From Amphiscolops sp. MND2022 (lineage: Eukaryota): a DNA stretch of 64,000 nucleotides. Under the pieces are notes generated by a model, which was not told the origin of the DNA, did not search any database, and saw only the letters and a list, made by a program, of their open reading frames with translations. This document shows positions 1 to 64,000 of this stretch, in pieces. The position numbers and the translations under genes were made by a program. Numbering within the stretch: the first letter of the stretch is position 1; each line of letters opens with the position of its first letter. Location of the stretch: positions 10,232,001 through 10,296,000 of the forward strand of contig OZ076409.1 in assembly GCA_964187785.1 (NCBI GenBank), given 5' to 3'.

Positions 1-1137
1 GGAATTAGCGTTGACCTTACGTCTTGCTTTAGGATTTTTATTAGGATATTTTAGGTGCCATAGTAAACCAAGTAGATTTGTTCCATTAAGGAAGTACTAA
101 ACAAAGCATAATGTCAACGCGATCTAGTGATTTACCATGATGATATAAATCCAGAACATAAAAATACCATTGCCATTTCTATCATCCTTCCTTACAGTAC
201 AGTTTTCCTTATATAAGAATCATGACTCTTACATCTTTTAAACGCATCGATATAAAAAACTTCATTTGGTTTTCGTTTGAACCAGTATTTCTCGTTTGCG
301 ATTTTACAATTCGCTCCGTAGATGCTACGTATTAAGATTACCTATAGTTGGACAGCGGAATACAATTTTACAATCCGCTCCGTGAGTGCTCCGTACGTAT
401 TAGGATTGCTTATAGCTGAGCAGCAGTAGCAAGCGGAGTGAAAACGAAGAGCGTAGGCGATTCTATTCTCTTTTCATAGCTAGTAAGCGTTGCTAGGGGC
501 AACCAAGCGTAATTCTACTGGTACGAGCTCAGATAATTCCGCCGGCAAGTGACGCTATTGGTCCGTAAAAATAGAAACGCATGTTACTAAACCTAGTTGA
601 GTGACGCTGTCATAACGTTGTAAACATTTACTTAAAATCACTTGACTGCGATTTTAAGTGGATATTTAACAACTACTTTAATATTCGAATACATTTCCAC
701 TCTGTTTTTGTGTGTTCTTTCATTTTAGATCTCATGGACGCCGTTGGGATCTCGGAGTTAAACGTTGTTTTTGTGTTTTCATTTTAGTGTGGAGCGCCAA
801 AATGATCCCGTTTGCAAAATTATTTAGTGCTTAGATTGGAATGGAAAACTCAGAAGATAAAACCGGAAATAAAACGGTGTTGCGTGTGAAAACATTAGAC
901 CGGAAATTTTAGCTAGTTTAAAGTCATTTCTGAAAATCTTCAGTAACGCTTACGTTGAATTCTGTATCTGAAAATTATTCGCACTTATTTAACTGTACTG
1001 TAAGTAGAATTTTTGGTTTGGGTTTGACTAGTTTAACAAAGTTTAAAGGTATTTACTCTGTCCTTGTCCATGTCCTCGGCCGAATCCCGGTATTCCAGAG
1101 CAGCAAGTAAAATTACGACCGGGAGCGGGTCGTGACA
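1..1137 (-). repeat. 3' LTR of element A (partial)
   Basis: Colinear with 14175-15311, about 30 substitutions by manual count (~97% identity); ends GTCGTGACA at 1137. Confidence 0.93.
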
Positions 1138-1917
1138 GGGCCCCTCTTGAAGCAAGAGACAAGGGTAGACCGTGGCAATGCGGGATTTCTTTTTTCATTA
1201 AAACTGAAGGGCGGCTGATGTATTTTCGTACTTGGTGGGGACCACGTCCTCTTCCCGCTTTCATGTATTCAATTTTCTTCTCCTCTTCTTCTAAGTCGAG
1301 TACCATTTTTTCCAGATATTGCATTTCTTCAGGAGAAATCTCGGGCGGCTTGCTTTTCTCGTTCAGGTCATTCAGGGGACTATCAGGACAACGGTTTTTT
1401 TTCGGTAGGGCAGCTACTCTCGGTGCGTAACTACCACGTCCCACAGCCGCAAAGTAATTGCGGTCTTCTATATCTAGGTTGTATGTAGCTTCCAGCTCCA
1501 TTATTGATGGCTCGTTTTTATTCCCCGGCTTGATTGTCTCCGGCGCTCTCTCATTTCCTAGCTGAGGGATGTTGAATTTCTCTTTTAGCGGCATTGTAGG
1601 TTTCAACGTGGAGGTCTGGCATATTGGTGAGTCTGGCTCCTCATAGTAGCTATCGGAGTCCGATATTGAACCTCTTGCGGGGGGCAGATCAAACGAAACT
1701 TTAGGAGCTTTTTCTTTTTGGGAGTAGGTTCCGTTTTCTTTACGTCGCAGTCTGTTTCAAAAGTTGAATCCAGTTCGGCGTCAGTGGATCGCCAAGCCTC
1801 TAGTGATGAGTCGCTTATATTCAATTTTCCGACCATGTTCACGGGCACTGTTTTAATTGGCGTGCTGGTCATTCCTTCATCCGATGAGATGTTAATGTCT
1901 AAGGAGTAGCCGTTCAT
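1043..1917 (-). CDS. Sense-strand 3' accessory ORF(s) of element A, unknown function; runs into the 3' LTR
   Basis: Overlapping ORFs 1603-1917 (ATG start) and 1043-1606, probably one frameshifted gene; basic KKKK patch; no recognisable domain. Confidence 0.45.
1138..1148 (-). promoter_or_regulatory. Candidate polypurine tract of element A
   Basis: Minus strand reads AAGAGGGGCCC immediately before the TGTCA start of the 3' LTR. Confidence 0.55.
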
Positions 1918-2439
1918 TTTCGTAATCGTGCCTAGAGAATTTCTTAAGATTACTTCTTGTTGATGAAAGATCGCGCGTTGAGAATATTCAGAATTTTAGG
2001 CTTGTCAAGCTGCAGATTTGGACGACAAACGAACGTTTTAAGTTCTTTACCTTCGCGAATTCCATTGAAATTCTATTTTTCGCTTTCGTTTCGGTGCGAC
2101 TTAAGTCAGGAAGGGAAAGTTTGTTAACTGCATTGTGATTGGTCGAAACTTGTAGGAAAAGTTTCTAGTTTTACGTTCCGTTTCTTTCTCGGTCGATGAC
2201 GTCTTCGGAACTTCTTGGTGATTTTGTTCACCTGTAGGTCATTTTGGAGACGTTTTGTTTCCACCAATGCCATAATAGGCTTTCACTGAAGTTGAAGATA
2301 AGATGATTTTCCTGGTTACGTAGGGATGACGTTGCTTATTTCTTTTAGGGTGTCTCTTTTTACTCGACGTGATTTCTATTTTGTTGATTTTTTTTCTCTT
2401 TTTAGATTTCGTTGACAGTCGCTATTGTCACTCTTGGTC

Positions 2440-5400
2440 ATGAGTGAAGACGCTGTTCCTCCCGGTGTCTCTGGCTTTCTCAGTGGGCATGAGACTAACT
2501 TCTGCTTCACTGAAGACGACGCTTATCCTTCGGAAACGGAAGTTGTAGTTACTTCTTCAGGTTGGTAAAATCTTTCTGACTTCCTGGGCAATAGGACTAA
2601 TGTTATTTTGGTGATCAGCCTTTTATAGTCTTACCCGTAACTCTGACGCCTCTGAACCAGATCTTGATTTCCAGTAACTCAACCTGGAACTTCCTCGGCT
2701 GTTGTTTCCGCTGCCACTGCGGGTGGGACCTCTGCTACCCCCGTGGGGTTATCTTTGCTGGGTTCTTCTTTGAAGTTGCCTCCAGTGACTTCAGTGCTGG
2801 TTCCTGAGCAGTCCATCAATGATGCTTTGACGACGTTGCTTCCTGCTAATCCTACTACTGAATCTTCAGTAGTTCCGGGCGTTGATGTTTCCTCTGCGGT
2901 TCCTCCTGATTTGTCCGAAGTAGTTCCGGGCAATTTTGATGTCAGTGTGGAGCCTCATGGAAGTGAGGCTGCTACCACCTCCACAGGAGAAGAAAATGCG
3001 GTAGAAGAGGAGAATACGCCAGGCTGTAAGTTGTGTATTTGCATGATTATTTCCTTTTGTTGTTTTTATTATATTTTTTCTTTTTGCCCACTTGTTGGGC
3101 TCTGTTTTCCAGTTTTCATCACGCTTGTGTTGTAGGTTCGAAGGTGTTTCCATTCCGGAAGACGAGCGTGAAGTTCATGGAATCTTCTCCGAAAATAAAA
3201 AGGACAGCACGGGTCCCAGAGCTTGATGTCACCTTTGAGCGGTTGGAGTGGGGCAGAAGACGTATCATTTTCGGCGACTCCTGTGTCACCCGAAATGATG
3301 CAGCTGGGTCGTCAGTTAGCTTCAACGGTAGAAGAGCGTACGGCTCGGCAGATACAGACAGGTGTGTTGTTTGTTTGTGATTGGCCTCCTGTTGATGGTG
3401 TGTAGTACGTTGCGGCGACGTTTGTTTTGGGTATTTCATTTGTTTGATTATTTTTGTGTGTATTATAGTCTTTAGCGAGCTTGTTGAGATAGTGGAGAGT
3501 CACTTTGAGCGCCCGAAGACAAAAAAGTATAGCAGTCGTATTGCATCGTCGGATGCTAGCCTTGAATCCGTTGTTTGCTGATTTCGTGACGGGTTCGGAG
3601 TGTGGAAGTGCAAAGCTCTTCTATTGTCGTATTTGTAGAAGAGAAGTAAAGATGGGCTCAAAAGGGGCAGCTGAGTTTGTTCGTCATTTTGAGTCGAAGA
3701 AGCATTGGGAGCAGGACGTCACGTATCGTGTGCACATGGGTCTCCCTGTGTACAACAAGCTAATGAAGCCCATGGAGCTGGGTGCCCGACAGAGGGACGA
3801 CTTTCTTTCGCGGCCCTTCGTGGATTTGGGCGGGGAGTTTCCTTTCCCTGAGGACATGTTGCCCAAACATTCAAAAGCGTCTTCGAAGGTGCCACTGATG
3901 ACTCTCGTTTCGAGCTTGAGTGATGTGTTACGCAGTGGCGGAGATTTCACGTTAGTCCGTCGCCTGTGGGGCTATTTCCTTGCGTCTCTGGGCGGTCGGG
4001 ATTCGGAATTCACGCTACAGTGGAGTCGTTCAGAGACAGTGGTTAGTACTTTTGTGTAGTTAGTTCATTTAGTGAGTGGTGTTCTGTTGTGTCGCATTTG
4101 CTCCTTTTATTGTAAGCTGCTAGGTAGCCATAAAGGTGTACTGTGGTGTGATTTCGTTCTCTGTTGTTGTTTGTTTTCTCTTCCTTCTTCTTTTTCATTT
4201 GAGTGTTTGTTTTAGTCCGTGTTGTGTCAAGGCCTTGTTCCCCGCGTGTTGCGCGTGATGTTCAAAAATATTGGGCAATTTCGGGAGTATGCTCTACAAT
4301 ACGAGAAGAGTACGGAGGTGGAGCGTTGTTTCGTTCTCTTCTGGGAGGACAATTATTTGAAAAAGGTATGTGTTGGTTGTGAGTCGCTGCTGCAGCGTGT
4401 GCCAACACCAGAGTTGCTGCCCTTGGCACGAGTCGTCTGTAGTCTACCGTCTGGGAAGTTGCCCTTGGCCATAGTTGGCGGAAGTCCGTCCTTAGTCCGT
4501 GTCTTGGGTGACACTCGAGCTGACAGTCGTGTCTTCGTGTCTTACCAGCCTTTCACTAGTGAGATGTTGATTCGTTGTATCCGGCAAGCCTACCAAGACG
4601 TGTTCAGTATGATGGAGGTGACTTCCCTGGTGGATTATACTGTGTTACGCTTGAATACTGCCATTTACGAGGACTGGATGGAGGAGAGAACCATACTGTG
4701 TAAAAGTCTTCGTCAGGGCCACGTGGAATTCGCTGATTTGCGGGAAGTACTGTCAGATCTGATCGAGTTATGGTCCTCAATACGTCCATTTGTTCGATGT
4801 ACTGGTAACCCTGAGGCTAAGGACAAGGCTGAACGGGTGAGTGAAAATTGTTTTTTTCTTCCGATGTGATTGCGGTGTTACGTATTGTCGTATCCTGTTG
4901 TGTATATTTTAGCTGCAGGGGATTGATTGGTTACTAACTGCCGATAAAATGATAACGTATCGATTCGGTCTGCTGAAAGTGATCCTTGATACTTGTGAGT
5001 GTTCTCTTTTTGAGTTGATGGATGGTTTCTTGATTGTTGTTGACTGTGTATTTGTTCGTATCATTGGTTGTTCCTTTCTTTCTTCCCTTTTTTTTGAGTA
5101 TTGGGGTAGGGTTGTTCTTCTGTTGTATACGAATCATGGTGTATGTTTTAGTCCACAACAATTGCCCCAAGTTGCGACAGGGTCAGGCAGATTATGCTTT
5201 CCGTGCTTATGGCGAGTTTTGTAATTTTGTGTATTGCCTGCTCTTGAAAACTCGCAGCACCAGTGGTCTTCCTGAAATTCATGCTTGGGAGTCCTACATG
5301 GATGTCGTGAAGGTCCGAGATTTCGCTGTTATTCCGTGCGATTCCTTTCTTTCCAGTCATGACTTGGGCGAGCAGTTATCCGCAGGCAAGACGAAAGAGT

Positions 5401-6453
5401 ATGTGGCTTTCCGGCTTCATTGTCGACAGTTTGTTGATCGTCTGATCATCATTTTACTGGAAAGCACATATGCACGTTCTGTTATTGCCAAGGGGATGTG
5501 CAGTTTCTGTCCTGAGTTGATGTAGGAAGGTGATGATGTGGCCGTTTTCAGTCTATTTGCGGATTTGTGCCGTATTCTTGTATCCTGTGGTTCGCTGGGT
5601 GTGGACGAAAGTAGTGCAGCTTTGGAGGAACATGCGAGTTTCATTGTGGAAAAACGTGGGTATCATTCCTCGTCAGGGCAGTCTGCTGGTGACATCGTGG
5701 ATGTGGTGCCGTACCTGCTCCGTGATGTTGGATTTTTGTCACGACCACAATTGCTCCGAGTATTCAAGCTGTGTTGTCTTGTCTCGGGGGTGTCTGCCTC
5801 GCGCTATCCTGCCATGTCTCTGGATTTATCTGGAATTGCATTGAGTGTTGCAGACTTTCAGAGCTGTGTGCAACTGGTGCAGTCTTATATATTTAGCGAA
5901 GGATATTCGCATCAGTCCTTCTTCAGTGATCAGACTCTTAAAGTTGTGAAAAAGGCCATCGCAGATGCTGGTAGATTTTTTGGAGCGTCTAACTTCAGTA
6001 TGTGGACAGAGTTTTGCGGGGAGGATGTGGATGCCTTTGTTGCAAAGTATAGTACGCTATTTACTACTTTCCTCGTGGTGCGCCGGAAGAACTTCGATGC
6101 TCGTTATGTGGAGTACAACAAAGCAAATCGGATGTCTCGGTTGTCTGAAAGTGGCGATACAGCTGGTTCGAGTGGTTCCCTGAGTTCTGTGATTCAGCGG
6201 AGGAGGCAAGATACAGGTCCTCCGAGTGTTGTTTCCGTGAAGTCTGGTGGCAGTGAGTCAAGTAATGGCGGAACAAAGTCGGGGTCTAAGTCTGCTACTG
6301 TTTCGTCTAAAGGGAAGCAGCAGAAAAACGTCAGTGGTAATTCGGGTGGTGAAGCTGGTTCATCTAAAGGAAGAAAAGAAAACTGTGCGGGATGCTGATG
6401 ATGATGGCTCTGGTACTCAGCCAAAGCCTAAGAAAGTGTCCAAAGACTGTTGA
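2440..6453 (+). pseudogene. Antisense spliced gene of element A encoding a zinc-finger, hAT-transposase-like protein
   Basis: ATG at 2440. GT-AG introns at 2561-2674, 3026-3135, 3362-3468, 4042-4215, 4837-4912 and 4995-5151; the first and last three join the ORFs exactly in frame. Probable 1-nt indels near 3200 and 3525 and an in-frame TAG at 5523. Contains the motif CRIC-x16-HFESKKH. Confidence 0.82.
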
Positions 6454-6864
6454 TGATTTGATTTCTTGTAGACTTTGATGTAGTTATATTTTTCTTTTAT
6501 TGTCCGCTGATCTCCGTTGTATTAGTCTTTGACTATATAGTTTTAGAGAATCCCGAGAAAAATTGACGTAGCCATTCCGGTTCGGTTTGGTTTGCTGAGT
6601 GTTTTGGCTAGTCTTGAGTTGGACGTGAGTCCTCCGTAGTAGCTGAGTCAAGCATTCGAAAATGAGGATTGACATTAGGATTCGGATTAGGTCGTAAGTT
6701 GTATCTTCCCACTTTTCTAGGATTATATCCAACGACGATACGCGGCAATTGGGGTGTTTTGGGAGGGCTTTGTATCGGCGGTGGGGTCAAAATATATGGG
6801 TTATCACTGACATTTAGATCAAATGAGGTAACGTTGTCGGAGGGTGTTCTATCTCCTTCAGTGT

Positions 6865-6995
6865 TTTCATTTGTGGGTGTTTGAACCATTTCATTTTCCA
6901 TTGTAGTTTCGCCAGTGGTTGTTTTAACCACGTCATTTTCCGTTGTAACTTCGCTTGTGGTTGTTTTAACCACTCCATTTTCCGTTGTGCTGTCG
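6865..6995 (-). repeat. 42-bp coding tandem repeat in the integrase C-terminal tail
   Basis: TTENGVVKTTTSEV / TTENDVVKTTTGET / TMENEMVQTPTNEN. Confidence 0.75.
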
Positions 6996-9900
6996 ACGTT
7001 TCCTGTTGTGTCTGCGATTTCTGTAACTGTAGCTTCTTCGGCAGCGTTTTCTGTGGTATTTCCGAACAGAACTTCTCCGAATTCGGTTTCCCAAGCTTGC
7101 GCGTACCAATCATTGTGGGTTGTTTTAACCTCTGGATCTGGAAGGTAATCTTCCCTTCTGACCGTTACATCAGGTACTCGCTGATTGGGCGCATATAGCC
7201 TTAGGCGAATTCTATGGAGGGTTTGAGTATACCTAGTTCCCGTGCGACAAACGACGTAGTTGTTGTTCGAGAGTACTTTGACTAGTATGTAGGGTCCAGT
7301 CCAAATGCAATCTTTAAAGGCGAATTTCATTGACTGATTGTCTGCCTTCGGATTAAGGACGTAGCAGTAGTCGTTGACTTTGAGCGGTGTAGCCGTTGCT
7401 TTCTTGTCATAGTACTGTTTGTATTTGAGGTAAGACTGCATTAGGTTCTCTTTGGCAGCTTGGTGTATTTCGGCTATTTGTTTCTGTAGTTGGTCTGTTA
7501 GTTCTTCGTTGCTATCTTTTTCCCAGTTAGGTTTCAATCCAAGTTTTATGTCCAAAATGTTGTACGGAATGCGTCCGTGAAACACTGTTGTAGGTTCACA
7601 ACCTAGGCTTTCATGGTAGCTTGTATTGTAATTCATGACTGCAATCTGGACGTATTTGTGCCACATAGAGCGTCGTTCTCCCGTTGATATCTTCAAAGGG
7701 GTTTTCAAAGAAGCATGAGTCCTTTCTAGGATGCCAATTGTTTGGGCGTGTTTCGTCGATGCGTGGCTTATCCGTATATCCAGTGTTTGTGCTATTTGGT
7801 TGACTACTTCTGACCTGAATTGTGATCCTTTATCCGTTAGAATGACGGTCGGTAGATAGCAGTGTCGTGTCATGACGTCTATTATGCATCGTGTGACTGT
7901 TTTTGCTGTCATATCTTGAGTCGGGTAAGCAAAAAGGTAACGCGAAAAAACATCCATCATTGTTATGATGTGTTGGTATCCATTTGAGAAAAGTAGGTTT
8001 GGTAGGATATCTACTTCTAGACAGTCTTCTGGTCCCATTGTGAATTCAGTGTTGCTTAGCATTTTGGGACGTATCTGTCTCGTGTCAATTCTTTTATTGG
8101 CAATGCAGTCCTGACAACTGGTTACCCAAGCTCTGATTTTGCGTGCAAGACACGGGAAGTAGTATTTCGTTCTGCATTCTTGTATCATTTTGGTGATTCC
8201 TGGGTGTTTATTTGTTTTTCCATGTAGAGTGGCCAAGAGTTCTGGGACTAGGTGTTTTGGAATTATAATTTGGTTATGGGTGACAGATCCGTCTTCTCCG
8301 TAGTATTTTCGCATCAGAACTCCATCTTTCATTATGATTCTTTCTTCGTGGCGTAATAGGTTTCGTCCTCGTGGTTCAGTTTTGAGAAGGTGTTTGTCAT
8401 ATTCTTCGTGTGAGATCCGTTGTTTCAGTGATTTGAGGAGAGGGTCTGCATCTTGCTCGTTTCTGATCCGTGCATTTTCCTTAATTGCACCGAAGGAGTA
8501 GACTGCGGAGTTGAGTGGTATCTTGATGACTTCGGTTACTTTTGTTGATAGTTCTCTCTCATGTTCGTCTAGGGCACGTCGCTTGCTGAGTGCTTTTCGG
8601 GCGAAAAATTCCTGTTCAGATTCATCTTCTTCGTCTGGTAGGAACAAAAGCTGTTCCTCGTCAGCTACATCTGATGATTGTAGGTTAACCTCGATTGGGG
8701 ACGTTAGGATGTCGTCTCGTAGTTTATATTGTACCTTTTCTTTCGGTGTAAGTTCAAGTCTTGAGAGAAAATATGCTGCCGTGTTTTGGGAGCCTGCTAC
8801 GTGCATAATTCGGAACTTGAATTGTAATACATATTCACAGGCATTCCAGAGTGCAGGGGGTGTCGTTTTTGTCTGGAAGAATCTAGTTACTGAGCGGTTG
8901 TCCGTTAAGACCAGCGTTGGAATTGTTGTTTCCCATAGTATGTGACTGTATTCGAGGAAAGCATGGTAGATTGCGAAGAATTCCTTGCAATAGATGGACA
9001 TTTCCAGTTGTGCAGGTGAAAAAACTCGTGATCCGAACGCTACTGGTGCGAAGGTTTTTCGTTTGGAGAGTATTTTGCGTTCGTCGTTCTCCTCAATCAT
9101 GAGGGCGTAGCCTGATGCACGAAAGCTTGCATCCGTCATTAGAACGTACTGTTTTCCTGCTATGGGCTGTCGGAGTGCGAGTCCACAAGCTTCCGCTAAA
9201 CTGGCGTTAATTTCTTTAAAGTTATCGACAAGTTCTTCTGAAATTCTGATCTTGGAGTCTCCTTTGAGAAGTTCGTACATGCCGAAGAGTTTTTCTGACA
9301 AGCGCGGTATGTAATTGCGGTAATAGTTAACAAAGCCAATGTATTTCTGAACTTGTTTTTTGGATTTGGAGAAGCGGACTTTGGAGAGGAAATTTTTGAC
9401 CTTTTGATCTTGCGGGGCTACTCCGTCGGGGGTGATGGTTCGGCCAAGAAATTCGATTTGGGTTTCTCCAAAGTGACATTTTTCGATGGTTAGTTTGAGT
9501 CCTGCCTTTCTAATGCACTTGAAGACTCTGCTCTGATGTTCTTTATAAGCTGTTCCGTTGTATTTGCGGCGATGCCAATGTCATCTACATATTGTGCACA
9601 TTGGTCTGCTTTGATGACTGAATCCAGATACTCACGCATAAAGCTCGAAAAAGCTGAAAGAGCTCTGCTTAGTCCTTGTGCCAGGCGACGGTAGGCGAAC
9701 GTCCTACTAGCAAAATTGAAAGCAAGTAATTCTACTGACCTTTGATCTGCCATTTGGAGGCAGTGGTACGCCTGGGAGCAGTCAAGCTTGCAGAATAGTT
9801 TTTTCCCTGCTAGGTGTTGTGCCGCGTCTGAGAGGGTGCTGACAGGGTGGTTGTTGTTGATGTAGTCATCTGCTATGAGTGCATTGATTTTGCGCAGATC

Positions 9901-11827
9901 CACCAGCAGTCTCAGCTTGCCGTTGTGTTTCCGCTGTGCAAATATAGGACTGGCGTACTTGGAGAAGGGGAGTGTCGTGATGATACCGTATCGGTGCATG
10001 AGGGCCAGTTCCACAGTTAGTTCTTCTTTGAGGTTGATGGGGACTGGTAGGCTTTGTGTTTAGACTGGTTTGTCGTCTTGTGGTGTTAGACTGACTTTGA
10101 ATTGTGTGTTCATCCCGATGTGTAGCCGGTGTCGGGCGAAGATGTCGTTGAAATCGACAATGGTGTCCTCAAGGTTTTCACGGTCTTTGTTCGCAATCAG
10201 TGAATCTGTCCATTTGAACATGGATAGAAATTTGTTTCGAGACTCTTCGTTTTCGGTTGGGTCAAGTTTTTCTAACTCGGCCAGGTCTCGCAGTTCTTTC
10301 AAGATTCGCTTTTGTATGGGCGAATGTTCCTGTTCGTTGCCTGGGTGTTCTGGGGTTGGAAACCAGAATTTCTCTTCATTATCGTCGGGCCGCTCTACTT
10401 GCATTGGTGCATTAATGTACGTAACCACATCGTCATGTTCGGTGAGAAGATTCAGGGCGGCTATGTCAACTGGACGGATCATCTTCGTTTCTTCGGGTTT
10501 CAGGATTTGCAGTTCGGCCATTTTGGTGTCAGTGGCTATTGTGTATGGGAAGTCTGAGTTATTGGCGATTTTGATTGGTATCTTTTTATCCCTGGCTGTG
10601 GTAATTGCTGGGGCCACTATTACCTTCGCGCATTCGTCAAATTGTGGTAAAGGTTGTATTGTGCCAGTTATTGAGTGTTCGGTACTCACAGGGATTGTTG
10701 CGTAGATGATTCGGGTAGAGTGTGCTGGAATTGTATGCTTGGCTTCGGTCTTTATTGTGATGGGCTTGGGATTGCACTTTTGTCTTTCATCTGTGAGCGC
10801 CGTCGTGATTTGGATTTTAGGAAAGTCGATGGTTCCTTGTGCCGTGTCGAGAAATGCGGCGTGTTTACGTAGGAACGCTAATCCGATTATGGGGAATGAC
10901 GTTTGATTCATGATGATGAATGTTTCTTCGAAGGTGTAGGCCCCTATTTTGAAACGTAGGGTGTACGTGGCGAGTGGTTGTTCTAATTCAGCATTGGCAT
11001 ACTGCACTTTGAAAGGGGGTGGGGGTGCCTTGTTGACGATGCACTGGCTAGCGTGCTGTCGGAGTTTTTCAGCGTCCCTTTCACTAATAGCGTTAAAGTA
11101 CGCACCTGAGTCGACTAGAGCGTCGATTTTGATTGTGTTGAATTCGACTGGTAGAAAAAGCATTCGTTTTTTCTTCTTGAGAGCGATGGAAGACATTAAC
11201 AGATTGTAGTCGTCATCTTTGTCGTGTTGGATGAATTCTTTGATGGCATCTAGATCTTCAGGCAGTTTTGAGGGACATTCCGTGATTTCTACGTCGTCGT
11301 CCATCAGTGCTGTGACTGGCGCAGTTTTTGGAGGGGTTACTGGAGGATCAGCATTTTCTCGTTTTCGTCTTTCTTGATGTGCCCATATTGTTTTATCTTC
11401 AATGCAGATTATATTTTCTTCATCTATCGGTGTGGACGTGATGGTGGCGGGTACTGTTGGGGATGGTGTTGTTCTTTTCAGGATCGGTGACGGCGGTGAT
11501 GGTAGGTTTGTGATCCCCGTAGATTGAGCTTGAGGGTTTGAGACTTGGATTTTGAAGGATAGTTTATTTGTATCATAGATAGTTGGTTGATCCCAAGGGT
11601 CACATCTGTAGTCTCTGTCATTTATATAAATTCGGTCTGTTTTTGATTCCGGCAACGGTCTTTTGAGTGTCGCATAGTTATCGGGTGACTCCGTTATCCA
11701 CTGGGGTAGTGGCGTTGGGTCGTCTGAGTGTCTGGCGTTATGCCTGACTATCATGCCTACGTTCCAACGGCGTTGCCAGTCTTGAGTTGGTTCTTCATTA
11801 CATTCGGTTAAAAAATCTTCCTCATAC

Positions 11828-11907
11828 CTGTTTGGGGGGTCCTCTATCGTGTACGCCCTCGCGTCTACTTTTTCCCCAAATCGTAGGCGCGGCGATTTCA
11901 GTTTTTT
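11828..11907 (-). promoter_or_regulatory. Programmed -1 frameshift signal (A AAA AAC plus stem/pseudoknot)
   Basis: Heptamer 11907-11901 directly precedes the gag TGA; the -1 frame is open into the 564-aa protease ORF; a GC-rich stem follows, and its loop TTTGGGG is complementary to downstream CCCCAAA. Confidence 0.8.
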
Positions 11908-13307
11908 GACTGGGAGGACAGTGTGGGTACAGGTTGTTCGCTGATTTTGTTGGTTGGAATGGTGAATTCATGTTTCTTCCTTCTGGGGTCATTTGCTGCA
12001 TTGGTTCCGTTCCAACAGTTCTCAGTTTTGTGCATCTTGCCACATCTATCACACTTGGGCTTGGGTGCTTCGTTTTGGGCTGGGTCTTTTGTGTTTGTTT
12101 TGGCGATATTGTAGCGCTCTCGTTGAAGTCGGCGACACTGTGCTTTATAGTGGCCATATTTGCCACAGTGAAAGCAATGACCTCGTTGTTGTTGGTCTTT
12201 TTTATCGTCCGTCACTACGGCGTCCACTGTGATGAGTGGGACTAGGGTTGTTTCGTCGGGCGCACCTAGTCCGTTTAATCTCATTTCCCTCTCAAGATGC
12301 AAAACTACGTCAGTGTAGGGCTTATCTTCCAAATACGCTCTGTTGAGGATCTTCTTGACGTGATCCGGCATTTTGGCGTAGATTGCTTTATCAATGAATC
12401 TTTGTGCTTCTGAGCCGAATGCTTCTTTTGCAGTTTTTTGCAGGGCATCAAGGAACTCATGGAGTTTCTGTTTAGTGGGGTCAAAATGCAGCGCATCCCA
12501 CTCGCATCTCGCTTTAGCACATGATTGGAAATCACCAAAGCGACGTTTGAATGCCGTTATGACTTCTTCTAGGTTGTCTTTTTTAGTGTCATCTAGATTA
12601 CAATACGCTTGTAGCGCGTTTCCTCGTAGGAGTGAATGGAAGTAGTTGATCTTTTGTATCTCAGTTAGGTGAGGGTACATTTTGATATTATTTCGGAATA
12701 GGTCCTGAAAAAGTTCAAACTTTTCGGACTTACCATCGAAGACTGGAAGCGAAGCAGTGAGTGCTTTCGGCATCGGAAGTAGGTTGGTAGCTGAAAATGT
12801 TTGCGGTTGTGGCGCGAACAGTATTTTAGATGTTGAAGGACGGTCTTTTGTCTGCTCGTTGGATGCACGTTGTTGTTTCGATCTTTTCGTGGGTTGGTTG
12901 GTAGAGTCATTGAGGACTCCTGTCACCATGTTACGACTATTTATCGGTGTTGTTTTAGAGTTAGCCGCATTGTGAGTTTTGACTGGGGTAGACGTCCTTG
13001 CTACGGAAACATTCTCCGTTTCAGAGTCAGAGTCTTGAACATTCACGTGGCCAGTTTGTTTCTTGTTTAAAGGCGCTATCAGTTTAAGCATTTCCTTTTG
13101 ATTTTCCGCAAGTATTTTAGTCAGATCAGACATAATCTCCTTTCTTAGTGACGTTTTAATCTCAGCCAAGCCCTCTGGTTCTATCCTAGGAATCTTGCTG
13201 GAACTTGCTAAAAGGGTTTCAGGCGGAAAGTTTTCGGTTACAGAAGTTTCGAAATCACCAGGGACTAAACCAGCTACGATTATCTTTTTCTGGCTTCTAG
13301 TTGTCAT
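11898..13307 (-). CDS. gag: Gag of element A (469 aa from the first ATG), two zinc knuckles
   Basis: LPVFDGKSEKF...LLRGNAL capsid-like motif; CFHCGKYGHYKAQC and CDRCGKMHKTENC. Confidence 0.9.
   Translation of the reverse strand: MTTRSQKKIIVAGLVPGDFETSVTENFPPETLLASSSKIPRIEPEGLAEIKTSLRKEIMSDLTKILAENQKEMLKLIAPLNKKQTGHVNVQDSDSETENVSVARTSTPVKTHNAANSKTTPINSRNMVTGVLNDSTNQPTKRSKQQRASNEQTKDRPSTSKILFAPQPQTFSATNLLPMPKALTASLPVFDGKSEKFELFQDLFRNNIKMYPHLTEIQKINYFHSLLRGNALQAYCNLDDTKKDNLEEVITAFKRRFGDFQSCAKARCEWDALHFDPTKQKLHEFLDALQKTAKEAFGSEAQRFIDKAIYAKMPDHVKKILNRAYLEDKPYTDVVLHLEREMRLNGLGAPDETTLVPLITVDAVVTDDKKDQQQRGHCFHCGKYGHYKAQCRRLQRERYNIAKTNTKDPAQNEAPKPKCDRCGKMHKTENCWNGTNAANDPRRKKHEFTIPTNKISEQPVPTLSSQSKN
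12914..12928 (-). promoter_or_regulatory. Primer-binding site of element A (tRNA-Leu-like)
   Basis: TGGTGACAGGAGTCC abuts the LTR end and is identical in element C; the first 13 nt differ at one position from the typical tRNA-Leu(CAG) PBS TGGTGTCAGGAGT (from memory). Confidence 0.75.
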
Positions 13308-15311
13308 TTCGGTTGAGAGAGAGAGAGAAAGTATCTTTGGAAAAGTTGAATTCTTCGAAGAGTTTAGTTTCCTTTCAAACACGTTATGATAACGGAACAG
13401 AGCTAATTATTACAAAGCAGGTCAAAAACTAACTGAATTACATGTATGTTTTACATATTTATACCTTCCCAGCATCATTTGTTCCTCACCTAAAAATTCC
13501 TAGGTATCACAAAAATCGGGTTTGTTCAACAAAAAGTGCTAATGATTCATATTATTTCAGTCCCGCGTCATAAAATCAGGTATCAAAATTCCTAGTTGCG
13601 TCAGCGTTCCGTAAAACTTTGTTGAAATCATTTTTGTTCAGGCGATTCATTTCCTGTTTGAGTTTCAAAAATGCGGCAAAATAGAAGTCTAGCTGGCATT
13701 TTCATTAGCGTAGGCACCCCGGCGTGATCAATTAGTCAGCAATCAGGTTGGGAAACTGAAGTTTGAAGCAAAAGAATGACACTCAAAAATGGCGACGGAA
13801 TCGCGACGGAATGAATTAACTTGGAAGCGGAAGGAAAATATGGAAATTTGGTATAAAAGAACAAACGATGCTGAAACGATAATCCCAAATTCAAACATAT
13901 GAATTACCTGCTAATGGCATACTACATCATTTATACTGAACACAAATTAAGTCCGAACGGGACTTTAACGGAATGCAACAATGATTATACTGCTAATTAG
14001 ATGAGCGCAACATATTCGTAGTATTAAGTGGAAAGCAACTTCAACATTTTACACAATAATCGTGAAATTTGTCAGAACATAACCATAGTTTGGGTCAAAA
14101 CATAATCATAGTTTGGTCATTAGCCTGATTGTTGTTATCACAAAATACAACTGTTATTACTGACTTGAAAACAAGGAATTAGCGTTGACCTTACGTCTTG
14201 CATTAGGATTATTATTAAGATATTTTAGGTGCCATAGTAAACCAAGTAGATTTGTTCCATTAAGGAAGTACTAAACAAAGCATAATGTCAACGCGATCTA
14301 GTGATTTACCATGATGATATAAATCCAGAACATAAAAATACCATTGCAATTTCTATCATCCTTCCTTACAGTACAGTTTTCCTTATATAAGAATCATAAC
14401 TCTTAAATCTTTTAAACGCATCGATTTAAAAAACTTCATTTGGTTTTCGTTTGAACCAGTATTTCTCATTTGCGATTTTACAATTCGCTCCGTAGATGCT
14501 ACGTATTAAGATTACCTATAGTTGGACAGCGGAATACAATTTTACAATCCGCTCCGTAAGTGCTCCGTACGTATTAAGATTGCATATAGCTGAGCAGCAG
14601 TAGCAAGCGGAGTGAAAACGGAGAGCGTAGGCGATTCTATTCTCTTTTCTAAGCTAGTAAGCGTTGCTAGGGGCAACCAAGCGTAATTCTACTGGTACGA
14701 GCTCAGATTATTCCGCCGGCAAGTGACGCTATTGGTCCGTAAAAATAGAAACGCCTGTTACTAAGCCTAGTTGAGTGACGCTGTCATAACGTTGTAAACA
14801 TTTACTTAAAATCACTTGACTGCGATTTTAAGTGGATATTTAACAACTACTTTAATATTGGAATACATTTCCACTCTGTTTTTGTATGTTCTTTCATTTT
14901 AGATCTCATGGACTCCGTTGGGATCTCGGAGTTAAACGTTGTTTTTGTGTTTTCATTTTAGTGTGGAGCGCCAAAATGATCCCGTTTGCAAAATTATTTA
15001 GTGTTTAGATTGGAATGGAAAACTCAGAAGATAAAACCGGAAATAAAGCGGTGTTGCGTGTGAAAACATTAGACCGGAAGTTTTAGCTAGTTTAAAGTCA
15101 TTTCTTAAAATCTTCCGTAACGCTTACGTTGAATTCTGTATCTGAAAATTATTCGCACTTATTTAACTGTACTGTAAGTAGAATTTTTGGTTTGGTTTTG
15201 ACTAGTTTAACAAAGTTTAAAGGTATTTACTCTGTCCTTGTCCATGTCCTCTGCCGAATCCCGGTATTGCAGAGCAGCAAGTAAAATTACAACCGGGAGC
15301 GGGTCGTGACA
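12929..15311 (-). repeat. 5' LTR of element A (~2.38 kb)
   Basis: Termini TGTTACGAC...GTCGTGACA form an imperfect inverted repeat; PBS is adjacent; the right half matches 1-1137. Confidence 0.82.
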
Positions 15312-15983
15312 GTACCAGTTAGATTTCATGATGCCTCTTGTAAACAGCTTACATCCACTTCTCAATGTTTTTTGTCTCATTTTTCGAAACATTATAATGA
15401 AAGAACGATTCAAAATGCTTCTAACAGTTGTTTGATTCGTATCGTATTTATTTCGAAATCGAATGCTGCAGATGAAATTGTAACCTTCATGTGATACTGG
15501 ATCTCTATAACTTGTGAACTGTCTGAAGACAAAACAATAAACTGGCATTTCTTCAAAAATTAGTCATCGTAAAAAAATGATCATAAGTTCTAAGGCTGTC
15601 ATTCAGGAATTGCTTGAAATTAATATTTGATATCGGGTACCAGTTTCAAATTTCTGTCAACTCATCAGCGCCCAGTTTCAAAAATATTACTTTCATCTGA
15701 GAGCATAGGTTATCTCGAAATGTTGCTGGATGATAGGTGGTTCAGGAGCGTGTTCAAGATGTGCCAAATGCTAAAATTTTGCATTCAATGTTAACCAAAG
15801 GAATGCGAATCACCAATTTTGAAGCTGGGACCCAGACAGTTTATGGTCTGGTTTGAGTTGATCATGATCACATTCAAAACGGCATTAAAAAGTTTCTTTC
15901 GTAAGTTTCTTTCGCATTCAATCCTTTTATTTCCAACATTTCTGTACCAATTTAAAATACAATACACTTACTTCAAAAAACCC

Positions 15984-16260
15984 TGAGCTGTTAAAGACTG
16001 TTTTATGTTTAGATTTAGTTCTTTTAGAGAGCACATAAGAAGTGTAGAAGTCTGAACAGGATATCGTCTGTTTAGCTAGCTATTTCTAGAATCACAGTTC
16101 TCTGAGATCTCAGTTAGGTCTTTCTCTTCGAAGAAAACTAATCAACAGATCAGAATCCGACTTCTCTTTCTTCTGAATATATATCATCAGCAATTTTATC
16201 AATGATTGCAGGGATTAAATATAATTCTGAATATTCTAAAGTGACAGTAATAAGATTCTC
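15984..16260 (-). repeat. Partial 3' LTR of element B
   Basis: Shares TGAGCTGTTAAA, CATAAGAAGT, TAGCTAGCTA and TCTGAGATCTCAGTT with the D LTR; inner boundary approximate. Confidence 0.7.
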
Positions 16261-19200
16261 AAGTGACACCAATAACAATAAATACTAATGATGTTATCAC
16301 CAAATGTCAGCAAATTCGTTTAGCTCTTGGCTCTAACATAGACTCGGGCTTTAAAATTGTTGTATGTTAGACGCAGCTTCTGTGCATTGCTTTATACAGT
16401 ATTGTTAATAAAGCATTGTTAATAAAGTAAATTGTCTAAGGTTATGTTGTTTTTCCGAATCATAGTAAGAAACCATAAGATTTGAAAATATCGGGTCGTC
16501 TGATGGAAGGTAATTTTTTGTTTTAGTTGGTGTTATAGGTATTGTGGATGTGAAAGTGAATATCGATGAATGTAGTATAAAATTTGTCATTCAAAGGAAA
16601 GTATGTTCTTTAAGAGGAAGTTGTATATTTAGGACCTGAGTATGGATTGAAAAATACGATTCTGTCATATGCTAAAGTTGGAAAGTTGGGATCTTTTTTC
16701 AAATTCTATATCAGTGACTTCAAATGGAGCAGGAGTGGTTGTATGTTCTCTTTTTGAGACTTGGAAAACTGGATAAGGGTTTAAGCCTTGAAACTTGACT
16801 TTTACTTCAAATTCTACTTCTACGTTAGAAGTTTGAAGTCGTGTAAGTTCTGTTTCTTTTTGTTTATTCGAAATGAATCGTTAGTTGTGATAAAACGTTC
16901 TGTAAGAATGGGAAAGCGTGGTTCGTGTTTTGGATCATATGTAGTACAACCATCAACTCGTATTGGATAACCGGCTAAGTTAGGAGTTGGATGTCGAGAA
17001 TGTTCTGCAGTTATTTTTTATCAATAATTACCAATTATCAAGGTTAAAATATGATTGTGGAACCAAATCTGAAGATTGAGTATCAGAAGATAGAGGATGT
17101 GCGTGTAGTCTTGCAAGTCGTAATACAAAATTGCTTAAGAGCGCAGAAAAAATGGTTGTTGAAGTGTCTGTACTTAACCTTCGTGAAGGAAGGTTTCGGA
17201 GGTTATATTTATGATGAGGAATAAAAAGTGCGCTTGTAGATTCTTGTGATGGTGTAAATTCAGAAGAATCGTCTTAAAGATTTGATAGTAGTGTAGATGA
17301 TTTTCAAAGAGGTTTTAGTGGAGTATATGTTTTTGAAGTTGTTCTGTTTGATTCCGATGGGAGTTGTAATAAAGGTATTAGTGTATAATCAGTATCAGGA
17401 ATGTGTACACGATTTAGTTGTGGTTGAAGTCTAACAGTTTTGATAACTGAGGGCGGTTTATAGATTACATATCGTTCAACATGTTCTGGGTTTGGTAAAT
17501 GTGTTAAAGGAGTGTGAGTTGGTGATGGTTGAGATTGAGAACGTGTAGTGCTAGCAATTTCTGATATGGGTGGTCTACTTGCATGAGAAATAGACGTAGA
17601 TGATACAGAAGAGGTGTCAATAATTTGTGATCGTGGCATTTTAGAAGGCCTTACAGGAGTTACTTTATGAGTGTGTGTTGTAGTAGTAGTGGTTTGAAAT
17701 TCAGAATTACAGTATAGACTTGGAGCAGAAGAAGATGTACCAGAAGAAGAATCCAGGATTATAGTTTTGTGGAATAGAATTGAGTTCATATATGGCTATG
17801 TTTCAGTGTGACCAACTTTCATTTATCTCCTCTTCAGTGTGACCAACTTTCATTGAGCTTCTCAAGGTTGTGAATGATTGTTTCAAATCTTTGAAGATGA
17901 TATGAAGAGACGATAATCCTTTTTTGGTTGGTGTCTGAGGTTATAATGAGTTTTAATGTTTCGGTCAACTGACGTATTAGGTAACATAGATTGGTTTTGA
18001 GATGGATGGCGTGAATGTGGATGGCGCGAGGAGGTAATTCGTTTTGATGAGTTTTACTTAGTTGTTTGAGAGACGAGTTTTCATTTGTCATGTTAGAGGA
18101 ATTATCCTTTGAGAAGAGATTTGTGGAAGATGTAAGAAGTGGTAATAAAAGGTTACGAAAAATGAGGGGAAGTAGGATCATTTTGGGATGAGTTTTTGTC
18201 GGATAGGGACTCATCAGAATTAAAAGGGGAAGATCTTGTGAAAGGAGTTCATATGTAACATCGGACAATCTGTCGAGTGTTTTGTATAGGACAATCCGAA
18301 GGGGTTTGATTTGTCAGAAAAACGAAAGTGAGAAAAATTACGTTTGAGTACAAAAGTGCCAAGAGGAAGTGGTTCACCTTCATGTTAGGTTTTTGTGATA
18401 TATGCGTGAGAATTTAGTTTCCAAGTGTATTTTCGTGTACTGTAGAGTAAATTTGTAACAATGCAGTTTCCACTGCAAGGAACCATTGGATAAGAGGTTT
18501 TGAAAGAGTTTTGTAAAAGAAGGGATTTAAGTCCATTTTATCATAATGTGAGTTTTCAGGCAGTTGGGAGCGATTATGTGAAATTATTGTTTTGGATGTG
18601 TTTTGATTGAGGTTTAAATCAAAGGTTCGGGGAATTCGTGGTCGTGTGTGGAAAACAATTTTATGAGAGGAAACAGTGAGTTCTGAAAGAGGTTGTGAAT
18701 TGTGTGCGTCTTTACGAGAAATGCCCAATCTTTAGAAGTAACGTGGAGGAACATACAGAGATGAGTGCCATGATTTCTGTTTTGTACTTCGACAAGACCA
18801 TTTGTCCAAGGAGAATAAGCTGTTTGAGATAATTTCTGATTCCCATGAGTGTACAAAGTTGTGTCATATCGGTATTTATTTATTCTGATCCGCGATCAGT
18901 AACAAGGTAATTTGGTTGACCAGTATTTGTATAACAAAGATGTGAATTTTTTTTACATCGGTTTAAGCATTATTTGATTTGATGGGGACTGTTACAACAA
19001 AATGAGTGAAAGCGTCTATTTTTACGTGAATATAAAGTTTGTGTTGTGAAGGAGGATTAATAGGTTCTTTTGTATCCATAGAGATTCTATAATTGAAGGA
19101 AGGAGCATGTTCAGAAAAAGATTGTGTAGGAGCAGTCCGTATTTCCATATTGAAATGTTTATTGCGTTGATATTCAGAACAATCGTGTACGAAAATTGAT

Positions 19201-21308
19201 AACCATTTTTCAAGATAAGGTATAAAATTTCATTGAAAGAAAGTATTATGGGTGATTTTAATACCAGCGTGGCGTGGGAGTGTTCACGTAGTTTGTTAAA
19301 GACAGTTTTGAATAGTCTAATAGGAAGGCAGATTCTAATAGTACTTTGCATTGTATTTGGAAGTGGATTGGGATGTATTGAAGAAGACCAGGTAAATTTT
19401 TGTGTATAAACTAACGAGGATTGTGGTATCATCTATAAAAAGTTGTGAGAATCGTTTAAAATAGGCTTGGAGAAAAAGAGTGCCAATTATCAAGGGTTTA
19501 GGAATTTCAGGCTGGTCATTATGAGGTAAGCAAGAGCAGACTGATCTGAGAACAGGATCTTGAGATTGTTGTTGTTGAACGGTCTTAAGGTCCAAGGAAC
19601 AGTCATCGGGAAGAAAGAACCTTGAAAATATATTAATTTTTTTTAAAAAAAGGATGTAACATAAAAGGGTATGATTTGTGAATAGTGTGTAGAAGGTTGA
19701 GAGTGTGTTTTTAAATCCATTGCAGAATTAGATTCTGGTTTTGTAATGGGTTTTGGTTTGGTTATGGTGGAGAAATTTTCTTCATGTAGAGTTTTGGCAT
19801 TTAAAAAAGTTGAATCAGGTTTGGGAAATCTAGAATATATATGTTCTTCATCATCGCTTGTAATATCAGTATCATTGAGTGAAAGAGATTGTTGATGAAG
19901 AGTTTTGTTGTGTTTTTTTGGGTGTTTTGAAATTGGATTGGAAAGGAGTAACAGATTTAAAAGTAAAAGGAGGTTGGAGGTTTAACAACAAAATATTCAA
20001 TTGTCACAACAAATTGTCAATTATGCGTATCGAAAATTGGGCTAAATACCAAAATCGGCAAGAACTGGATGGGAATCATGTTTTTGATGTGGTATTATTT
20101 TTTCATGTTTAATCAAGTAATGTACGGGTTTCATTGTGTTGTTTTGTAGTATTGCAAAGTCAATTTGAGGTGGAAGTTAATTGTGTTTCAATTGGTTTAG
20201 TTGTAATTCGTCTTTTGTGTAGGAAGAACGACTTAACATATCGGCAACAGAATGATTTTTGCCAGGCGTGTGGAATATTTTAAATTTAGAGAACTTTATT
20301 ATTTGATTTGAGCTCTATAAAATGGTGGACTGAGATTTCCTTTTTTGTAAAACAATGTAAAAGAGGTTTTTGATCAGTGATGATATGAATCGGTTGTGGA
20401 GATCCAATAATGATAAATTCAATAATATGAAGGGCATGTACTTTACCAAGAAATTCACAGTCCAGTGTGGAAATGTGTGTTGTTGTGGATTCGATATGCG
20501 AGAACTGTGACTTTCATTTTGTTTTCTTCGTTGAGTTGGAAGGTGACAGCGCCTAATTCATTAAGCGAAGCGTCTACTGTAATAAAAATGGATGTTTTGT
20601 ATTAGGAATGGTGAGTTCTGTGCTCGACGTAAGAGAGGATTTCATGTATTCAAGAAGGATTTCATGTTTTTTATTTCAAGAAATAAAAAGACGTTCATGT
20701 TCTTCGGTCCAATTCCTTGCGAGGTTTTCATGTAAAAGATCACAGAATGGCTTGAGATTTATGTGAAGTTTTTCTATAAATTTGGTGTAGAAACTGAGTG
20801 CGCCAATGAAATTTATTAAACTGACTCTTACAGTGGGGGCAGGAACTTTGTGAACAGCTGCAATTTTGGAATCTTTGGGTTTAATTGTATTGTAACCTAT
20901 TTCATGTCCAAGAATTTTAACTTTAAGGATCATGAAAAAGGATTTTTCGGGAGCGAGTTTAAGTTGGTTTTTCGTACCAATAAGGTGTAATTGTTCAATA
21001 AGTTGAAACATATGTTTCTTTGAGTTTGATAGAATTAAAATGTCATCTATATGAACAAGAGCAAAACCTTTTTCTATAGGAGTTTTAAAGAAATTTGACT
21101 TTTGAAAGAAATTTGGAAGTCCTTTAAGTCCAAAAAAGCCACGTATAAAAGCAAAGAGTTTATCACCAGATGAAAAACTGGATAGGTTTATGGTTTCGTC
21201 GTCTAGAGGAGTATGTGCATAGGCATACATGAGGTTTTTTAATTTTTGTTTGCGTGTATCACATTGTTCTGTATTGGAGTTAAGGTGTCGACCATCTAAT
21301 ACACATTT
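15984..21308 (-). mobile_element. Element B: degenerate, internally deleted and 5'-truncated family 2 copy
   Basis: Starts TGAGCTGTTAAA like the D LTR; then env N-terminus (YLPSDDP..LMVSYYD), an ORF2 homolog (PNPEHVERYVIYK), and integrase and RT fragments closely similar to D; many stops and frameshifts. Confidence 0.88.
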
Positions 21309-22789
21309 GACAGAATAAATCACTACCTGTCGTTATGTTGCTTCTCGAAAATAATTGAACTAACTTGAGTCGATAACAAATATAACGATCAACAACTTGA
21401 GTCAAGTGATTTTATCATTTTTTGACAAACATCAGCAGCCGCCGGCGGAACAATTAAATTAATATCATTGGCTAATTGAGGCCCACACGTTCAATTTTTG
21501 GTTGAGAGCTCTAGTACTGTTATTAAAAAAACATCCCCCGAGCATTTTCAGGCTCGATTTTAACAAAATCGATCGAAAATTTGAAAATTCCTAAAATTTC
21601 TTCTTGTCTACAATAGTTTAACTTTGAATTTTTCAAGACGAAAATTGAAAAAATTACAGACAGCTGACTGTGTGCAAAATTCGGACTTTCGGCCGTTTTT
21701 CTATTCTTTCAAAAAATGACTTCAAGTTGACTGATATATCCGCAAATTTTAGGCAAGTCTTTTATTCAACTAACTCCCACAAAGCTATTGAATCTACCGA
21801 CATACTTTGATTTAGAAATTATCAACTGTTTTCGAAATATCATGCCAAGTTGTAACATAAAATTCTCCCGAACAAATCCAATCTGACAATTTATATTTTC
21901 TCGAAAACACTGTAAATTACCTAAACATGAGCTCGTTTCATGAATGGCTTTTAAACATGTAATTAACATTTTCAACAGTTAAAAACAGAGTTTTAATTAA
22001 CACAATTTTTAACAAGCCAACATCGGCTCGTTTTGAGCTGTTTCGTCGCAGAGCCTTTTAAAAAGCTAGTGGTTTCTAGAAACGATTCATCTCTGACATT
22101 ACACACTCCAGCCTATAATGAAACAGCCTTTAACACTGTTTATCTCCTTAACAAAGAGGCTTTTGCTTTTGTTGTTCAAACGCAGCTTGTACTGAAAGGG
22201 AAAACATACGATGCAAGAAAGCACAAGGGCGAAGTTAATTGGAAACCCTCTTACGATGACTCGATGACTTCCGGCGGACATCATTGATTGATTTTGACAG
22301 TAGTTGATAATATTTTTGGAAACAACAAGCCGATGTTTCCGACGGTAGATGTTCCTCGTTTTTTTTGGGAACAACTACTCGAAATTTCCAACAGTAATTG
22401 TCCAAAACACAGTAAGATACAATTCAGAACGTAACAAACTTACAAAAGATCAAGGCTGTACAAATGAACTATAAGTCGATGGTAAATTGTACACATTAAT
22501 TTATCAAACGAATAGTAACCTAAAAATTGAAAAATGGTCAACAAAAAATTTCCTAACCTGAAATTATTAGGTAAAATCAAAATTTCATGTGCACTAATAG
22601 GTAATTGAACTATGTCGTAATGATTTGCTGAATGTTCCAACAACAAATACCAAGTTGTAGACGGCAGGGGTGATGAAAAATATTTGTAGGTCACAGTAAC
22701 TGCAATAATATTGTATACAAAAACTGTTTTCAGAACGTTATCAAATACAATATTTTGTTGTGATTTTTTACAATTTGTGTTTTACGATA

Positions 22790-22975
22790 AGAAAAGAATT
22801 CGGAGACATGAGTTGGGTACGAACTACTTCCAATCTGGCGGAGAGACTTTTCAGTCAAGCTAAATACTTTGTAAATCAATATCGAAAAAATGCTGCCCAT
22901 ACATCTCGGAAGCCAAATTTTTCTAATGACAAACGAACAGGTTTGGGATGCTGATTTGATCAACAAATTGATTTG
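22790..22975 (+). pseudogene. hAT transposase C-terminal remnant
   Basis: TTSNLAERLFSQAK...(frameshift)...MLPIHLGSQIFLMTNEQVWD matches the hAT dimerisation motif S-x3-ERxFS...L...FL..N...W. Confidence 0.7.
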
Positions 22976-23559
22976 GTTGATCTTTCAAACAATCTTTTTC
23001 ATAAACACAAAAATTGCAATTCCTGTTTCAACAAAATTTAGAATATTAATATATTGTTCTTTGTATCCCAATAGTATTGCAATACAACAATTAACACGGT
23101 TGACGGTCATTCGAGACTCCAGAGCAGTTTTTCAAACTTCAAGTTGGTGGCACTTTTGGGTAGATTCAGATTTCGTTGAAGAGTTCAAAAATAGATTCAG
23201 ATCTTGTTTTTGTCGTATAATGGTTTATGCGTGTTCTGTTTAACGATAACGAAATGCCATTCAAATTTTATATATCGAGCCACAGTGTACAATTTACTGA
23301 GCACAACAAATAACTCGCACAACAAGAAAGTTCAACATGTTAAGTTAAAAGTAGCACAACTGTATGCAAGACAGGGTGGCTAATGATTGAAGCAACGTGA
23401 CGAAACAAAAACAATGAATTTGATTACCACTCCATTAATTTCATTTTGAAGTCTTTTTGAGGAAAGAAGAAAACAAATGTAAGATGTTCAACCAGGTGAC
23501 CAGTTTTGTGTTGACTAATATCACTAACATAACCTTTATGTAAATATAAACGAAACAAC

Positions 23560-26500
23560 CAGGATATAACTGAAATGGTAGACAAACTTACCACGGTCTC
23601 GAACGAGGGTTCTTCTTTTTGGCACTTTGTGCAAACCTCTGACAGTTTGTGACGGTTGCGGGTGAACATAGGTGTTGGCTTTCTCATAGCTGAATAAAAC
23701 ATCACAATTCGGTTCGTCAACATCAGGTCTTCGGCACAAAAAAGAGAGGCGCTCCTCGGGAATTGCTTCCTTCGTGAACCTCACGCCATCCTCGTTGATA
23801 ACCCAGTTACTCCTTCCGAAGAAAGGCTTGGGGCAAAGAAGATATGGTTTTTTTCAGGCCGTCTCCTTGAAAGCGGTGACACAAACATCGTTTACGATGT
23901 TTATGCGCTGTAAACGAGTCCTTGATGAATTCTGGGCAACTCTGAAACAAAACTCGTGATAACACACTATGCTTTTTGATCCTCTTCGTTGATTACCAAT
24001 TTGCTTTTGGTCCCTGTCGTGAGTCACAACGTCATCATGAACATTATGATAACTGCTCAAACTTTGATTTTTATTCATGTCGTGAGTCAAAACACGGCTT
24101 CATTGTACACATACTTTATTCGATCTCTATTTTGATTCAAAACGATTGTGAACTCGGTCAAAAAACATAACTCACAGCAACGGCTTCACTTTCTTGATAA
24201 GGATTCCCAATTACCCTGTGAATTCGAAGGATGTTCGGAGTTATCATGCAACTCTCTCTGATGCTTTGAGCATAAAAACAGCTAGCATTTCCAACATGCC
24301 CGGTAATTTCTCATTATCCCTGAAGGACTCTTCTTCAATGATTGCCTTCATGATCGGATTCGAGAGGCCTTCCGAAAGAATTTCGTCCCTACTGCCACAG
24401 AGTCTCCACTTGTGAGGATTGCACGGATGTACTGAGACGGCATGACGTAAACGTCGCCCGGATTAGGAGTAACCCTGAGACAACCCTCATCCAGTCTTTT
24501 GTGGCACCCAAAAAAATGTTGGCTCAAAAAGAAAACTGTTGGAACTCAGTGAGTATTATCAAAACTTTCGGCGATGCAAAAACAAAATATAGTGCATTGA
24601 AAGTTGGAAATTTTGCATTTACAATGAAAACACGTACGGAAAGTTGTCCCGTGTATTGTTTCCTAATATCAGCAGAACATAATTTAAACTAGAAGTTGAA
24701 GGTAGTATTTAATCTACAGAAGGTGCAAAACAATACAGAAGTAGATGGACACAGAGGCTTAAACTCGTTGATGAATCAATACAACTTACATGTCCCCACG
24801 TTCATGTTTGGACCAGGCCTTGAACAACTCTATGTTGTTTTCAGTTGGTGCAACCAGAAAGAAGGTCTTGGACCCAGCCAAGACTGTATAAAAGATATGT
24901 TGAACTGAAGTCCGTGTGCCAAGTTGTTTGACAACCATCGTAGGAGATCAGCAAGTAGTATGAAGTCGCTACTGAGTACGGTTCTTCTGGCTTACTGACC
25001 AGCTCATTCACAAGGTGGTTCACTGACAACTTTTTAAATCATCGTTGGCACGTTGTAGATGGACTGAAAAGACAAAAAATAAATATAAGTTGAAGAAGTT
25101 GTTTCAAAACAATGTGCATTATGTTAAGTAAAAACCTCAAACTCCAATTTTTAGGCAACGGCTGGAAAACAGGGGGTTGGGGAAAAACAGAAAAGTAGTT
25201 TTCCAGTTGATTCGCGTTTTCCATCAAAGGTGCCCATTATTTACCTTTGGCTGCATGGCGATACCTATAGCGTTTAAAGGATAGTAAATCTTTAACGCTG
25301 CCTATGTCGGCGTTGATGAGCTCCTGCTTGAACTCATCCAGACTGAGGTCGCGACTATGAAATGAAATGCTCAAACGTGACTGAGACGGGAATAGGACGG
25401 GCAACTTTCTCCTCGTTAGAATAGTTCAAATGCAGTTGTTCGACGAGGTGGAAAATGAGCTCACGACAGGGATCAAATTGCAGTTGTTCCAAGTATTTTA
25501 CGAAGTATACAAGCTTCAAATTGAAAGTAAGTCTACCAAAGACTTACTTCTCCAATTTTTGCCGACTTGACATTGATGGTTGCTGCACTTGATTGTAGCT
25601 TGTGGGGAACTAGAAGCTCTTTGACAACTTCAGTGAAGGCGAGTTCTTCCACTTGAGGCAGCTTCAAACCATGGCAACGGTTGACGCCTCCACGCCACAA
25701 AAGAGGCACACTGTGTCTCATCAGGAAAATGAATTTGACATGGTCGTCAACGTTGCCTCCCATTGAGCTACAGGAAACTCGTAGTAGAGGGGCACTTCCA
25801 TCGCGAACTGGAACAATCCATTAGATCCAAACACATCAGGAGGAATATGGTTGAAATCTTCTGGCCTGAATCGCTCCTCAGTGTTACTAGAGGAATCTGA
25901 GCCCAAGTGTACTGCAGCCTGAGCAGTTGTCAGTGTTAGCAAAACTATACATATTCCAATAAAATGAATTTCAGTCACACTTTCACCCTGTAAAACACGG
26001 CGTTTCGAGAATCAAATGGTCAATCAAATCTTTCAACATATGTGATTAAAGAGATAAAAATTAGGACAGGCACTCACATTCGCTCCTTCCAGGCATTGAG
26101 GACTCTTCAAAAGGTGTACGCGCAAGTTATAAGCGTAAACATCTGATTTGACCCAACATCTGATGTAGCATAAGTTAGGCTTCTGCTTCAAGCCTTTTGC
26201 AGCTGCTGTAACATAGAAGTTACATGAATAAAAACACATGTTTTGTTCGAAACCGCGACTATCTTTTCAAAATCATTGAGTTTCTCTTATCGTTTTGGGC
26301 ATGACACACTGATCTTTTCAAAATGTTACAAGTCGATCAATTTTTGACATACCTTGTAATGACTAACCGTACTGGTACATTCGGGTGAGCAGGCCTCCTG
26401 CTTTCCGCTTTTGCTGCTCCTTACAATACTTTGACTTGTAGTGCTTCTTCAGCAGTTTTTGGCGGAATTGATAAGGCCGCAGAGCTGACACGTTCTCTCC

Positions 26501-26790
26501 ATGAGCTTGAACTGCTCTCGTGGCAATCGGGGACAGACTTTGCGGTGGCATAGGATGTTGGACAGCTTGTCCACAACGTCACAAGTGCCTAAAAAGAACT
26601 CCATATGTCAGTTTAAGTTTTTCCGTGAAAGAAATCAGCAAGCTTGATTACGTTATACCACGTTACAGCTTGATCACAAAAATTATTGTTTATCGAACCT
26701 TGGCCGCACTGGACCTTCTCTGGTGTCTTTCGATGAGACGTGGATGGTGTATTTGGCAGTGTTGCCCTTTGATCTCTACTGAAAAATTCC
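23560..26790 (-). pseudogene. Decayed multi-exon JmjC-domain gene (KDM2/KDM7-like core) with Cys/His-rich flanking exons
   Basis: YLLISYDGCQTTWHTDFSS(fs)IFYTVLAGSKTFFLVAPTENNIELFKAW, a GTAAGT donor at ~24789, then FFGC...CLRVTPNPGDVYVMPSQYIRAILTSGDSVAVGTKF; outer limits approximate. Confidence 0.75.
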
Positions 26791-27139
26791 AGAAAGTCAC
26801 TCTTGAGTTATACACCATTCATTATTGTATGAAATTAACTATAAAATGATTGTCAAATATATACATTCAACAACTCACAACAAGTCACACTATTCCAGGA
26901 AGTCACAGTTCCTCATAGATCATTCCTGCGACAACTGTCATAAAACATTCAATAGTAAATAAGGTAACAGAGGGAAAGTCAACTCGATGCAGTCAAAAAT
27001 TGCGCTAACGACGGGGATCAAAATTTCGACTGATGAAATTCTCAGAGAAAACGTCACGGCGAAAAGATATTTCATGGAAGTATAAGTTGAACAGCGATTA
27101 TTTGGATTATTCTATCGTCCTTTATCTACCATAAGTTTA

Positions 27140-27352
27140 AAATCTGCACTGAAATGATAATGAAGCGGTCATAGAGATCTTGTCTGATAAAGTAAGTTAG
27201 TTTTGGATATGCACTGAAAAGATAATGAAGCGGTCAAAGGGACCTTGTCTGATCATAATGGTAAGTTTCAGATATGGACTGAAACGATAATGAAGCGGTC
27301 AAAGGGACCATGTCTGATGAAATAAGTAAGTTTTAGATCTGCACTGAAATGA
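27140..27352. repeat. 65-bp tandem repeat, ~3.3 copies
   Basis: G(C/G)ACTGAAA at 27146, 27211, 27276 and 27341; the first three are followed by GATAATGAAGCGGTCA. Confidence 0.85.
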
Positions 27353-27544
27353 GTCGGTATTGAACGTTGTCTGTTTTCCTCTTCAAGGCGGCCTTTTTAG
27401 TGTATTCTTGTATTTCCGCATTGCTGTGTGGTAATTTAATGAACCATGTCGTTGGGGGGTTGAATGACGTTGTAATTGTGGGGCCATTGACATGTACTTC
27501 ATCTTTTTGAATTTGGCTCTCGCAGACTCATCTACTTCGAAAAC

Positions 27545-29950
27545 ATACCCTTTGGGATCAATCAAGTCCGACCCTGTTTACCACATCGTTTGGAGCAAGC
27601 CTGAGACTTTGTAAAGTCTTCCATTATGTGGGATAGGAATTCCTTTTTCTCCTTTTACTCTTTTTGTTTCGTTTTGGTTGTTTTGCTTTTGTTTCTTTGT
27701 GAAAGAGTGATAGTTTACACGTATATTGTTTCGTGTGTTTGTATTCGTAGGCTCTCATCTGTGACGCAATGTATCCGCGCGTTCTTGGCTATGTGTTTTC
27801 TTCAGTTGGACGCTTCAAGCAATACAGTGTGAGGTTCAAGGAGCAGGGCGATGCTGTTTATTGCTATGTGCGGACGTGGCATGAGTTGCCACTGAAGCGA
27901 GTATGTGTTCTTGTGGAGGACCTTCATGCCCCACTACCTCGTGCTGAGCTGCCATGCTTGTGTCGGTGATCGCCAATAGTGTGGGTGATTTGAAATTCCC
28001 TGTGGCGGTTGTCGGTGGCACTTCGTCATTGATTAACTGTTTGAATGCTGTTTAAGACGATGGGGTGTCATTTGTGCCCTACCCACCCTTTTCACCTGTT
28101 GTTTTGATGGAGTGTATTCAACAGGTTCACCAGGACATCTTCGGTATGATTGACATTGTGACAGTGGTTGATTATCTGATGTCACGTTTGGGTACTGCTC
28201 TCCACGAAGAATGGCTTGATCGTCATGTTGTTATCCGCCGCTCTGTCCGCGCGGGACATGTGCCCTTTGAAAATTTACTTGCTACGGTTGACGATCTCGT
28301 GTCTATGTGGCAGCCCATTCAGCATTTTGTTCGTTATACCGGTCCGACACATATCAAGGAGTAGAAGGTCGATGTGAGTATTGTGTTGACGTAATGTTGA
28401 CGATCGCTTATTGTTGTAGCTGTTTATGTGACATCTTGTTCAGCGTTCCATTCATTATCTTTGCTGATAAGCTAATTCCTCTTAGGTTCGGACTCCTACA
28501 GATGGTCCTAGAGTCTTGTGATTATGTGTGTCGCTATTCATGATTGTAATTGTGGCTGTTTCTGCTTACTTGTGTTTGGCAACTTCCTGCGTTCTTATGT
28601 GGATTGATTCCAATTGTCCTCTTCTCTGTTGTTTTTTCCGCTTTTGTAGTTTGTGGTTTGGTATCTTTGTTTGAAGCTGATGTGTTTAAGTTCACCTGAC
28701 TTTCAAGAAGATGGCACAGCGACGTGACGACTATGGGTTTCATTGTTACAATGAGCTGTGTCACTTTGTTTATCGTCTGCTGGGGAAGACTCGGGTCCTT
28801 GGCAGTTTACCTAGTATCCATCAATGGGAAGGATGTATGACAGTGAAGAAGAACCAGTGAAGAAGATGAGCCCTATAGCTGACGACCTGCTCTTAGTTAA
28901 TCAGCCCTTTGGAGAGGGTCTGTTGGCAGCAAAAAAAGTGGTGCCCGAGAGTTCCGTCTAGAGTGTCGTCGTTTTCTGGATCATCTCGTGGACAAGATTC
29001 TTCAAACTGTCCATTGTTCGTCACCAGTTTCTCAGGGCTTAAACTTCGTTTGCCCAGAATTATTACTTGACGGAGATGACGTTGTCGTACTTTATTTATT
29101 TGCGAATTTTGTGGGCTGTCTTGATCGTTGCGGATTGTTATAGTCAAGCAAAGTTGCTGAGAGCAAGGCTGATTTCTTGTCTTACGTGATGGAAGCTCGG
29201 CAGTAGCATGTGTCTGGAGGGACTGTTTCCAGTGATGTCTAAAAGGTAGTGAGGTATATGATGCGTCAATATGCTTTTCAGTCTCGGCATTGCATTATGC
29301 GGGTGTTTCAGCTGTGCTGTTTATTTGTGTAAACCAACATGTCGTCCCAGCCCTAATTGATTTCGACATTAGCGAGTGTGTCATTTGTCCTGGGTTGCTG
29401 ACATCATGTTTGAGGTGTGTGCAGTCTTTTGTTAGTTCTGCTAGCTACGACCAGTCGTAGGTTTTCTCCTTGACGACTATCGATAAGGTTCGGCAGGCAT
29501 TGGGCGAGGCTGATGCTTTCATGGAGAATGCTTATTTTATTCCTTGGGATGGTGTGTGCACTGGAGATTTCGCTGGTTTGCTTCGTCGATTGGATGCTGC
29601 TTACACTTCTTATTTGCAGGATCAGGTGAAGAGTGCTGAGTCAAATTATAAAGCAGCAAAGGACACAAAAAATTGAGACAAATTGTTAAATTGTTGTTAA
29701 ATTTGAGACAACCCAATCATCTGCTGCTACGTCATCCGTTGCGTCTACCAAGTCCGTCACTAAGCCTCAAGCTGTGAATAATGAATAATGATGGGGGAGC
29801 ATTTGTGAAATCAATTTTTGGTGATGGTGGTTCTTCTTTCAGACGTGTTGTCACTTCTTGTCAGCGTGGTAGAAGACGTGTTCGTCCGAAAAGAGGATCC
29901 GAGTCGCAAAGAGGTTCTTAGTCTTCAAAGTAATCTTTCCTGCCTGTTGA
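27545..29950 (+). pseudogene. Homolog of the antisense spliced gene in element C (3' part)
   Basis: ALICDAMYPRVL vs SVLCQGLVPRVL; ADKLIPLRFGLLQMVLES vs ADKMITYRFGLLKVILDT; acceptors at 27750, ~28443 and 28690; donors at ~27611, 28374 and 28518. Confidence 0.8.
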
Positions 29951-30109
29951 TTGACTTTTATGATTTTTGTTGATTGTTGCGTTGTATATTTATCACAGTT
30001 AGGTTAGTTTGTTCTGAAGTTTGGAATGGAATTTTTTTGATAAACTGATTTTGATTTGAGTTGGTTAAATTTGAAAACCGTCGGGCTGGTTCAGTCTGGA
30101 CTCTGATAT

Positions 30110-33100
30110 TTGTTTTATGTTTCGAGTTATGTCAAGAGCGTCTAGTCGTCGAAAGTCAAGTTTTGTTTTGGGCGTAGGGTTTGGCCTTAAATTGTAATCT
30201 GCCACTTTTCTTGGATTATATCCTATTGAAATGGGAGATGATTCATTTTGGTAGTCTAAGTCGTCTATTGGCGGGGGGTTAGTTATGAAAGGGTTATCAC
30301 CTGCGTCCGTTGTTAAGTTGGAAAAATCCGGAGTTGACTATGTGTCCTCGTCTAATTCGTCGTTAGTGTCAGTTAGGTGGATTTCTTGAACATGTGGTGT
30401 GCTATTGGTTATTTGTTCTGAAGGCGTTATATTCTTGTTTTGGTCTTCAAAATTGGAATCGCTTTGGCGTAGCATTCATTGTGTTGTACTAGTACTTCTG
30501 GGTCGGATAGGTAATCCGTTTGCTTTACTGTGACGTCAGGTAGGCATTGATCTGGTTTGTAGGTACATAAGAGTATTCTGTGTAATGTCTGGGTATATCT
30601 CGTGCCCAGCCTGCGTATGGTGTAGTTGTTGTTTGAGAGGACTTTGACTATTACGTAAGGACCCGTCCATATGCATTCGTTGAACGAGAATTTTGTGGAT
30701 TGGTTATCTGCCTTTGGGTTGAGAATGTAGCAGTATTCGTTGACCTTTAATGGTGTTGCGTCCGCTTTTCTGTCGTAGTAGCGCTTGTATTTGATGTTTG
30801 ACTGCTTTAGGTTCTCTTTGACTAAGTTTTCCACCTCGTTGAGCTGTTTCTGTAGTTGGTCTGCTAATTCTGTGTTACGTTGTTGTTGCCATTGGAGTTT
30901 AGACCCTAGTTTAAGGTCTAGTGCATTGTAGGGAATGCGACCATGGAAGACAGTTGATGGTTCGCAACCTATGCTTTCGTGATATCTTGTATTGTGAATA
31001 ATGACCGCGATTTGTACGTATTTGTGCCACATTGATTTCCTTTCTCCGGGAGATTTTTAGTTCAGTTTTGGTTGAGGCATATGAGTCCTTTCGAGAATGC
31101 CAATTGTTTGTGCATGTTTTGTGGTTGCGTGTCTGATTTCTATGTCTAGGATCTTGGTAATTTCTTGTACCACCTCTGCTGTGAATTGCGATCCCTTGTC
31201 TGAAATTATTGTGGTGGGGAGATAAGCGTGTCTCGTCATGATATCAATGATACATTTTCCCACTGTATGTGCTGTCATGTTTTGCGTTGGGTATGCGAAG
31301 AGATAATTTGAGAATACATCTATCATCGTGATGATGTGTTGGTATCCTGCTGCGCACGGTAAGTTGGACAGTATATCAATCTCGAGTATGTCTTCTCATC
31401 CATTGAGAAATCAGTGGGGTTGATCATTTTGGGGCGTGTTTGTCGTGTACTGATTCGTTTGTATTTGATGCAATCCTGGCAGGTTGTTACGCATTTTTTG
31501 ATGTATCTGGCCAACCCTGGGTGGTAAAATTTCGCTCGGCACCCTTGTATCATCTTTGTAATTCCTGGTTGTTTCACTGTCGCTCCTTGTAAGGTTTTTA
31601 GTAGTTCGGGAATGATTTGTGTTGGTAGTATAGTTTGATGGTGAGTGATTTGGCCACATTCTCAGTAATATTTGCGCATTAGTACTCCATCTTTGATGAT
31701 TATTAGGTTTTCGTGTTTGAGTAGCTTCTGTGCTGTTGGGTTAGTTTTTAGTAAGTGTTCGTCATGTTCTTCGTTCGATAGTTTGGCCTTGATTGTTTCA
31801 GTATGATGTCTGCGTCCTGTTTGTTCCTGATTCGTGCGTCCTCTTTGATGGCTCCTAGTGTGAAAGATTTTTTGTGGATGGGTATTATATTGGTTTCTTG
31901 GATTGTTGCTGTGATTTGGGCTCGTTCTTTGGCATGTTGTTTTCTAGGTAGCGTTTTTTGTCAGTCTCGCTTGTTTCGTCGGGTAAGAAGAACCGTTGTT
32001 CTTCTTCTGCCACATTGTTTGATTGCATTTTTATTTGTATGGGGAGGGTTTGTATATCTTCCGGGATGGTGAGTTCGATTTTTTCTTTTGATGTTAGTTC
32101 CAATCGAGAAAAAAAATCTGCTGCCGTGTTGAACGTTCCTGCAACGTGTGTGATTCTAAAGGTGAATTGGAGGATGTAATCGCAGGCGTTCCATGAAGTC
32201 GGTGGTATTGCTTTTATTTGGGAGAATCCGGTGACATATCTGTTATCCGTCATGACTAATGTGGGTAGTGTGGTTTCCCATAGTATATGGTTATACTCGA
32301 GGAATGCATGATAAATTGATGGGAATTCTTTGCAGTATAAAGACATTTTGAGTTGTGCTGGCAAGAACACTTTTGAACCAAACGCTACTGGGCGAAGGTT
32401 TTCTTTTTGGAAGTTAATTTTTTCTCATCTTGTTCTTCTATCATTAGTGCGAATCCCGATGTTCTAAAGCTGGCATCTGCCATGATGCGGTATGGCGTCC
32501 TGTGATAGGCTGTTTAAGTGCTTGTCCACAGGCGTCTGCTAGTGCTGTGTTGAACACCTTGTAGTCATCTAGTGTTTCCTCTGTGACTCTTAGCTGTGTT
32601 TCATTTTTAAGAAGTTCGTAGAATTGCCTCAATTTCTTTGATAGTCTCGGTATATAGTTTCGATAATAGTTGATGAATCCAATGTATCGTTAGACTTGTT
32701 TTCGTGTCTTCGGGAACCGTACCTTGGCAAGGAATTTTTTGATTTTGTGGTCTTGAGGGGCTATTTCAAGGGTAGTGATTGTTCTCCCAAGGAGTTCTAC
32801 TTTGATTTCTCCGAAGTGGCATTTTTTGTATTGTTAGTTTTAGGCCTGCATTGCGTATGCACTCAAAGACTGCTCGGATGATGTGTATTAAATGGGCGAC
32901 CGTGTTGGCTGCGATGCCAAAGTCGTCAACGTTTTGAGCACCTTGGTCTGCTTTTTTACTTTATCCAGGTATTCCCTCATGAAACTGGAGAATGCTGAAA
33001 AGGCTCTGCTGGGTCCTTGCGCTAGTCGTTTATAGGCGAAGGTTCTACTGCTGAAGTTGAACGCCAAGAGTTCGACTGATCGCTGGTCGGCTATTTGATG

Positions 33101-36071
33101 GCAATGGTACGCTTGAGAACAATCGAGTTTGCAGAATAGTTTTATCACTGCTAGGTGCTGGGCTGCGTCTGAGAGTGTGATCATGGGATGGTTTTTGTTT
33201 ATGTAGTCGTCTGATACCAATGCGTTTATTTACCTCAGATCTACAAGTAGTCGCAGTTTGCCGTTAGGCTTGCGTTGTGCGAAGATGGGACTTGCGTACT
33301 TGGAGAATGGTAGTGTCGTTATGATGCCATATCTATGCATTAAGGCTAGCTCTACTGTGATGTATTTTTTGAGGTTGTCGGCACGGGTAGACTTTGTGTG
33401 TATACTGGGTTCTAATTCTTTGGATTTAACTTTACTTTGAAATCATTGTTGATGGCTATGTCGAGGCGGTGACGTGCGAAATTGTCGTTGAATTCTATTA
33501 TTTCATCCTCAAGTTGTTGTTTGTCTTCTCCTTGTATGATGGAAGAAGTCCCATTGGAACTTTCTGAGGAAAAGTTTGCGTGACTCGCTATCCTTGGTGG
33601 GATTTAATTTTTCTTCTTGTTCTAGTTCTCTGATTTTTTTGATGATGCGTTATTGAATGGGCGTATCTTCGGCTTCGTTTCCAGGGTTCTCAGGGGTCAC
33701 GAACGAGAATCGGTCTGTTTCAGAAAGGTCAGAAGCAGTTTTCCTTAATTCATTCACATACGTGATTGTGTCGTTGGGGTAATCTAGTAGTTTGAGTGCT
33801 GCGACGTCTATTGGGCGTATGTTTTTTGTGTCATCTGAATTTCGTATTTGTAGTTCAGCTCTTTTTGTGTTGGTGGGTATTGTGTAAGGCGCGTCCGTAG
33901 TGTTCACGACTCTTATTTTGATTTTTTTTGTTATCAGCAGTGGCTAGTGCGGGAGCCACTATGATTTGGGCATCTTCGTCAAATTGGGGTTGTGGTTGTA
34001 TTGTGCCTGTGATAGGGTGTTCAATATTGGTTATAGCTACGGCATTGACGGTTAGAGTTTGTTGTACCGTTGGCCTTTATTTGGATGGGGTGAAGATTGC
34101 GTTTTTTCATTTCGTCCTTCATGGCTAGCGTCATTTCTACATGCGGAACGTCATGGTGCCGTTTGCAGTGTTGAGCAGGGCTTGGTGATTTCTCATGAAA
34201 TTGAGTCCTATTAAAGGAAATGATGTGCGGGACAGTACAACTAAAGTATCTGAAGGTGTACGTTCCAATGTTAAATTGTACGTCTGCTGCTGCGATCCGT
34301 TGTTCTATTTGTGCATTTGCACACTCAATTCGGAAAGGAGGTTGGGGGTTGCTTTTATGGTGCAATTTTCGGTGTTGTTTTCGATCAGGATATAGTCTGG
34401 ACATGATATGGCCGTCAATTGTTTTTTCTCCGAACTCGAGTGGGATATTGAGCATGCGTCTCCTCTTTTTGAGGGGGATCGTGGACATTAGTGTTATGTA
34501 GTTGTTGTTGTCCTTGTGGATGATGATTTCTTTTATGAAACTGAGTGATGCTGGAAGGTCAAGGTCGCTAAGGTGTTGTTGGTCAGTTGTTGTTGTTGTT
34601 TGGACAAAGCTTCGGTAGTGACTGGGAAGTCATATTGATGTTGAGTATTTGTGTTTAGAGTATTCGATGGTGCTAGTTTTTGTCGTGTTTTTGTTGGTTT
34701 GGTGATCGTCATTGTGTTCTGATGTCGGGGGAAGGAGACGTTTGGTTGTCATGTATTTGTCCTCTGCCTCTGTTATCCATGGTGGTTTTTTTGGTGAGAG
34801 TGTCTGGAAATGTACTTTTTGATTGCTGCTATTTCCCGTCTTCTTTGCCAATCTTGTGTTGGATGCCCGCTGCAGATTTGACTTGAGTCGTGATTGTATT
34901 GCGTCGTGGGGTCTTCGATTGAATATGCACTCGCATCTACCTTGTCCCCGAATCGCAGTCGCGGCATTTTGAGTGTTTTGCCTCTTCGTTTGTAGTGATG
35001 CTGGTTGTTTTGTCAGCGTTTGGGGGTGCAGCGTTGTGTCGTTTGGGACGCGGGTCGTTGGCTGCGTTGGCGCAATTCCAGCAATCCTCTGTTTTATGGT
35101 GTTTTCTGCAGGTTTCGCATTTTGGTTTGGGTGGTCGATGTGTATTGGTTTGTCCGTTTTGTTTTCTCGTTTCACGCCATTTGTCCCGTTTAAGCTTTCG
35201 GCAATGGGCTTTATATTGTCCATATTTGTTGCAGTAGAAACAGCAGCCTCGTTTTGGTTCAAGTTTCGTGGTTGATGCCGGTGTTGTTTCAATGTGGTTT
35301 AGTGGGACTAAAGTGACGTCGTCAGGTGCACCTAGACCGTTAAATCGCATTTCTATTTCGAGATGGAGAACAAGGTCGTTGTAAGGTTTGTCCTCTAGGT
35401 ATGCGTGGTTGAGTATCTTTTTCACGTGGTCAGGATTTTTTGCATATATTGCCTTGTCGATAAAGTGTTGGGCTTCCGCTCCAAACGCTTCTCTCGCTGT
35501 TTTTTGTAATGAGTCGTGGAATTCGTGTATTTTTTGAGTGGATGGGTCGAATTTAAGTGGGTCGATTTTTTAAGTCGATTTTTTAAATGTTGAATTTATC
35601 CCATTCGCACCTGGGCTTTTGCCATTGATAAGTAGTCTCCAAATTGACGTATAGTGTGGTCAAGGTTGCGAAAAGCTTGTAAAGCCTCGCCTCGTAGGAG
35701 GGAGTGAAAGTAGTTTATCTTCTGTATTTCATTGAGGTGGGGATACATTTTGAGGTTTTTTTGAAAAAAATCTTTGAACATTTCGAAATTTTCGCATTTA
35801 TTGTCGAAAGTTGGTAGTGAAGTTGTGAGGGCCTTGGGGATGGGGAATGCATTGTTGGCGTCCATTTGGCTTGATGTGCTGAATAGTGTTTTGGTGATGT
35901 TTGGACGTTCCTTGGCTGGGGATTGGCTTTGTGTGCGCCTTTCGTTTTTTTGTTGGGGTGAGTGGGGCCGTTAGGGACTCCTGTCACCAAGTTACGAGAA
36001 CAACTGGGTTCAAGATTTTCCACGTTGTTAAAGCGTAGGGTCTTATTAGGTGAAGAGCGTGTTCTAACTGG
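30110..36071 (-). pseudogene. gag-pol of element C, heavily fragmented
   Basis: Fragments KINYFHSLLRGEAL, CFYCNKYGQYKAHC, LFCKLDCSQAYH, SDKGSQF and MWHKYVQIAV match element A. Confidence 0.9.
35975..35989 (-). promoter_or_regulatory. Primer-binding site of element C
   Basis: TGGTGACAGGAGTCC, identical to A; the adjacent LTR end reads AGTTACGA (A has TGTTACGA). Confidence 0.75.
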
Positions 36072-36472
36072 TGAGCTGTTAAAAAGTTGTGTGGTGGTTT
36101 CCTTTAGAAGAGTTAGAACTGACATAAGAAGTCTAAGATTTTAACAGCAGAGTCGTCTTATCTTTTATCTTGTAGCTAGCTAGTTCTGAGTACAATCTAT
36201 TTCTGAGATCTCAGTTCTTGAAGTATGGGAGGAAGACTGATTGCTAGGATGAATTCTCAATTTCTCCGAGTAGATATATTCTATTAACTAGGGTAGGTTA
36301 CATCAATTAACAATGTGACAGCAACAGGATGAAGCATGGGAGTTTGATACAGGATCTATTAAATGAAGTTTCTTAGCTTCTAAATTAGATTACATTTACT
36401 AATTGAGTTGGTTAAGAGTTCAGAGTATTTCAAATTTATAGAATCTTTGAGGACATGCATCATGGCATCACA
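36072..36472 (-). repeat. 3' LTR of element D
   Basis: TGAGCTG...CATCACA; 6 substitutions vs 53612-54012 by manual count (~98.5%). Confidence 0.95.
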
Positions 36473-37543
36473 ATCAACCGGGAATTTAAAAATTAAATTA
36501 CATATATGCAGTTTGGGTTTGAGGAGTTCTAGAAGTTTTTGTTATATGCATGGGTTTGTTTTATTTGTGTTGTACTAGAGTTGTATTTGTTTTGTTTTGT
36601 AGAGTACCATACTTAAGGAGTGAGAACAACCTAAGACGATTTGACTTCTTACGTCATAGACGATTCAATTGGTGCAAAAAGGTTCAGGCAAGGTTCAAGT
36701 TCTTTCAGTTTCTTTGACTGACAAGTTCTTTGAAGTTATTGTTGACAACTATTTATCGTTTCATGTTTCTTTTCGTATCAGCCATCGGCTTGTTTGAAAA
36801 AATTCTTTCATCAACATGAGTTAGTCAGCATTGAAAACTTTTCAAGTTGAAGAATTAAAGCGTGAAGTTGTCAATGAGTTGTGAACCAACATTGGCGGGT
36901 ATGTGAACCAAAAGTGAAGAAGTTTCGAAAAGTCAAGGTTCTAGTGAGAGTTCATTTTCAACGAAAGTGAAGAGTAGAGCAGAAGCAAGAGTTGAGAAAA
37001 ACTTTGGCTATTTCAAGTTTCAAACATTGGAAAACCAGAAGTGACATTTTTTAAGAGTTCTAAAGAAAAATTTGGAAAATTTTTGGGAATGCTTTTGGGG
37101 ATTAAAACAAAGTTGTATAACATGTTTTGTTAAAGAAAAATTTTGTCCAAAAATCTTAGAAAATTTCTTGTACTGTAAGTAGGACTTGTGTTCTGTAAAA
37201 GATGGGTATTGGAGATATATTTTTGAAGTGTATTATAGAAGTATCAACATAATTAGATAAGATTAAGTTATTGTACTATACACAATACAATGGAACTAGA
37301 TATTATTGTGGTTACAAGGATAATTATAGGTAGAATTTGGGAAGGATTATTTTTAATGGGGGGAATTATACTATGATTAGAGGAGATTAAGATTAAATAA
37401 GATTATATAGCACTAAAGATTAGATAAGAGTATATAGCACTAGACTGTATTAAAGTTATAATTTGATTAAAATAAGTTACAGGTTATATTGGTTAAAAGT
37501 AATTATACAGTTCAGTTTGAAATTTGTATTGGCCATTGGAGTA

Positions 37544-37650
37544 TGAAGACCAGTCAAGAAGTCAGCAGTTGAGGTGTGAAGACCAGTCAAGAAGTCAGCA
37601 TTTGAAGTATGAAGACCAGTCAAGAAGTCATCGTGGAGTGTGAAGACCAG
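37544..37650. repeat. 33-bp tandem repeat in the 3' region of D
   Basis: TGAAGACCAG at 37544, 37577, 37610 and 37641. Confidence 0.85.
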
Positions 37651-37859
37651 TGACGAGGACAAAGTTTGGCAACGTCGATGAACCCAAAATGGAGATGGAT
37701 GTTGTTGACCATCGTGTGTGGGTGAAGTGAAGAGTTTCAGCATGTGTAGGAGTTCTTTGAAGGAGTGAGCGACAGCTACATCTCAAACATCATTGAGGAA
37801 GAATGATGGATTCAAGAAGAGATGGAGTTGAAGAGTGATGAAGTAAGTAGAATATTGGT

Positions 37860-38312
37860 TTAGTTGTATAGAGGATGTTGTTGAGGTGGGTGTGCCTGAT
37901 GTTGGTGAGGATCATAGTGTTCGAGTTTTTGGGTATATCCAAAACTATGAAGCATCTCATTGAATGCGGTGGTGGCTTCGTGGAGGGCAGCTTGAAAGTA
38001 TTGGTCTTTAGACGTAAACGCCGAGTTTAACACAAAAACGACATTAGAAGCCGTTTCACAAATGGCAATTTTTGGTCCGGCGACGTGAAGCCTTGAATAT
38101 TGTTCAAATGTAATGTGCTTCTTTTTGATTTGGGGGACATTATATAAGACTTTCAGAAAGGCGATAAGAGATTTTGGCGTTATTTTATTGTTGTTTATTT
38201 CCAGGGAAAGTTTGTAGGCCATTGTGTGGAAAATAGCTGCTTTTAGGCTATGAACTTTTGAATGGCTGGAAGTCATTGTAATTATATCTTGTATTTCAGC
38301 GTTGGGGGCCAT
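37860..38312 (-). CDS. Accessory ORF of D (150 aa), unknown function
   Basis: ATG-initiated and intact; decayed homolog in E (~58350-58555: INFEQYARIHFDGPKLAICETTSE vs ITFEQYSRLHVAGPKIAICETASN). Confidence 0.75.
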   Translation of the reverse strand: MAPNAEIQDIITMTSSHSKVHSLKAAIFHTMAYKLSLEINNNKITPKSLIAFLKVLYNVPQIKKKHITFEQYSRLHVAGPKIAICETASNVVFVLNSAFTSKDQYFQAALHEATTAFNEMLHSFGYTQKLEHYDPHQHQAHPPQQHPLYN

Positions 38313-38989
38313 GACGAGAGAGTCCTGTGGAAGACGAAAAAGGAGAAGTAGAGATGTTCTGAAAGAGAATGGAAGGAGGAGGAAGAAGAATGGATGTTTC
38401 TAAAACAAAGGAAGTGTAAGAAGAATGACAATATCGAGTCAAAGATGTACAACAAAATTGGGTGCTAGAATGTATCATATGTAGTTATGTGCTATACTGT
38501 CTTGTATGTCTTGTATTGTATTGTTTTTAATAGAAATAGTTAGTTTTTTGGACATGTACTGTAGAAAAAATTAGTGTACTTGAAAAATAGTCCTGAGATT
38601 TCATTCAAAAGCAAGAATTTACTTTAAATAAGTAGGTAAAAATGAAAATACCTTGAAGAGTGTGTCACAGATGTATCATAGATTGTACCATAGAAAAAAA
38701 ACTAAGAACTTTATATTACCTGTAGAAGGTTTTAATGAAGATTAGTTGAGTTAAAAAGAGTAGTTATAGTTTCCAAAGCAGATTGGATTGCTTGGGATGA
38801 TTCAGTGATGCGTTGAGAGTCTAAATCGAGTGTCTGAAGGAGTTTGTGTGTTCTGTCGTAGCAGTGTAGTATATGTGTGAGTGTTGTGATAGGTGTTTCA
38901 GAGGAGTTTCGTTTATAGGGTTCAAGTAAATTTGTTATGTCGCGAAGTGTTGGGTTGCTTAATACAGAGGAAAGTTTGTCAGGAGCGTT

Positions 38990-40111
38990 TTATATGGGTG
39001 AAGCGTGTGATTTATGTTCAGTTTTTTGTTCAGCTTGTACCATGAAAGAGATAGTTTTGGCAGAGATAAAGAGAAGTTCATTGTAGGAATACGTTTGTTT
39101 GTAGAGTGCTGTATAGTATGTTCTATCTTTATCGTCAAGTGGAGAAGAAACGAGGTGTTTAATAACAGTAAGAGGTTTTGCAATTTGAGTAGGAATGTTG
39201 CAGGGCAACAAAAAATCATCGTAATGTATGAGATATTCTTGAGGTACAATAAGTTGACGTGAAGTATTGTTATATGGAAGCAAACAGAAGTATTGTTTTA
39301 TAGGGTCATAGTTCCGAAAGTAACCTGTTATACAGGAGTGGTCCAGAGTGTACATATTTGTCATTGTGAACGGTGATGTATATTTGTAATTGACAAAAAT
39401 GTGATTTTGTGGTTTCGTGTATTGTAGAAATTTAGTATATGTCTGATGAGTAGCTTTTTGTGCTATAGAGAGAAAGGATGGATCAGATTCATCTGTTTTG
39501 AGATCGTATATAAAAGGTCGAAGAAAATTGAATTGGAGAGAGAAAATTTTAACTCCATTCTCGAGCCAATATTGGTATGGACCCATTATTTTGGAAGCAA
39601 TGGATGTGAAGAAGTCTTGATTTTTGTCATATAAGCGAAATGAATAGTCAGTAGGATGCATATATAGAGAAGTTAATTGTGCTTTGAAGACGAAATCGTC
39701 AGTAGAAAAAATTGAGATCAAATGATCATCGCGATTCGTGCAAAGTGAAATTTTTGAAGGTATTGAAGGAGGATATATTGGTGATGAAAGAAAGATTGGA
39801 TATTTCATTATTTCATATCGCTTTTTGGGAGGAGGTGGTGTCGATTGTGTATGATCAGTATCATCTTGTGGAGGAGTAGGTTTTGAATTTTCATTTTCAA
39901 CTTTTGTGTGTTCCATTGGTTCAAGAAAAGTTGGAGGTGTTTGTTCTGAAGTCTCAATATAGAGAACAGGAGAATCATTTGAAAGAGGTCTAGTTATTAG
40001 ATCTGTTGGGGTTGCTTGTTCAAGCTGTGTTTGTAGGTCAATTTGTGCTTGCGTCATTGTTTTAAAAATATCAACAATCACAGTGTTATCTATTCCAAGA
40101 GGCCTTAGCAC
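38990..40111 (-). CDS. Post-env accessory ORF of D (>=373 aa), unknown function, probably damaged at both ends
   Basis: Long open frame; same-frame coding-like sequence extends to ~40262 through two TAG stops; PPPPKKR motif. Confidence 0.6.
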   Translation of the reverse strand: MLRPLGIDNTVIVDIFKTMTQAQIDLQTQLEQATPTDLITRPLSNDSPVLYIETSEQTPPTFLEPMEHTKVENENSKPTPPQDDTDHTQSTPPPPKKRYEIMKYPIFLSSPIYPPSIPSKISLCTNRDDHLISIFSTDDFVFKAQLTSLYMHPTDYSFRLYDKNQDFFTSIASKIMGPYQYWLENGVKIFSLQFNFLRPFIYDLKTDESDPSFLSIAQKATHQTYTKFLQYTKPQNHIFVNYKYTSPFTMTNMYTLDHSCITGYFRNYDPIKQYFCLLPYNNTSRQLIVPQEYLIHYDDFLLPCNIPTQIAKPLTVIKHLVSSPLDDKDRTYYTALYKQTYSYNELLFISAKTISFMVQAEQKTEHKSHASPI

Positions 40112-40320
40112 TTTAAAGTTAAAGTACTATAAATTACACTAACGAGTGGATTTGTCAACTTTAGTTGAAGAGTTTTTGAAGACGGTTATTATGAGAGAAG
40201 TATTATTGGGCTGAGGAAGGTGAATTTCGGCAAGAGTTTCGAGTGGTGGAGGAGTAGCAATTGTGAAGAAATAGTAGACAAGTGTACTGAAAGAGAGTTA
40301 CAGAAAAACTGAAAGAGTGT

Positions 40321-43026
40321 TCAAGAAGATGGAGGAGGAAAAGGATAGTTTATCCGCGAATAAATTTTAGTTGGTGTATCCGTAGTAGAAGTGACAGGAT
40401 TGTTAATTAAAGTGTCATGTTGAGTAGTTAGATTTTCATTCGAGTGAAAGTTTTTATGAGTATAATTAGGAAGTGTAGGATGTTGAACAGGAGAGAAAGG
40501 AAGTGGAGTCGTTTTATGGTGAGAATTGTGGTGTCGTTTCGGAAAGAAGTTAAATTTAGGAAATTGAATTTTGTTAGGTCGTTTAGTATAGAAAGGTGGA
40601 GGGGAAGTAACATCTGTAGAATGGTTAATTAAATTTGGAGAAGTGTCAATAAAATTATCTAAAGATTTGGATTTTAAAAGTGTACTTTTGGGTTTTCTGT
40701 TTTGAGTCTCATGGAGGTCACTGACCATTCGTGCTGTAAGAACATTTAAAAAACCATGTGCTATAGAACTAAGTAAAGTAATATTATTTTTGAGATTATA
40801 TTTATTAGATATTGTTTTGTACAGTTTTACAATGAGTGTAAGAGTAGCTTGTACGAAAAGAAATGTAGAAAAGTATTTACCACATTGTGTGAGAACGTAA
40901 CAAGGGTATCCAAAAAGTGCAATAAAAGCATCTGAAAACCATGTAGGTGTAAAAAGAGGAGTTAAATTCAAGAGTTTATCATGAAGTCCTATGCGTAATG
41001 TATTGTAAGGATTACCAGAATCTTGAGGGGAATCTGCATCGTAATTTGGAGTATTAGATGAAATGAATGAATAACTAAGAGCTTTGCCTAATAATTGGAG
41101 TGTAGAATCAGAATGTTTAGAAAATAAAATACGGTTCCAAAATTGATCAAGTTCTGCATTTGAATATATACCAGCATCTTGGGCTGTAAAAGTATTTGGG
41201 CGTATTGTAGTTTTGATTTGTGAGGGTGTAAACATTAGTGGAGGTTTGCGTTTGATAGGTTCAGGTCCAAGAATGTAAAAGTCTTGATCATCTGAATCAG
41301 GATCTAGTTCAATAATGTTACGTGGATTATTATCACATGTAATTGGTGTAGCATAATCATAAGTTTGTCTTGTAATAGGATCAACGTACATTAAGGTATC
41401 TTTAAAATGTATGGGTATACGGTCAAAGCATCTATCTGCTTTGTATAAAGGAGATAAAAAATGAGGACAGTCGTAAAGCCAGGCGGTTGAGCCTTCAACG
41501 TATAAGAAGTTACTTCTATTACCGGTTAAAAGGAAACCAGCAAGTTGAGGGTTTTGTACTGACATTGCGAGTATTGTAAGGAGTTGATTTCGTTCTAGTT
41601 CACATATTGTATGAAGAGTATTTAGTTCTTGTACTGTCATTGATCGGAAGACATGATTAATAGTATAATCGATTTTGGTGTTTATATGTGCATCATAATC
41701 AATGGTAGCAAAATTGTTTGATACATTTAATGCAGGAAATTTAAATTTGTTATTTGAAGTGTCCAATACTATTTTACCAGAAATATACTCATCAATCATG
41801 GAATGAGGATTAGGTTGTCCTGTATGCATATTGAAACCATCAGTGTATGTAACAAAAAGGTCTGAATATTGTGTAGAATAAAGAGGGTCTGGTTTACCAC
41901 AAAAGGTTTGTGCTGTAGGGAAAACTTCAAATCTTGAAAGGCTTGGATTATTGGGGTGTTGTGTATGAGGAGCATAAACATAGGGGTGTTCTGTACCTTT
42001 TATGCCAGAAGCTGTTTTAGATTTTTTTGGATGTGGAGAATGTACAAAAGAGTCTGTTTCAATCCAATATCTATCTTCAATTTTAGTCATACGTCCAATA
42101 AAGTCTTGTAGGGTAAAAATTAGACAATAATCATCATTAAACCAAACAAGAGTAAAAGGAGTTCTTGTAGTGGGTTTACAGAAGCCATCTGCAAAGTAGC
42201 AGGGTAATGTATGTCCATCAATTATCATGTCATTGGATGTGTCATCATATGTAAGTTCTACTTCAGAAACTTCTAGTCGCCAACTAACTAAGTTGACTTC
42301 GAATTGATGATGAGCAGGACAGTTATGATAAGGGTTTTTTGTAGGGTCAAATATCCAGTTTTTATCAGCAGGCATAAATGTAAATGTACCTGTATACATT
42401 TTGTTCAGCTGATATACAGTGAAAGGAGTTTGTATTGTTCTAAACGTTCTTGAAAATAATGGTCTTCTAAAAGTGTAAAGGTTTTGTTGTATTGAAGGTT
42501 ATTCAGTATTTTATCATTTGTACCATTTAAATGTCGTATAATGTTTTTACATTCTGCTGGATCAAGAGTAACAGGGAGCGGTAATGTATTATGATTCCAT
42601 ACGGTTCTATCAACACGACGGTATTTTACGGAACCTTGAAAGCATATTTTTTTCCTTTTTTGCATAAGCAACACATTTGAAAGCTTTGATGCGTTTAGCT
42701 TTTGCTCGGACATATACACGGGCTTTAACACTTGCATGTTTAATGTCAGAAGGAGCTTCAGTGCATTGTTTTACATTGAGTAAGTTAAAATGTCTCAGAT
42801 TGTGTTGTTTTGCACAGTCATAATGAGAAACCATGAGATTTGTAATATTCGGGTCATCCGATGGAAGATAGTTTTCTGTGTCAGAGGGTGTTATGGGTAT
42901 GGAAAAGGTAGAGTTAAATAAATGTAAATAAAGAATTAGAGTTGTTATGTAAAAGGTTGTGTAGGGTTTAAAAAGGTGTTGTATATTTGAGACCGGAATA
43001 TGGGTTACAGAAGACAATGTTGCCAT
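40321..43026 (-). pseudogene. env: Envelope glycoprotein, class III fusion type (chuvirus G / herpesvirus gB-like), two frameshifts
   Basis: Signal-peptide-like N-terminus; YDC...F.L..V..C; CELERNQLLTILAMSVQNP...G...WLYDC...CFDRIPI...YVDPITR...TPITC; C-terminal hydrophobic segment and tail; breaks near 42655 and 42430. Confidence 0.82.
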
Positions 43027-44220
43027 ATGTGATAGTGGGTATATTAAGATCGCGTTCAAATTCAATATGTACTACTTCGAAAGGAGCAGGAGAGGTTTTA
43101 TGTTCTATGTTAGAAACGTGAAATATTGGGGGTGGATTTATTCCTTGAAATTTAACTTTGACTTCAAATTTAAGTTCTAGATTTGATGTCTGGAGGCGTT
43201 TTAGTTCTGTTTCTTTGCGTTTGTGAGATAAGAGGTCGTTGTTGTTAATAAAACGTTCTGCAAGAATTGGAAATCGGGGATCGTTTTGTGGGTCGTAGAT
43301 GGTTATACCATCGACTCTAAGTGGATAGTCAGCAAAATTTGGAGTTGGAGGTCTAGAGTGTTCTGCAGTATAGTATTCGGGCAGTCTAATATGTGCAGTA
43401 ACAGGAGTAGGAATTACTACTTGTGAAAAGAGATCTCCTGATAGAAATGCAGTCTGTGGGTTAGATGAGAGTAATGAAGCGGTTTCAAAACCAGAAGTAA
43501 AATAAGGAGATTGAAAGAGTTCTGAAGATGGTGTGTCAGAGGACAATGGTTGAGCGTGTTGTCGTACAAGTCGTAATGCAGAATTGCTAGAAAGAGTCGA
43601 AAAATTGAGTGTTGAAGTGTCTGTACTAAGTCTACGTGAAGGAAGGTCACGAAGATTATATCTATGTTTAGGTACAAAAAGTGAGCTTGTGTCTTGTGAT
43701 GGAGCGTAGTCTGAAATATTATTGTCTAAGAGATTCGAGAGTGATGTAGAGGGTTTTCGGAGAGGTTTTAGTCGTGGATAAAGTTTTGAAGGAGTAGTGC
43801 TAAGTTCTGAAGGTAATTTTAGTGGAGTTAGCTTTGTTTATTCAGTATCAGGAATTGGTACAAGATTAAGTTGAGGTTGGAGTCTAACAGTTTTGATAGC
43901 TGTAGGATGTTTGTATGTTACGTATTGTTCAACACTTTCAGGGTTTGGTATGTGTATAATAGGAGTGTTAATAGGAGTTTGTTGGGGACGAGTGTTAATA
44001 GGAATTTCGGTTATAGGTGGTCTGTGAAGAAGTGAAGAAGAGGTGGTTTCAGAGATGTATGATCTTGGTCTTTTAGGAGTAGTAGGAGTAGTAGGAGTAG
44101 AAGGAGTAGAAGGAGTAGTAGGAGTTACATTACTAGAGTTTGTAGTGCTAGATACTGAAGATTCAGGTGAGGAAGGAATACTTGGAGCTGATGGAGATAT
44201 GTCAGAGGGAGGATCCAGGG
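42968..44220 (-). pseudogene. ORF2 of D between pol and env; Ser/Thr/Pro-rich N-half, conserved C-half
   Basis: One frame with a single internal TAA (~43839) joins the 192-aa ORF; homolog in B at ~16610-17790; start not resolved. Confidence 0.6.
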
Positions 44221-44328
44221 TTGTTGAAGTGTTCTCAACAGGTTATCTTTGAGATAACTTGTTATGGGTTATATTTCATTCAACCGGAGTGACTAGTTTT
44301 GAGTGAGCCAACAGATAGAATGACTAGA

Positions 44329-47300
44329 TTACAGTTGTGAAGGTGTAATAAAAAGTCTATAATCTAATTTGGGTTGTTGGCGTAGTTTATAGGTAGTTTT
44401 TGTGGTTCTGTCAATTATAGGAGGAAGTGAAGTGGTTTGGTTATTAGATGAGTGTCTTGATCTGTCACTAGAGATAATAGTATGAGGGGTATTAATTATA
44501 TGTCTATATAAGGAGTTGTCATTGGTTGAGGGAGTCAAAAAATTGTCATTGGATGTTATAGATGGTGTATTCTGATTGGGTGTACTAAATGATGATGGTG
44601 TAACAAATGTTTGGGAATCTTCTTCTGACAACGATTCGTCTGAGTTAAAAGGAGAAGAATCACTGTTCGCATATTTGGTAGGTTGTGGAATTTGAAATTG
44701 AGTTGTGTCTGAAAAGCGCATAAAACTACGCAGGTGTGGATATAAGAGTGGTTCTTTTGGATAATATGGAATTAAATGATTTCTGTGGACGTGTACTGTA
44801 GAGCCATCTTGTGCAAGTAGTGCATATGTGACGTCTGATATTCTGTCAAGAATTTTATATGGTCCAATCCGAAGGGGTTTTAGTTTGTCAGAAAAGTGAA
44901 CGTGGGTAAAATTGCGTTTTAAAACAAAGGTACCAATAGGAAGGGGTTTACCTTCATGGTAAGTTTTTGTAATATATGCGTGTGAATTGATTTTTCTTAG
45001 AGTGTTTTCGTATACTGTAGAATAAATTTGTAACATAGTAGTTTCTACAGCGAGAAACCAATGTGGAATGGGTTTTGAAAGTGTTTTATAAAAAAATGGG
45101 TTTAAATCGGATTTATCATAATGGGAGTGTGCTGGAAGTTGAGAGCATTATCGTGAAATACATGTTTTAGAGGTGTCTCGGTTAAGGTTCAAATCAAATG
45201 TAAGGGGTGTTCTGGGTCGAGTGTGGAAAACAATTTTGTGAGGTGAAATGTTGAGTTCTGAAAGTGGTTGTGAATTATATGCATAAGCGTACATATGGAC
45301 TTGGAATGCCCAATCTTTAGGTGTGTCATGTAAGAACATTCGTAAATGGGTACCAAGATTTCTTTTTTGTACTTCAACAAGGCCGTTTGTCCAAGGAGAA
45401 TAAGCTGTTCGAGGAGAATGACGAATTCCCATAGGTGTGCAAAGGTGTGCCATTTCTTTATTAACATATTCTGATCCACGATCAGTGACAAGATATATAG
45501 GTGGTCCAAATTTAATAATCCAATGGTGTAGGAGAGTTTTGATAGCAGTCTTTGCGTTGTTTGATTTGATGGGTACTGTAACAACAAAGTGACTAAAGGC
45601 GTCAATTATCACGTGTATATAGGATTTGTTGTGAGAAGGAGGATTAATAGGTCCTTTAGTATCCATTGAAATTCGATAGTTGAAAGATGGAGCATGTTCT
45701 GAAAAAGATTGTGTGGGAGCTGTTTGAATTTTCATATTAAAGTGTTTGTTTCGTTGACATTCAATACAATCATGTATAAAAATGGAAAGCCATTTTTCAA
45801 GGAATGGGATATAGTAATATTGTTTGAATGTATTGTAGGTGATTTTCATACCAGTATGAGAGTGTTCATGGAGTTTGTTAAAGACAGTTTTGAACAGTCG
45901 AAAAGGAAGGCATATACGAATAGTGTCTTGTACAAACTTTGGAGTAGAGGATTGGTTAATAACAGTGGGGTTTGTAATATATAGACTAATAAGATTTGTG
46001 GATTCGTCAATGAAAAGTTGTGAAAATCTTTTGTAATATACATGTAGGAATGGAGTACCAGTGATAAGAGGTGTTACAAATTCGGGTTTTTCATTATTTA
46101 ATAACCAAGAATAAACAGTTCTAAGAACCGGATCTTGAGATTGTTGTTGTTGAAGAGTTTTTATGTCTAATGAGTAATCATCGGGAAGGAAGAAAACTTG
46201 AAAATAGTTTTTGTACTTAAAAAATGATGTATCATAAAAAGGTACGATTTGTTGACAGTGTGTGAGAGATGGTAAATTTGGTTGTACATTTATTGCAGAA
46301 ACGGATTTCTGTGAGGTGCTGTGAGTTGGTTGTTTAAGAGTAGAATAATTTTCTGTTTGTAATGTTGTGTCTTTTAAAAAGGAAGAGTTAGATTTTGGAA
46401 TTCTGGTGTAAATATGATCTTCGTCATCACTTGTAACGTCAGTATCATTAAGTAAGAGAGATTGTTGATGAAGGGTTTTGTTGTTCTTTTTGGTAGGTGT
46501 CTTGAACTTAGTTTGAAAAGGAGTTATGGATTTGAATGAGAAGGATTGTAACGGTTTGACAACAATGTCATTTCCTTTATCATTGATACGAATAGAGAAT
46601 TGATCTGTACCATAATCAGCAAGAATTGGATGAGAGTCATGTTTTTGATGAGGTAAAATTTCTTCATGTTTTATTAAGTAATGTACAGGTTTAAGAGTGT
46701 TATCTTGTAAAAGTGCAAAATCGATTTGTGGTGGGAGGTGTTTATGTTTTAATTGGTTTAGTTGTAATTCAGCTTTTGTGAATGAGCGACTCAACATATC
46801 GGCAACAGAGAGATTTTTTTCCAGGAGTGTGAATTATTTTGAGTTTTGAAAATTTTGTCAGTTGCATTTGAGCTCTATAGAAACGAGGACTGAGATTACC
46901 TTTCTTTGTAAAACAATGTAATAAAGGTTTGTGGTCAGTAAAAATGTGTATTGGATGGGGCGAACCTATGATGAGAAATTCATAGATTTGAAGTGCGTGT
47001 ACTATACCAAGAAGTTCTCTATCAAGTGTGGAGAGTTTTTGTTCTTGTGGATTAAGTATACGAGAGTTTTTTGTATATGACCTTCATTTTGTTTTGTTCA
47101 TTTAATTGGAATAAAACAGCGCCTAATCCGATAAGGGAAGCGTCAACTGTAATGAAAAATGGATGTTTTGTATTTGGTATTGTTAATTCTGTTTCAGAAG
47201 TGAGAGACATTTTAAGTTTTTGGAATAGACTTTCGTGTTCGTCTGTCCATTTCCAAGGAGTGTTTTCATGTAAAAGATCGTAAAATGGTTTGAGGTTGAT

Positions 47301-50300
47301 ATGTAGTTTTTCAATAAATTTGGTGTAAAAATTGAGTGCGCCAATGAAACTCATTACGGCAACTTTGCCAGTTGGAGAAGGGATCTTATGAATAGCTGCA
47401 ATTTTTGAATGGATTGGTTTAATTGTATTGTAACCAGTTTCATGTCCAAGGAATTTGACTTTACGAAGCATGAAAAAGGATTTTTCAGGATCTAGCTTAA
47501 GATTGTTTTTTGTACTAATAATGTGTAATTGTTCTATGAGTTGAAACATGTGTTCTTTAGAATCAGATAAAAGTAATATATCGTCAATGTAGACAAGAGC
47601 GAAACCTTGTTCTATAAGAGTTTTGAAGAAAGTAGACATTTGTTTTGTAAAGAAGTTTGGTAGTCCTTTGAGACCATAAAAGCCTCGGATAAAAGCGAAA
47701 AGTTTGTCTCCGGAGGAGAAACTAGTAAGTTTTATAGTATCTTCGTCAAGAGGTGTATGTGCATAGGCATACATAAGGTCAATAGCGGATTTGTACTTTT
47801 TATTTGCGCGTGCTAGTTGTGGAGCAAGAGGTTCAATAGGCCAAGATTCATCAGATTGTTCTGTATTGGAGTTAAGATGTCGAGCGTCTAATACACATTT
47901 TATTGTATCTCCCTTGGGGATTATAATAACAGGATTTAAATAAGTTGTGCCATAAATGGGTTTGTCTTGAGGAGAAGAACCAATTTGTTTGATAATGTTA
48001 TATTTTTCGAGTTCTTTAAGAAGTACGTTAAGTTTGTCTCGGTAGTGAATAGGGACTTTGGAAGGACGTTGTGTCATAAGTTGAGCATTTGGTTTAGGTC
48101 TTATACGAAAGGGTGTTGAAAATTTTCCAACATCGTTTTTATGAGTTGCATAACATGTTTTATATTTGAGTAACATATTGCAAAGAGTAATGTATTTTGA
48201 ATCTGTAAGGTCAGAAAATTGGAAGTTAAATTTATTAATAAATTTCAAATTTTCAGAAGTATATGGGAGAGAAGGGAAAATGCGTTTTTCGGAAGTATGA
48301 GAAGTAGGCTGAACGTTATATAAAGGAGAAGTTTGATTTGGAATATCGTTATTTGTCATATAAATTTGATGTAGAGAGAATTGAGGAGGAGGGGTTGTAG
48401 GATCATCATATTGTACAATATAGTTGGTCTGTGGAAGTGGTTCAGTAATATCAGGATGATAAGTATTGGTAACGTTATGTATTAAAGTATTAATGTCGTT
48501 AACTTGGAAGAATTTAGGTTTTTCATTAGTAATTGGAACTTCAATGTATCCAATATGTCCTGTAGGTAGAGTTGCAACATGTTTTGAAGTGTTCTGAATA
48601 ATAGTTGCACAAATATCTGGTTTGTCATCGGTAAATACTTCAATAAAATTGAAATTTGTACGGAATTTGGTAGCAAAATAGGTATGAGTTACTGAAGGAA
48701 AGAAGTGGTTTTGTGGTGTGGTTGTGAAATGAAGATTATGATAATTTTTTATTGGGAAGTGTGCAATTTTTGAAGACTTGGGTTTAAGACGTATTTGAGT
48801 TTTTGAATTTATTCTATAAATGTAAGAGAAGTATGGATAATCTTTAGATCGGAGTGTTGTGAATTTTGTATAATTTGGGTGTGTTTTTGATTGGTATTTA
48901 AATTCGAGTGTAAAGTTTTGTATGTTTATGTTTTGAATATTGTCTTCAAAGAATGGTGTGCCAAGGATGTTGTATTTGATATCAGCTACTGCGAAAGGTA
49001 CTGAAAAGTAACGAGAATTTTCATCAATAGTGGTGTTCAAGATTATATTTGCATAGTGTAGAATAGGAACTTCAGTTTGGTTTGCCACGGTTAATGTTTT
49101 GGAATTTCGAGTTGGTCCAACATCAGAGGTGTGATTTGATCTAATATCGAGGAGTTTTGTAAGAGTTATGTATGTTGGGTAGTTGAGTACAGAAATGGAA
49201 GCACCGCTATCTAGGAGGAATGCAATTTCTAATCTAGATGGGTTGTCTCTTTGTACTATACTTGATGGGGTGTGTACATATAGAGTATAAAACCAACTTG
49301 TAGGTGTGACAGCATTTGCCATTGCTGTTGGGTGATACATGTGAACTTCAAATTTGATAGGGTCAGTTTGGTCTTGTTGTTGTATCATATTGATTTTATT
49401 TCTGGAATTTGAGTGTGAGCGAGATCTAGAAATTCTAGAATCTCTTGGTCTTGAAGGTGGTCTATATGAATTTGTGTATTTGGTGAATTTGTTATCTCTT
49501 GAATAGGAGCGTGATCTGTATCTAGGACGAGAGTTTTGTCTATATGGGGATCTATAAGAAGATCTGTAAGGAGAACGGTAAGATCGAGAATCACGTTTGT
49601 ATGTATCATATCTTGATCTGGAGTAGTGTGGAGGAGTAGTACTTTTGTCATAACGAAATCTGTCTCTATCTCGAGATGTAGAACGGTATCGGTTTTGTGA
49701 ATATTTTTGGTTATAAGAGTTGTCTAGTGAAGTGCTTCGACTTCGGTATCGATTATCATAGTGTTTTGTTCTGTCATTGGAAGGAGAACGAAAGTACTGA
49801 ACGAATGATTTTTGTGGAGATTTTGATCGAGCATATGCTTCTCGTTTATCTTCATCATCTCGTTGTTTTTTGAAACAAGCAGAAATGGAGTGATTTGTTC
49901 TATGACAATATGAGCAATATTTTTTATATGCAGGTTTATTTTTGTTATTTGGGTCTTTGGGTTGTGTATAAATAAGTTGTTCTTGAGATGGGTGATCTAG
50001 AGTTTGAGTGTTCAATTGTTTTGTAATATTATTGATTTCAAGTGCATGATCGTGTGTTCTGATTTTGTCGTTTGCAATATCTTCAGCATCAACAAGTTTT
50101 ACCAAAGTATGAAAAGGAATTGAAGGTTCTAAGACAGTGGAGGTGTGTTTTACTTGTCTTTTAATTGCAAAATCTTTAAGGTTTTTTGGAAGTCCTTTTG
50201 TAAAGATTTCATTACATTTAAGGTTTATAGTAGGTTCATTCTCATTACACCAGCCTTTTTCAACCAGTTGTTGAACTTTGAGTGCAAAATGACGTACTGT

Positions 50301-52528
50301 TTCATTGTCTTTCTTTGTTAAATTAAGGGCTTCAACTTGAGCATAGTAAGCGTTCTTTTGTGAGGAAAATTGTTTTTTGAAAGCTTGTACAAAAGCGTGC
50401 CAATCATGTTTATAAGTGTCGTTTAAACGAATGTACCAGCTTAATGCTGTACCTGTTAGAGAGCATTGTATAAAAGCCATGCGACGGGCGTGCCAAAATT
50501 TATATTCATGTTCCGATGTAGGTTGTAAACCTAAGGAAAATGTAACACGTGCCTCAATATGTTGTAAATATTCTTCAGGTGTATAGTTGTGATCGAGTCC
50601 ATCAAAAGGTTTAATGGGTTCTGATTTAGAAGTAGAAGAGTTAATATATGTTGGGTGTGACATAGTGTTATGAGACATAGTAGATGGAGGTGTTGTGTTG
50701 TATGTGGGGTTATTGGAAATATTAGGTTAAGAAGTAGTTGAAGTACTATGAAAGTGAGGGTTAGTTCTAATTGTTGTCGAAGGAGGATTTGGTATATGAA
50801 ATTGGGAAGTTTGTAATGTAGGAGTGATTTTATTGGATGTATGTTGAGAAGAAAGGGTATTTAATTGGTTGGATGTATTGTAATTTACCTGAGATTGTTG
50901 TGTATGACTTGGATTAGTACTAGTGAGACTGTATGATAATGGATTAGTTAATAAGGTTGTAATGGAGGTCGAGAAAGATGTCTGGCAGTGGTATAATTTG
51001 TAGATGGGTTGGAATGGATGGTGTTAATGTTTAGGGTAGTTTGTGTAGTTTGTACTGAGTTGGTTTGAGCTGGAGTATAAGTCGAAGTGTGTATTTCAGA
51101 AGATGATGGTGGAGTTGGTGTTTGAAAATGTACTGAATTATTGTTTTGTGTAATGTAGGGTGTATTTGATGAGCTTTGTTGGGAAGAGTCGTGAGTATTT
51201 ATCTGAGTTGAGAATTGAGGTGGAACAGAAGGTGGATTATAATTTCGAGAAGATAGTATTTGTGTCTGAGAGGGTTGAGTAATATTAGTATTAGATGTAG
51301 ATAAAATAGAGGTATTGTCCGGGTTTGTATTTGAAGTGTTGTCTTGATTTTGGTTTGTAAATTCATTTTGTGAGATATTGTGGGTAGGAACTAGTATAAG
51401 ATTTGAGTCATCGGTTATTGTAAAACTTCGTGTATTTTGTACTGTTTCTTCAGAAAGTTTTGATGTATTGCGAATTGTATTTGTTTCAGAAGGATTTGGT
51501 TGTTGCATATCTGAGATTTGTGATAATGGTGGGTATGATAGTTGTTCTTGAGGAAGATCAGGATTTTGAAAAAGATTAGCAAGGGCTTCTTGTTCTGGGG
51601 ATTCTTGTTCTGATTGGTCTGATTGTTGTCTTGTATATGAAGGTTCAACACTAGAGGTTTGTTCTTCAGGAATTGTTTCATGAGAAGTATCAGGTGTAGT
51701 AAAAGGTCTCTTGTCTGATGTTTCAGAATGTTCAAGTACAAAGTTGTGATCTATGATTATTTGTTCAAAATGTGTAACATTTAGTGAAGTAAGATCTCGG
51801 TAATGTAAATGTTTGTTTTCATTTTTTATGATGTATGGTAAGAGTTCTATATGTGTTAATATTTGAGGGAAGTTAATATAGGCTTGTTGATCTTTTTGTT
51901 CCCATATTAGTTGATAGTTAAATCTAAGAAACTTTAATAAGAATTGTGTAAAAATTTTGACTTGAGGTATAGTGTCATCTGTAAGAATAATGTTGGTAAA
52001 GAATCTGTACTGAAAATGTTTTATTTGTAAGATATCTCGTTGTAACCAATAATGAGGGTTATCATGTCGTTGGACTTTTGTGTCAAGATCTGGGACCTCG
52101 AAATATTCAGATCTGTGTTTTAGTTCTTGTAAATGAGAAGGACGATAAGGTGGTGTGTCTTGGTTTTCATTGAATTCAATGAGTTTTTGCATGTATGTGT
52201 GAAAAACATCTTGTATAGAAAGTGTAATATTCTGAGGGTGTATAGTTCTATAAAATGTTCCAGAGTTTATTCCTTTAACAGGGTTAAAAATAACTTGAAA
52301 AGGGATTTGTGATGGTGTAATGTCAAGTGTTTTATAGTGGATATAATATAGGTAAGAATCACAATGTTCTCGTACTAATGGAATAGTATGTAATATATGG
52401 GGTTCTGTTTCAAATGGAAGTGGGTTAGTGTACTGAAAGATAATGTTTTGTAGAAAAGGTGTTACATCTTGTATAAGAGATCGATTTTGTCTTTTGTCAG
52501 TAGTGACTGTAAATGGAGTGGGGAGCAT
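44329..52528 (-). pseudogene. gag-pol: Gag-Pol polyprotein of D (novel N-domain, CA, CCHC, RS-rich region, PR, RT, RH, IN)
   Basis: PFDG...LTGTALSWY; CSYCHRTNHSISAC; LLDSGAS; YIDD; TVDAS; HEHSH...CIEC; TDRGSEY; GPY motif. Breaks at ~50950, ~50728, ~47055 and 45148. Confidence 0.92.
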
Positions 52529-52776
52529 TATATGATATTAAGTTTGATTAGTACAATAAAATTGCCATAAAGGATAGATGTATCGGAAAAGAAGATATTT
52601 TGTATTGAATTGTGAGTTATATGGAAAATTTGATCTATGAAAACCACTTGTAAGAAAATAGTAAGTGCAATACTTATGAAAAGAAGAAATGGGTTTTGTA
52701 TATATTGGATAAGGGTATAAAATGTGTGGTAAATACTAAGTAGTCCAAAAAGAGGTAGTACTATACTTGTTAACAT
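52528..52776 (-). CDS. Upstream hydrophobic ORF (82 aa), stop overlaps the gag ATG
   Basis: Two or three hydrophobic stretches; TAATG overlap at 52530-52526. Confidence 0.45.
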   Translation of the reverse strand: MLTSIVLPLFGLLSIYHTFYTLIQYIQNPFLLFISIALTIFLQVVFIDQIFHITHNSIQNIFFSDTSILYGNFIVLIKLNII

Positions 52777-52795
52777 AGAAGAAAAAGGTTGTACT

Positions 52796-52918
52796 TCAAA
52801 ATTTTGGTATGAATGAAATTAAGAATTTGTCCAGAAAAAGTGCAAGACCAGCAATGATAGCAACAAAGAACCAAAAGCAGACAATAAGTTTAACTATAGT
52901 GTCTACTGAAGGCGGCAT
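52796..52918 (-). CDS. Upstream single-TM micro-ORF (40 aa)
   Basis: Manual translation MPPSVDTIVKLIVCFWFFVAIIAGLALFLDKFLISFIPKF*. Confidence 0.4.
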   Translation of the reverse strand: MPPSVDTIVKLIVCFWFFVAIIAGLALFLDKFLISFIPKF

Positions 52919-53242
52919 GTGCAATAAAGTTTTATTAAGAGTCTGACAAAAAGGTTGTACAAAAATTTGTTGTATATAGGTGTATGAAAAATGAGAGTTA
53001 TATAAAGAAATATGTGATGTATGTGTTATATATCTTAATTGTTATGTATTTGGATCTGTAAGCTAGTTTTAAAAGAGTTTTGTATGTTATTTGTACTATA
53101 AAAGAAAGAATAAGAAAAGTATTATAAATATGTTATGTAGAAAATATGTGTTATATATGTGTGCCAACTTTAAAGTTGATCCAAGCGGCTAGAACCAAAG
53201 AGATTTTTACTAGCAGGTATCGCTGGATAGCACTGTAGAAGG

Positions 53243-53417
53243 GCCAACACGTATCGCACGTCTGCGGTTGGAACGGAAGAAAGAGAAAAAGCCAACACGA
53301 ATTCACTCAGTGGTTGTTGGAACGAAAAAATTACTGACAGGAATTACGTCAAGAAACGTAGTCAGAACCAAGAAATATGACTGACAGGAATTACGTTGAG
53401 AAACGCAGTCAGAACCA
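53243..53417 (-). repeat. Two pairs of structured repeats in the 5' leader of D
   Basis: On the plus strand, GCCAACACG...GTTGGAACG x2 and ACTGACAGGAATTACGT...GTCAGAACCA x2, each self-complementary. Confidence 0.7.
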
Positions 53418-53599
53418 TAGCAACACGGATCAATTTCAAATAGAAATTGGTTGCAACGTTGAAGTTCATAACAATAGGCGATGTTGAGAGGTGGAGAAAC
53501 TGTGTGTCGAACAAAGAGATAGCGTATGAGAAAGTCGAGGAAAGAGGTACAACAATTGTAGGTGTGTGAAATAAATGGGAGAGAAAAAAGAATTATTTT

Positions 53600-53609
53600 G
53601 GTCGCACCA
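53600..53609 (-). promoter_or_regulatory. Primer-binding site of D
   Basis: TGGTGCGACC lies 2 nt after the LTR end; F has TGGTGCAACC; cognate tRNA not identified. Confidence 0.7.
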
Positions 53610-53611
53610 TG

Positions 53612-54012
53612 TGAGCTGTTAAAAAGTTGTGTGGTTGTTTCTTTTAGAAGAGTTAGAACTGACATAAGAAGTCTAAGATTTTAACAGCAGAGTCGTCTTA
53701 TCTTTTATCTTGTAGCTAGCTAGTTCGGAGTACAATCTATTTCTGAGATCTCAGTTCTTGAAGTATGGGAGGAAGACTGAGTGCTAGGATGAATTCTCAA
53801 TTTCTCCGAGTAGATATATTCTATTAACTAGGGTAGGTTACATCAATTAACAATGTGACAGCAACAGGATGAAGCAGGGGAGTTTGATACAGGATCTATT
53901 AAATGAAGTTTCTTAGCTTCTAAATTAGATTACATTTACTAATTGAGTTGGTTAAGAGTTCAGCGTATTTCAAATTTATAGAATCTTTGAGGACATGCAT
54001 CATGGCATCACA
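53612..54012 (-). repeat. 5' LTR of element D
   Basis: Matches 36072-36472; followed by the CTGG target duplication. Confidence 0.95.
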
Positions 54013-56742
54013 CTGGAGTAATCTCTGGGTCTAAGTTCCTCATTTCAGTATCGTCTCTATTAGCCGGTCTAAATGCTCGTATGATTGCGTTCTGAGATTG
54101 AGCGACTAGAGTTTTGATTTCCTCAGTAATCTCTTTTCTTAGGGTCGTTTCCAGATTCTCAAACTCACTGTTGTTTTGGGTTACATTTTCATCAGTTGAC
54201 GTGGAAAGGACGTTATTAACTATTCTCTTAACCTCAGTACTGAAAACTCTTGGAGGAACTTGATCCAAACTCAGGTTCCTCTTCTTCTCGGCTTACAGCT
54301 CTCTTCTTCGGGGTTTTGGTAGACATAAATGCTCAGCAAGTTTCGAGAAATTTTGCTGAACAAGAATTAATTAATTGGGAGATTCTTTTGAGGATTGCAA
54401 TTACAATCTTCAAGAAATCCAGTTTACAGAAATACAAAGGCTAGAACAAACTTTTAACAAGATTTTAGAATGAAATTAAATGAAATCTCCTCTTTTTCCT
54501 AAGTATAATTACCCTCCTAGCGTCATTCGTTCATGCGGGCGTCCCCGATGGAGCGGCCAATATTTGTCATATCCGGGAAAAGTAAGAACAATCTCAAAAC
54601 ATTTCACAAGTAGCATCATGGCCCCGTCAAATTTCCTATCACGGTTGCGGGAAGTTCAATAAATGGAATATTATTCCGCGGGAAAAGTACTACTTTTGAT
54701 GATGACTAGTATTATTCTGATATTCTGAGTGATTTGAGTTCAATCACGAATTCAAATCATAAAGTTTCTATTCAAAAGTTTTGCTTACTGGCATGATCAG
54801 TGAGCAACTAGTTCAAATCATTAAACTCTAAATTGAATTAATTAGTTAGTCACACTAAATGATTAGAATTCTTTTGCATGCATGTGTCATCCAATGTAAA
54901 TTAGTGTATGTATGTATGTTTTAACGTACGTATGCGTTAATTGTTTAATCGCGTAATTCAGTCAAAGTTAATGCGTAATTTAGTCAAAGTAATTAAACTC
55001 CAAGCAACTATCCAATGTAAATTTATGTGTTTGAAGCAATTATCAGATTGCCGTAAACTAATCAAACTTTGACTACTTTACACTTTTCGGTAGTTTAGTA
55101 AATGAATATCTCATTAAAAGTGGAATTTAATCAAACTTTGACTGAATTACACCTTACTAAATTAGCTTGTAAAATTTTACTGTTTTACACTATTTACTAA
55201 CTACGCATTTTGACTGGAATTCACCGCGTTCGTATTACGCTGTGCTGCACCACTACACGAGTGGATTACTACAGTCTTTGACCAGTTTACAGTAATAACT
55301 GTTTTACCCGAAATACTGTTTACACCAAGTGATCACTTTCCACTTTTGCGGGACATGTATCGTAATGTAGCTAAACCGGAAATGTGATTCATTTTGATTT
55401 TTCATTCTCACCAAAACAACCCAACTTAATCGTGAGATTCAAAACCGTTGAAGTTGCATGAACAAAATAGTCAATATTAGTGGAGGAAAAGTTTTCATAA
55501 AATTGATAGGGGGGATTTTCTTATCTGCTAATTGCCCTTGGTTTGATACTAGGACAAAATGAAGTTTTCGTTTTCCAGAAGGAGATTTAGTCACTTCGAT
55601 ACATTCATCGATGATTAAGAATATAGGAATTACAGGCAAAAAAACAACACTATGCTGACGCACGCATGACGTGCGGTTTATTTAAAACTTCACTGACATA
55701 GCAACGTAAATGAGACGTCTTCCCGTATCGGGTCAGTCCCTCAGAAAATAAGTTCAATGCAATTAAACACAACAATAATTCAACATATTTTAAGATTCAA
55801 AGCGACGATTAGGTGTCTGAATCATTAAAATAGGGCGGGGCATTGAGTCTTGTAGTATTAGTTATCAATAAACTGTGACCTTGATCATTTTACGAGCATT
55901 ATATATCAAAAGTTTCGGAATTACATTAGAGCAATTCGAAATGTCCTAAGAAATAGTTAGTTTTCCAAACGAATATACATGAACTCATCCTTTGACGAGA
56001 CCGGCTAAAAAATACGGTTACATTTGACGTAGCGTTGACGTGGCTATTCCGACTAGTTCAACAAAGACGTAGTTGTGACATAGGCTATTATGCCATTCTT
56101 ACTGAGTGAGCAACATGAGCGTGATGTAAAAGCGACGTTAGTTAATCTTTCATTCTTTTTGAGTTAGTGACGTAAGCGCGACGTTATTCATTGATCAGTA
56201 CTGTAAGCTGATTCGACTACTTATTCACTTAGTGTGTTATTTGCGGGTAACTTACAGCAGAAGCGCGTTAGTGAAAACTTCCTAATGAATGACGACATCT
56301 TTGTAGTTTATTTTTGACGATACTCAAAAAGTGTTTTATTGCTGAGAAAGCCACTGAAATTTCAAGTCGCATACCTATTCTCAAAGTGGTAAATGAGTAG
56401 AAATTCCACTGGGATTAAATTCCGTTTATCGAAAAACTCGCTTAGGCAATTTTAGTATTGTTCGTTGAATTTCATTACCTAACAGTGAATTTTGCGACGT
56501 GCGGTAGTCCGTAGATGTTGAAAATGGCCGTGTTATCAGTATGCTAGTATAATAATTTCCTTTAGGAAGCCGCTTGATTTTCTCTCTATGAATGTTTTTT
56601 CTCTGGTCACAGTCTATTCAATTGTTATTAAGGTAAAATCGTTTTAATTCCAACAGTACTTAGCTGACATTAGACAACATGTGTCCTCTCTCAAACTGTA
56701 CTATTTGGCAAGAACACGCCAGTCCTGCAGCGGTCTGTGACA
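54013..56742 (-). repeat. Main part of the 5' LTR of element C, including the Gag N-terminus (ATG ~54326)
   Basis: LETTLRKEITEEIKTLVAQSQ resembles A's IKTSLRKEIMSDLTKILAENQ; joins 36071 across the target duplication; ends TGTGACA. Confidence 0.7.
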
Positions 56743-58900
56743 ATGACATCTGACAAGTTATTAGGTTAGGAGGTTAGATAAACATATCAAGGTATATGAA
56801 AACACTTGAGGACATGCATAATAGCATCACAATCAACCGGGAATTTAAAAAGAAAAAAATTATCTGCAATTTTTGGAGCAGTGTGTCTCACAAGATTCTG
56901 TTTCATTTTAGGTTCGTATTCTTTGTTCTAAAGAGCATGTATCATACTTAAGGAGCGATAACAACCTAGGACGGTTTAACTTCTTATGTTTCTAGACTGT
57001 TCACTTTGCCGCAACATTGTTGAGGTCGAATAGTTTTGACTGACAGTTTCGTTCAAGGTATTGTTTTGACAACTGCCAATTTTTCTTGAGTTTTGAGGCA
57101 TGGAAGAATGTAAGTATCCTTTTGTCGGCCTAAAAAAAGTGAATTTCTTCAAAAGAGCAATCGTGAATGAAAATTTTTCAAGTTGTAGAAAATTGACAGA
57201 GTTGTCAATGACTCATGAAGCAATATTGGCGAGTAGTGAACAAAAATTGAAGAAGTTAGTGAGAGCCAATTATTTTCTATTTTCAACGAAAGTGAAAAAC
57301 AAGAGTGAGCGTTGAAAAAGTGTTTCAAACTTGGACTGAAAATATCCTAAGTTGTCCTGTGACAAAGGTCATTTATCAAAGTTTGAAAGTGTGTAGCAAA
57401 GCTCATTTTTCAAAATTTTTTAGGTGTACTGAAGTTTTGAAAAGCTTTTTGTACCATAAAAAGAGAGCAATACAATAATGTATTAGGTGTACTAGAGATA
57501 AAATGTTGTAAATGTCCCATATGTTGATAGTAAAAAACACACTCTATAGTAAGATACACATTTTATAGTAAGATACACATTTTCAATTAGATTATTATGG
57601 TAAGATTACACAATACTACAATTTTATGGGTAAGATAAAAACATACAAAATTATTATGGAAGCACTGAATAAGATTACAAGAATAATAATTGCTTGAAGT
57701 ACTTTGAATACAATGTTAGGATTAGAATAGCACTAATAAGATTGTTCGATATTATTGGATTATTAAATAAATTGTTATAATATTGACCATGCATTATAAA
57801 TGAAGCATAACTGGAGTAATATTGATGAATAAAAAGGAGTTTGAAACAGTTTTTGATTTTGAAGAATGATGTGTTGGTTACGAAACAATGACGTCATTAC
57901 CAGAGCAGGGGTGACCCGTGGAAGACCAGAAACGATGTTGAAGACCAGAAGTGAAGTTGAAAACCAGACGTAAAGTTGAAGACCAGACGTGAAGTTGAAG
58001 ACCAGAAGCAGTGTTGAAGACAAGAAGTGAAGTTGAAGACCAGAAGCGGTGTTGAAGACCAGAATAGGAATTGAAGACCAGAAGCGGTATTGAAGACCAG
58101 AAGTGAAGTAAAGTTGTTGTAAAAACAACGAAAACGAGACTGCCAGCCAGGCAGTAAATATGAGGCATTTGTGCAGGTTTGAGGGAGTTTAGTGAAATGC
58201 CTTTCGACTTGCAACATGATGAAGACAGACATCACGAAGAGGGGCAAGAAGGAAAGGCATGAGTGAGAGAACTGAGAAAATGTTTTTTCCATCCACAGAA
58301 AGGATGTTTCTGTGGTACGCGATACTGATGCGTTTCTGGATCATAGGCTTATAGTTGTTGAGTGAAGCCAAAATCTTTCATTGTAGCAATGAAGGCATCA
58401 CATGCTTCTGTGAGCGCATGACGGAAATAGTGGTCCTTTGTTGTGAATGAGGGGTTTTAGAATGAAAAGAGCCTCAGAAGTGGTTTCGCAGATTGCGAGC
58501 TTAGGACCGTCGAAGTGAATGCGGGCATATTGTTCAAAGTTTATTGTTTCTTTTCAAAGTAGATGCAGCGGGTGTAACAGTGGGTGTAAGCCAAGGAGGC
58601 AACAAAGAAGGAGGTGGAGAAAGAGAAGTTTCTGAAACAAGAGAAGTTTGATTACATCGAATCATTTTGGAGTTATTTATACTGTACTATATGGTGCTAG
58701 AAGTTTATGTTTCATTGGAAATGCTATTTGTAGTAAAAAGTTTGTGTTATAAGAAAAATTCCAAAGTTTAAAAGAACTTTATATTGTGTCATAAGTAAAA
58801 AAGAACGTTGAACGTACCATAAATGACTCTAAAAGTGTGAAATTTTTACATGAAGAACAGGTACAAAAGATAAAAAGTGTCAAAAAATCCAAGGATTTCC
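56743..58900 (-). mobile_element. Element E: 3' fragment of a family 2 element
   Basis: LTR remnant ending TTGAGGACATGCAT...GCATCACA at 56831, then 20 nt identical to D, a homologous 3' region and the 150-aa ORF homolog; right limit approximate. Confidence 0.8.
57921..58110. repeat. 19-bp tandem repeat, 10 copies
   Basis: GAAGACCAGA-N6-GTT-like units every 19 bp from 57921 to 58092. Confidence 0.92.
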
Positions 58901-59292
58901 TAAATAAAGGTATAACCACCAATTCATCTTAATCCCCCGCCCCATGAATATATGTCTAGACTATCGATTACTGACTAATGTATCCGTAAATGAATGTATC
59001 TAATTTATAATCCAGACGTATCTTGAATTTGATGTACCTATTTTATATTCAATGCTATAACTTTTAATGTAAATTTATTCTGATTTATACTACCAACACA
59101 ACGCTGAATTGACTCTCCATCGTCAGTTGTCTTCCCATTCTAAGACTTAATATCTGCAGCTCTATTAGTGTCTCTTAATGCACTAAGTCCTCAAATTCAA
59201 GATCTTAACAAAATAAATACAAACAACAAGTACATTAACTGGTGCAACCAACACCATTTTCCAACTCTTTCCTTCCATCATTTCTGAATTTT

Positions 59293-59498
59293 TGTACTAA
59301 TCACACCTCAGTGATTCGACACTTTGTCGGTACAACATTTCTTCTGTACTAATCACAATGTCAAGTGATTCGACCTCGTAGTCGGTACATTTCATCTTCT
59401 CTTCTGTACTAATCACATCTCAGTGATTCAGCTACGTGCTGGTACATCCCTTCTTTCTGTACTAATCACTTTTCCAAGTGATTCAGCTTCACGCTACA
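59293..59498 (+). repeat. Four tandem copies of a three-way-junction RNA motif in the leader of F
   Basis: TGTAC-T-AATCAC-loop-GTGATT-stem/loop-GTACA at 59293, 59345, 59405 and 59458. Confidence 0.85.
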
Positions 59499-59868
59499 TT
59501 TTTGCAATGCTTGTTTTCTTAATGCTTCTCATTGAAAAAATCCTCTCTTCTCTCTTTCGATAACTTTCCCTTCCCTTCTTTCCCATCACATTTTCCTTTC
59601 ACCACTTCCTCTCCTTTTATCTCCCCTCTCCCGTATGAATTTACTTTTCCTCCATTCTAACCCTTTTCTTGCATCAATCCAGCTTCTCTTAATCCCACTC
59701 TTTCTTTTATTCCCTCGTTTATCTTTATCCACCTCTCCACTTCCATTTTAACCATAATCTCCTCAGAATACACCGCTTTTTCAAACCACTCCCTACTGAA
59801 CCATCTATTCATCCTGACACTATCTTGGACCGTATTTGGTTACACTTTCTCCCTCATCGACATTCTTA

Positions 59869-62800
59869 ATGTCTGATCCTCCATCACCCCTCATTCCTCT
59901 CCCTTTAGTTTGCGAAAACACCTCTCAACGTATTATTCGTGACATTTCTCACACCCTCTCCAAATTTCTTGACAATCTCATCTATAATATTATCGCACCT
60001 CTTTCTTTTGAAACCTACCCAGAAGATAATTATACTATCCCCCTCATTCGTGAACACCACGACTCTTATTGATACACATTCTGTTGTTGAAGCTCCTGAT
60101 GAACCTCCATTTTCTATTCCTTTTACTTCTCCCATAAACCATTCTGATACCTTTAGAAAAAATATCCATCATAATACCATTTATATTCCCATTGCGAATG
60201 TATTTACCACCTTTCTCAATAACCTCCAAGAAAAAAACAATCTTTTACCTAAACATGTTTTTAATCCATCCTCAATCCAAACCCTTCTTCAAAAAAAATC
60301 TCTTATTGATCTCCATAATATTGACCAATTCCGCAATATTGAAAATAACCCTCATCACTGGCGTACTACTGATATTCTCCAAATTCATCATTTTCAATAC
60401 CATTTTTTCCAAAATCTCACTCTCGATACAAGTACTAAAGAACAAATTCAGATATATTCTTTTTTTCTTGGAAAATTTTTTAGACATAATTGCCAACTAG
60501 TTTGGCACTCAAAATTCCAATCAGCTTGTATCAATTTCCCCAACATCTTACTAACGATGAACTTTCACCCTTTATTGATACCTCTGACAATCACCACCCT
60601 CAATATTATAATGTTCTCGAATTTCCTCCTTCCCATTTCGCCTACCTCACATATGACTCATCAATAGTATTGATAAAAGTCCTAACTTTCCCCCTCCTAT
60701 TCGTCGTTATGCAAAACAACACCCTCTCCCTCCTTCCATCGACAAAACTTCAAACGTCTCTCTCCAAACTCTTCCCTCCTCTTCAAATGTAATAGTTAAT
60801 ACAAACCCAACTACAAATCAAAACCTTCCTCCCTCTACATCTCAAATTACCACAACAACTGAAAACCTTTCTACTTCCCATACACCAAATCAATATACTA
60901 CTCCTTCTAACACTCCCCCTGTAATACCTTCTAATAATGTACAACTTCCAGTTTATCAAATTCCTACCATACCTCCAATCCCTATTTCATTGAACAATAC
61001 ACTTTCTACTCAACCTCTCACACAAAATCTTCCACTTTATTTCCCCCAGAATAATTCTCTAATTAATCAAAATCATCCATCATCCTTACCTATACCGCCA
61101 AATCCTTTCAATTCCCAACCTTCTATCTCTACCCTTCAGTCTACATCATATAACCCCTATGTCTCACTTCACCCTGGCTTTCAAAATTTTCCCACCAATT
61201 CTTTTCAGCCACCTAATTTTCCTCTTAATCATCTTCCACCATCTAATTCTACATTACCATTTAATCCTCCTTCTTCTTACCCCTCTCGCATTTTCAAATG
61301 CCTCCATCTGTTCCTTTCGCTGCTCTCTCAGACCCCTTAAACTTTTTGATAGCTTAGATCATACTTATCCTTCTGAAAAATTCTTAGCCCACCTTAGTGC
61401 TCTTGTAACAATTCAGCTTGGTCCCCAACCTGTTGACTTTCAATCATATTTAACCTGGCATTCTCGACGCATGTCCCTCCTCTATTGTTCCTTAACAGGA
61501 AGTGCCTCTTATTGGTATGAGCGCCTCCCACAAGTTCATAAAGATGATTGGTCATCCTTCCTCCAAATTTTTATGAATCAGTTCTATTCCCAAAAACACG
61601 CATACCATGCTCAAAATGAAGCTCTTTCCCTTATCAAAAAGGAAAATGAAAATGTTCGTCACTACGCTCTTAAAGTTGAAACCCTTGTTAAACAAGGCTG
61701 GTATAATGAATACCCCTCCACCGTTAACCTTAAATGAAAAGAAATTTTCACACGTGTTCTCCCTAAAAAGTTAAAAGATTTCGCCAATAACCGCCAAGTC
61801 AAACATATTTCAAGTTCACTGGAACCTTCAATTCCTTTTCACTCTTTCGTTAATATGGTTGATTCTGAAGACATCACACTTGAAAAAATTAAAACTCAAG
61901 AACTTTTTCTTGAAATTAATAATCTTTCAAACACCTTCATACAACCTTCATACAAAATACAACTGTTCATGATTCTTCTCCCGAACCTCCACAAATCCAA
62001 GCCGTGGATCCTAAGAAAAAATCTAAGCCCCAATATAAAAACTTTTGTACTTTTTGCCACAAAAAAAATCACCATGTTTCAACTTGCGTTCGTAGATTCA
62101 ATTTTCTTAACGAATCTAAACCAGAATCATGATCTCGAACTCCTTCCTTTTATCAACATTTTAAAACCTCCTCTAATATTCCTCAATATTCTCGCTACCT
62201 TTTAGTAGAAGTAATAGTAATCCTTACCGTAGATCTTCTCGTGACACTCGATATAGATCTCGCTCTTACTCGCGCTCGCATTCTCGTCCTGATACAATGA
62301 TAAATCTCACCCTCATAACTATTCGTCTTAATACAACCGTGATCGATCTAGAAATGACAAACAGTATAACCAAAACTCCCACAAATCATACTCTTCTTCT
62401 TCACGTCCATTTTATAATTCTATCTCTTCTCGTAGTCCATCTAAATATTATCCTCGTTCTCGTGAACGTTCCACAAGTTATAATAACCCCTCCTCTAAAA
62501 GATACAATCTCCTTATTGCCCTCCTTCCAAACCACGTAACGATCGCTATCGTAGTAGATCACATTCAATTTCAAAGAACTACTCTCAATTTCAATATAAT
62601 CCCTCTATTAGTCTTACTCACCCATCAACACCGCCTCTTCAAAATAATCCTTCTACAGAACCCAAATTTGAAATTAATATGTACCAACCCACTACTTCTT
62701 CTTCACAATACTCCTCACTCTCCACTGAACACGCTAACGCTATTACACCTTCAACTTGGTTTGTTAATTTATATCTTTTTTTAAACCCAGTGAAGATACT

Positions 62801-64000
62801 TCGCTCCCTTCTAAATTGGAAATCCTATTTTTACTCGATAATGGTGCATCTATCTGTGTTTTAAACTGACCCACCTTTACAAATGTAGCCGATCACTTTT
62901 TAAAGTGTTCAAAACATTCTCCTCATAAAGATGAGTTCAAAACTTTAACTGTCGCTAATAAAACTGAAGTACCTATTTTATACAATGTCATCCTCACCCT
63001 GCATACTTCTATTCATGGAAGTACTCGCACACTTGTTATTCCTTTTGCAGTAGCAAACATCAAAGACAATATTCTTGGAACTCCTTTTTTGAAAAGTACG
63101 TTAAAACCCTTAATTTTGAAAATATGTCTCTTACATTTAACACTCCTCATGAATCTCGTGTGAACACTCTCCCTATTACAGCTCATAAGGAAAAAGACTA
63201 TCCATATTTCTCTTACCTATACACCATCAAAGTTAAAAATAAAATCTATTTTATACCAAACGCCTCTCAAGTTATCCATTTCCCAATCCAACCAACTCTC
63301 CCTATATATTTTCAAACTTCTGATAATGAAGTTATATTTCCTTCTACCCCTCACCCATTCTTCAATACTTCATGTTTTAATTCTACCTTTAATTTCCTCC
63401 AGGTATATCAAAATATTAAAACTGAACCTACTAGTTGTTCCGTTATTATTCAAATTATCACTCATCATTCTGCTATTCTCACCCCAGGATACATCGGATA
63501 CATCGAATTCCCCGCAACTAATAATAAACCTCTCCATTACAAAGTTGAAGATGTAAACTACTTAATACACACCGTATTTCTTTCATATTACCCAGATTTA
63601 TCTGAACCAAAACCTCCTCTCCGTCGTTTTTCCCTGCGCAAACTTAATGTTGAAATTCATAATTTACAAACCATCTCAAGTTTTAACTCTTCCTCTTCCT
63701 TCATTGACGTACTCACCTGATACTCAACAGTTCCTCAAAATATTTAAATTCCAATAGTATGATGTAACTGACGAAGAATCTTTACAACTCTGCTCTATTC
63801 TTGTTAAATATAGAAATTGCTATGCAACACATAAAAATGACGTTGGTCAAATAGCCACTCCTTTTCGAGTTCGCCTCAAACCTAATGCTAAACTCCAAAC
63901 TCAAAGACCTACCAAAGTTCCCATTTACTATAGGGAAAAACTTAAAAAACTCCTCGATGGATTAGAAAACACAATATTATTCGCCAAATTGGTTCTACTC
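59869..64000 (+). pseudogene. gag-pol of element F (partial, fragmented)
   Basis: TIPLIREHHDSY, PLKLFDSLDHTY, LTGSASYWY, an RS-rich tract, LLDNGAS, CYATHKNDVG. Confidence 0.88.

Follow-up and report, generated by a model that had tools for sequence, protein, structure and literature searches.

A six-intron antisense gene between pol and the 3' LTR of a Ty3/gypsy-type retrotransposon of Amphiscolops sp.

Introduction

A Ty3/gypsy-type LTR element lies on the minus strand of the window, by which we mean the whole stretch of 64,000 nucleotides analysed from contig OZ076409.1 of Amphiscolops sp. MND2022, and a plus-strand gene sits between its pol and its 3' LTR. A sequence-only reading of the locus had proposed that the element permanently carries this gene, consisting of about seven exons that are spliced in frame into a protein of roughly 1000 amino acids, and that the cargo was not recognisable. 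The locus thus raises the question of whether such a spliced gene exists and, if so, to whom it belongs. In this study, the gene was followed through its genomic copies, a distant family, and the pol genes that accompany it. We consider, with a probability of about nine in ten and apart from any statement on its role, that it is an accessory gene owned by the retrotransposon itself.

Results

Structure of the host element

The features of the element are summarised in Table 1. The Pfam matches of pol were, in order, Asp_protease, RVT_1 (weak), RT_RNaseH, Integrase_H2C2, and rve. In the window copy, pol is interrupted by an in-frame stop (10060-10062) and shifts frame near 9490-9580, and ORF3, for which a Pfam search gave no match, has a frameshift near 1700 and extends into the LTR. 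On the minus strand, the ORF3 frame was open from stop to stop (304-347 aa) in 17 of the 30 copies described below. Read on the minus strand, the 3' LTR begins with TGTCAC at about 1137, directly after the purine run AAGAGGGG. The terminal repeat extends to the left of the window and into gag (window -1100 to 1138 corresponds to 13073 to 15312), so that the 3' LTR is common to another element copy in tandem. Because of this tandem element-LTR-element arrangement, a target-site duplication was unreadable. The inner end of the LTR was looked for in the window copy and not located, and no primer binding site was recognised there.

Table 1 Features of the element, its antisense gene, and a distant relative in the window.
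Feature	Position	Strand	Remarks
3' LTR	1-1138	-	TG-starting terminal direct repeat, truncated by the window start; 97.45% identity to 14175-15312
ORF3 (sense-strand third ORF)	1043-1917	-	starts MNGYSL...; hydrophilic
Spacer between ORF3 and antisense gene (diverging)	1918-2439		putative internal, possibly bidirectional promoter
Exon 1 with ATG	2440-2560	+	ATG in 30/30 copies; donor CAG/GTTGGT in 30/30
Intron 1	2561-2674	+	GT..AG in 30/30 copies
Exon 2	2675-3025	+	Ser/Thr/Pro/Val-rich, acidic
Intron 2	3026-3135	+	donor GTAAGT, acceptor TGTAG/G; 102-122 nt among copies
Exon 3	3136-3361	+	225 nt in 23/30 copies
Intron 3	3362-3468	+	donor CAG/GTGTGT or GTGAGT; acceptor TATTATAG/G
Exon 4	3469-4041	+	carries zinc-finger-like motif
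Intron 4	4042-4215	+	conserved splice ends; conservation of homologous ORFs stops exactly at donor
Exon 5	4216-4836	+	621 nt; length identical in distant family
Intron 5	4837-4912	+	conserved splice ends among 30 copies
Exon 6	4913-4994	+	82 nt; length identical in distant family
Intron 6	4995-5151	+	conserved splice ends among 30 copies
Exon 7	5152-6453	+	all-helical domain, Ser/Gly/Lys-rich basic tail; family stop TGA 6451-6453
Spacer between converging stop codons of antisense gene and pol	6454-6607		between stops
pol	6608-11967	-	protease, RT, RNase H, integrase
gag	11898-13307	-	DUF1759 match (Pfam), two CCHC-like knuckles
5' LTR, portion matching window 1-1138	14175 to about 15312	-	repeat match
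Decayed distant relative of gene	27751-29649	+	parts of exons 5 and 7; aa identity 27-50%

Exons and introns of the antisense gene

The antisense gene occupies 2440-6453 on the plus strand with seven coding exons and six GT-AG introns and stands tail to tail with pol. A genome search (1227 first-look candidates, 37 scored) listed 42 matches; 31 of them were near-full-length copies of 90-100% identity, in which the position and orientation of the gene are unchanged. In a comparison of 30 copies, including that of the window, GT and AG ends were found in 178 of the 180 introns. The four introns that the sequence-only reading had named (2561-2674, 4042-4215, 4837-4912, and 4995-5151) kept their ends in nearly all of these copies, and the comparison fixed the remaining two at 3026-3135 and 3362-3468, which brings "about seven" exons to seven coding ones; the claimed end point, 6453, coincided with the last base of the family stop. 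Furthermore, conservation of exon-sized homologous ORFs ended exactly at the predicted donors. Retention of intron 1 would introduce an in-frame stop in all 11 intact copies. The assignment of intron 2 rests on its splice signals and higher divergence, since its retention is often frame-neutral (the frame is kept in up to 7 of the 11 intact copies); its acceptor AG at 3134-3135 was conserved, and an AG at 3110-3111 was not. An intron 3 acceptor at 3479, taken from a model of the window copy alone, gave many stops in other copies and was dropped.

The spliced frame, an ORF of approximately 3.3 kb encoding 1092-1126 aa, was fully open in 11 of the 30 copies; one further copy lacked the terminal stop only and four had a single stop. 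The longest unspliced plus-strand ORF reached 468-486 aa in three intact copies, and the longest minus-strand ORF over the gene region was 108-180 aa in any of the 30. In exon 2, a 51-nt unit varies in copy number, giving lengths of 351, 402, or 453 nt. The differences in exon length among the intact copies were multiples of three, and intron lengths drifted freely.

The window copy itself is a dead copy. Its gene has three frameshifts and one nonsense codon, namely an extra base near 3234 (exon 3), five bases missing after 3538 (exon 4), and, in exon 7, both the nonsense codon, an in-frame TAG (5523-5525), and one additional base near 6374; all are private to it in the 30-copy alignment. Of the protein proposed for this locus, the joining of ORF pieces by the introns and the intact frame hold for the family, whereas the spliced frame of the window copy does not read through.

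Selection on the spliced frame

Three intact copies of one subfamily were compared with four of another (12 pairs, all copies picked for being intact), and the spliced frame gave a dN/dS of 0.236 between the subfamilies, with dS of 0.13-0.16. Intron divergence in the same comparison was 0.09-0.145, close to dS. By contrast, plus-strand control frames that had been shifted gave ω values of 1.15 and 1.50. The 3' end of pol gave 0.17, and among the exons ω was 0.59 for exon 2 and 0.13 for exon 4. One minus-strand frame over the same columns was low too (0.31), which is expected because its third positions coincide with those of the spliced frame and which is a caveat for the ratio taken alone. 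Judged by these substitution patterns, the spliced frame is under purifying selection. Together with exon indels in threes and drifting introns, this selection is hard to explain unless the introns leave a plus-strand mRNA.

These results bear on the idea that the antisense RNA itself matters, as double-stranded RNA or as a small-RNA precursor tuning the element, with an incidental frame. Noncoding antisense transcripts of micropia and TART give it a precedent, and a double-stranded RNA role has been proposed for antisense ORF transcripts, according to the portions of PMC7264820 used here. Yet 3.3 kb of reading frame that is open in 11 of 30 copies, with ω of 0.24 against 1.2-1.5 in the shifted frames and exon indels confined to multiples of three, is not what an incidental frame would show. 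In addition, the gene does not overlap pol, so that pairing of its RNA with the genomic RNA would be limited to the non-coding tail of the latter. We give this explanation a very slim probability.

A distant family and further relatives

A second family has the same convergent layout; its GT-AG introns fall at identical codons, and two of its exons measure exactly 621 and 82 nt, while its exon 4, 5, and 7 products are only 54, 42, and 35% identical and its integrase part 62.7% identical to those of the window family. A partial spliced ORF was open in 11 of 12 copies of this family, the loci being the best-scoring matches with an open exon 7. That the window copy alone does not read through might have pointed to the absence of a gene, with ORFs and GT-AG pairs arising by chance in a strand rich in T and G; this reading, of negligible probability, is refuted by the open frame in other copies, the layout of the second family, and dN/dS.

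Part of exon 7 matched 239 clusters (50% identity clustering) at E ≤ 1e-3. Own-genome searches with two distant members started from 8054 and 6573 first-look candidates and listed 95 and 113 matches, of which 86 and 88, respectively, were stop-free. The relatives of exon 5 in the protein search were exon-sized ORFs of similar length, and no match was obtained for it among longer proteins. The decayed relative in the window (Table 1) also converges on a minus-strand pol, which runs from 30427 onward. A scan of metagenome contigs gave one 26-residue match of 50% identity, taken as chance, and a scan of viral contigs gave none.

Association with pol and diverged versions of the gene

A pol search listed 40 matches of 93-100% DNA identity, and 20 of their neighbourhoods were examined. 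The gene was present beside all 20 pol copies, in 14 through a listed gene match and in six through the fetched flank. Together with the 31 copies and the distant family, this result bears out the claim that the element carries the spliced gene as a fixed part; none of these neighbourhoods lacked the region, whose absence from most family copies would have spoken against that claim.

The same observations weigh on whether the gene is a passenger, i.e., a host gene or part of one that was picked up once and multiplied with the element without serving it. Capture of cellular sequences by retroelements is established, according to the part of PMC7264820 drawn on here, and the product is without relatives among known element or viral proteins. 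Against this, the frame was under purifying selection during lineage divergence to a degree similar to the 3' end of pol (ω of 0.24 and 0.17), the same exon structure occurs in a family only 35-54% identical, and the gene stood beside every pol examined. Moreover, capture of an mRNA would have brought no introns, and those of a gene taken up in sense orientation would disappear in the next cycle. A passenger is consequently quite improbable, and ownership of the gene by the element is preferred.

In 12 of the 20 neighbourhoods, the gene was of a distant type, although the pol was 93-95% identical to that of the window. The products of the six fetched genes were 44-53% identical in amino acids to the window family, and the other six were of the P0010 type. 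In four of the six fetched flanks, the nucleotide likeness ended at about 6558, approximately 50 nt past the pol stop. Near-identical pol genes joined to diverged genes at one breakpoint point to recombination between co-existing lineages. The gene is a variable module of the element population. It is conceivable, though we hold it to be doubtful, that it is a fast-diversifying specificity module, with near-identical gag-pol backbones swapping versions at a fixed breakpoint. If this were true, the zinc-finger protein could serve to counter silencing by the host or to activate, as a private factor, the element to which it is matched, and the gene would be to this animal retrotransposon what an accessory gene is to a retrovirus, engaged in an arms race, with its introns preserved by orientation.

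Protein product

The N-terminus of the protein, which is about 1100 aa long, is disordered, acidic, and rich in Ser, Thr, and Pro, and it contains a variable repeat of 17 aa. One C2H2-type finger follows, then a part of mixed alpha/beta structure and a large domain of helices, and the chain ends in a basic tail. The finger, C-x2-C-x16-H-x5-H, is encoded with Cys codons at 3625-3627 and 3634-3636 and His codons at 3685-3687 and 3703-3705. It was present in the window-family sequence, the distant family, and most of 34 aligned sequences, and both His residues were nearly invariant. No curated C2H2 model matched exon 4 above threshold in these 34 members; the sub-threshold Pfam matches were zf-C2H2_ZN292 in 10 of the 34 (best E 0.023) and jaz, zf-met, and KIN17 in one to three.

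The cargo was as unrecognisable as the sequence-only reading had found it: no homology in Pfam, among PDB sequences, or by fold stands behind a function. Pfam gave no match to the exon products at E up to 0.01, including any to bZIP or SMC, and nothing recurrent for exons 5 and 7 over alignments at E up to 5. TRP28 (Transposase_28, PF04195) was not matched at E up to 5 by exons 4, 5, and 7 or at E up to 0.01 by exons 2 and 3. Profiles against PDB sequences gave no match for exon 5 and nothing meaningful for exons 4 and 7 (galectin-10 at E 0.3 for exon 4; two rows at E 0.25-0.4 for exon 7). Structure models were made of single exons only. The best hits of the exon 7 model (pLDDT 78.5) were a Foldseek E of 0.7 and a VIA-align Z of 5.5, mostly to single long helices, and those of the exon 5 model (pLDDT 51.9) were a Foldseek E of 0.006 and a Z of 4.9. 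The ESM Atlas gave no usable lead for exon 5 or part of exon 7 (best 0.80).

Descent from a DNA-transposon transposase of the hAT-like kind, composed of a finger, an RNase H-like core, and a helical C-terminal part, would make the product a second DNA-handling enzyme or a targeting factor. The spacing of the finger presumably fits the BED type, which counts for this descent, as does the purely helical make-up of exon 7. In the exon 5 model, strands and helices follow each other as b-b-b-a-b-a-b-a, and many of its sub-threshold Foldseek rows were RNase H-like folds, among them HIV integrase cores, pox resolvases, RuvC, and, at rank 41, Hermes. However, that model is poor, its matches lie at E 0.006-0.05 with TM of 0.13-0.27, and VIA-align gave nothing above Z 4.9. 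Even at E up to 5, neither zf-BED nor hAT dimerisation was matched. An acidic triad could not be assigned, and no terminal inverted repeats, as of a nested DNA transposon, were found round the gene in 1100-6700. Such descent is hence unlikely. The reading of the gene as an accessory gene of the element is compatible with a tentative proposal for its product, to which we give clearly less than even odds: a nuclear nucleic-acid-binding factor needed for the element's own expression or spread.

Spacer and proposed expression of the gene

In the spacer between ORF3 and the gene, the palindrome TGACGTCA was found in 29 of the 30 copies, as were at least two CCAAT/ATTGG motifs (29 of 30); we take TGACGTCA and the CCAAT motifs to be promoter-like. 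The window copy has lost about 80 nt of the spacer. No TATA-like word was present in 1918-2439, and the approximately 950 nt of plus strand that follow the gene stop contained neither AATAAA nor ATTAAA. A conserved T-rich tract with TAG at 2403-2405 may mark the acceptor site of an intron in the 5' UTR. Selection on the frame and the conserved spacer suggest that the gene is transcribed separately, most likely from this spacer of approximately 520 nt, head to head with ORF3.

The following explanation is proposed. The introns would be antisense in the genomic RNA of the element and would go unrecognised when that RNA is made. Because of this, they would remain unspliced and be copied into every new insertion, as the logic of splicing and retrotransposition predicts. 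Transcribed on its own, the gene would yield a spliced mRNA and a zinc-finger product that may serve the element's own expression or spread.

Discussion

Extra genes are, to our knowledge, the least understood part of retrotransposons, and we know of no antisense one with a known function. The present gene offers a clean case: it is large, has six introns, is clearly selected, and counts thousands of candidate copies across a genome of 1.07 Gb. Its diverged versions on almost the same pol are natural chimeras for asking what use the gene is to the element, and the locus is a concrete demonstration that orientation lets a retroelement keep introns. It also matters for annotation: gene finders will call the copies host genes, and unnamed exon-sized pieces are already in public protein collections.

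Antisense extra genes have been known in plant and fungal elements. Outside plants, brtn of Botrytis cinerea is reportedly an additional antisense gene carried by Boty-like gypsy elements (Zhao et al. 2011, Virology 417:248). It resembles the present gene as an antisense extra gene in a Ty3/gypsy element, a likeness of description rather than of sequence. HBZ of HTLV-1 is an antisense, spliced, protein-coding gene that regulates its element; it encodes a small bZIP protein, has one intron, and starts in the 3' LTR. In contrast, the product here has no bZIP match, the gene is separated from the LTR by the sense-strand ORF3, and the promoter is likely internal, whereas the HTLV antisense promoter is placed in the 3' LTR in the portion of PMC7264820 used here. 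Antisense transcripts of Drosophila TART and micropia carry introns, as stated in parts of PMC1636488 and PMC7264820; the two antisense RNAs of micropia are without coding capacity and the TART antisense RNA is noncoding, according to the same part of PMC7264820. TART is, moreover, a non-LTR element with a noncoding antisense RNA, whereas here the spliced frame itself is conserved.

The nearest counterparts are the antisense ORFs of plant Ty3/gypsy elements: gene23 of maize Grande, those of rice RIRE2, of Silene and other Retand elements (TRP28), and of Phaseolus PvRetro13. According to the portions of PMC7264820 and PMC11963269 used here, these ORFs occur in most copies of a family and are thought to encode nuclear, DNA-binding regulators, and gene23 of Grande has its own promoter upstream of the gene. 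They lie in the same place, between pol and the 3' LTR, and in the same antisense orientation as the gene described here, which thus shares with the aORF-3R class its position and orientation, family-wide presence, and conservation like that of pol. The differences are the product of about 1100 aa, the lack of a TRP28 or SMC match, and the invertebrate-animal host. Near-identical pol genes with diverged gene versions are not mentioned for the plant ORFs in those portions of the two papers, and we found no description of an animal LTR retrotransposon with an antisense gene of several introns in the open-access full texts searched. The plant antisense ORFs are described as plain ORFs, the word "intron" being absent from the main texts of PMC7264820 and PMC11963269, whereas the gene of the Amphiscolops element has six introns.

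Structure of the element and of the antisense gene

Positions 1-15312 of the window are occupied on the minus strand by a Ty3/gypsy-type LTR retrotransposon, whose LTR repeat (1-1138 versus 14175-15312) has 97.45% identity and begins with TGTCAC. In the pol of this copy, the frame is interrupted by a stop at 10060-10062 and shifts near 9490-9580. The repeat extends leftward beyond the window and into gag (-1100 to 1138 corresponds to 13073-15312 at 97.4% over at least 2241 nt, the leftward part being contig positions 10230900-10232000); hence, the LTR at the window start is common to a further tandem copy of the element. Because of this element-LTR-element array, the target-site duplication is unreadable and the LTR pair may not date one and the same insertion. 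Neither the inner LTR end nor a primer binding site was located in the window element.

Coordinates of gag, pol, and the exons of the antisense gene (window positions)
Feature	Position	Strand	Basis
gag	13307-11898	-	DUF1759 match
pol	11967-6608	-	aspartic protease, RT, RNase H, and integrase models, matched in that order
exon 1	2440-2560	+	family-fitted model
exon 2	2675-3025	+	family-fitted model
exon 3	3136-3361	+	family-fitted model
exon 4	3469-4041	+	family-fitted model
exon 5	4216-4836	+	family-fitted model
exon 6	4913-4994	+	family-fitted model
exon 7	5152-6453	+	family-fitted model

From the pol stop (6608) to the LTR (1138), ORF pieces lie in series on the plus strand. A DNA search of the window's 1.07-Gb assembly with 2440-6453 gave 42 listed matches from 1227 first-look candidates (37 scored), among which 31 were near-full-length copies at 90-100% identity. 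Thirty returned loci, the window's own included, were aligned; inter-copy diversity was 0.09-0.10 in putative introns, whereas it was 0.02-0.06 in most exon stretches. A gene model derived solely from the window's own copy did not fit the others, whose frames exposed lesions private to the window copy: single-base insertions near 3234 and 6374, a five-base deletion after 3538, and an in-frame TAG at 5523-5525. The window copy of the antisense gene is dead. Accordingly, the spliced in-frame ORF of about 1000 aa proposed in the sequence-only reading is broken by these four lesions in the window but holds in the family, where the spliced ORF of 11 of the 30 copies runs uninterrupted for 1092-1126 aa from ATG to stop, all introns having GT..AG ends. 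One further copy lacked only the terminal stop, and four had a single stop. GT..AG ends were found in 178 of 180 introns, and both ends were conserved at the four introns that had been named from the window.

Predicted splice structure and selection

The exons of the 11 intact copies differed in length by multiples of three only (exon 2, 351, 402, or 453 nt, with a 51-nt unit; exon 3, 225 or 228 nt; exon 7, 1301 or 1307 nt), with intron lengths free to vary. In all of them, retention of intron 1, 5, or 6 gave an in-frame stop and that of intron 3 a frame shift. Retention of intron 2 left the frame unbroken in up to seven, so that this intron call rests on splice signals and divergence. In three intact copies that were checked for it, the longest unspliced plus-strand ORF measured 468-486 aa, and the longest minus-strand ORF across the gene region was 108-180 aa in the 30 copies.

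The dN/dS (omega) between copies was calculated by the Nei-Gojobori method, using intact L002, L004, and L012 versus intact L021, L022, L023, and L025 of the other of two subfamilies in the window family. In the spliced frame, the mean was 0.236 for these copies, which had been picked for intactness, with a dS of 0.13-0.16 and an intron divergence of 0.09-0.145. Over the same columns, the shifted plus frames gave 1.15 and 1.50, and the minus frames 1.22, 0.31, and 1.41, the 0.31 frame sharing third positions with the coding frame. The ratio was 0.13 for exon 4, 0.18-0.24 for exons 1, 5, 6, and 7, 0.38 for exon 3, and 0.59 for exon 2; the pol 3' end gave 0.17 with the identical pairs.

Distant relatives with the same layout

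An exhaustive protein search with a part of exon 7 returned 239 clusters at E<=1e-3, 154 of them at E<=1e-10 (28-88% identity), all of which were ORFs the size of an exon (443 aa or less) on ENA contigs. Exons 4 and 5 had 44 and 28 exon-sized relatives, respectively, without Pfam domains. In the relatives' alignments, conservation stops precisely at the predicted donors, where the next codon is Val, i.e. GT.

Two distant exon 7 relatives, P0039 and P0010, were searched against the window's genome, giving 95 listed matches from 8054 candidates (86 stop-free) and 113 from 6573 (88 stop-free), respectively; both lists are ranked by score and hence biased towards open copies. At the 12 returned P0039 loci, which represent a second family, the antisense gene likewise converges on a minus-strand integrase ORF. 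GT-AG introns lie at identical codons, and two exons match those of the window family in length to the nucleotide (621 and 82 nt). In 11 of the 12 loci, the partial ORF obtained by splicing exon 4 (part) through exon 7 was open; length variants were 492/498 and 618/621 nt in exons (multiples of three) and 120-121 and 131-140 nt in introns. Protein identity between the two families was 54% in exon 4, 42% in exon 5, 35% in exon 7, and 62.7% in the integrase part. The window itself contains a third relative, a decayed one at 27751-29649 (+), with 27-50% amino acid identity in pieces; it converges on the pol (30427-35569, -) of a second, older, broken element of the same broad group.

Diverged gene versions beside closely similar pol genes

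A DNA search with the pol part 6611-9580 gave 40 listed matches at 93-100% identity from 5705 candidates. For 14 of these 40, a gene match from the 2440-6453 or P0010 search was present at the expected side, no farther than about 260 nt away, comprising eight window-family genes and six of P0010 type (39-86% identical to P0010, which itself has 40% identity to the window's exon 7 piece). Six further pol neighbours were fetched, and each had, in the orientation expected, a homologue of exon 7, which was a single open frame of 423-463 aa in four and split by a frameshift in two. Their products were 44-53% identical to the window family and fell into at least three types, 43-58% identical to each other. 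In four of the six, DNA likeness to the window broke off some 50 nt beyond the pol stop, at about 6558; in a fifth it did so at 6538.

The antisense gene was thus present beside all 20 pol neighbours examined of the 40 listed, and in 12 of these 20 a strongly diverged gene was joined to a pol of 93-95% DNA identity. Faster evolution alone cannot explain this with an omega of 0.24; the simplest reading is that lineages have recombined with one another. Mosaicism is also seen inside the window family, the two subfamilies having 92-93% identity in the gene, 90-92% in the pol end, about 81% in the spacer, and 61% in the ORF3 region.

These results confirm the observation of an antisense, intron-containing gene in an LTR element, and the interpretation given in the sequence-only reading is supported, direct proof of transcription excepted. 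We consider, at a probability of about 0.9, that selection has maintained this element-borne gene in lineages that diverged deeply, and that it has been shuffled between them. The window copy is dead, yet the family is large, with many open gene copies.

ORF3 and the shared spacer

On the LTR side of the antisense gene there is a sense-strand ORF, ORF3 (1917-1043, -; MNGYSL...), which extends into the LTR. It encodes about 290 aa, is hydrophilic with a KKKK run, and gave no match in a Pfam search; its frame (304-347 aa stop to stop) was open in 17 of the 30 copies. Within their first 1500 nt, loci L002 and L020 have other sequence in place of, or interrupting, the ORF3 region, which in L002 is a gag-like ORF from another element.

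A spacer of about 520 nt separates the diverging ORF3 and antisense gene. A perfect TGACGTCA palindrome, a putative CRE, and at least two CCAAT/ATTGG words, putative CCAAT boxes, were each found in 29 of the 30 copies; the window copy has lost about 80 nt of the spacer. No TATA word was found in the spacer, and no AATAAA or ATTAAA within about 950 nt past the gene's stop. A conserved T-rich tract with TAG (2403-2405), 34 nt ahead of the ATG, could be the acceptor of a 5'-UTR intron.

Predicted product and its possible role

Exons 1-3 encode an acidic, Ser/Thr/Pro/Val-rich N-terminal region with a variable 17-aa repeat. Exon 4 contains a conserved C-x2-C-x16-H-x5-H, retained in the distant family, with the two His nearly invariant in 34 sequences; the only Pfam matches were to C2H2 models and fell below threshold, the ZN292-like one occurring in 10 of 34 members with a best E of 0.023. 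The predicted model of exon 7 was confident and all-helical over residues 10-210 (mean pLDDT 78.5), followed by a Ser/Gly/Lys-rich C-terminal tail. That of exon 5 was poor (pLDDT 51.9; order b-b-b-a-b-a-b-a).

Profiles gave no meaningful match against PDB sequences, fold searches with the exon 5 and exon 7 models no significant match, and the ESM Atlas no lead. The exon 5 Foldseek list was rich in RNase H-like folds (E 0.006-0.05, TM <=0.27, from the poor model), a resemblance that may serve as a lead only. No inverted repeats were found flanking the antisense gene, and we regard its origin from a transposase as improbable. The product is an orphan: nothing in Pfam, PDB profiles, folds, or the ESM Atlas assigns it to a known family.

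Transcription of the gene would start from the internal spacer and be followed by splicing, and translation would yield a nuclear nucleic-acid-binding factor aiding the element, as has been suggested for the antisense ORFs of plants and the accessory genes of retroviruses. Such a regulator role is tentative. The introns probably persist because they are antisense in the element's genomic RNA.

Other features in the window

Another Ty3/gypsy element (38990-52537, -) contains gag-RT (47055-50726), integrase (45151-46833), and, downstream, an envelope-like gene (725-aa ORF at 40324-42498; Monjiviricetes_fusion in Pfam, E 1e-20) of the type known from negative-strand RNA viruses; its ORFs 38993-40126 and 50951-52537 gave no match. 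The region 16500-20000 shows a strong GC skew (0.4-0.49 over several kb) at a low GC of 0.33-0.37, with broken retroelement-like minus-strand ORFs. Short tandem arrays lie at 57921-58109 (period 19/38, about 10 copies) and 27132-27349 (period 65, 3.4 copies).

Comparison with known systems

Retroviral HBZ is a spliced antisense gene, and Zhao reportedly described in 2011 an antisense extra ORF, brtn, lying between pol and the 3' LTR of the fungal Boty. In plants, Grande, RIRE2, Retand, and PvRetro13 carry antisense extra ORFs in the corresponding place (PMC7264820, PMC11963269); the word "intron" is absent from the main text of both papers. Antisense extra genes of LTR elements are therefore already known as a kind. 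The open-access full-text literature searched yielded no account of such a gene in an animal element. In contrast to the plant elements and Boty, the host here is an animal; an invertebrate is also suggested by the Monjiviricetes-type fusion glycoprotein ORF of the neighbouring element taken with the DUF1759 match of gag. Compared with known antisense ORFs, the gene is large with six introns, its product is an orphan protein, and the gene has diversified on a large scale on a nearly constant pol.

Follow-up and report, generated by a model that had tools for sequence, protein, structure and literature searches.

An antisense gene with a hAT-like predicted fold in an LTR retrotransposon of Amphiscolops, probably encoding a catalytically inactive accessory protein

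The 64,000-nt stretch of the Amphiscolops sp. MND2022 genome analysed here (the window) contains a retrotransposon with an additional gene on its opposite strand, which raises the question of what this gene encodes, where it came from and what use the element may have of it. An initial annotation of the window had proposed that its product is a catalytically dead hAT transposase domesticated by the retrotransposon. The genome, 1.07 Gb in size, is that of an animal, as 47 matches to cadherin repeats and none to chlorophyll a/b-binding proteins also show. The carrier is a minus-strand Ty3/gypsy-type LTR retrotransposon; its gag also matches DUF1759, a domain common in BEL/Pao elements, so that its clade assignment is provisional. 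Its LTRs surround gag, protease, RT, RNase H and integrase in that order, as seen from the LTR comparison and from the Pfam matches in 6608..13406 (DUF1759, Retrotrans_gag, Asp_protease, RVT_1, RT_RNaseH, Integrase_H2C2 and rve; Table 1). The two LTRs, 1..1138 and 14175-15312, are 97.45% identical across 1138 nt. When 3 kb of the contig is added, the homology is longer, with -1247..1138 and 12925..15312 being 97.49% identical, the 3' LTR being followed by a truncated second copy (gag residues 18-159). Judging by the junction, whose sequence can be read directly, the purine-rich run next to the 3' LTR would be the polypurine tract of the element.

Table 1. Coordinates of the carrier retrotransposon, its antisense gene and related features in the window.
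Feature	Position	Strand	Evidence or remark
3' LTR	1..1138	-	LTR cut by window start; outer end 1138
Two overlapping ORFs, sense strand of the element	1995-1603 and 1756-1043 (1043..1995)	-	Protein-level matches
Polypurine-tract-like run adjoining 3' LTR	1139..1156	-	Minus strand reads ...AAGAGGGGCC, then LTR
Possible first exon, ATG at 2440	2440..2561	+	Open frame from ATG to GT donor 2562; uncertain
Intron-like GT..AG block, 125 nt	2562..2686	+	Strong conservation between sub-families
Conserved coding stretch SELVEIVESHFERPKTKKYSSR..., 5' of Met-3553	3469..3552	+	Out of exon 1 frame in window copy
Four-exon antisense gene	3553-4041, 4216-4836, 4913-4994, 5152-6398	+	Peptides, splice sites, relatives
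Exon 1, 163 codons from conserved Met; zinc finger and region preceding RNase H-like core	3553..4041	+	P0202 residues 4-166, tblastn E 3e-15
Zinc finger C25-x2-C28-x16-H45-x5-H51 (CRIC...HFESKKH)	3625..3705	+	Direct reading
Intron 1, GT..AG	4042..4215	+	GT and AG kept in every covering copy
Exon 2, 207 codons; beta1-beta5 of RNase H-like core, start of insertion domain	4216..4836	+	hhalign, predicted secondary structure
D1-position codon, Glu	4303..4305	+	Aligns with P0202 Q194, strand beta1
D2-position codons, Val-Gly	4474..4479	+	Align with P0202 Q251-N252, just past beta4
Conserved Trp in YEDWMEE	4675..4677	+	At least 90% in window's lineage; invariant W320 in intron-less family
Intron 2, GT..AG	4837..4912	+	Conserved splice sites
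Exon 3, 82 nt	4913..4994	+	Exons 3 and 4 form a single frame (...LDTFH...) in relative P0018, which lacks the intron; splice sites conserved
Intron 3, GT..AG	4995..5151	+	Conserved splice sites
Exon 4; remainder of insertion domain, C-terminal core part, disordered Ser/Gly/Lys-rich tail	5152..6398	+	Alignment, profile search
In-frame TAG	5523..5525	+	Sense codon in all 19 relatives covering the column; genomic scan flags "1 TAG"
Gln-Ser pair	5880..5885	+	Q in 50/51 and S in 50/51 members, whole family
Frameshift region	6367..6453	+	Relatives stay in frame ending at 6453; conserved C-terminal motif
RNase H and integrase	9580-6608	-	Pfam matches
RT	10059-9490	-	Pfam matches
Protease	11967-10060	-	Pfam matches
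Gag	13406-11898	-	Pfam matches
5' LTR	14175..15312	-	LTR comparison; outer end 15312
Decayed remnant of antisense gene	27751..29649	+	tblastn with exons 2 and 4, 33-49% identity; ORF 28056-28364

The antisense gene has pol on one side and the 3' LTR on the other. It is oriented tail to tail with pol, its end at 6398 (6453 in the frame of its relatives) facing the end of pol at 6608. It spans at least 3553 to 6398 and is split by three GT..AG introns. All six splice dinucleotides are kept wherever they are covered, which applies to the full set in ten of 11 copies, the eleventh lacking coverage of one. Relative to the copy L011 the exons are 92-95% identical and the introns 83-89%; intron 1, for example, is 87% identical, and the exons adjoining it 94-95%. 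The exon joins agree with the continuous reading of relatives that have no introns. Since only an antisense transcript would allow these introns to be removed, they would remain unspliced in the sense-strand RNA that is reverse transcribed; both the antisense transcript and its splicing are predicted from the gene structure. The initial annotation had placed the gene at 3505..6100, and a gene is indeed found there, but a larger one, with an exon (4913-4994) that had been missed. All the peptides quoted in support of that annotation are encoded on the plus strand, namely the finger, EYALQYEKST, AIVGGSPS, HVEF...LIELWSSIRPF, RPQLLRVFKLCCLVS and VQLVQSYI, and SRSETV|SVLCQGLVP exists only when the intron 4042-4215 is removed.

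Further exons are probably present on the 5' side, starting from about 2440, where the frame opened by the ATG resumes past the 125-nt block, into 2687 onward. This block shares 77-90% nucleotide identity with the copies L012-L014, the coding regions of which are saturated at silent sites, and it has no matching family in Rfam. The peptide encoded by the stretch directly preceding exon 1 is in frame with that exon in L011-L014 and aligns to the N-terminus of the intron-less relatives.

The copy present in the window is dead. Its antisense gene has one in-frame stop and two frameshifts (near 3540-3552 and near 6367-6380), and its pol is broken as well, with frames interrupted between protease, RT and the remainder. 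At the second frameshift, residues 411-438 of the related protein P0004 match 6367-6450 in a different frame by tblastn. In many other copies, and in several diverged lineages, the gene is open and under purifying selection. The genomic screen gave 7,331-12,092 first-look candidates, figures that are lower bounds from screening and do not represent copy numbers; among the matches that were scored, 81 of 97 for exon 4, 132 of 150 for exon 1 and 44 of 60 in a further set are free of stops. A profile search with exon 4 retrieved 908 protein clusters at E<=0.001, and the open frames of relatives are 746-890 codons long. Against a copy with a dS of 0.17-0.23, the dN/dS of exons 1, 2 and 4 is 0.09, 0.10 and 0.18, respectively. 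The tail-to-tail arrangement with pol occurs in 14 of 14 sampled loci, and also in a second lineage with a pol only 50-60% identical, in which the gene is intron-less. All copies examined sit inside LTR elements, unlike a single- or low-copy host gene.

In principle, the frames could be kept by constraints acting on the sense RNA or on the antisense transcript, the protein itself having no function, since antisense transcripts of retroelements are able to regulate without being translated. Such an explanation is very unlikely: the dN/dS of 0.09-0.18 at a dS of about 0.2 is a protein-level signature, the long frames remain open, the Cys and His ligands of the finger are nearly invariant (C24, C27, H44 and H50 in the intron-less family), and a confident globular fold is predicted from the co-varying sequences. 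The protein nevertheless changes rapidly in comparison with the pol product. In the same pairs of elements the dN of pol is 0.047-0.050 and that of the antisense gene 0.31-0.52, i.e., the amino-acid change of the latter is 6-10 times faster. With respect to L012 the dS of pol is as low as 0.12, in contrast to a saturated antisense gene (pS 0.67-0.83), which points to an exchange of modules between lineages.

The fold was modelled for P0202, an intron-less relative from the same genome that is 24-31% identical to the window's exons, and not for the window's own spliced protein. Exon 2 matches the intron-less family with a hhalign probability of 99.4% (E 3e-21, P0202 residues 166-365), and tblastn links P0202 to the window's exons with E values of 3e-15, 4e-7 and 2e-20. 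The model (pLDDT 85.3, pTM 0.76) predicts an N-terminal zinc finger, formed by a beta-hairpin and a helix (residues 21-46), followed by an RNase H-like core that is interrupted by a large insertion domain, predicted to be all-alpha as in the hAT transposase Hermes. When the PDB was searched with this model using Foldseek, all three matches at E<=0.001 were to Hermes specifically, the first non-Hermes match having an E of 0.077 and a probability of 0.07, and the single BFVD match at E<=0.001 was to a protein of a pandoravirus that contains a hAT dimerisation domain; three structure searches and the BFVD one thus yielded only Hermes or hAT proteins as significant finds. The Hermes match extends over about 400 residues and takes in the entire insertion domain as well as the C-terminal part.

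At the sequence level no such likeness is found. In Pfam, no family was matched by the window's exons, by 21 exon-4 relatives or by five other relatives including P0202, while three canonical hAT transposases from the same genome, used as a positive control, matched Dimer_Tnp_hAT (PF05699) at about 4e-17. A PDB profile search (hmmsearch) returned nothing at E<=10, and in a hhalign comparison with six canonical hAT transposases of this genome the family reached a probability of 0.1%. The resemblance to hAT sequence motifs from which the initial annotation had started is therefore not above chance, and the profile comparison it called for brought no match; what it had predicted for the structure did appear, in the Foldseek result. 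The finger has only sub-threshold C2H2-type matches in Pfam, zf-BED not being among them.

This discrepancy between fold and sequence bears on whether the ancestor was a hAT at all. It could have been a transposase of another superfamily with an RNase H core and a helical insertion, or a host RNase H-like protein, with Hermes being merely the nearest solved shape. The missing sequence signal fits this possibility, as do the rmsd of 5.1-5.6 A and the identity of 10-12% relative to Hermes, and superfamilies lacking solved structures are absent from the libraries searched. On the other hand, Hermes scores 12.3, twice the score of the next transposase (ISCth4 6.0, Tn5 5.4, RAG1 5.2), and does so over the length given above; the only BFVD match is a hAT-domain protein, and the Cys2His2 finger is placed like the BED finger of hATs, with which hhalign pairs it at a non-significant E of 0.5. 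A non-hAT origin is therefore considered unlikely.

The DDE triad of Hermes consists of D180, D248 and E572, and its insertion domain contains R318/W319, as given in PMC6027215. The equivalent residues of the antisense protein were assigned from the secondary-structure register and alignments and not by residue-by-residue superposition, the E position being the least certain. YALQYEK corresponds in the model to strand beta1, the D1 site, and LAIVGG to beta4 and the residues following it, the D2 site, in agreement with the initial annotation. Neither position has a family-wide conserved acid: the D1 column contains Q13 E12 R9 H3 K2 L1 in 40 family members (a Glu is conserved within the window's own lineage), and the two D2 columns, in 43 members, contain R12 L10 V7 Q6... 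and G32 N5 D4.... The candidate E column of 51 members reads A11 V9 P8 S8 D4..., with A in the window, and a column near it, close to the counterpart of E572, is 63% acidic (D20 E12 of 51). No CxxH motif was seen by eye in the family alignments. The assignment of HVEF to the TRW motif was probably misplaced; a family-wide conserved Trp, in YEDWMEE of the window, 66-69 residues (66-67 in the window) past the D2 position as compared with 71 between D248 and W319 of Hermes, is on this spacing a candidate equivalent of W319, with the difference that the residue preceding it is not Arg. In the model the Gln-Ser pair, conserved throughout the family, falls in the first long helix past the insertion domain (P0202 628-642).

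A hAT-like fold would also be expected if a conventional hAT DNA transposon had entered a single retrotransposon copy and had thereafter been carried as a passive passenger, and canonical hATs are plentiful in this genome (150 scored Dimer_Tnp_hAT matches among 2215 candidates). A search for TIRs in 1139-7000, however, gave only inverted pairs of 11-20 nt, at chance level and none flanking the gene. Moreover, the D1 and D2 positions have no conserved acid, the Pfam hAT domain that canonical members match at E ~1e-17 is missing, the gene evolves under purifying selection inside a retrotransposon family (dN/dS 0.09-0.18), and it is common to lineages whose pol is only 50-60% identical. A passenger is thus exceedingly improbable, and a nested transposon is in practice refuted by the lack of TIRs, the dead site, the selection and the wide sharing, together with the same location in 14 of 14 loci. 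The view that the retrotransposon carries a dead hAT scaffold is supported by the Hermes match, the D1/D2 columns and the conserved position of the gene.

We therefore consider it probable that the antisense gene encodes a catalytically dead accessory protein with a hAT fold, serving a Ty3/gypsy-type LTR retrotransposon in trans and most likely as a regulator. Its ancestor would have been a hAT-type transposase gene captured by the retrotransposon; its catalytic activity would have been lost and its nucleic-acid binding retained. The protein may be produced from integrated copies and act in trans on the element's own family, most likely by regulating transcription or silencing and less likely as an integration cofactor; the fast protein change and the exchange between lineages would fit a role in specificity or in an arms race. 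The same dead hAT-fold protein could instead serve integration or nuclear entry by anchoring the pre-integration complex on chromatin or on particular DNA. It is established for hAT transposases that DNA-binding modules of transposase origin recognise specific DNA, and the protein tail is rich in Lys and Arg. Such roles have also been raised for antisense ORFs of plant elements in PMC7264820. Being encoded on an antisense transcript of integrated DNA, the protein would, however, be out of step with gag-pol made from genomic RNA, and this role appears unlikely. A more specific version of the regulator proposal can be offered tentatively: a captured, dead hAT transposase serving as a family-specific DNA-recognition module, expressed from a spliced antisense transcript of integrated copies, which would bind the DNA of its own family, shield it from silencing or steer its insertion and so have a part in the success of a large clade of animal LTR retrotransposons. 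On this view the fast evolution and exchange would reflect co-evolution with the defences of the host or with the element's own binding sites, and no earlier case would exist of a DNA transposase domesticated by a retrotransposon. A short repeated motif that might form an array of such sites was not found in the LTR or in the spacer between pol and the LTR.

Compared with Hermes and other hAT transposases, the antisense protein is alike in predicted fold but differs in having no detectable sequence similarity, conserved D1/D2 acids, CxxH or TIRs; its gene, in addition, lies inside an LTR retrotransposon and is split by introns in one lineage. ZBED proteins and DAYSLEEPER/SLEEPER (PMC3499209 for SLEEPER) are hAT transposases domesticated by hosts. 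They would share with it the hAT scaffold in a non-transposase role, the loss of catalytic residues and the retention of a zinc finger, but they are host genes of one or few copies, whereas the antisense gene is mobile and present in very many copies, with the retrotransposon as the presumable beneficiary. HBZ of HTLV-1 is made from a spliced antisense transcript. It is described in PMC11963269 as an antisense-encoded nuclear regulator of a retrovirus; like the antisense protein it is encoded on the minus strand of a retroelement and, as is proposed for the antisense protein, it is of the regulator type and made from integrated DNA, yet it is a small bZIP protein lacking a transposase fold and unrelated by descent, so the analogy concerns the mode of action and not membership.

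The closest parallel in arrangement is offered by the antisense ORFs between pol and the 3' LTR of the plant Ty3/gypsy elements Grande, RIRE2 and Retand and of the fungal Boty, for which PMC7264820 and PMC11963269 report the same position, orientation and presence in most family copies, and suggest a nuclear or DNA-binding regulatory role. According to these two sources, the ORFs of Retand contain the plant-only Transposase_28 (PF04195), a domain of unknown function. This domain was absent from the window's exons and the 21 exon-4 relatives at E<=1 and from P0202 at E<=0.1; the antisense gene differs from Retand-type ORFs in having no Pfam domain, an animal host, a hAT-like fold and spliceosomal introns. 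VANC, encoded by the VANDAL (Mutator) DNA transposons, is a fast-evolving anti-silencing accessory protein specific to its own family. The rapid change of the antisense gene and its module exchange would be in line with such a pattern. VANC differs in fold and in carrier, being encoded by a plant DNA transposon, and any likeness in anti-silencing would be an analogy.

Domestication of transposases is known for hosts, whereas in the present case it is probably a further mobile element that benefits. If the proposed reading is true, the few accessory genes known from LTR retrotransposons would be joined by one more. Full-text searches of the literature found no LTR retrotransposon described as carrying a hAT-like gene; most subscription journals and the Repbase reports lie outside that search, and an earlier description is possible. 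A recognisable fold would also be gained for one little-understood antisense ORF, making DNA binding, oligomerisation and the loss of cleavage testable, and the antisense introns provide a natural marker that distinguishes the gene's own mRNA from genomic RNA. Owing to its abundance and its faster-than-pol evolution under purifying selection, the gene is a candidate for studying the conflict between elements and host silencing.

The family is not confined to this genome, since nothing in it is more than 53% identical to P0159, which indicates that P0159 comes from another organism. Within the window, the two overlapping sense-strand ORFs at 1043..1995 possibly represent a third sense gene: their protein-level matches in L011 and L014, in places where no nucleotide match was reported, are 45-57% identical (E 1e-9 to 1e-21), and no Pfam family was found for them. 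The decayed remnant of the antisense gene listed in Table 1 sits in a second, degenerate related element (about 26000-36140), the pol of which has approximately 71% nucleotide identity to that of the first.

The gene discussed here lies on the + strand of a minus-strand Ty3/gypsy-type LTR retrotransposon and is therefore antisense to gag and pol. The gag-pol part of this element has Pfam matches to DUF1759, Retrotrans_gag, Asp_protease, RVT_1, RT_RNaseH, Integrase_H2C2, and rve. The interval of ~5.5 kb between pol and the 3' LTR is mostly occupied by the antisense gene, composed of four exons separated by GT..AG introns.

Features of the window (window coordinates; order of positions as read on the strand indicated)
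Feature	Position	Strand	Basis or remark
LTR retrotransposon	1-15312	-	LTR pair and Pfam domains
LTRs	1-1138 and 14175-15312	-	97.45% identical
gag	13406-11898	-	
Protease	11967-10060	-	
RT	10059-9490	-	
RNase H and integrase	9580-6608	-	
Two overlapping sense-strand ORFs	1043-1995	-	adjoin and enter the 3' LTR
Antisense gene, exon 1	3553-4041	+	sequence reading and comparison with relatives
Antisense gene, exon 2	4216-4836	+	sequence reading and comparison with relatives
Antisense gene, exon 3	4913-4994	+	P0018, a relative lacking that intron, reads ...LDTFH... in one frame
Antisense gene, exon 4	5152-6398	+	sequence reading and comparison with relatives
Conserved block	2562-2686	+	125 nt, GT..AG ends
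42-nt tandem repeat	6873-6988		2.8 copies, 85% matches; in the pol ORF, within its low-complexity C-terminal part
Degenerate second element	~26000-36140		related lineage; pol ~71% identical in nucleotides to that of the first element
Decayed antisense-gene remnants	27751-29649		inside the second element
Third LTR-type retroelement	38990-52537	-	gag, RT, RNase H 47055-50726; integrase 45151-46833
Env-like ORF of the third retroelement	40324-42498	-	Pfam Monjiviricetes_fusion, E 1e-20

The protein strings quoted in the initial annotation are all present in the window; the small third exon, confirmed by P0018, had been overlooked. The six splice dinucleotides are kept wherever covered in 11 other copies, of which ten span the full set and one is without coverage of the first. 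In a comparison with L011, a copy ~10% diverged, the exons are 92-95% identical and the introns 83-89%. The window's own copy is broken by a TAG in frame at 5523-5525 and by two frameshifts, one near 6367-6380, beyond which the frame of the relatives continues to 6453, and the other near 3540-3552, immediately upstream of the conserved Met. The pol frames of this copy are interrupted as well. The stretch 3469-3552 encodes a conserved peptide that four other sub-families have in the reading frame of exon 1 and that corresponds in alignment to the N-terminus of the intron-less relatives; judging from the sequence, further 5' exons may be located at 2440-2561 and from 2687. Between sub-families with silent-site saturation in their coding regions, the 125-nt block shows 77-90% identity; it may be an intron conserved in the 5' region of the gene, or it may be a cis-acting element on one strand or the other. 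In an RNAalifold analysis of this block, whose alignment contains little variation, one of 33 pairs showed a two-sided change.

The protein had been read as a catalytically dead hAT transposase domesticated by the retrotransposon. P0202, an intron-less relative from the same genome, was folded with a 70-sequence alignment including the window's exons, giving a model with pLDDT 85.3 and pTM 0.76. Its N-terminus forms a finger of a beta-hairpin and a helix, and the core runs beta1 (189-195), beta2, beta3, helix, beta4 (249-251), helix, beta5, followed by ~330 residues of helices and then a helix at 628-642. When this model was compared with the PDB by Foldseek, Hermes filled each of the ten best rows (E 2e-4 to 2e-3, probability 1.00), and the highest-ranked entry other than Hermes had E 0.077 and probability 0.07. 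BFVD contributed one match at E<=0.001, to a pandoravirus protein that carries a hAT dimerisation domain. The window's exons are linked to P0202 by tblastn (E 3e-15, 4e-7, and 2e-20) and exon 2 also by hhalign (probability 99.4%, E 3e-21). When exon 4 from the window's lineage was folded by itself (pLDDT 72.9), neither Foldseek nor VIA wide matched the model to Hermes; since the sheet and half of the insertion domain are missing from that piece, the result speaks neither for nor against the fold.

A sequence-profile match to hAT proteins did not materialize. Pfam gave nothing above threshold for the window's exons, 21 exon-4 relatives, or five other relatives including P0202, the PDB sequence-profile search returned none at E<=10, and ESM Atlas no usable match with exon 2 or P0202. 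Six canonical hAT transposases with uninterrupted frames, taken from the same genome, formed a control set, and three of them scanned with Pfam yielded Dimer_Tnp_hAT at ~4e-17. Comparison of the family with the alignment of all six by hhalign gave a probability of only 0.1%, the zinc-finger stretch alone being paired (E 0.5). A U1/matrin-type RNA-binding finger was dropped, since the Pfam matches in its favour were all sub-threshold. Canonical hAT loci (L027-L033) are numerous in this genome, with uninterrupted frames of 448-690 residues and the standard D, D, CxxH, RW, and E motifs; L033 appears to derive from the L030 type by internal deletion.

Hermes requires D180, D248, R318, W319, and E572, according to PMC6027215. 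The positions of the two aspartates were placed by secondary-structure register and an hhalign map. The first falls on Q194 of P0202 and on Glu 4303-4305 of the window (column Q13 E12 R9 H3 K2 L1), this Glu being kept in the window's own lineage; the second falls on residues 251/252 of P0202 and on Val-Gly 4474-4479 (columns R12 L10 V7 Q6... and G32 N5 D4...), and is variable in that lineage also. In the best, less certain register the position of E572 is a variable column (A11 V9 P8 S8...), and the column two residues beyond it is 63% acidic. The loss of catalytic residues claimed in the initial annotation is borne out for both Asp positions, neither of which holds a conserved aspartate in the inferred register. 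A Gln-Ser pair at 5880-5885, each residue present in 50 of 51 members, and a conserved Trp at 4675-4677, at Hermes-like spacing from the second Asp position, are candidates for retained roles. The protein, as modeled, appears to have the hAT shape without hAT chemistry.

An ordinary nested hAT transposon, the alternative named in the initial annotation, was rejected: inverted repeats around the gene are at chance level only, no terminal inverted repeats flank it, and the two catalytic aspartates appear to be lost. With the fold matched and the nested transposon rejected, the original interpretation stands, and we regard this locus as probably an accessory gene of an LTR retrotransposon that codes for a catalytically inactive protein of hAT fold.

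Exon 4 retrieved 38 relatives of 35-97% identity in a word-indexed search, and 908 clusters at E<=0.001 emerged when 1.84 billion representatives were searched with a profile. Among the scored matches in the Amphiscolops genome, those free of stops number 81 of 97 for exon 4, 132 of 150 for exon 1, and 44 of 60 for the intron-less form; the 7,331-12,092 first-look candidates are screening counts, not copy numbers. In all 14 sampled loci pol lies tail to tail beside the antisense gene. The intron-less version, of 746-890 residues, is encoded in the same genome (P0202 match 100%), in the same antisense place behind pol in a distinct lineage; there, pol is 50-60% and RT ~82% identical to those of the window. 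Another relative, P0159, has no match above 53% identity in the Amphiscolops genome, and therefore the family is present in at least one other organism. Compared with L011, dN/dS equals 0.09 for exon 1, 0.10 for exon 2, and 0.18 for exon 4, at dS of 0.17-0.23. The element carries the antisense gene as a genuine component under selection. Between sub-families its dN is 0.31-0.52, versus 0.047-0.050 for pol in the same pairs. In L012, a copy from another sub-family, pol is close (dS 0.12) whereas the antisense gene is saturated (pS 0.67-0.83), which points to exchange of modules between lineages; the C-terminal pol segment of L012, which crosses frameshifts (amino acid identity 0.58), was excluded from the dN/dS analysis.

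In the plant elements Grande, RIRE2, and Retand and the fungal Boty, the interval from pol to the 3' LTR holds antisense ORFs of unknown function (PMC7264820, PMC11963269); the Retand ORFs carry the plant-only Transposase_28 domain. The gene presented here resembles them in position and persistence, but differs in its animal host, hAT-like fold, introns, and lack of a Pfam domain. A plant Retand-like element was rejected, as the host is an animal and PF04195 is absent. A search of the 1.07-Gb genome to which the window's contig belongs gave 47 matches to cadherin repeats (E<=1e-8) and none to chlorophyll a/b-binding protein. Host-domesticated hAT genes share the scaffold, but are carried as host genes. 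The antisense gene extends two kinds already known, accessory ORFs in antisense and domesticated transposases. The full-text literature, whose coverage was incomplete, yielded no account of a hAT-like gene within an LTR retrotransposon, so novelty is not proven.

The antisense introns would not be removable from the genomic (sense) RNA and would therefore survive each copying round. An antisense transcript of its own, produced from integrated copies, would encode the protein, as for HBZ of HTLV-1, to which we liken this route of expression. The zinc finger combined with the predicted dead transposase core suggests sequence-specific nucleic-acid binding, while fast yet constrained evolution, together with the putative exchange between lineages, suggests a function in specificity or conflict. 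We tentatively favour a trans-acting regulator of the transcription or silencing of the family; an integration or nuclear-entry cofactor, our second choice, seems unlikely. The explanation as a whole, function included, deserves at best slightly better than even credence. No array of short motifs that could serve as candidate binding sites was found in the LTR and the pol-to-LTR spacer, where a k-mer scan revealed no repeated 7-9-mers above block-shuffled controls.

In 1-16000 the Rfam scan identified no family and tandem repeats form small arrays only, including the 42-nt one; in 15300-64000 none scores >=300. The two ORFs adjoining the 3' LTR, assigned to no family by a Pfam scan, may represent a fast-evolving third sense gene. 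In other sub-families they have protein-level matches of 45-57% identity, with no match reported in nucleotides. When 3 kb more of the contig is included, the LTR repeat pair reaches -1247/12925, because a second, incomplete copy follows the 3' LTR. This copy, in the contig positions adjoining the window on the left (L040), contains gag residues 18-159, 95% identical, and ends abruptly 1247 nt left of the window; the two form a tandem sharing one LTR, and a comparable tandem occurs at the C13 locus. The degenerate second element has many frame breaks and the same strand-composition skew as the first. Monjiviricetes_fusion, matched by the env-like ORF, is a viral fusion glycoprotein family, and the third retroelement that carries this ORF shows a strong GC skew of 0.36-0.5.

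Follow-up and report, generated by a model that had tools for sequence, protein, structure and literature searches.

A probable dead and truncated copy of an antisense accessory gene of Ty3/Gypsy-type LTR retrotransposons in an animal genome

The window examined here is a 64,000-nt stretch of the genome of Amphiscolops sp. MND2022 (assembly GCA_964187785.1, contig OZ076409.1, forward strand, positions 10,232,001–10,296,000). The coordinates of two LTR retrotransposons lying in it, elements A and C, are collected in Table 1. The carrier is of the Ty3/Gypsy (Metaviridae) type, with the order protease, reverse transcriptase (RT), RNase H, integrase, an H2C2 finger in the integrase and flanking LTRs; the Pfam matches in element A were RVT_1, RT_RNaseH, RT_RNaseH_2, Integrase_H2C2, rve, an aspartic protease and the gag family DUF1759. 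A further gene lies on the opposite strand between pol and the 3' LTR and runs towards pol. Three introns interrupt the part of it that was studied, and two or more additional exons lie on its 5' side. Element A holds the fuller copy (2668–6398, between the LTR at 1–1138 and the pol stop at 6608). Its upstream coding pieces change frame between 3030–3377 and 3199–3402, and a pattern search found no end for the upstream exon. The conserved YAG acceptor of exon 1 lies 12 nt ahead of an LVEKVE motif, and an in-frame stop at 5523–5525 is unique among 30 close copies.

Table 1. Features of the antisense gene and its carrier in elements A and C (positions in the window).
Element	Feature	Position	Strand	Basis
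A	3' LTR, clipped by the window start	1–1138	-	partner at 14175–15312; blastn 1138 nt, 97.5%
A	Conserved coding segments ahead of exon 1 of the antisense gene (two or more additional 5' exons)	2668–3402	+	tblastn to L042, L031, L032, L033, 39–73% identity
A	Exon 1 with CX2CX16HX5H zinc finger, ending in WSRSETV; one frame change in 5' part	3468–4041	+	alignment A4; conserved YAG acceptor
A	Intron 1 (GTTAGT..TTTTAG, phase 0)	4042–4215	+	splice signals, close copies
A	Exon 2, 207 codons, open, with IVGGSPS	4216–4836	+	tblastn, alignment
A	Intron 2 (GTGAGT..TTTTAG, phase 0)	4837–4912	+	splice signals, close copies
A	Exon 3, 27 codons plus 1 nt	4913–4994	+	tblastn, splice signals
A	Intron 3 (GTGAGT..TTTTAG, phase 1), exactly absent in the L036/L040 lineage	4995–5151	+	splice signals, comparison
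A	Exon 4, C-terminal tail frame-shifted	5152–6398	+	ORFs, close copies
A	gag (DUF1759), aspartic protease, RT, RNase H, integrase	6608–13406	-	Pfam
C	Exon 1 remnant, last ~15 codons (ending in VWSKPETL)	27565–27611	+	motif at 27591–27608; start of L034 alignment
C	Intron 1, donor no longer canonical, acceptor TCGTAG	27612–27750	+	12 other copies agree in position and in phase 0
C	Exon 2 with VVGGTSS, one frame change, in-frame stops, ending in KVD before GTGAGT	27751–28373	+	tblastn E 2.9e-39 to A exon 2
C	Intron 2 (donor GTGAGT, acceptor ambiguous) plus the start of exon 3, which is damaged	28374–28435	+	splice signals, sequence reading
C	Exon 3 (ending in FADKLIPLRFGLLQMVLES plus 1 nt, phase 1)	28436–28517	+	tblastn 41%, E 1.6e-5; donor GTGATT
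C	Intron 3 (GTGATT..TTTAAG)	28518–28690	+	splice signals
C	Exon 4, disrupted by stop codons and frameshifts	28691–29918	+	homology to A up to 29649; tail matches L034 to ~29918
C	Integrase, RNase H, RT, protease and gag regions, all degraded, running towards the antisense gene	30427–35569	-	ORF lists; tblastn to A pol

The copy L034, a relative of element C, aligns to the window only over 27565–35819 (80%), and all sequence upstream of 27565 is unrelated. Element C is cut off at this point and therefore retains only the end of exon 1. Its splice signals are still canonical at donor 2 (after KVD), at donor 3 (after MVLES plus 1 nt, phase 1) and at acceptors 1 and 3; an indel in exon 3 makes acceptor 2 ambiguous. 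This copy lacks 209 of 729 aligned columns, shifts frame several times and contains six in-frame stops, and is thus in a worse state than the initial annotation of the DNA had implied.

That annotation had proposed that element C carries a homolog of the element A gene at the same place and in the same orientation, with little DNA similarity but clear protein similarity. All six peptides that it quoted lie on the + strand where it had placed them, namely WSRSETV (4021–4041), IVGGSPS (4471–4491) and VILDT (4979–4993) in element A, and WSKPET (27591–27608), VVGGTSS (28008–28028) and MVLES (28502–28516) in element C. When the + strand frames of element A were compared with element C by tblastn, we found 33–40% identity in exon 2 (E 2.9e-39), 41% in exon 3 (E 1.6e-5), and 50%/37% (E 3.9e-17) and 37%/26% (E 1.3e-19) in exon 4; the exon matches are all collinear, and the gene is convergent with pol in both elements. 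By blastn, pol alone aligns (68%/67%) and the antisense region gives no alignment. The description was therefore right: protein identity is 33–50%, with no alignable DNA.

The same layout recurs well beyond this pair. In 16 of 16 elements from three clades (A, C, 12 fetched copies and two of an intronless clade) the gene occupies the interval between pol and the 3' LTR and is convergent with pol; in A and C it ends ~200–500 nt from the pol stop (6398 vs 6608 in A, ~29918 vs 30427 in C). A first look across the genome gave 5458 candidate copies of exon 2 of element A, 3052 of the element C piece and 12123 of the intronless form. Of the exon 2 candidates, 150 received a score, each with E <= 1.6e-78, and 135 of them contain no stop; for the intronless form, 40 of 54 matches are free of stops. 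In its place, in its orientation against gag-pol and in being carried by most copies and by diverged lineages, the gene agrees with the aORF-3R type of antisense accessory gene, a type that is transcribed from a promoter of its own on the antisense strand. Related proteins in public collections are all unnamed, and at least one comes from this same genome, within which the conservation described here was established. Taken together, the data support the view that the antisense gene forms a permanent module of this element family, and we consider it probable that 27565–29918 (+) represents a truncated and dead copy of an accessory gene that belongs to a large group of Ty3/Gypsy-type LTR retrotransposons in this animal genome.

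The intron positions common to A and C, at the same codons and in the same phases, are also found across 12 diverged copies, with GT[AGT]AGT donors and pyrimidine-rich YAG acceptors, and this comparison of exon boundaries bears out the shared introns that had been proposed. The lengths of introns 1, 2 and 3 vary among copies (87–178, 76–139 and 130–191 nt, respectively), and the splice dinucleotides are retained in 28–30 of 30 close copies. In four close pairs the introns diverge faster than the exons (76–93% vs 92–99% identity), a comparison that leaves out the pairs A–L042, L031–L042 and A–L031, whose exon 1 and exon 4 spans are unequal in length. In L036 and L040, intron 3 is exactly absent and the junction reads LDT-F-HIH, as splicing would predict. 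A third clade has a single frame of 870–872 aa without these introns, which aligns collinearly with the window exons and has no residues at the exon junctions. The conserved intron positions, the exact intron loss and the intronless sister clade thus support real splicing, as far as comparison of genomic copies can indicate it. AATAAA or ATTAAA occurs within 500 nt of the stop in two of seven copies, and no conclusion was therefore drawn from poly(A) signals.

Ratios of dN/dS (NG86) ranged from 0.01 to 0.39 in unsaturated pairs, being 0.10, 0.01 and 0.08 for exons 1, 2 and 4 between L036 and L040, 0.07–0.39 among L035, L039 and L041, and 0.16 for exon 2 between L031 and L042; they rest on few close pairs because dS is saturated for most pairs, and part of the differences within these pairs arose after insertion. 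The live lineages thus appear to keep the antisense gene under purifying selection.

What kind of protein this is was approached by profile, structure and embedding searches. The spacing of the zinc finger CX2CX16HX5H is invariant in alignments A4 and A6. No Pfam family matched any of 29 family members at E <= 10, and Pfam searches with the exon translations and with P0112 and others likewise gave nothing above chance level. PF04195 (TRP28, Transposase_28) was likewise without a match at E <= 1 in the exon translations. Neither PF05699 (hAT dimerisation), a model with 150 scored matches elsewhere in the genome, nor PF14291, which has no match in this genome, matched the 29 members at E <= 10. 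Searches of PDB sequences with profiles A1 and A3 gave nothing or chance matches, a search for homologous proteins with exon 2 gave none, and a scan of JGI metagenomes with A6 gave 82 pattern matches, of which none was confirmed.

One reading of the protein, which concerns its origin and is compatible with the explanation favoured above, is that it descends from a hAT transposase (BED finger, RNase H fold) that was captured, is catalytically dead and has been kept as a DNA-binding or targeting factor; we regard this as possible but tentative, with the odds somewhat against it. In the ESM Atlas, the matches of P0212 included Dimer_Tnp_hAT/DUF4371 clusters at 0.93, FAM200C at 0.92 and GTF2IRD2 and ZBED5-like proteins at 0.91, hAT-derived families scoring 0.90–0.93 overall, and 9 of the 10 best named matches belong to one clan; P0112 gave weaker matches of the same kind and counts with P0212 as one source. 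The named matches share 143–160 of 256 features, which the tool rates as a distant relative or chance. In a Foldseek search with the exon 1–2 model, Hermes transposase took ranks 1 (E 2.6e-3, over 406 columns) and 4 (E 3.9e-2) in a list that also holds RNase H-fold proteins (integrases, a resolvase and a terminase nuclease). The Hermes match, however, has a probability of 0.33 and a TM of 0.10, exon 2 has a pLDDT below 50, and the tool's line of E <= 0.001 was not reached; the model of the C-terminal part gave a best E of 2.1. The predicted order of elements in exon 2 (three strands, helix, strand, helix, strand, helix) and the combination of an N-terminal CX2C..HX5H finger with a C-terminal half modelled as all-helical would also fit hAT descent. 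Both the Hermes match and the secondary-structure order are weak because the two AlphaFold models are poor (mean pLDDT 44 for exon 1, intron 1 and exon 2 of L036, and 51 for exons 3 and 4). Finally, the best local match in hhalign comparisons with six hAT transposases of the same genome placed the finger on their BED finger, but at probabilities of 0.14% and 0.24%, and the misses by PF05699, PF14291 and all other Pfam models, as well as by the PDB sequence search, likewise speak against such an origin.

The initial annotation had also held that the gene is an old, selected component of the family and not a chance nested insertion, and had named a comparison of RT and antisense-protein trees as the check. 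The trees of pol and of the antisense gene agree in the deep split between an A group and a C group and in placing C as sister to L034, but within the A group they are strongly incongruent (AU p 5e-7, with clades named after the trees had been seen). This disagreement, together with the known transduction of genes by LTR elements (discussed in PMC7264820), is what might be expected if A and C had each acquired a host gene on their own, by nested insertion or by recent transduction, as a passenger that the elements do not need. We consider this very unlikely: place and orientation are equal in all 16 elements of three clades, introns keep their positions in 12 diverged copies, the deep split is congruent, dN/dS is well below 1, candidate copies run into thousands, and different insertion points, which independent insertions would imply, were not found. 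Instead, element A is 90–91% identical to L036 and L040 from oriented position 3842 (window ~6557) through pol, and matches them in the antisense region only in patches of 68–81%, so that a sharp break in identity falls exactly between the antisense and gag-pol modules. The conflict within the A group, the break at the module border and the unchanged insertion point therefore argue for recombination rather than independent insertion, and recombination between element lineages appears to swap the antisense module against the gag-pol module. The condition under which incongruent trees were to refute the initial view thus has to be amended, and the view itself, of an old and selected component, is supported. 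Identity of the accessory protein is 25–56% where that of RT is 86–98%.

It might further be supposed, since no known protein family matches, that the + strand frames are non-coding, either because they merely happen to be open or because the element conserves them solely as RNA or cis-acting sequence. This seems highly improbable to us, as change in this frame is far greater at synonymous than at non-synonymous sites, the exons are more conserved than the segments between them, the 870–872 aa frames are open in 40 of 54 intronless-clade matches, and protein similarity outlasts DNA similarity. Least credible is the reading as a decayed protease of the trypsin-like serine type, or as some other inactive enzyme whose catalytic residues have been lost in both copies. 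In its favour, the IVGG/VVGG region is common to A and C as [IV]VGG[ST][PS]S, with a nearly invariant third-place glycine (alignment A1). Against it stand the lack of any peptidase S1, other protease or enzyme family among matches of the 29 members at E <= 10 or among PDB sequences, and the variation of the site in the third clade (RGCS, ENCS, VDCP, LGCS). The shared motif had been read as a catalytic loss; this is an unproven interpretation, as the protein matched no enzyme family.

An accessory gene of the elements themselves thus being the preferred reading, a scheme of its working can be proposed. Because the introns are antisense to the genomic RNA of the element, they would not be spliced from it and would be copied at each retrotransposition, while the gene's own mRNA would be made from the other strand and then spliced, as the comparison of copies suggests. 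The product of exons 1–4 would have ~870 aa, and more with the 5' exons, and would begin with an N-terminal CX2CX16HX5H finger, followed by a middle part of alpha/beta type, a C-terminal half made up of helices alone and a tail rich in lysine and arginine. It may bind nucleic acids in the nucleus and act there for the element, e.g. by regulating expression, by targeting or by countering silencing, and may descend from an inactive hAT/BED-type transposase. In the boldest form of this proposal, a whole and highly successful group of animal LTR retrotransposons would rely on an inactive hAT/BED-type transposase-like protein, made from a spliced antisense gene, as a targeting or anti-silencing factor; this is speculative and in our estimate unlikely. 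If it were true, retrotransposons would have recruited the protein of a DNA transposon, and the very fast protein evolution and the module shuffling would be as expected of a factor in conflict with host defence.

The proteins to which such a descent would relate it, FAM200, ZBED5, GTF2IRD2, EPM2AIP1 and, as the solved structure, Hermes, may resemble the modelled product in an N-terminal zinc finger, a helical C-terminal half and a similar length, and possibly in an RNase H-like middle part. Unlike these hAT relatives, the present protein has no significant sequence or profile match, its catalytic residues cannot be placed, and its gene lies inside a retrotransposon and not at a host locus. 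Among the antisense genes of deltaretroviruses, HBZ has a spliced form. HBZ of HTLV-1 and APH-2 of HTLV-2 are, like the gene described here, protein-coding genes on the minus strand of retroelements, whose expression starts from the 3' side and whose product regulates in the nucleus (PMC11963269), but they are bZIP proteins of complex mammalian retroviruses and a sequence relation is not expected.

In LTR retrotransposons, accessory genes in antisense orientation have been described from plants and from one fungal family; a full-text literature search, with subscription journals and Repbase reports outside its coverage, found none in animals. The present elements would thus add a new host group, with the same layout in an animal genome, at very high copy number, and with a large protein of an undescribed family. 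They offer a system for studying how and why a gene with introns is retained by a retroelement, and how lineages exchange modules. For annotation, thousands of such frames would otherwise be called host genes or missed. The fungal case, brtn of the Boty-like Ty3/Gypsy elements of Botrytis (Zhao et al., 2011, cited in PMC7264820), has the same place and orientation, but encodes a small, cysteine-rich, Zn-cluster-like protein, while the protein here, of at least 870 aa, is of another kind and from an animal. The plant cases are antisense ORFs of Ty3/Gypsy elements between pol and the 3' LTR, in maize Grande (gene23), rice RIRE2, and Silene and other Retand elements (TRP28/PF04195), as described in PMC11963269 and PMC7264820. 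Like the gene described here, they are accessory genes oriented against gag-pol that most copies and diverged lineages carry and that lack a clear homologue, and their products are thought to be nuclear or DNA-binding and regulatory, in likeness to the product proposed above (PMC11963269, PMC7264820). The present gene differs from them in its animal host, in its much larger, sequence-unrelated protein with a C2H2-type finger, and in its conserved spliceosomal introns, the word 'intron' being absent from the main text of both papers; the review among them, PMC7264820, does call for spliced antisense transcripts to be examined.

In the retrotransposon family of element A, the better-kept copy at the start of the window, and its diverged relative, element C, a multi-exon accessory gene (exons E1-E4, introns 1-3) lies antisense between pol and the 3′ LTR and converges with pol. 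The initial annotation had proposed that C carries this gene at the same position and orientation as A, with little DNA similarity but clear protein similarity. Indeed, all the peptides it quoted from A and C were found on the + strand at the places claimed, blastn aligned only pol between the two elements, and tblastn of the + strand frames of A against C gave collinear matches (26-50% identity; E 2.9e-39, 1.6e-5, 3.9e-17 and 1.3e-19).

The host is an animal: its genome contains wnt genes, and the arthropod cuticle domain PF00379 had no match in it. The window consists of nested LTR retroelements (Table), of which A has the Ty3/Gypsy-type order of domains. Element C is cut at both ends, because its nearest fetched relative, L034, matches the window over 27565-35819 only (80% identity); the start of the originally annotated feature (27545) lies near the truncation point. 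The antisense gene of C is interrupted by 6 in-frame stops and shifts frame several times. That of A is also broken, with frame changes in its 5′ part and tail and an in-frame stop (5523-5525) that is absent from 29 of 29 other close copies. Elsewhere in the window, the env-like frame of a retrovirus-like element adjoins gag and RT-RNase H-integrase frames, and a very strong, strand-specific GC skew at 36000-53000 and 60000-64000 (+0.36 to +0.50, then -0.46 to -0.57) tracks the orientation of the env-bearing elements.

Table. Features of the window and of the intronless third clade (L049 and L050 in coordinates of those loci).
Feature	Position	Strand	Remark
Element A, LTR pair	1-1138 and 14175-15312		97.5% identical
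Element A, gag (DUF1759), aspartic protease, RT, RNase H, H2C2 integrase		-	Pfam
Open frame, 237 aa	1043-1756	-	spans inner edge of element A 3′ LTR (1138)
Older, broken copy of env-bearing family	16698-21235		72-83% identical to 43055-47779, many collinear pieces
Short tandem repeats	~26900-27350		directly upstream of element C break; translated as recurring ..CTEKIMKRSKGPCL.. units
Element C, pol remnants	30427-35569		degraded relative of A
Retrovirus-like element of another family, 17.5 kb	36071-53910	-	LTRs 36071-36370 and 53611-53910, 98% identical
Its env-like frame, 725 aa	40321-42498		matches Monjiviricetes fusion glycoprotein PF24664, E 1e-20
Probably another copy of env-bearing family, opposite orientation	59909-63720	+	frames like its gag-side frames (e.g. 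..HHFQY.FF.. motif)
Third-clade gene	L049 1741-4356; L050 1582-4191 (G000:C5)		uninterrupted 870-872 aa frame

That the gene is an old, selected component of the family and not a chance nesting, as first suggested, is borne out within this genome by thousands of candidates, common introns and dN/dS values of 0.01-0.39. Across 1.07 Gb in 1929 contigs, exon 2 of A gave 5458 first-look candidates and a piece of C gave 3052, both lower bounds and not curated copy numbers; relatives of the C piece range from 94% to about 40%. The 150 exon 2 candidates that were scored showed 56-100% identity, all with E ≤ 1.6e-78, and 135 of them were stop-free. Our comparison set comprised 12 diverged copies (L031 to L042), each taken as a 10-kb piece: exons 1, 2 and 4 followed by convergent pol were present in all of them, and exon 3 was detected in 10. 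In 21 of 29 further close copies, each of five exon pieces was a single uninterrupted match.

Comparative evidence argues strongly that introns 1-3 are spliceosomal introns. In A, the intron places said to be shared with C are canonical: the three frame changes there fall at GTTAGT..TTTTAG, GTGAGT..TTTTAG and GTGAGT..TTTTAG. In C, the signals remain canonical at donors 2 and 3 and at acceptors 1 and 3, but donor 1 has lost its canonical form and an indel makes acceptor 2 ambiguous. The 12 diverged copies have the codon positions and phases of A, with GT[AGT]AGT donors and pyrimidine-rich YAG acceptors, apart from two donors and one acceptor in decayed copies and two copies in which no exon 3 could be placed. 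Across the set, the introns differ freely in length (87-178, 76-139 and 130-191 nt for introns 1, 2 and 3), and in four close pairs identity is 92-99% in exons versus 76-93% in introns. Intron 1 is open in frame in some copies, where it encodes hydrophobic runs without conservation. The L036/L040 lineage lacks intron 3 with base precision, and its junction codon (T + TC) is the one predicted from splicing.

A third clade, discovered via public proteins (one, P0212, is 100% identical to G000:C5:40514273-40516855 of this genome), lacks all three introns. Its single-frame gene is convergent with pol and had 54 genome matches, 40 of them without a stop; the RT there is 86-87% identical to that of A. 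The window exons are collinear with the third-clade proteins, with nothing inserted at the exon junctions. At least some public relatives come from this same genome, so that the age of the gene is addressed here within this genome only. The antisense gene extends farther 5′ than initially assumed (2668-3402 and 3468-3552): conserved coding pieces at 2668-3402, together with an acceptor conserved ahead of the LVEKVE motif, indicate at least two additional 5′ exons, which would take the predicted protein beyond the 870 aa that exons 1-4 encode.

The gene is under purifying selection. Synonymous sites are saturated in most pairs; dN/dS, taken from the unsaturated pairs only, was 0.10, 0.01 and 0.08 for E1, E2 and E4 of the pair L036-L040, 0.07-0.39 for the same exons among L035/L039/L041, and 0.16 for E2 of the pair L031-L042. 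A pol-module DNA tree and an antisense-protein tree both set C, L034, L037 and L038 apart from the other ten rows (100/100) and pair C with L034. Thus the deep split between A and C agrees, but within the A group the trees conflict strongly: A groups with L033, L036 and L040 by pol and with L031 and L042 by the antisense protein (both 100/100). AU tests, on clades named after the trees were seen, rejected the pol clade with the antisense data (p 5.0e-7) and the antisense clades with the pol data (p 6.6e-6 and 1.5e-4). Consistently, A is 90-91% identical to L036/L040 from oriented position 3842 (window ~6557) through the rest of the 10 kb and barely alignable before it, the break falling between the two stop codons. 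The antisense gene has therefore recombined as a module relative to pol, the most parsimonious reading being a single old acquisition, after which recombination swapped the 3′ module from one lineage to another. For retroelements, such exchange is established between co-packaged RNAs. Identity is 25-56% for the antisense protein versus 86-98% for RT; such fast change is compatible with a host-defence conflict, and relaxed constraint would also explain it.

The protein matched no Pfam family and nothing among PDB sequences. A CX2CX16HX5H finger is invariant, many aromatic and cysteine positions are conserved, and lysine, arginine and serine are abundant in the tail. Weak leads toward hAT-type transposases came from ESM features (0.90-0.93), the top Foldseek match (Hermes, E 2.6e-3) and the overall architecture, but a profile-profile comparison with six hAT transposases from this genome gave no support (probability 0.14-0.24%), and we regard an hAT origin as possible but rather doubtful. 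With the origin this doubtful, the catalytic loss read from VVGGTSS and IVGGSPS is not established, although both motifs are present; the motif varies in the third clade. hAT DNA transposons themselves are abundant in this genome (2215 first-look candidates for PF05699), with several open frames of 597-697 aa (L043-L048).

We propose that transcription of the gene would begin on the 3′ LTR side and use the strand opposite to the genomic RNA. The introns would be antisense in the genomic RNA and could for this reason survive retrotransposition, while the exact loss of intron 3 would fit recombination involving a spliced mRNA that had been reverse-transcribed. The encoded protein may act in the nucleus by binding nucleic acids, to the benefit of the element.

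A full-text literature search returned no report of an LTR-element antisense gene in an animal. For the plant elements Grande, RIRE2 and Retand and the Boty-like elements of Botrytis, additional ORFs in antisense orientation have been described between pol and the 3′ LTR; they are given as having no known function, and nuclear localisation has been shown for Grande gene23 (PMC7264820, PMC11963269). The layout is common to those ORFs and the gene described here, whereas the protein is different and the host is an animal.
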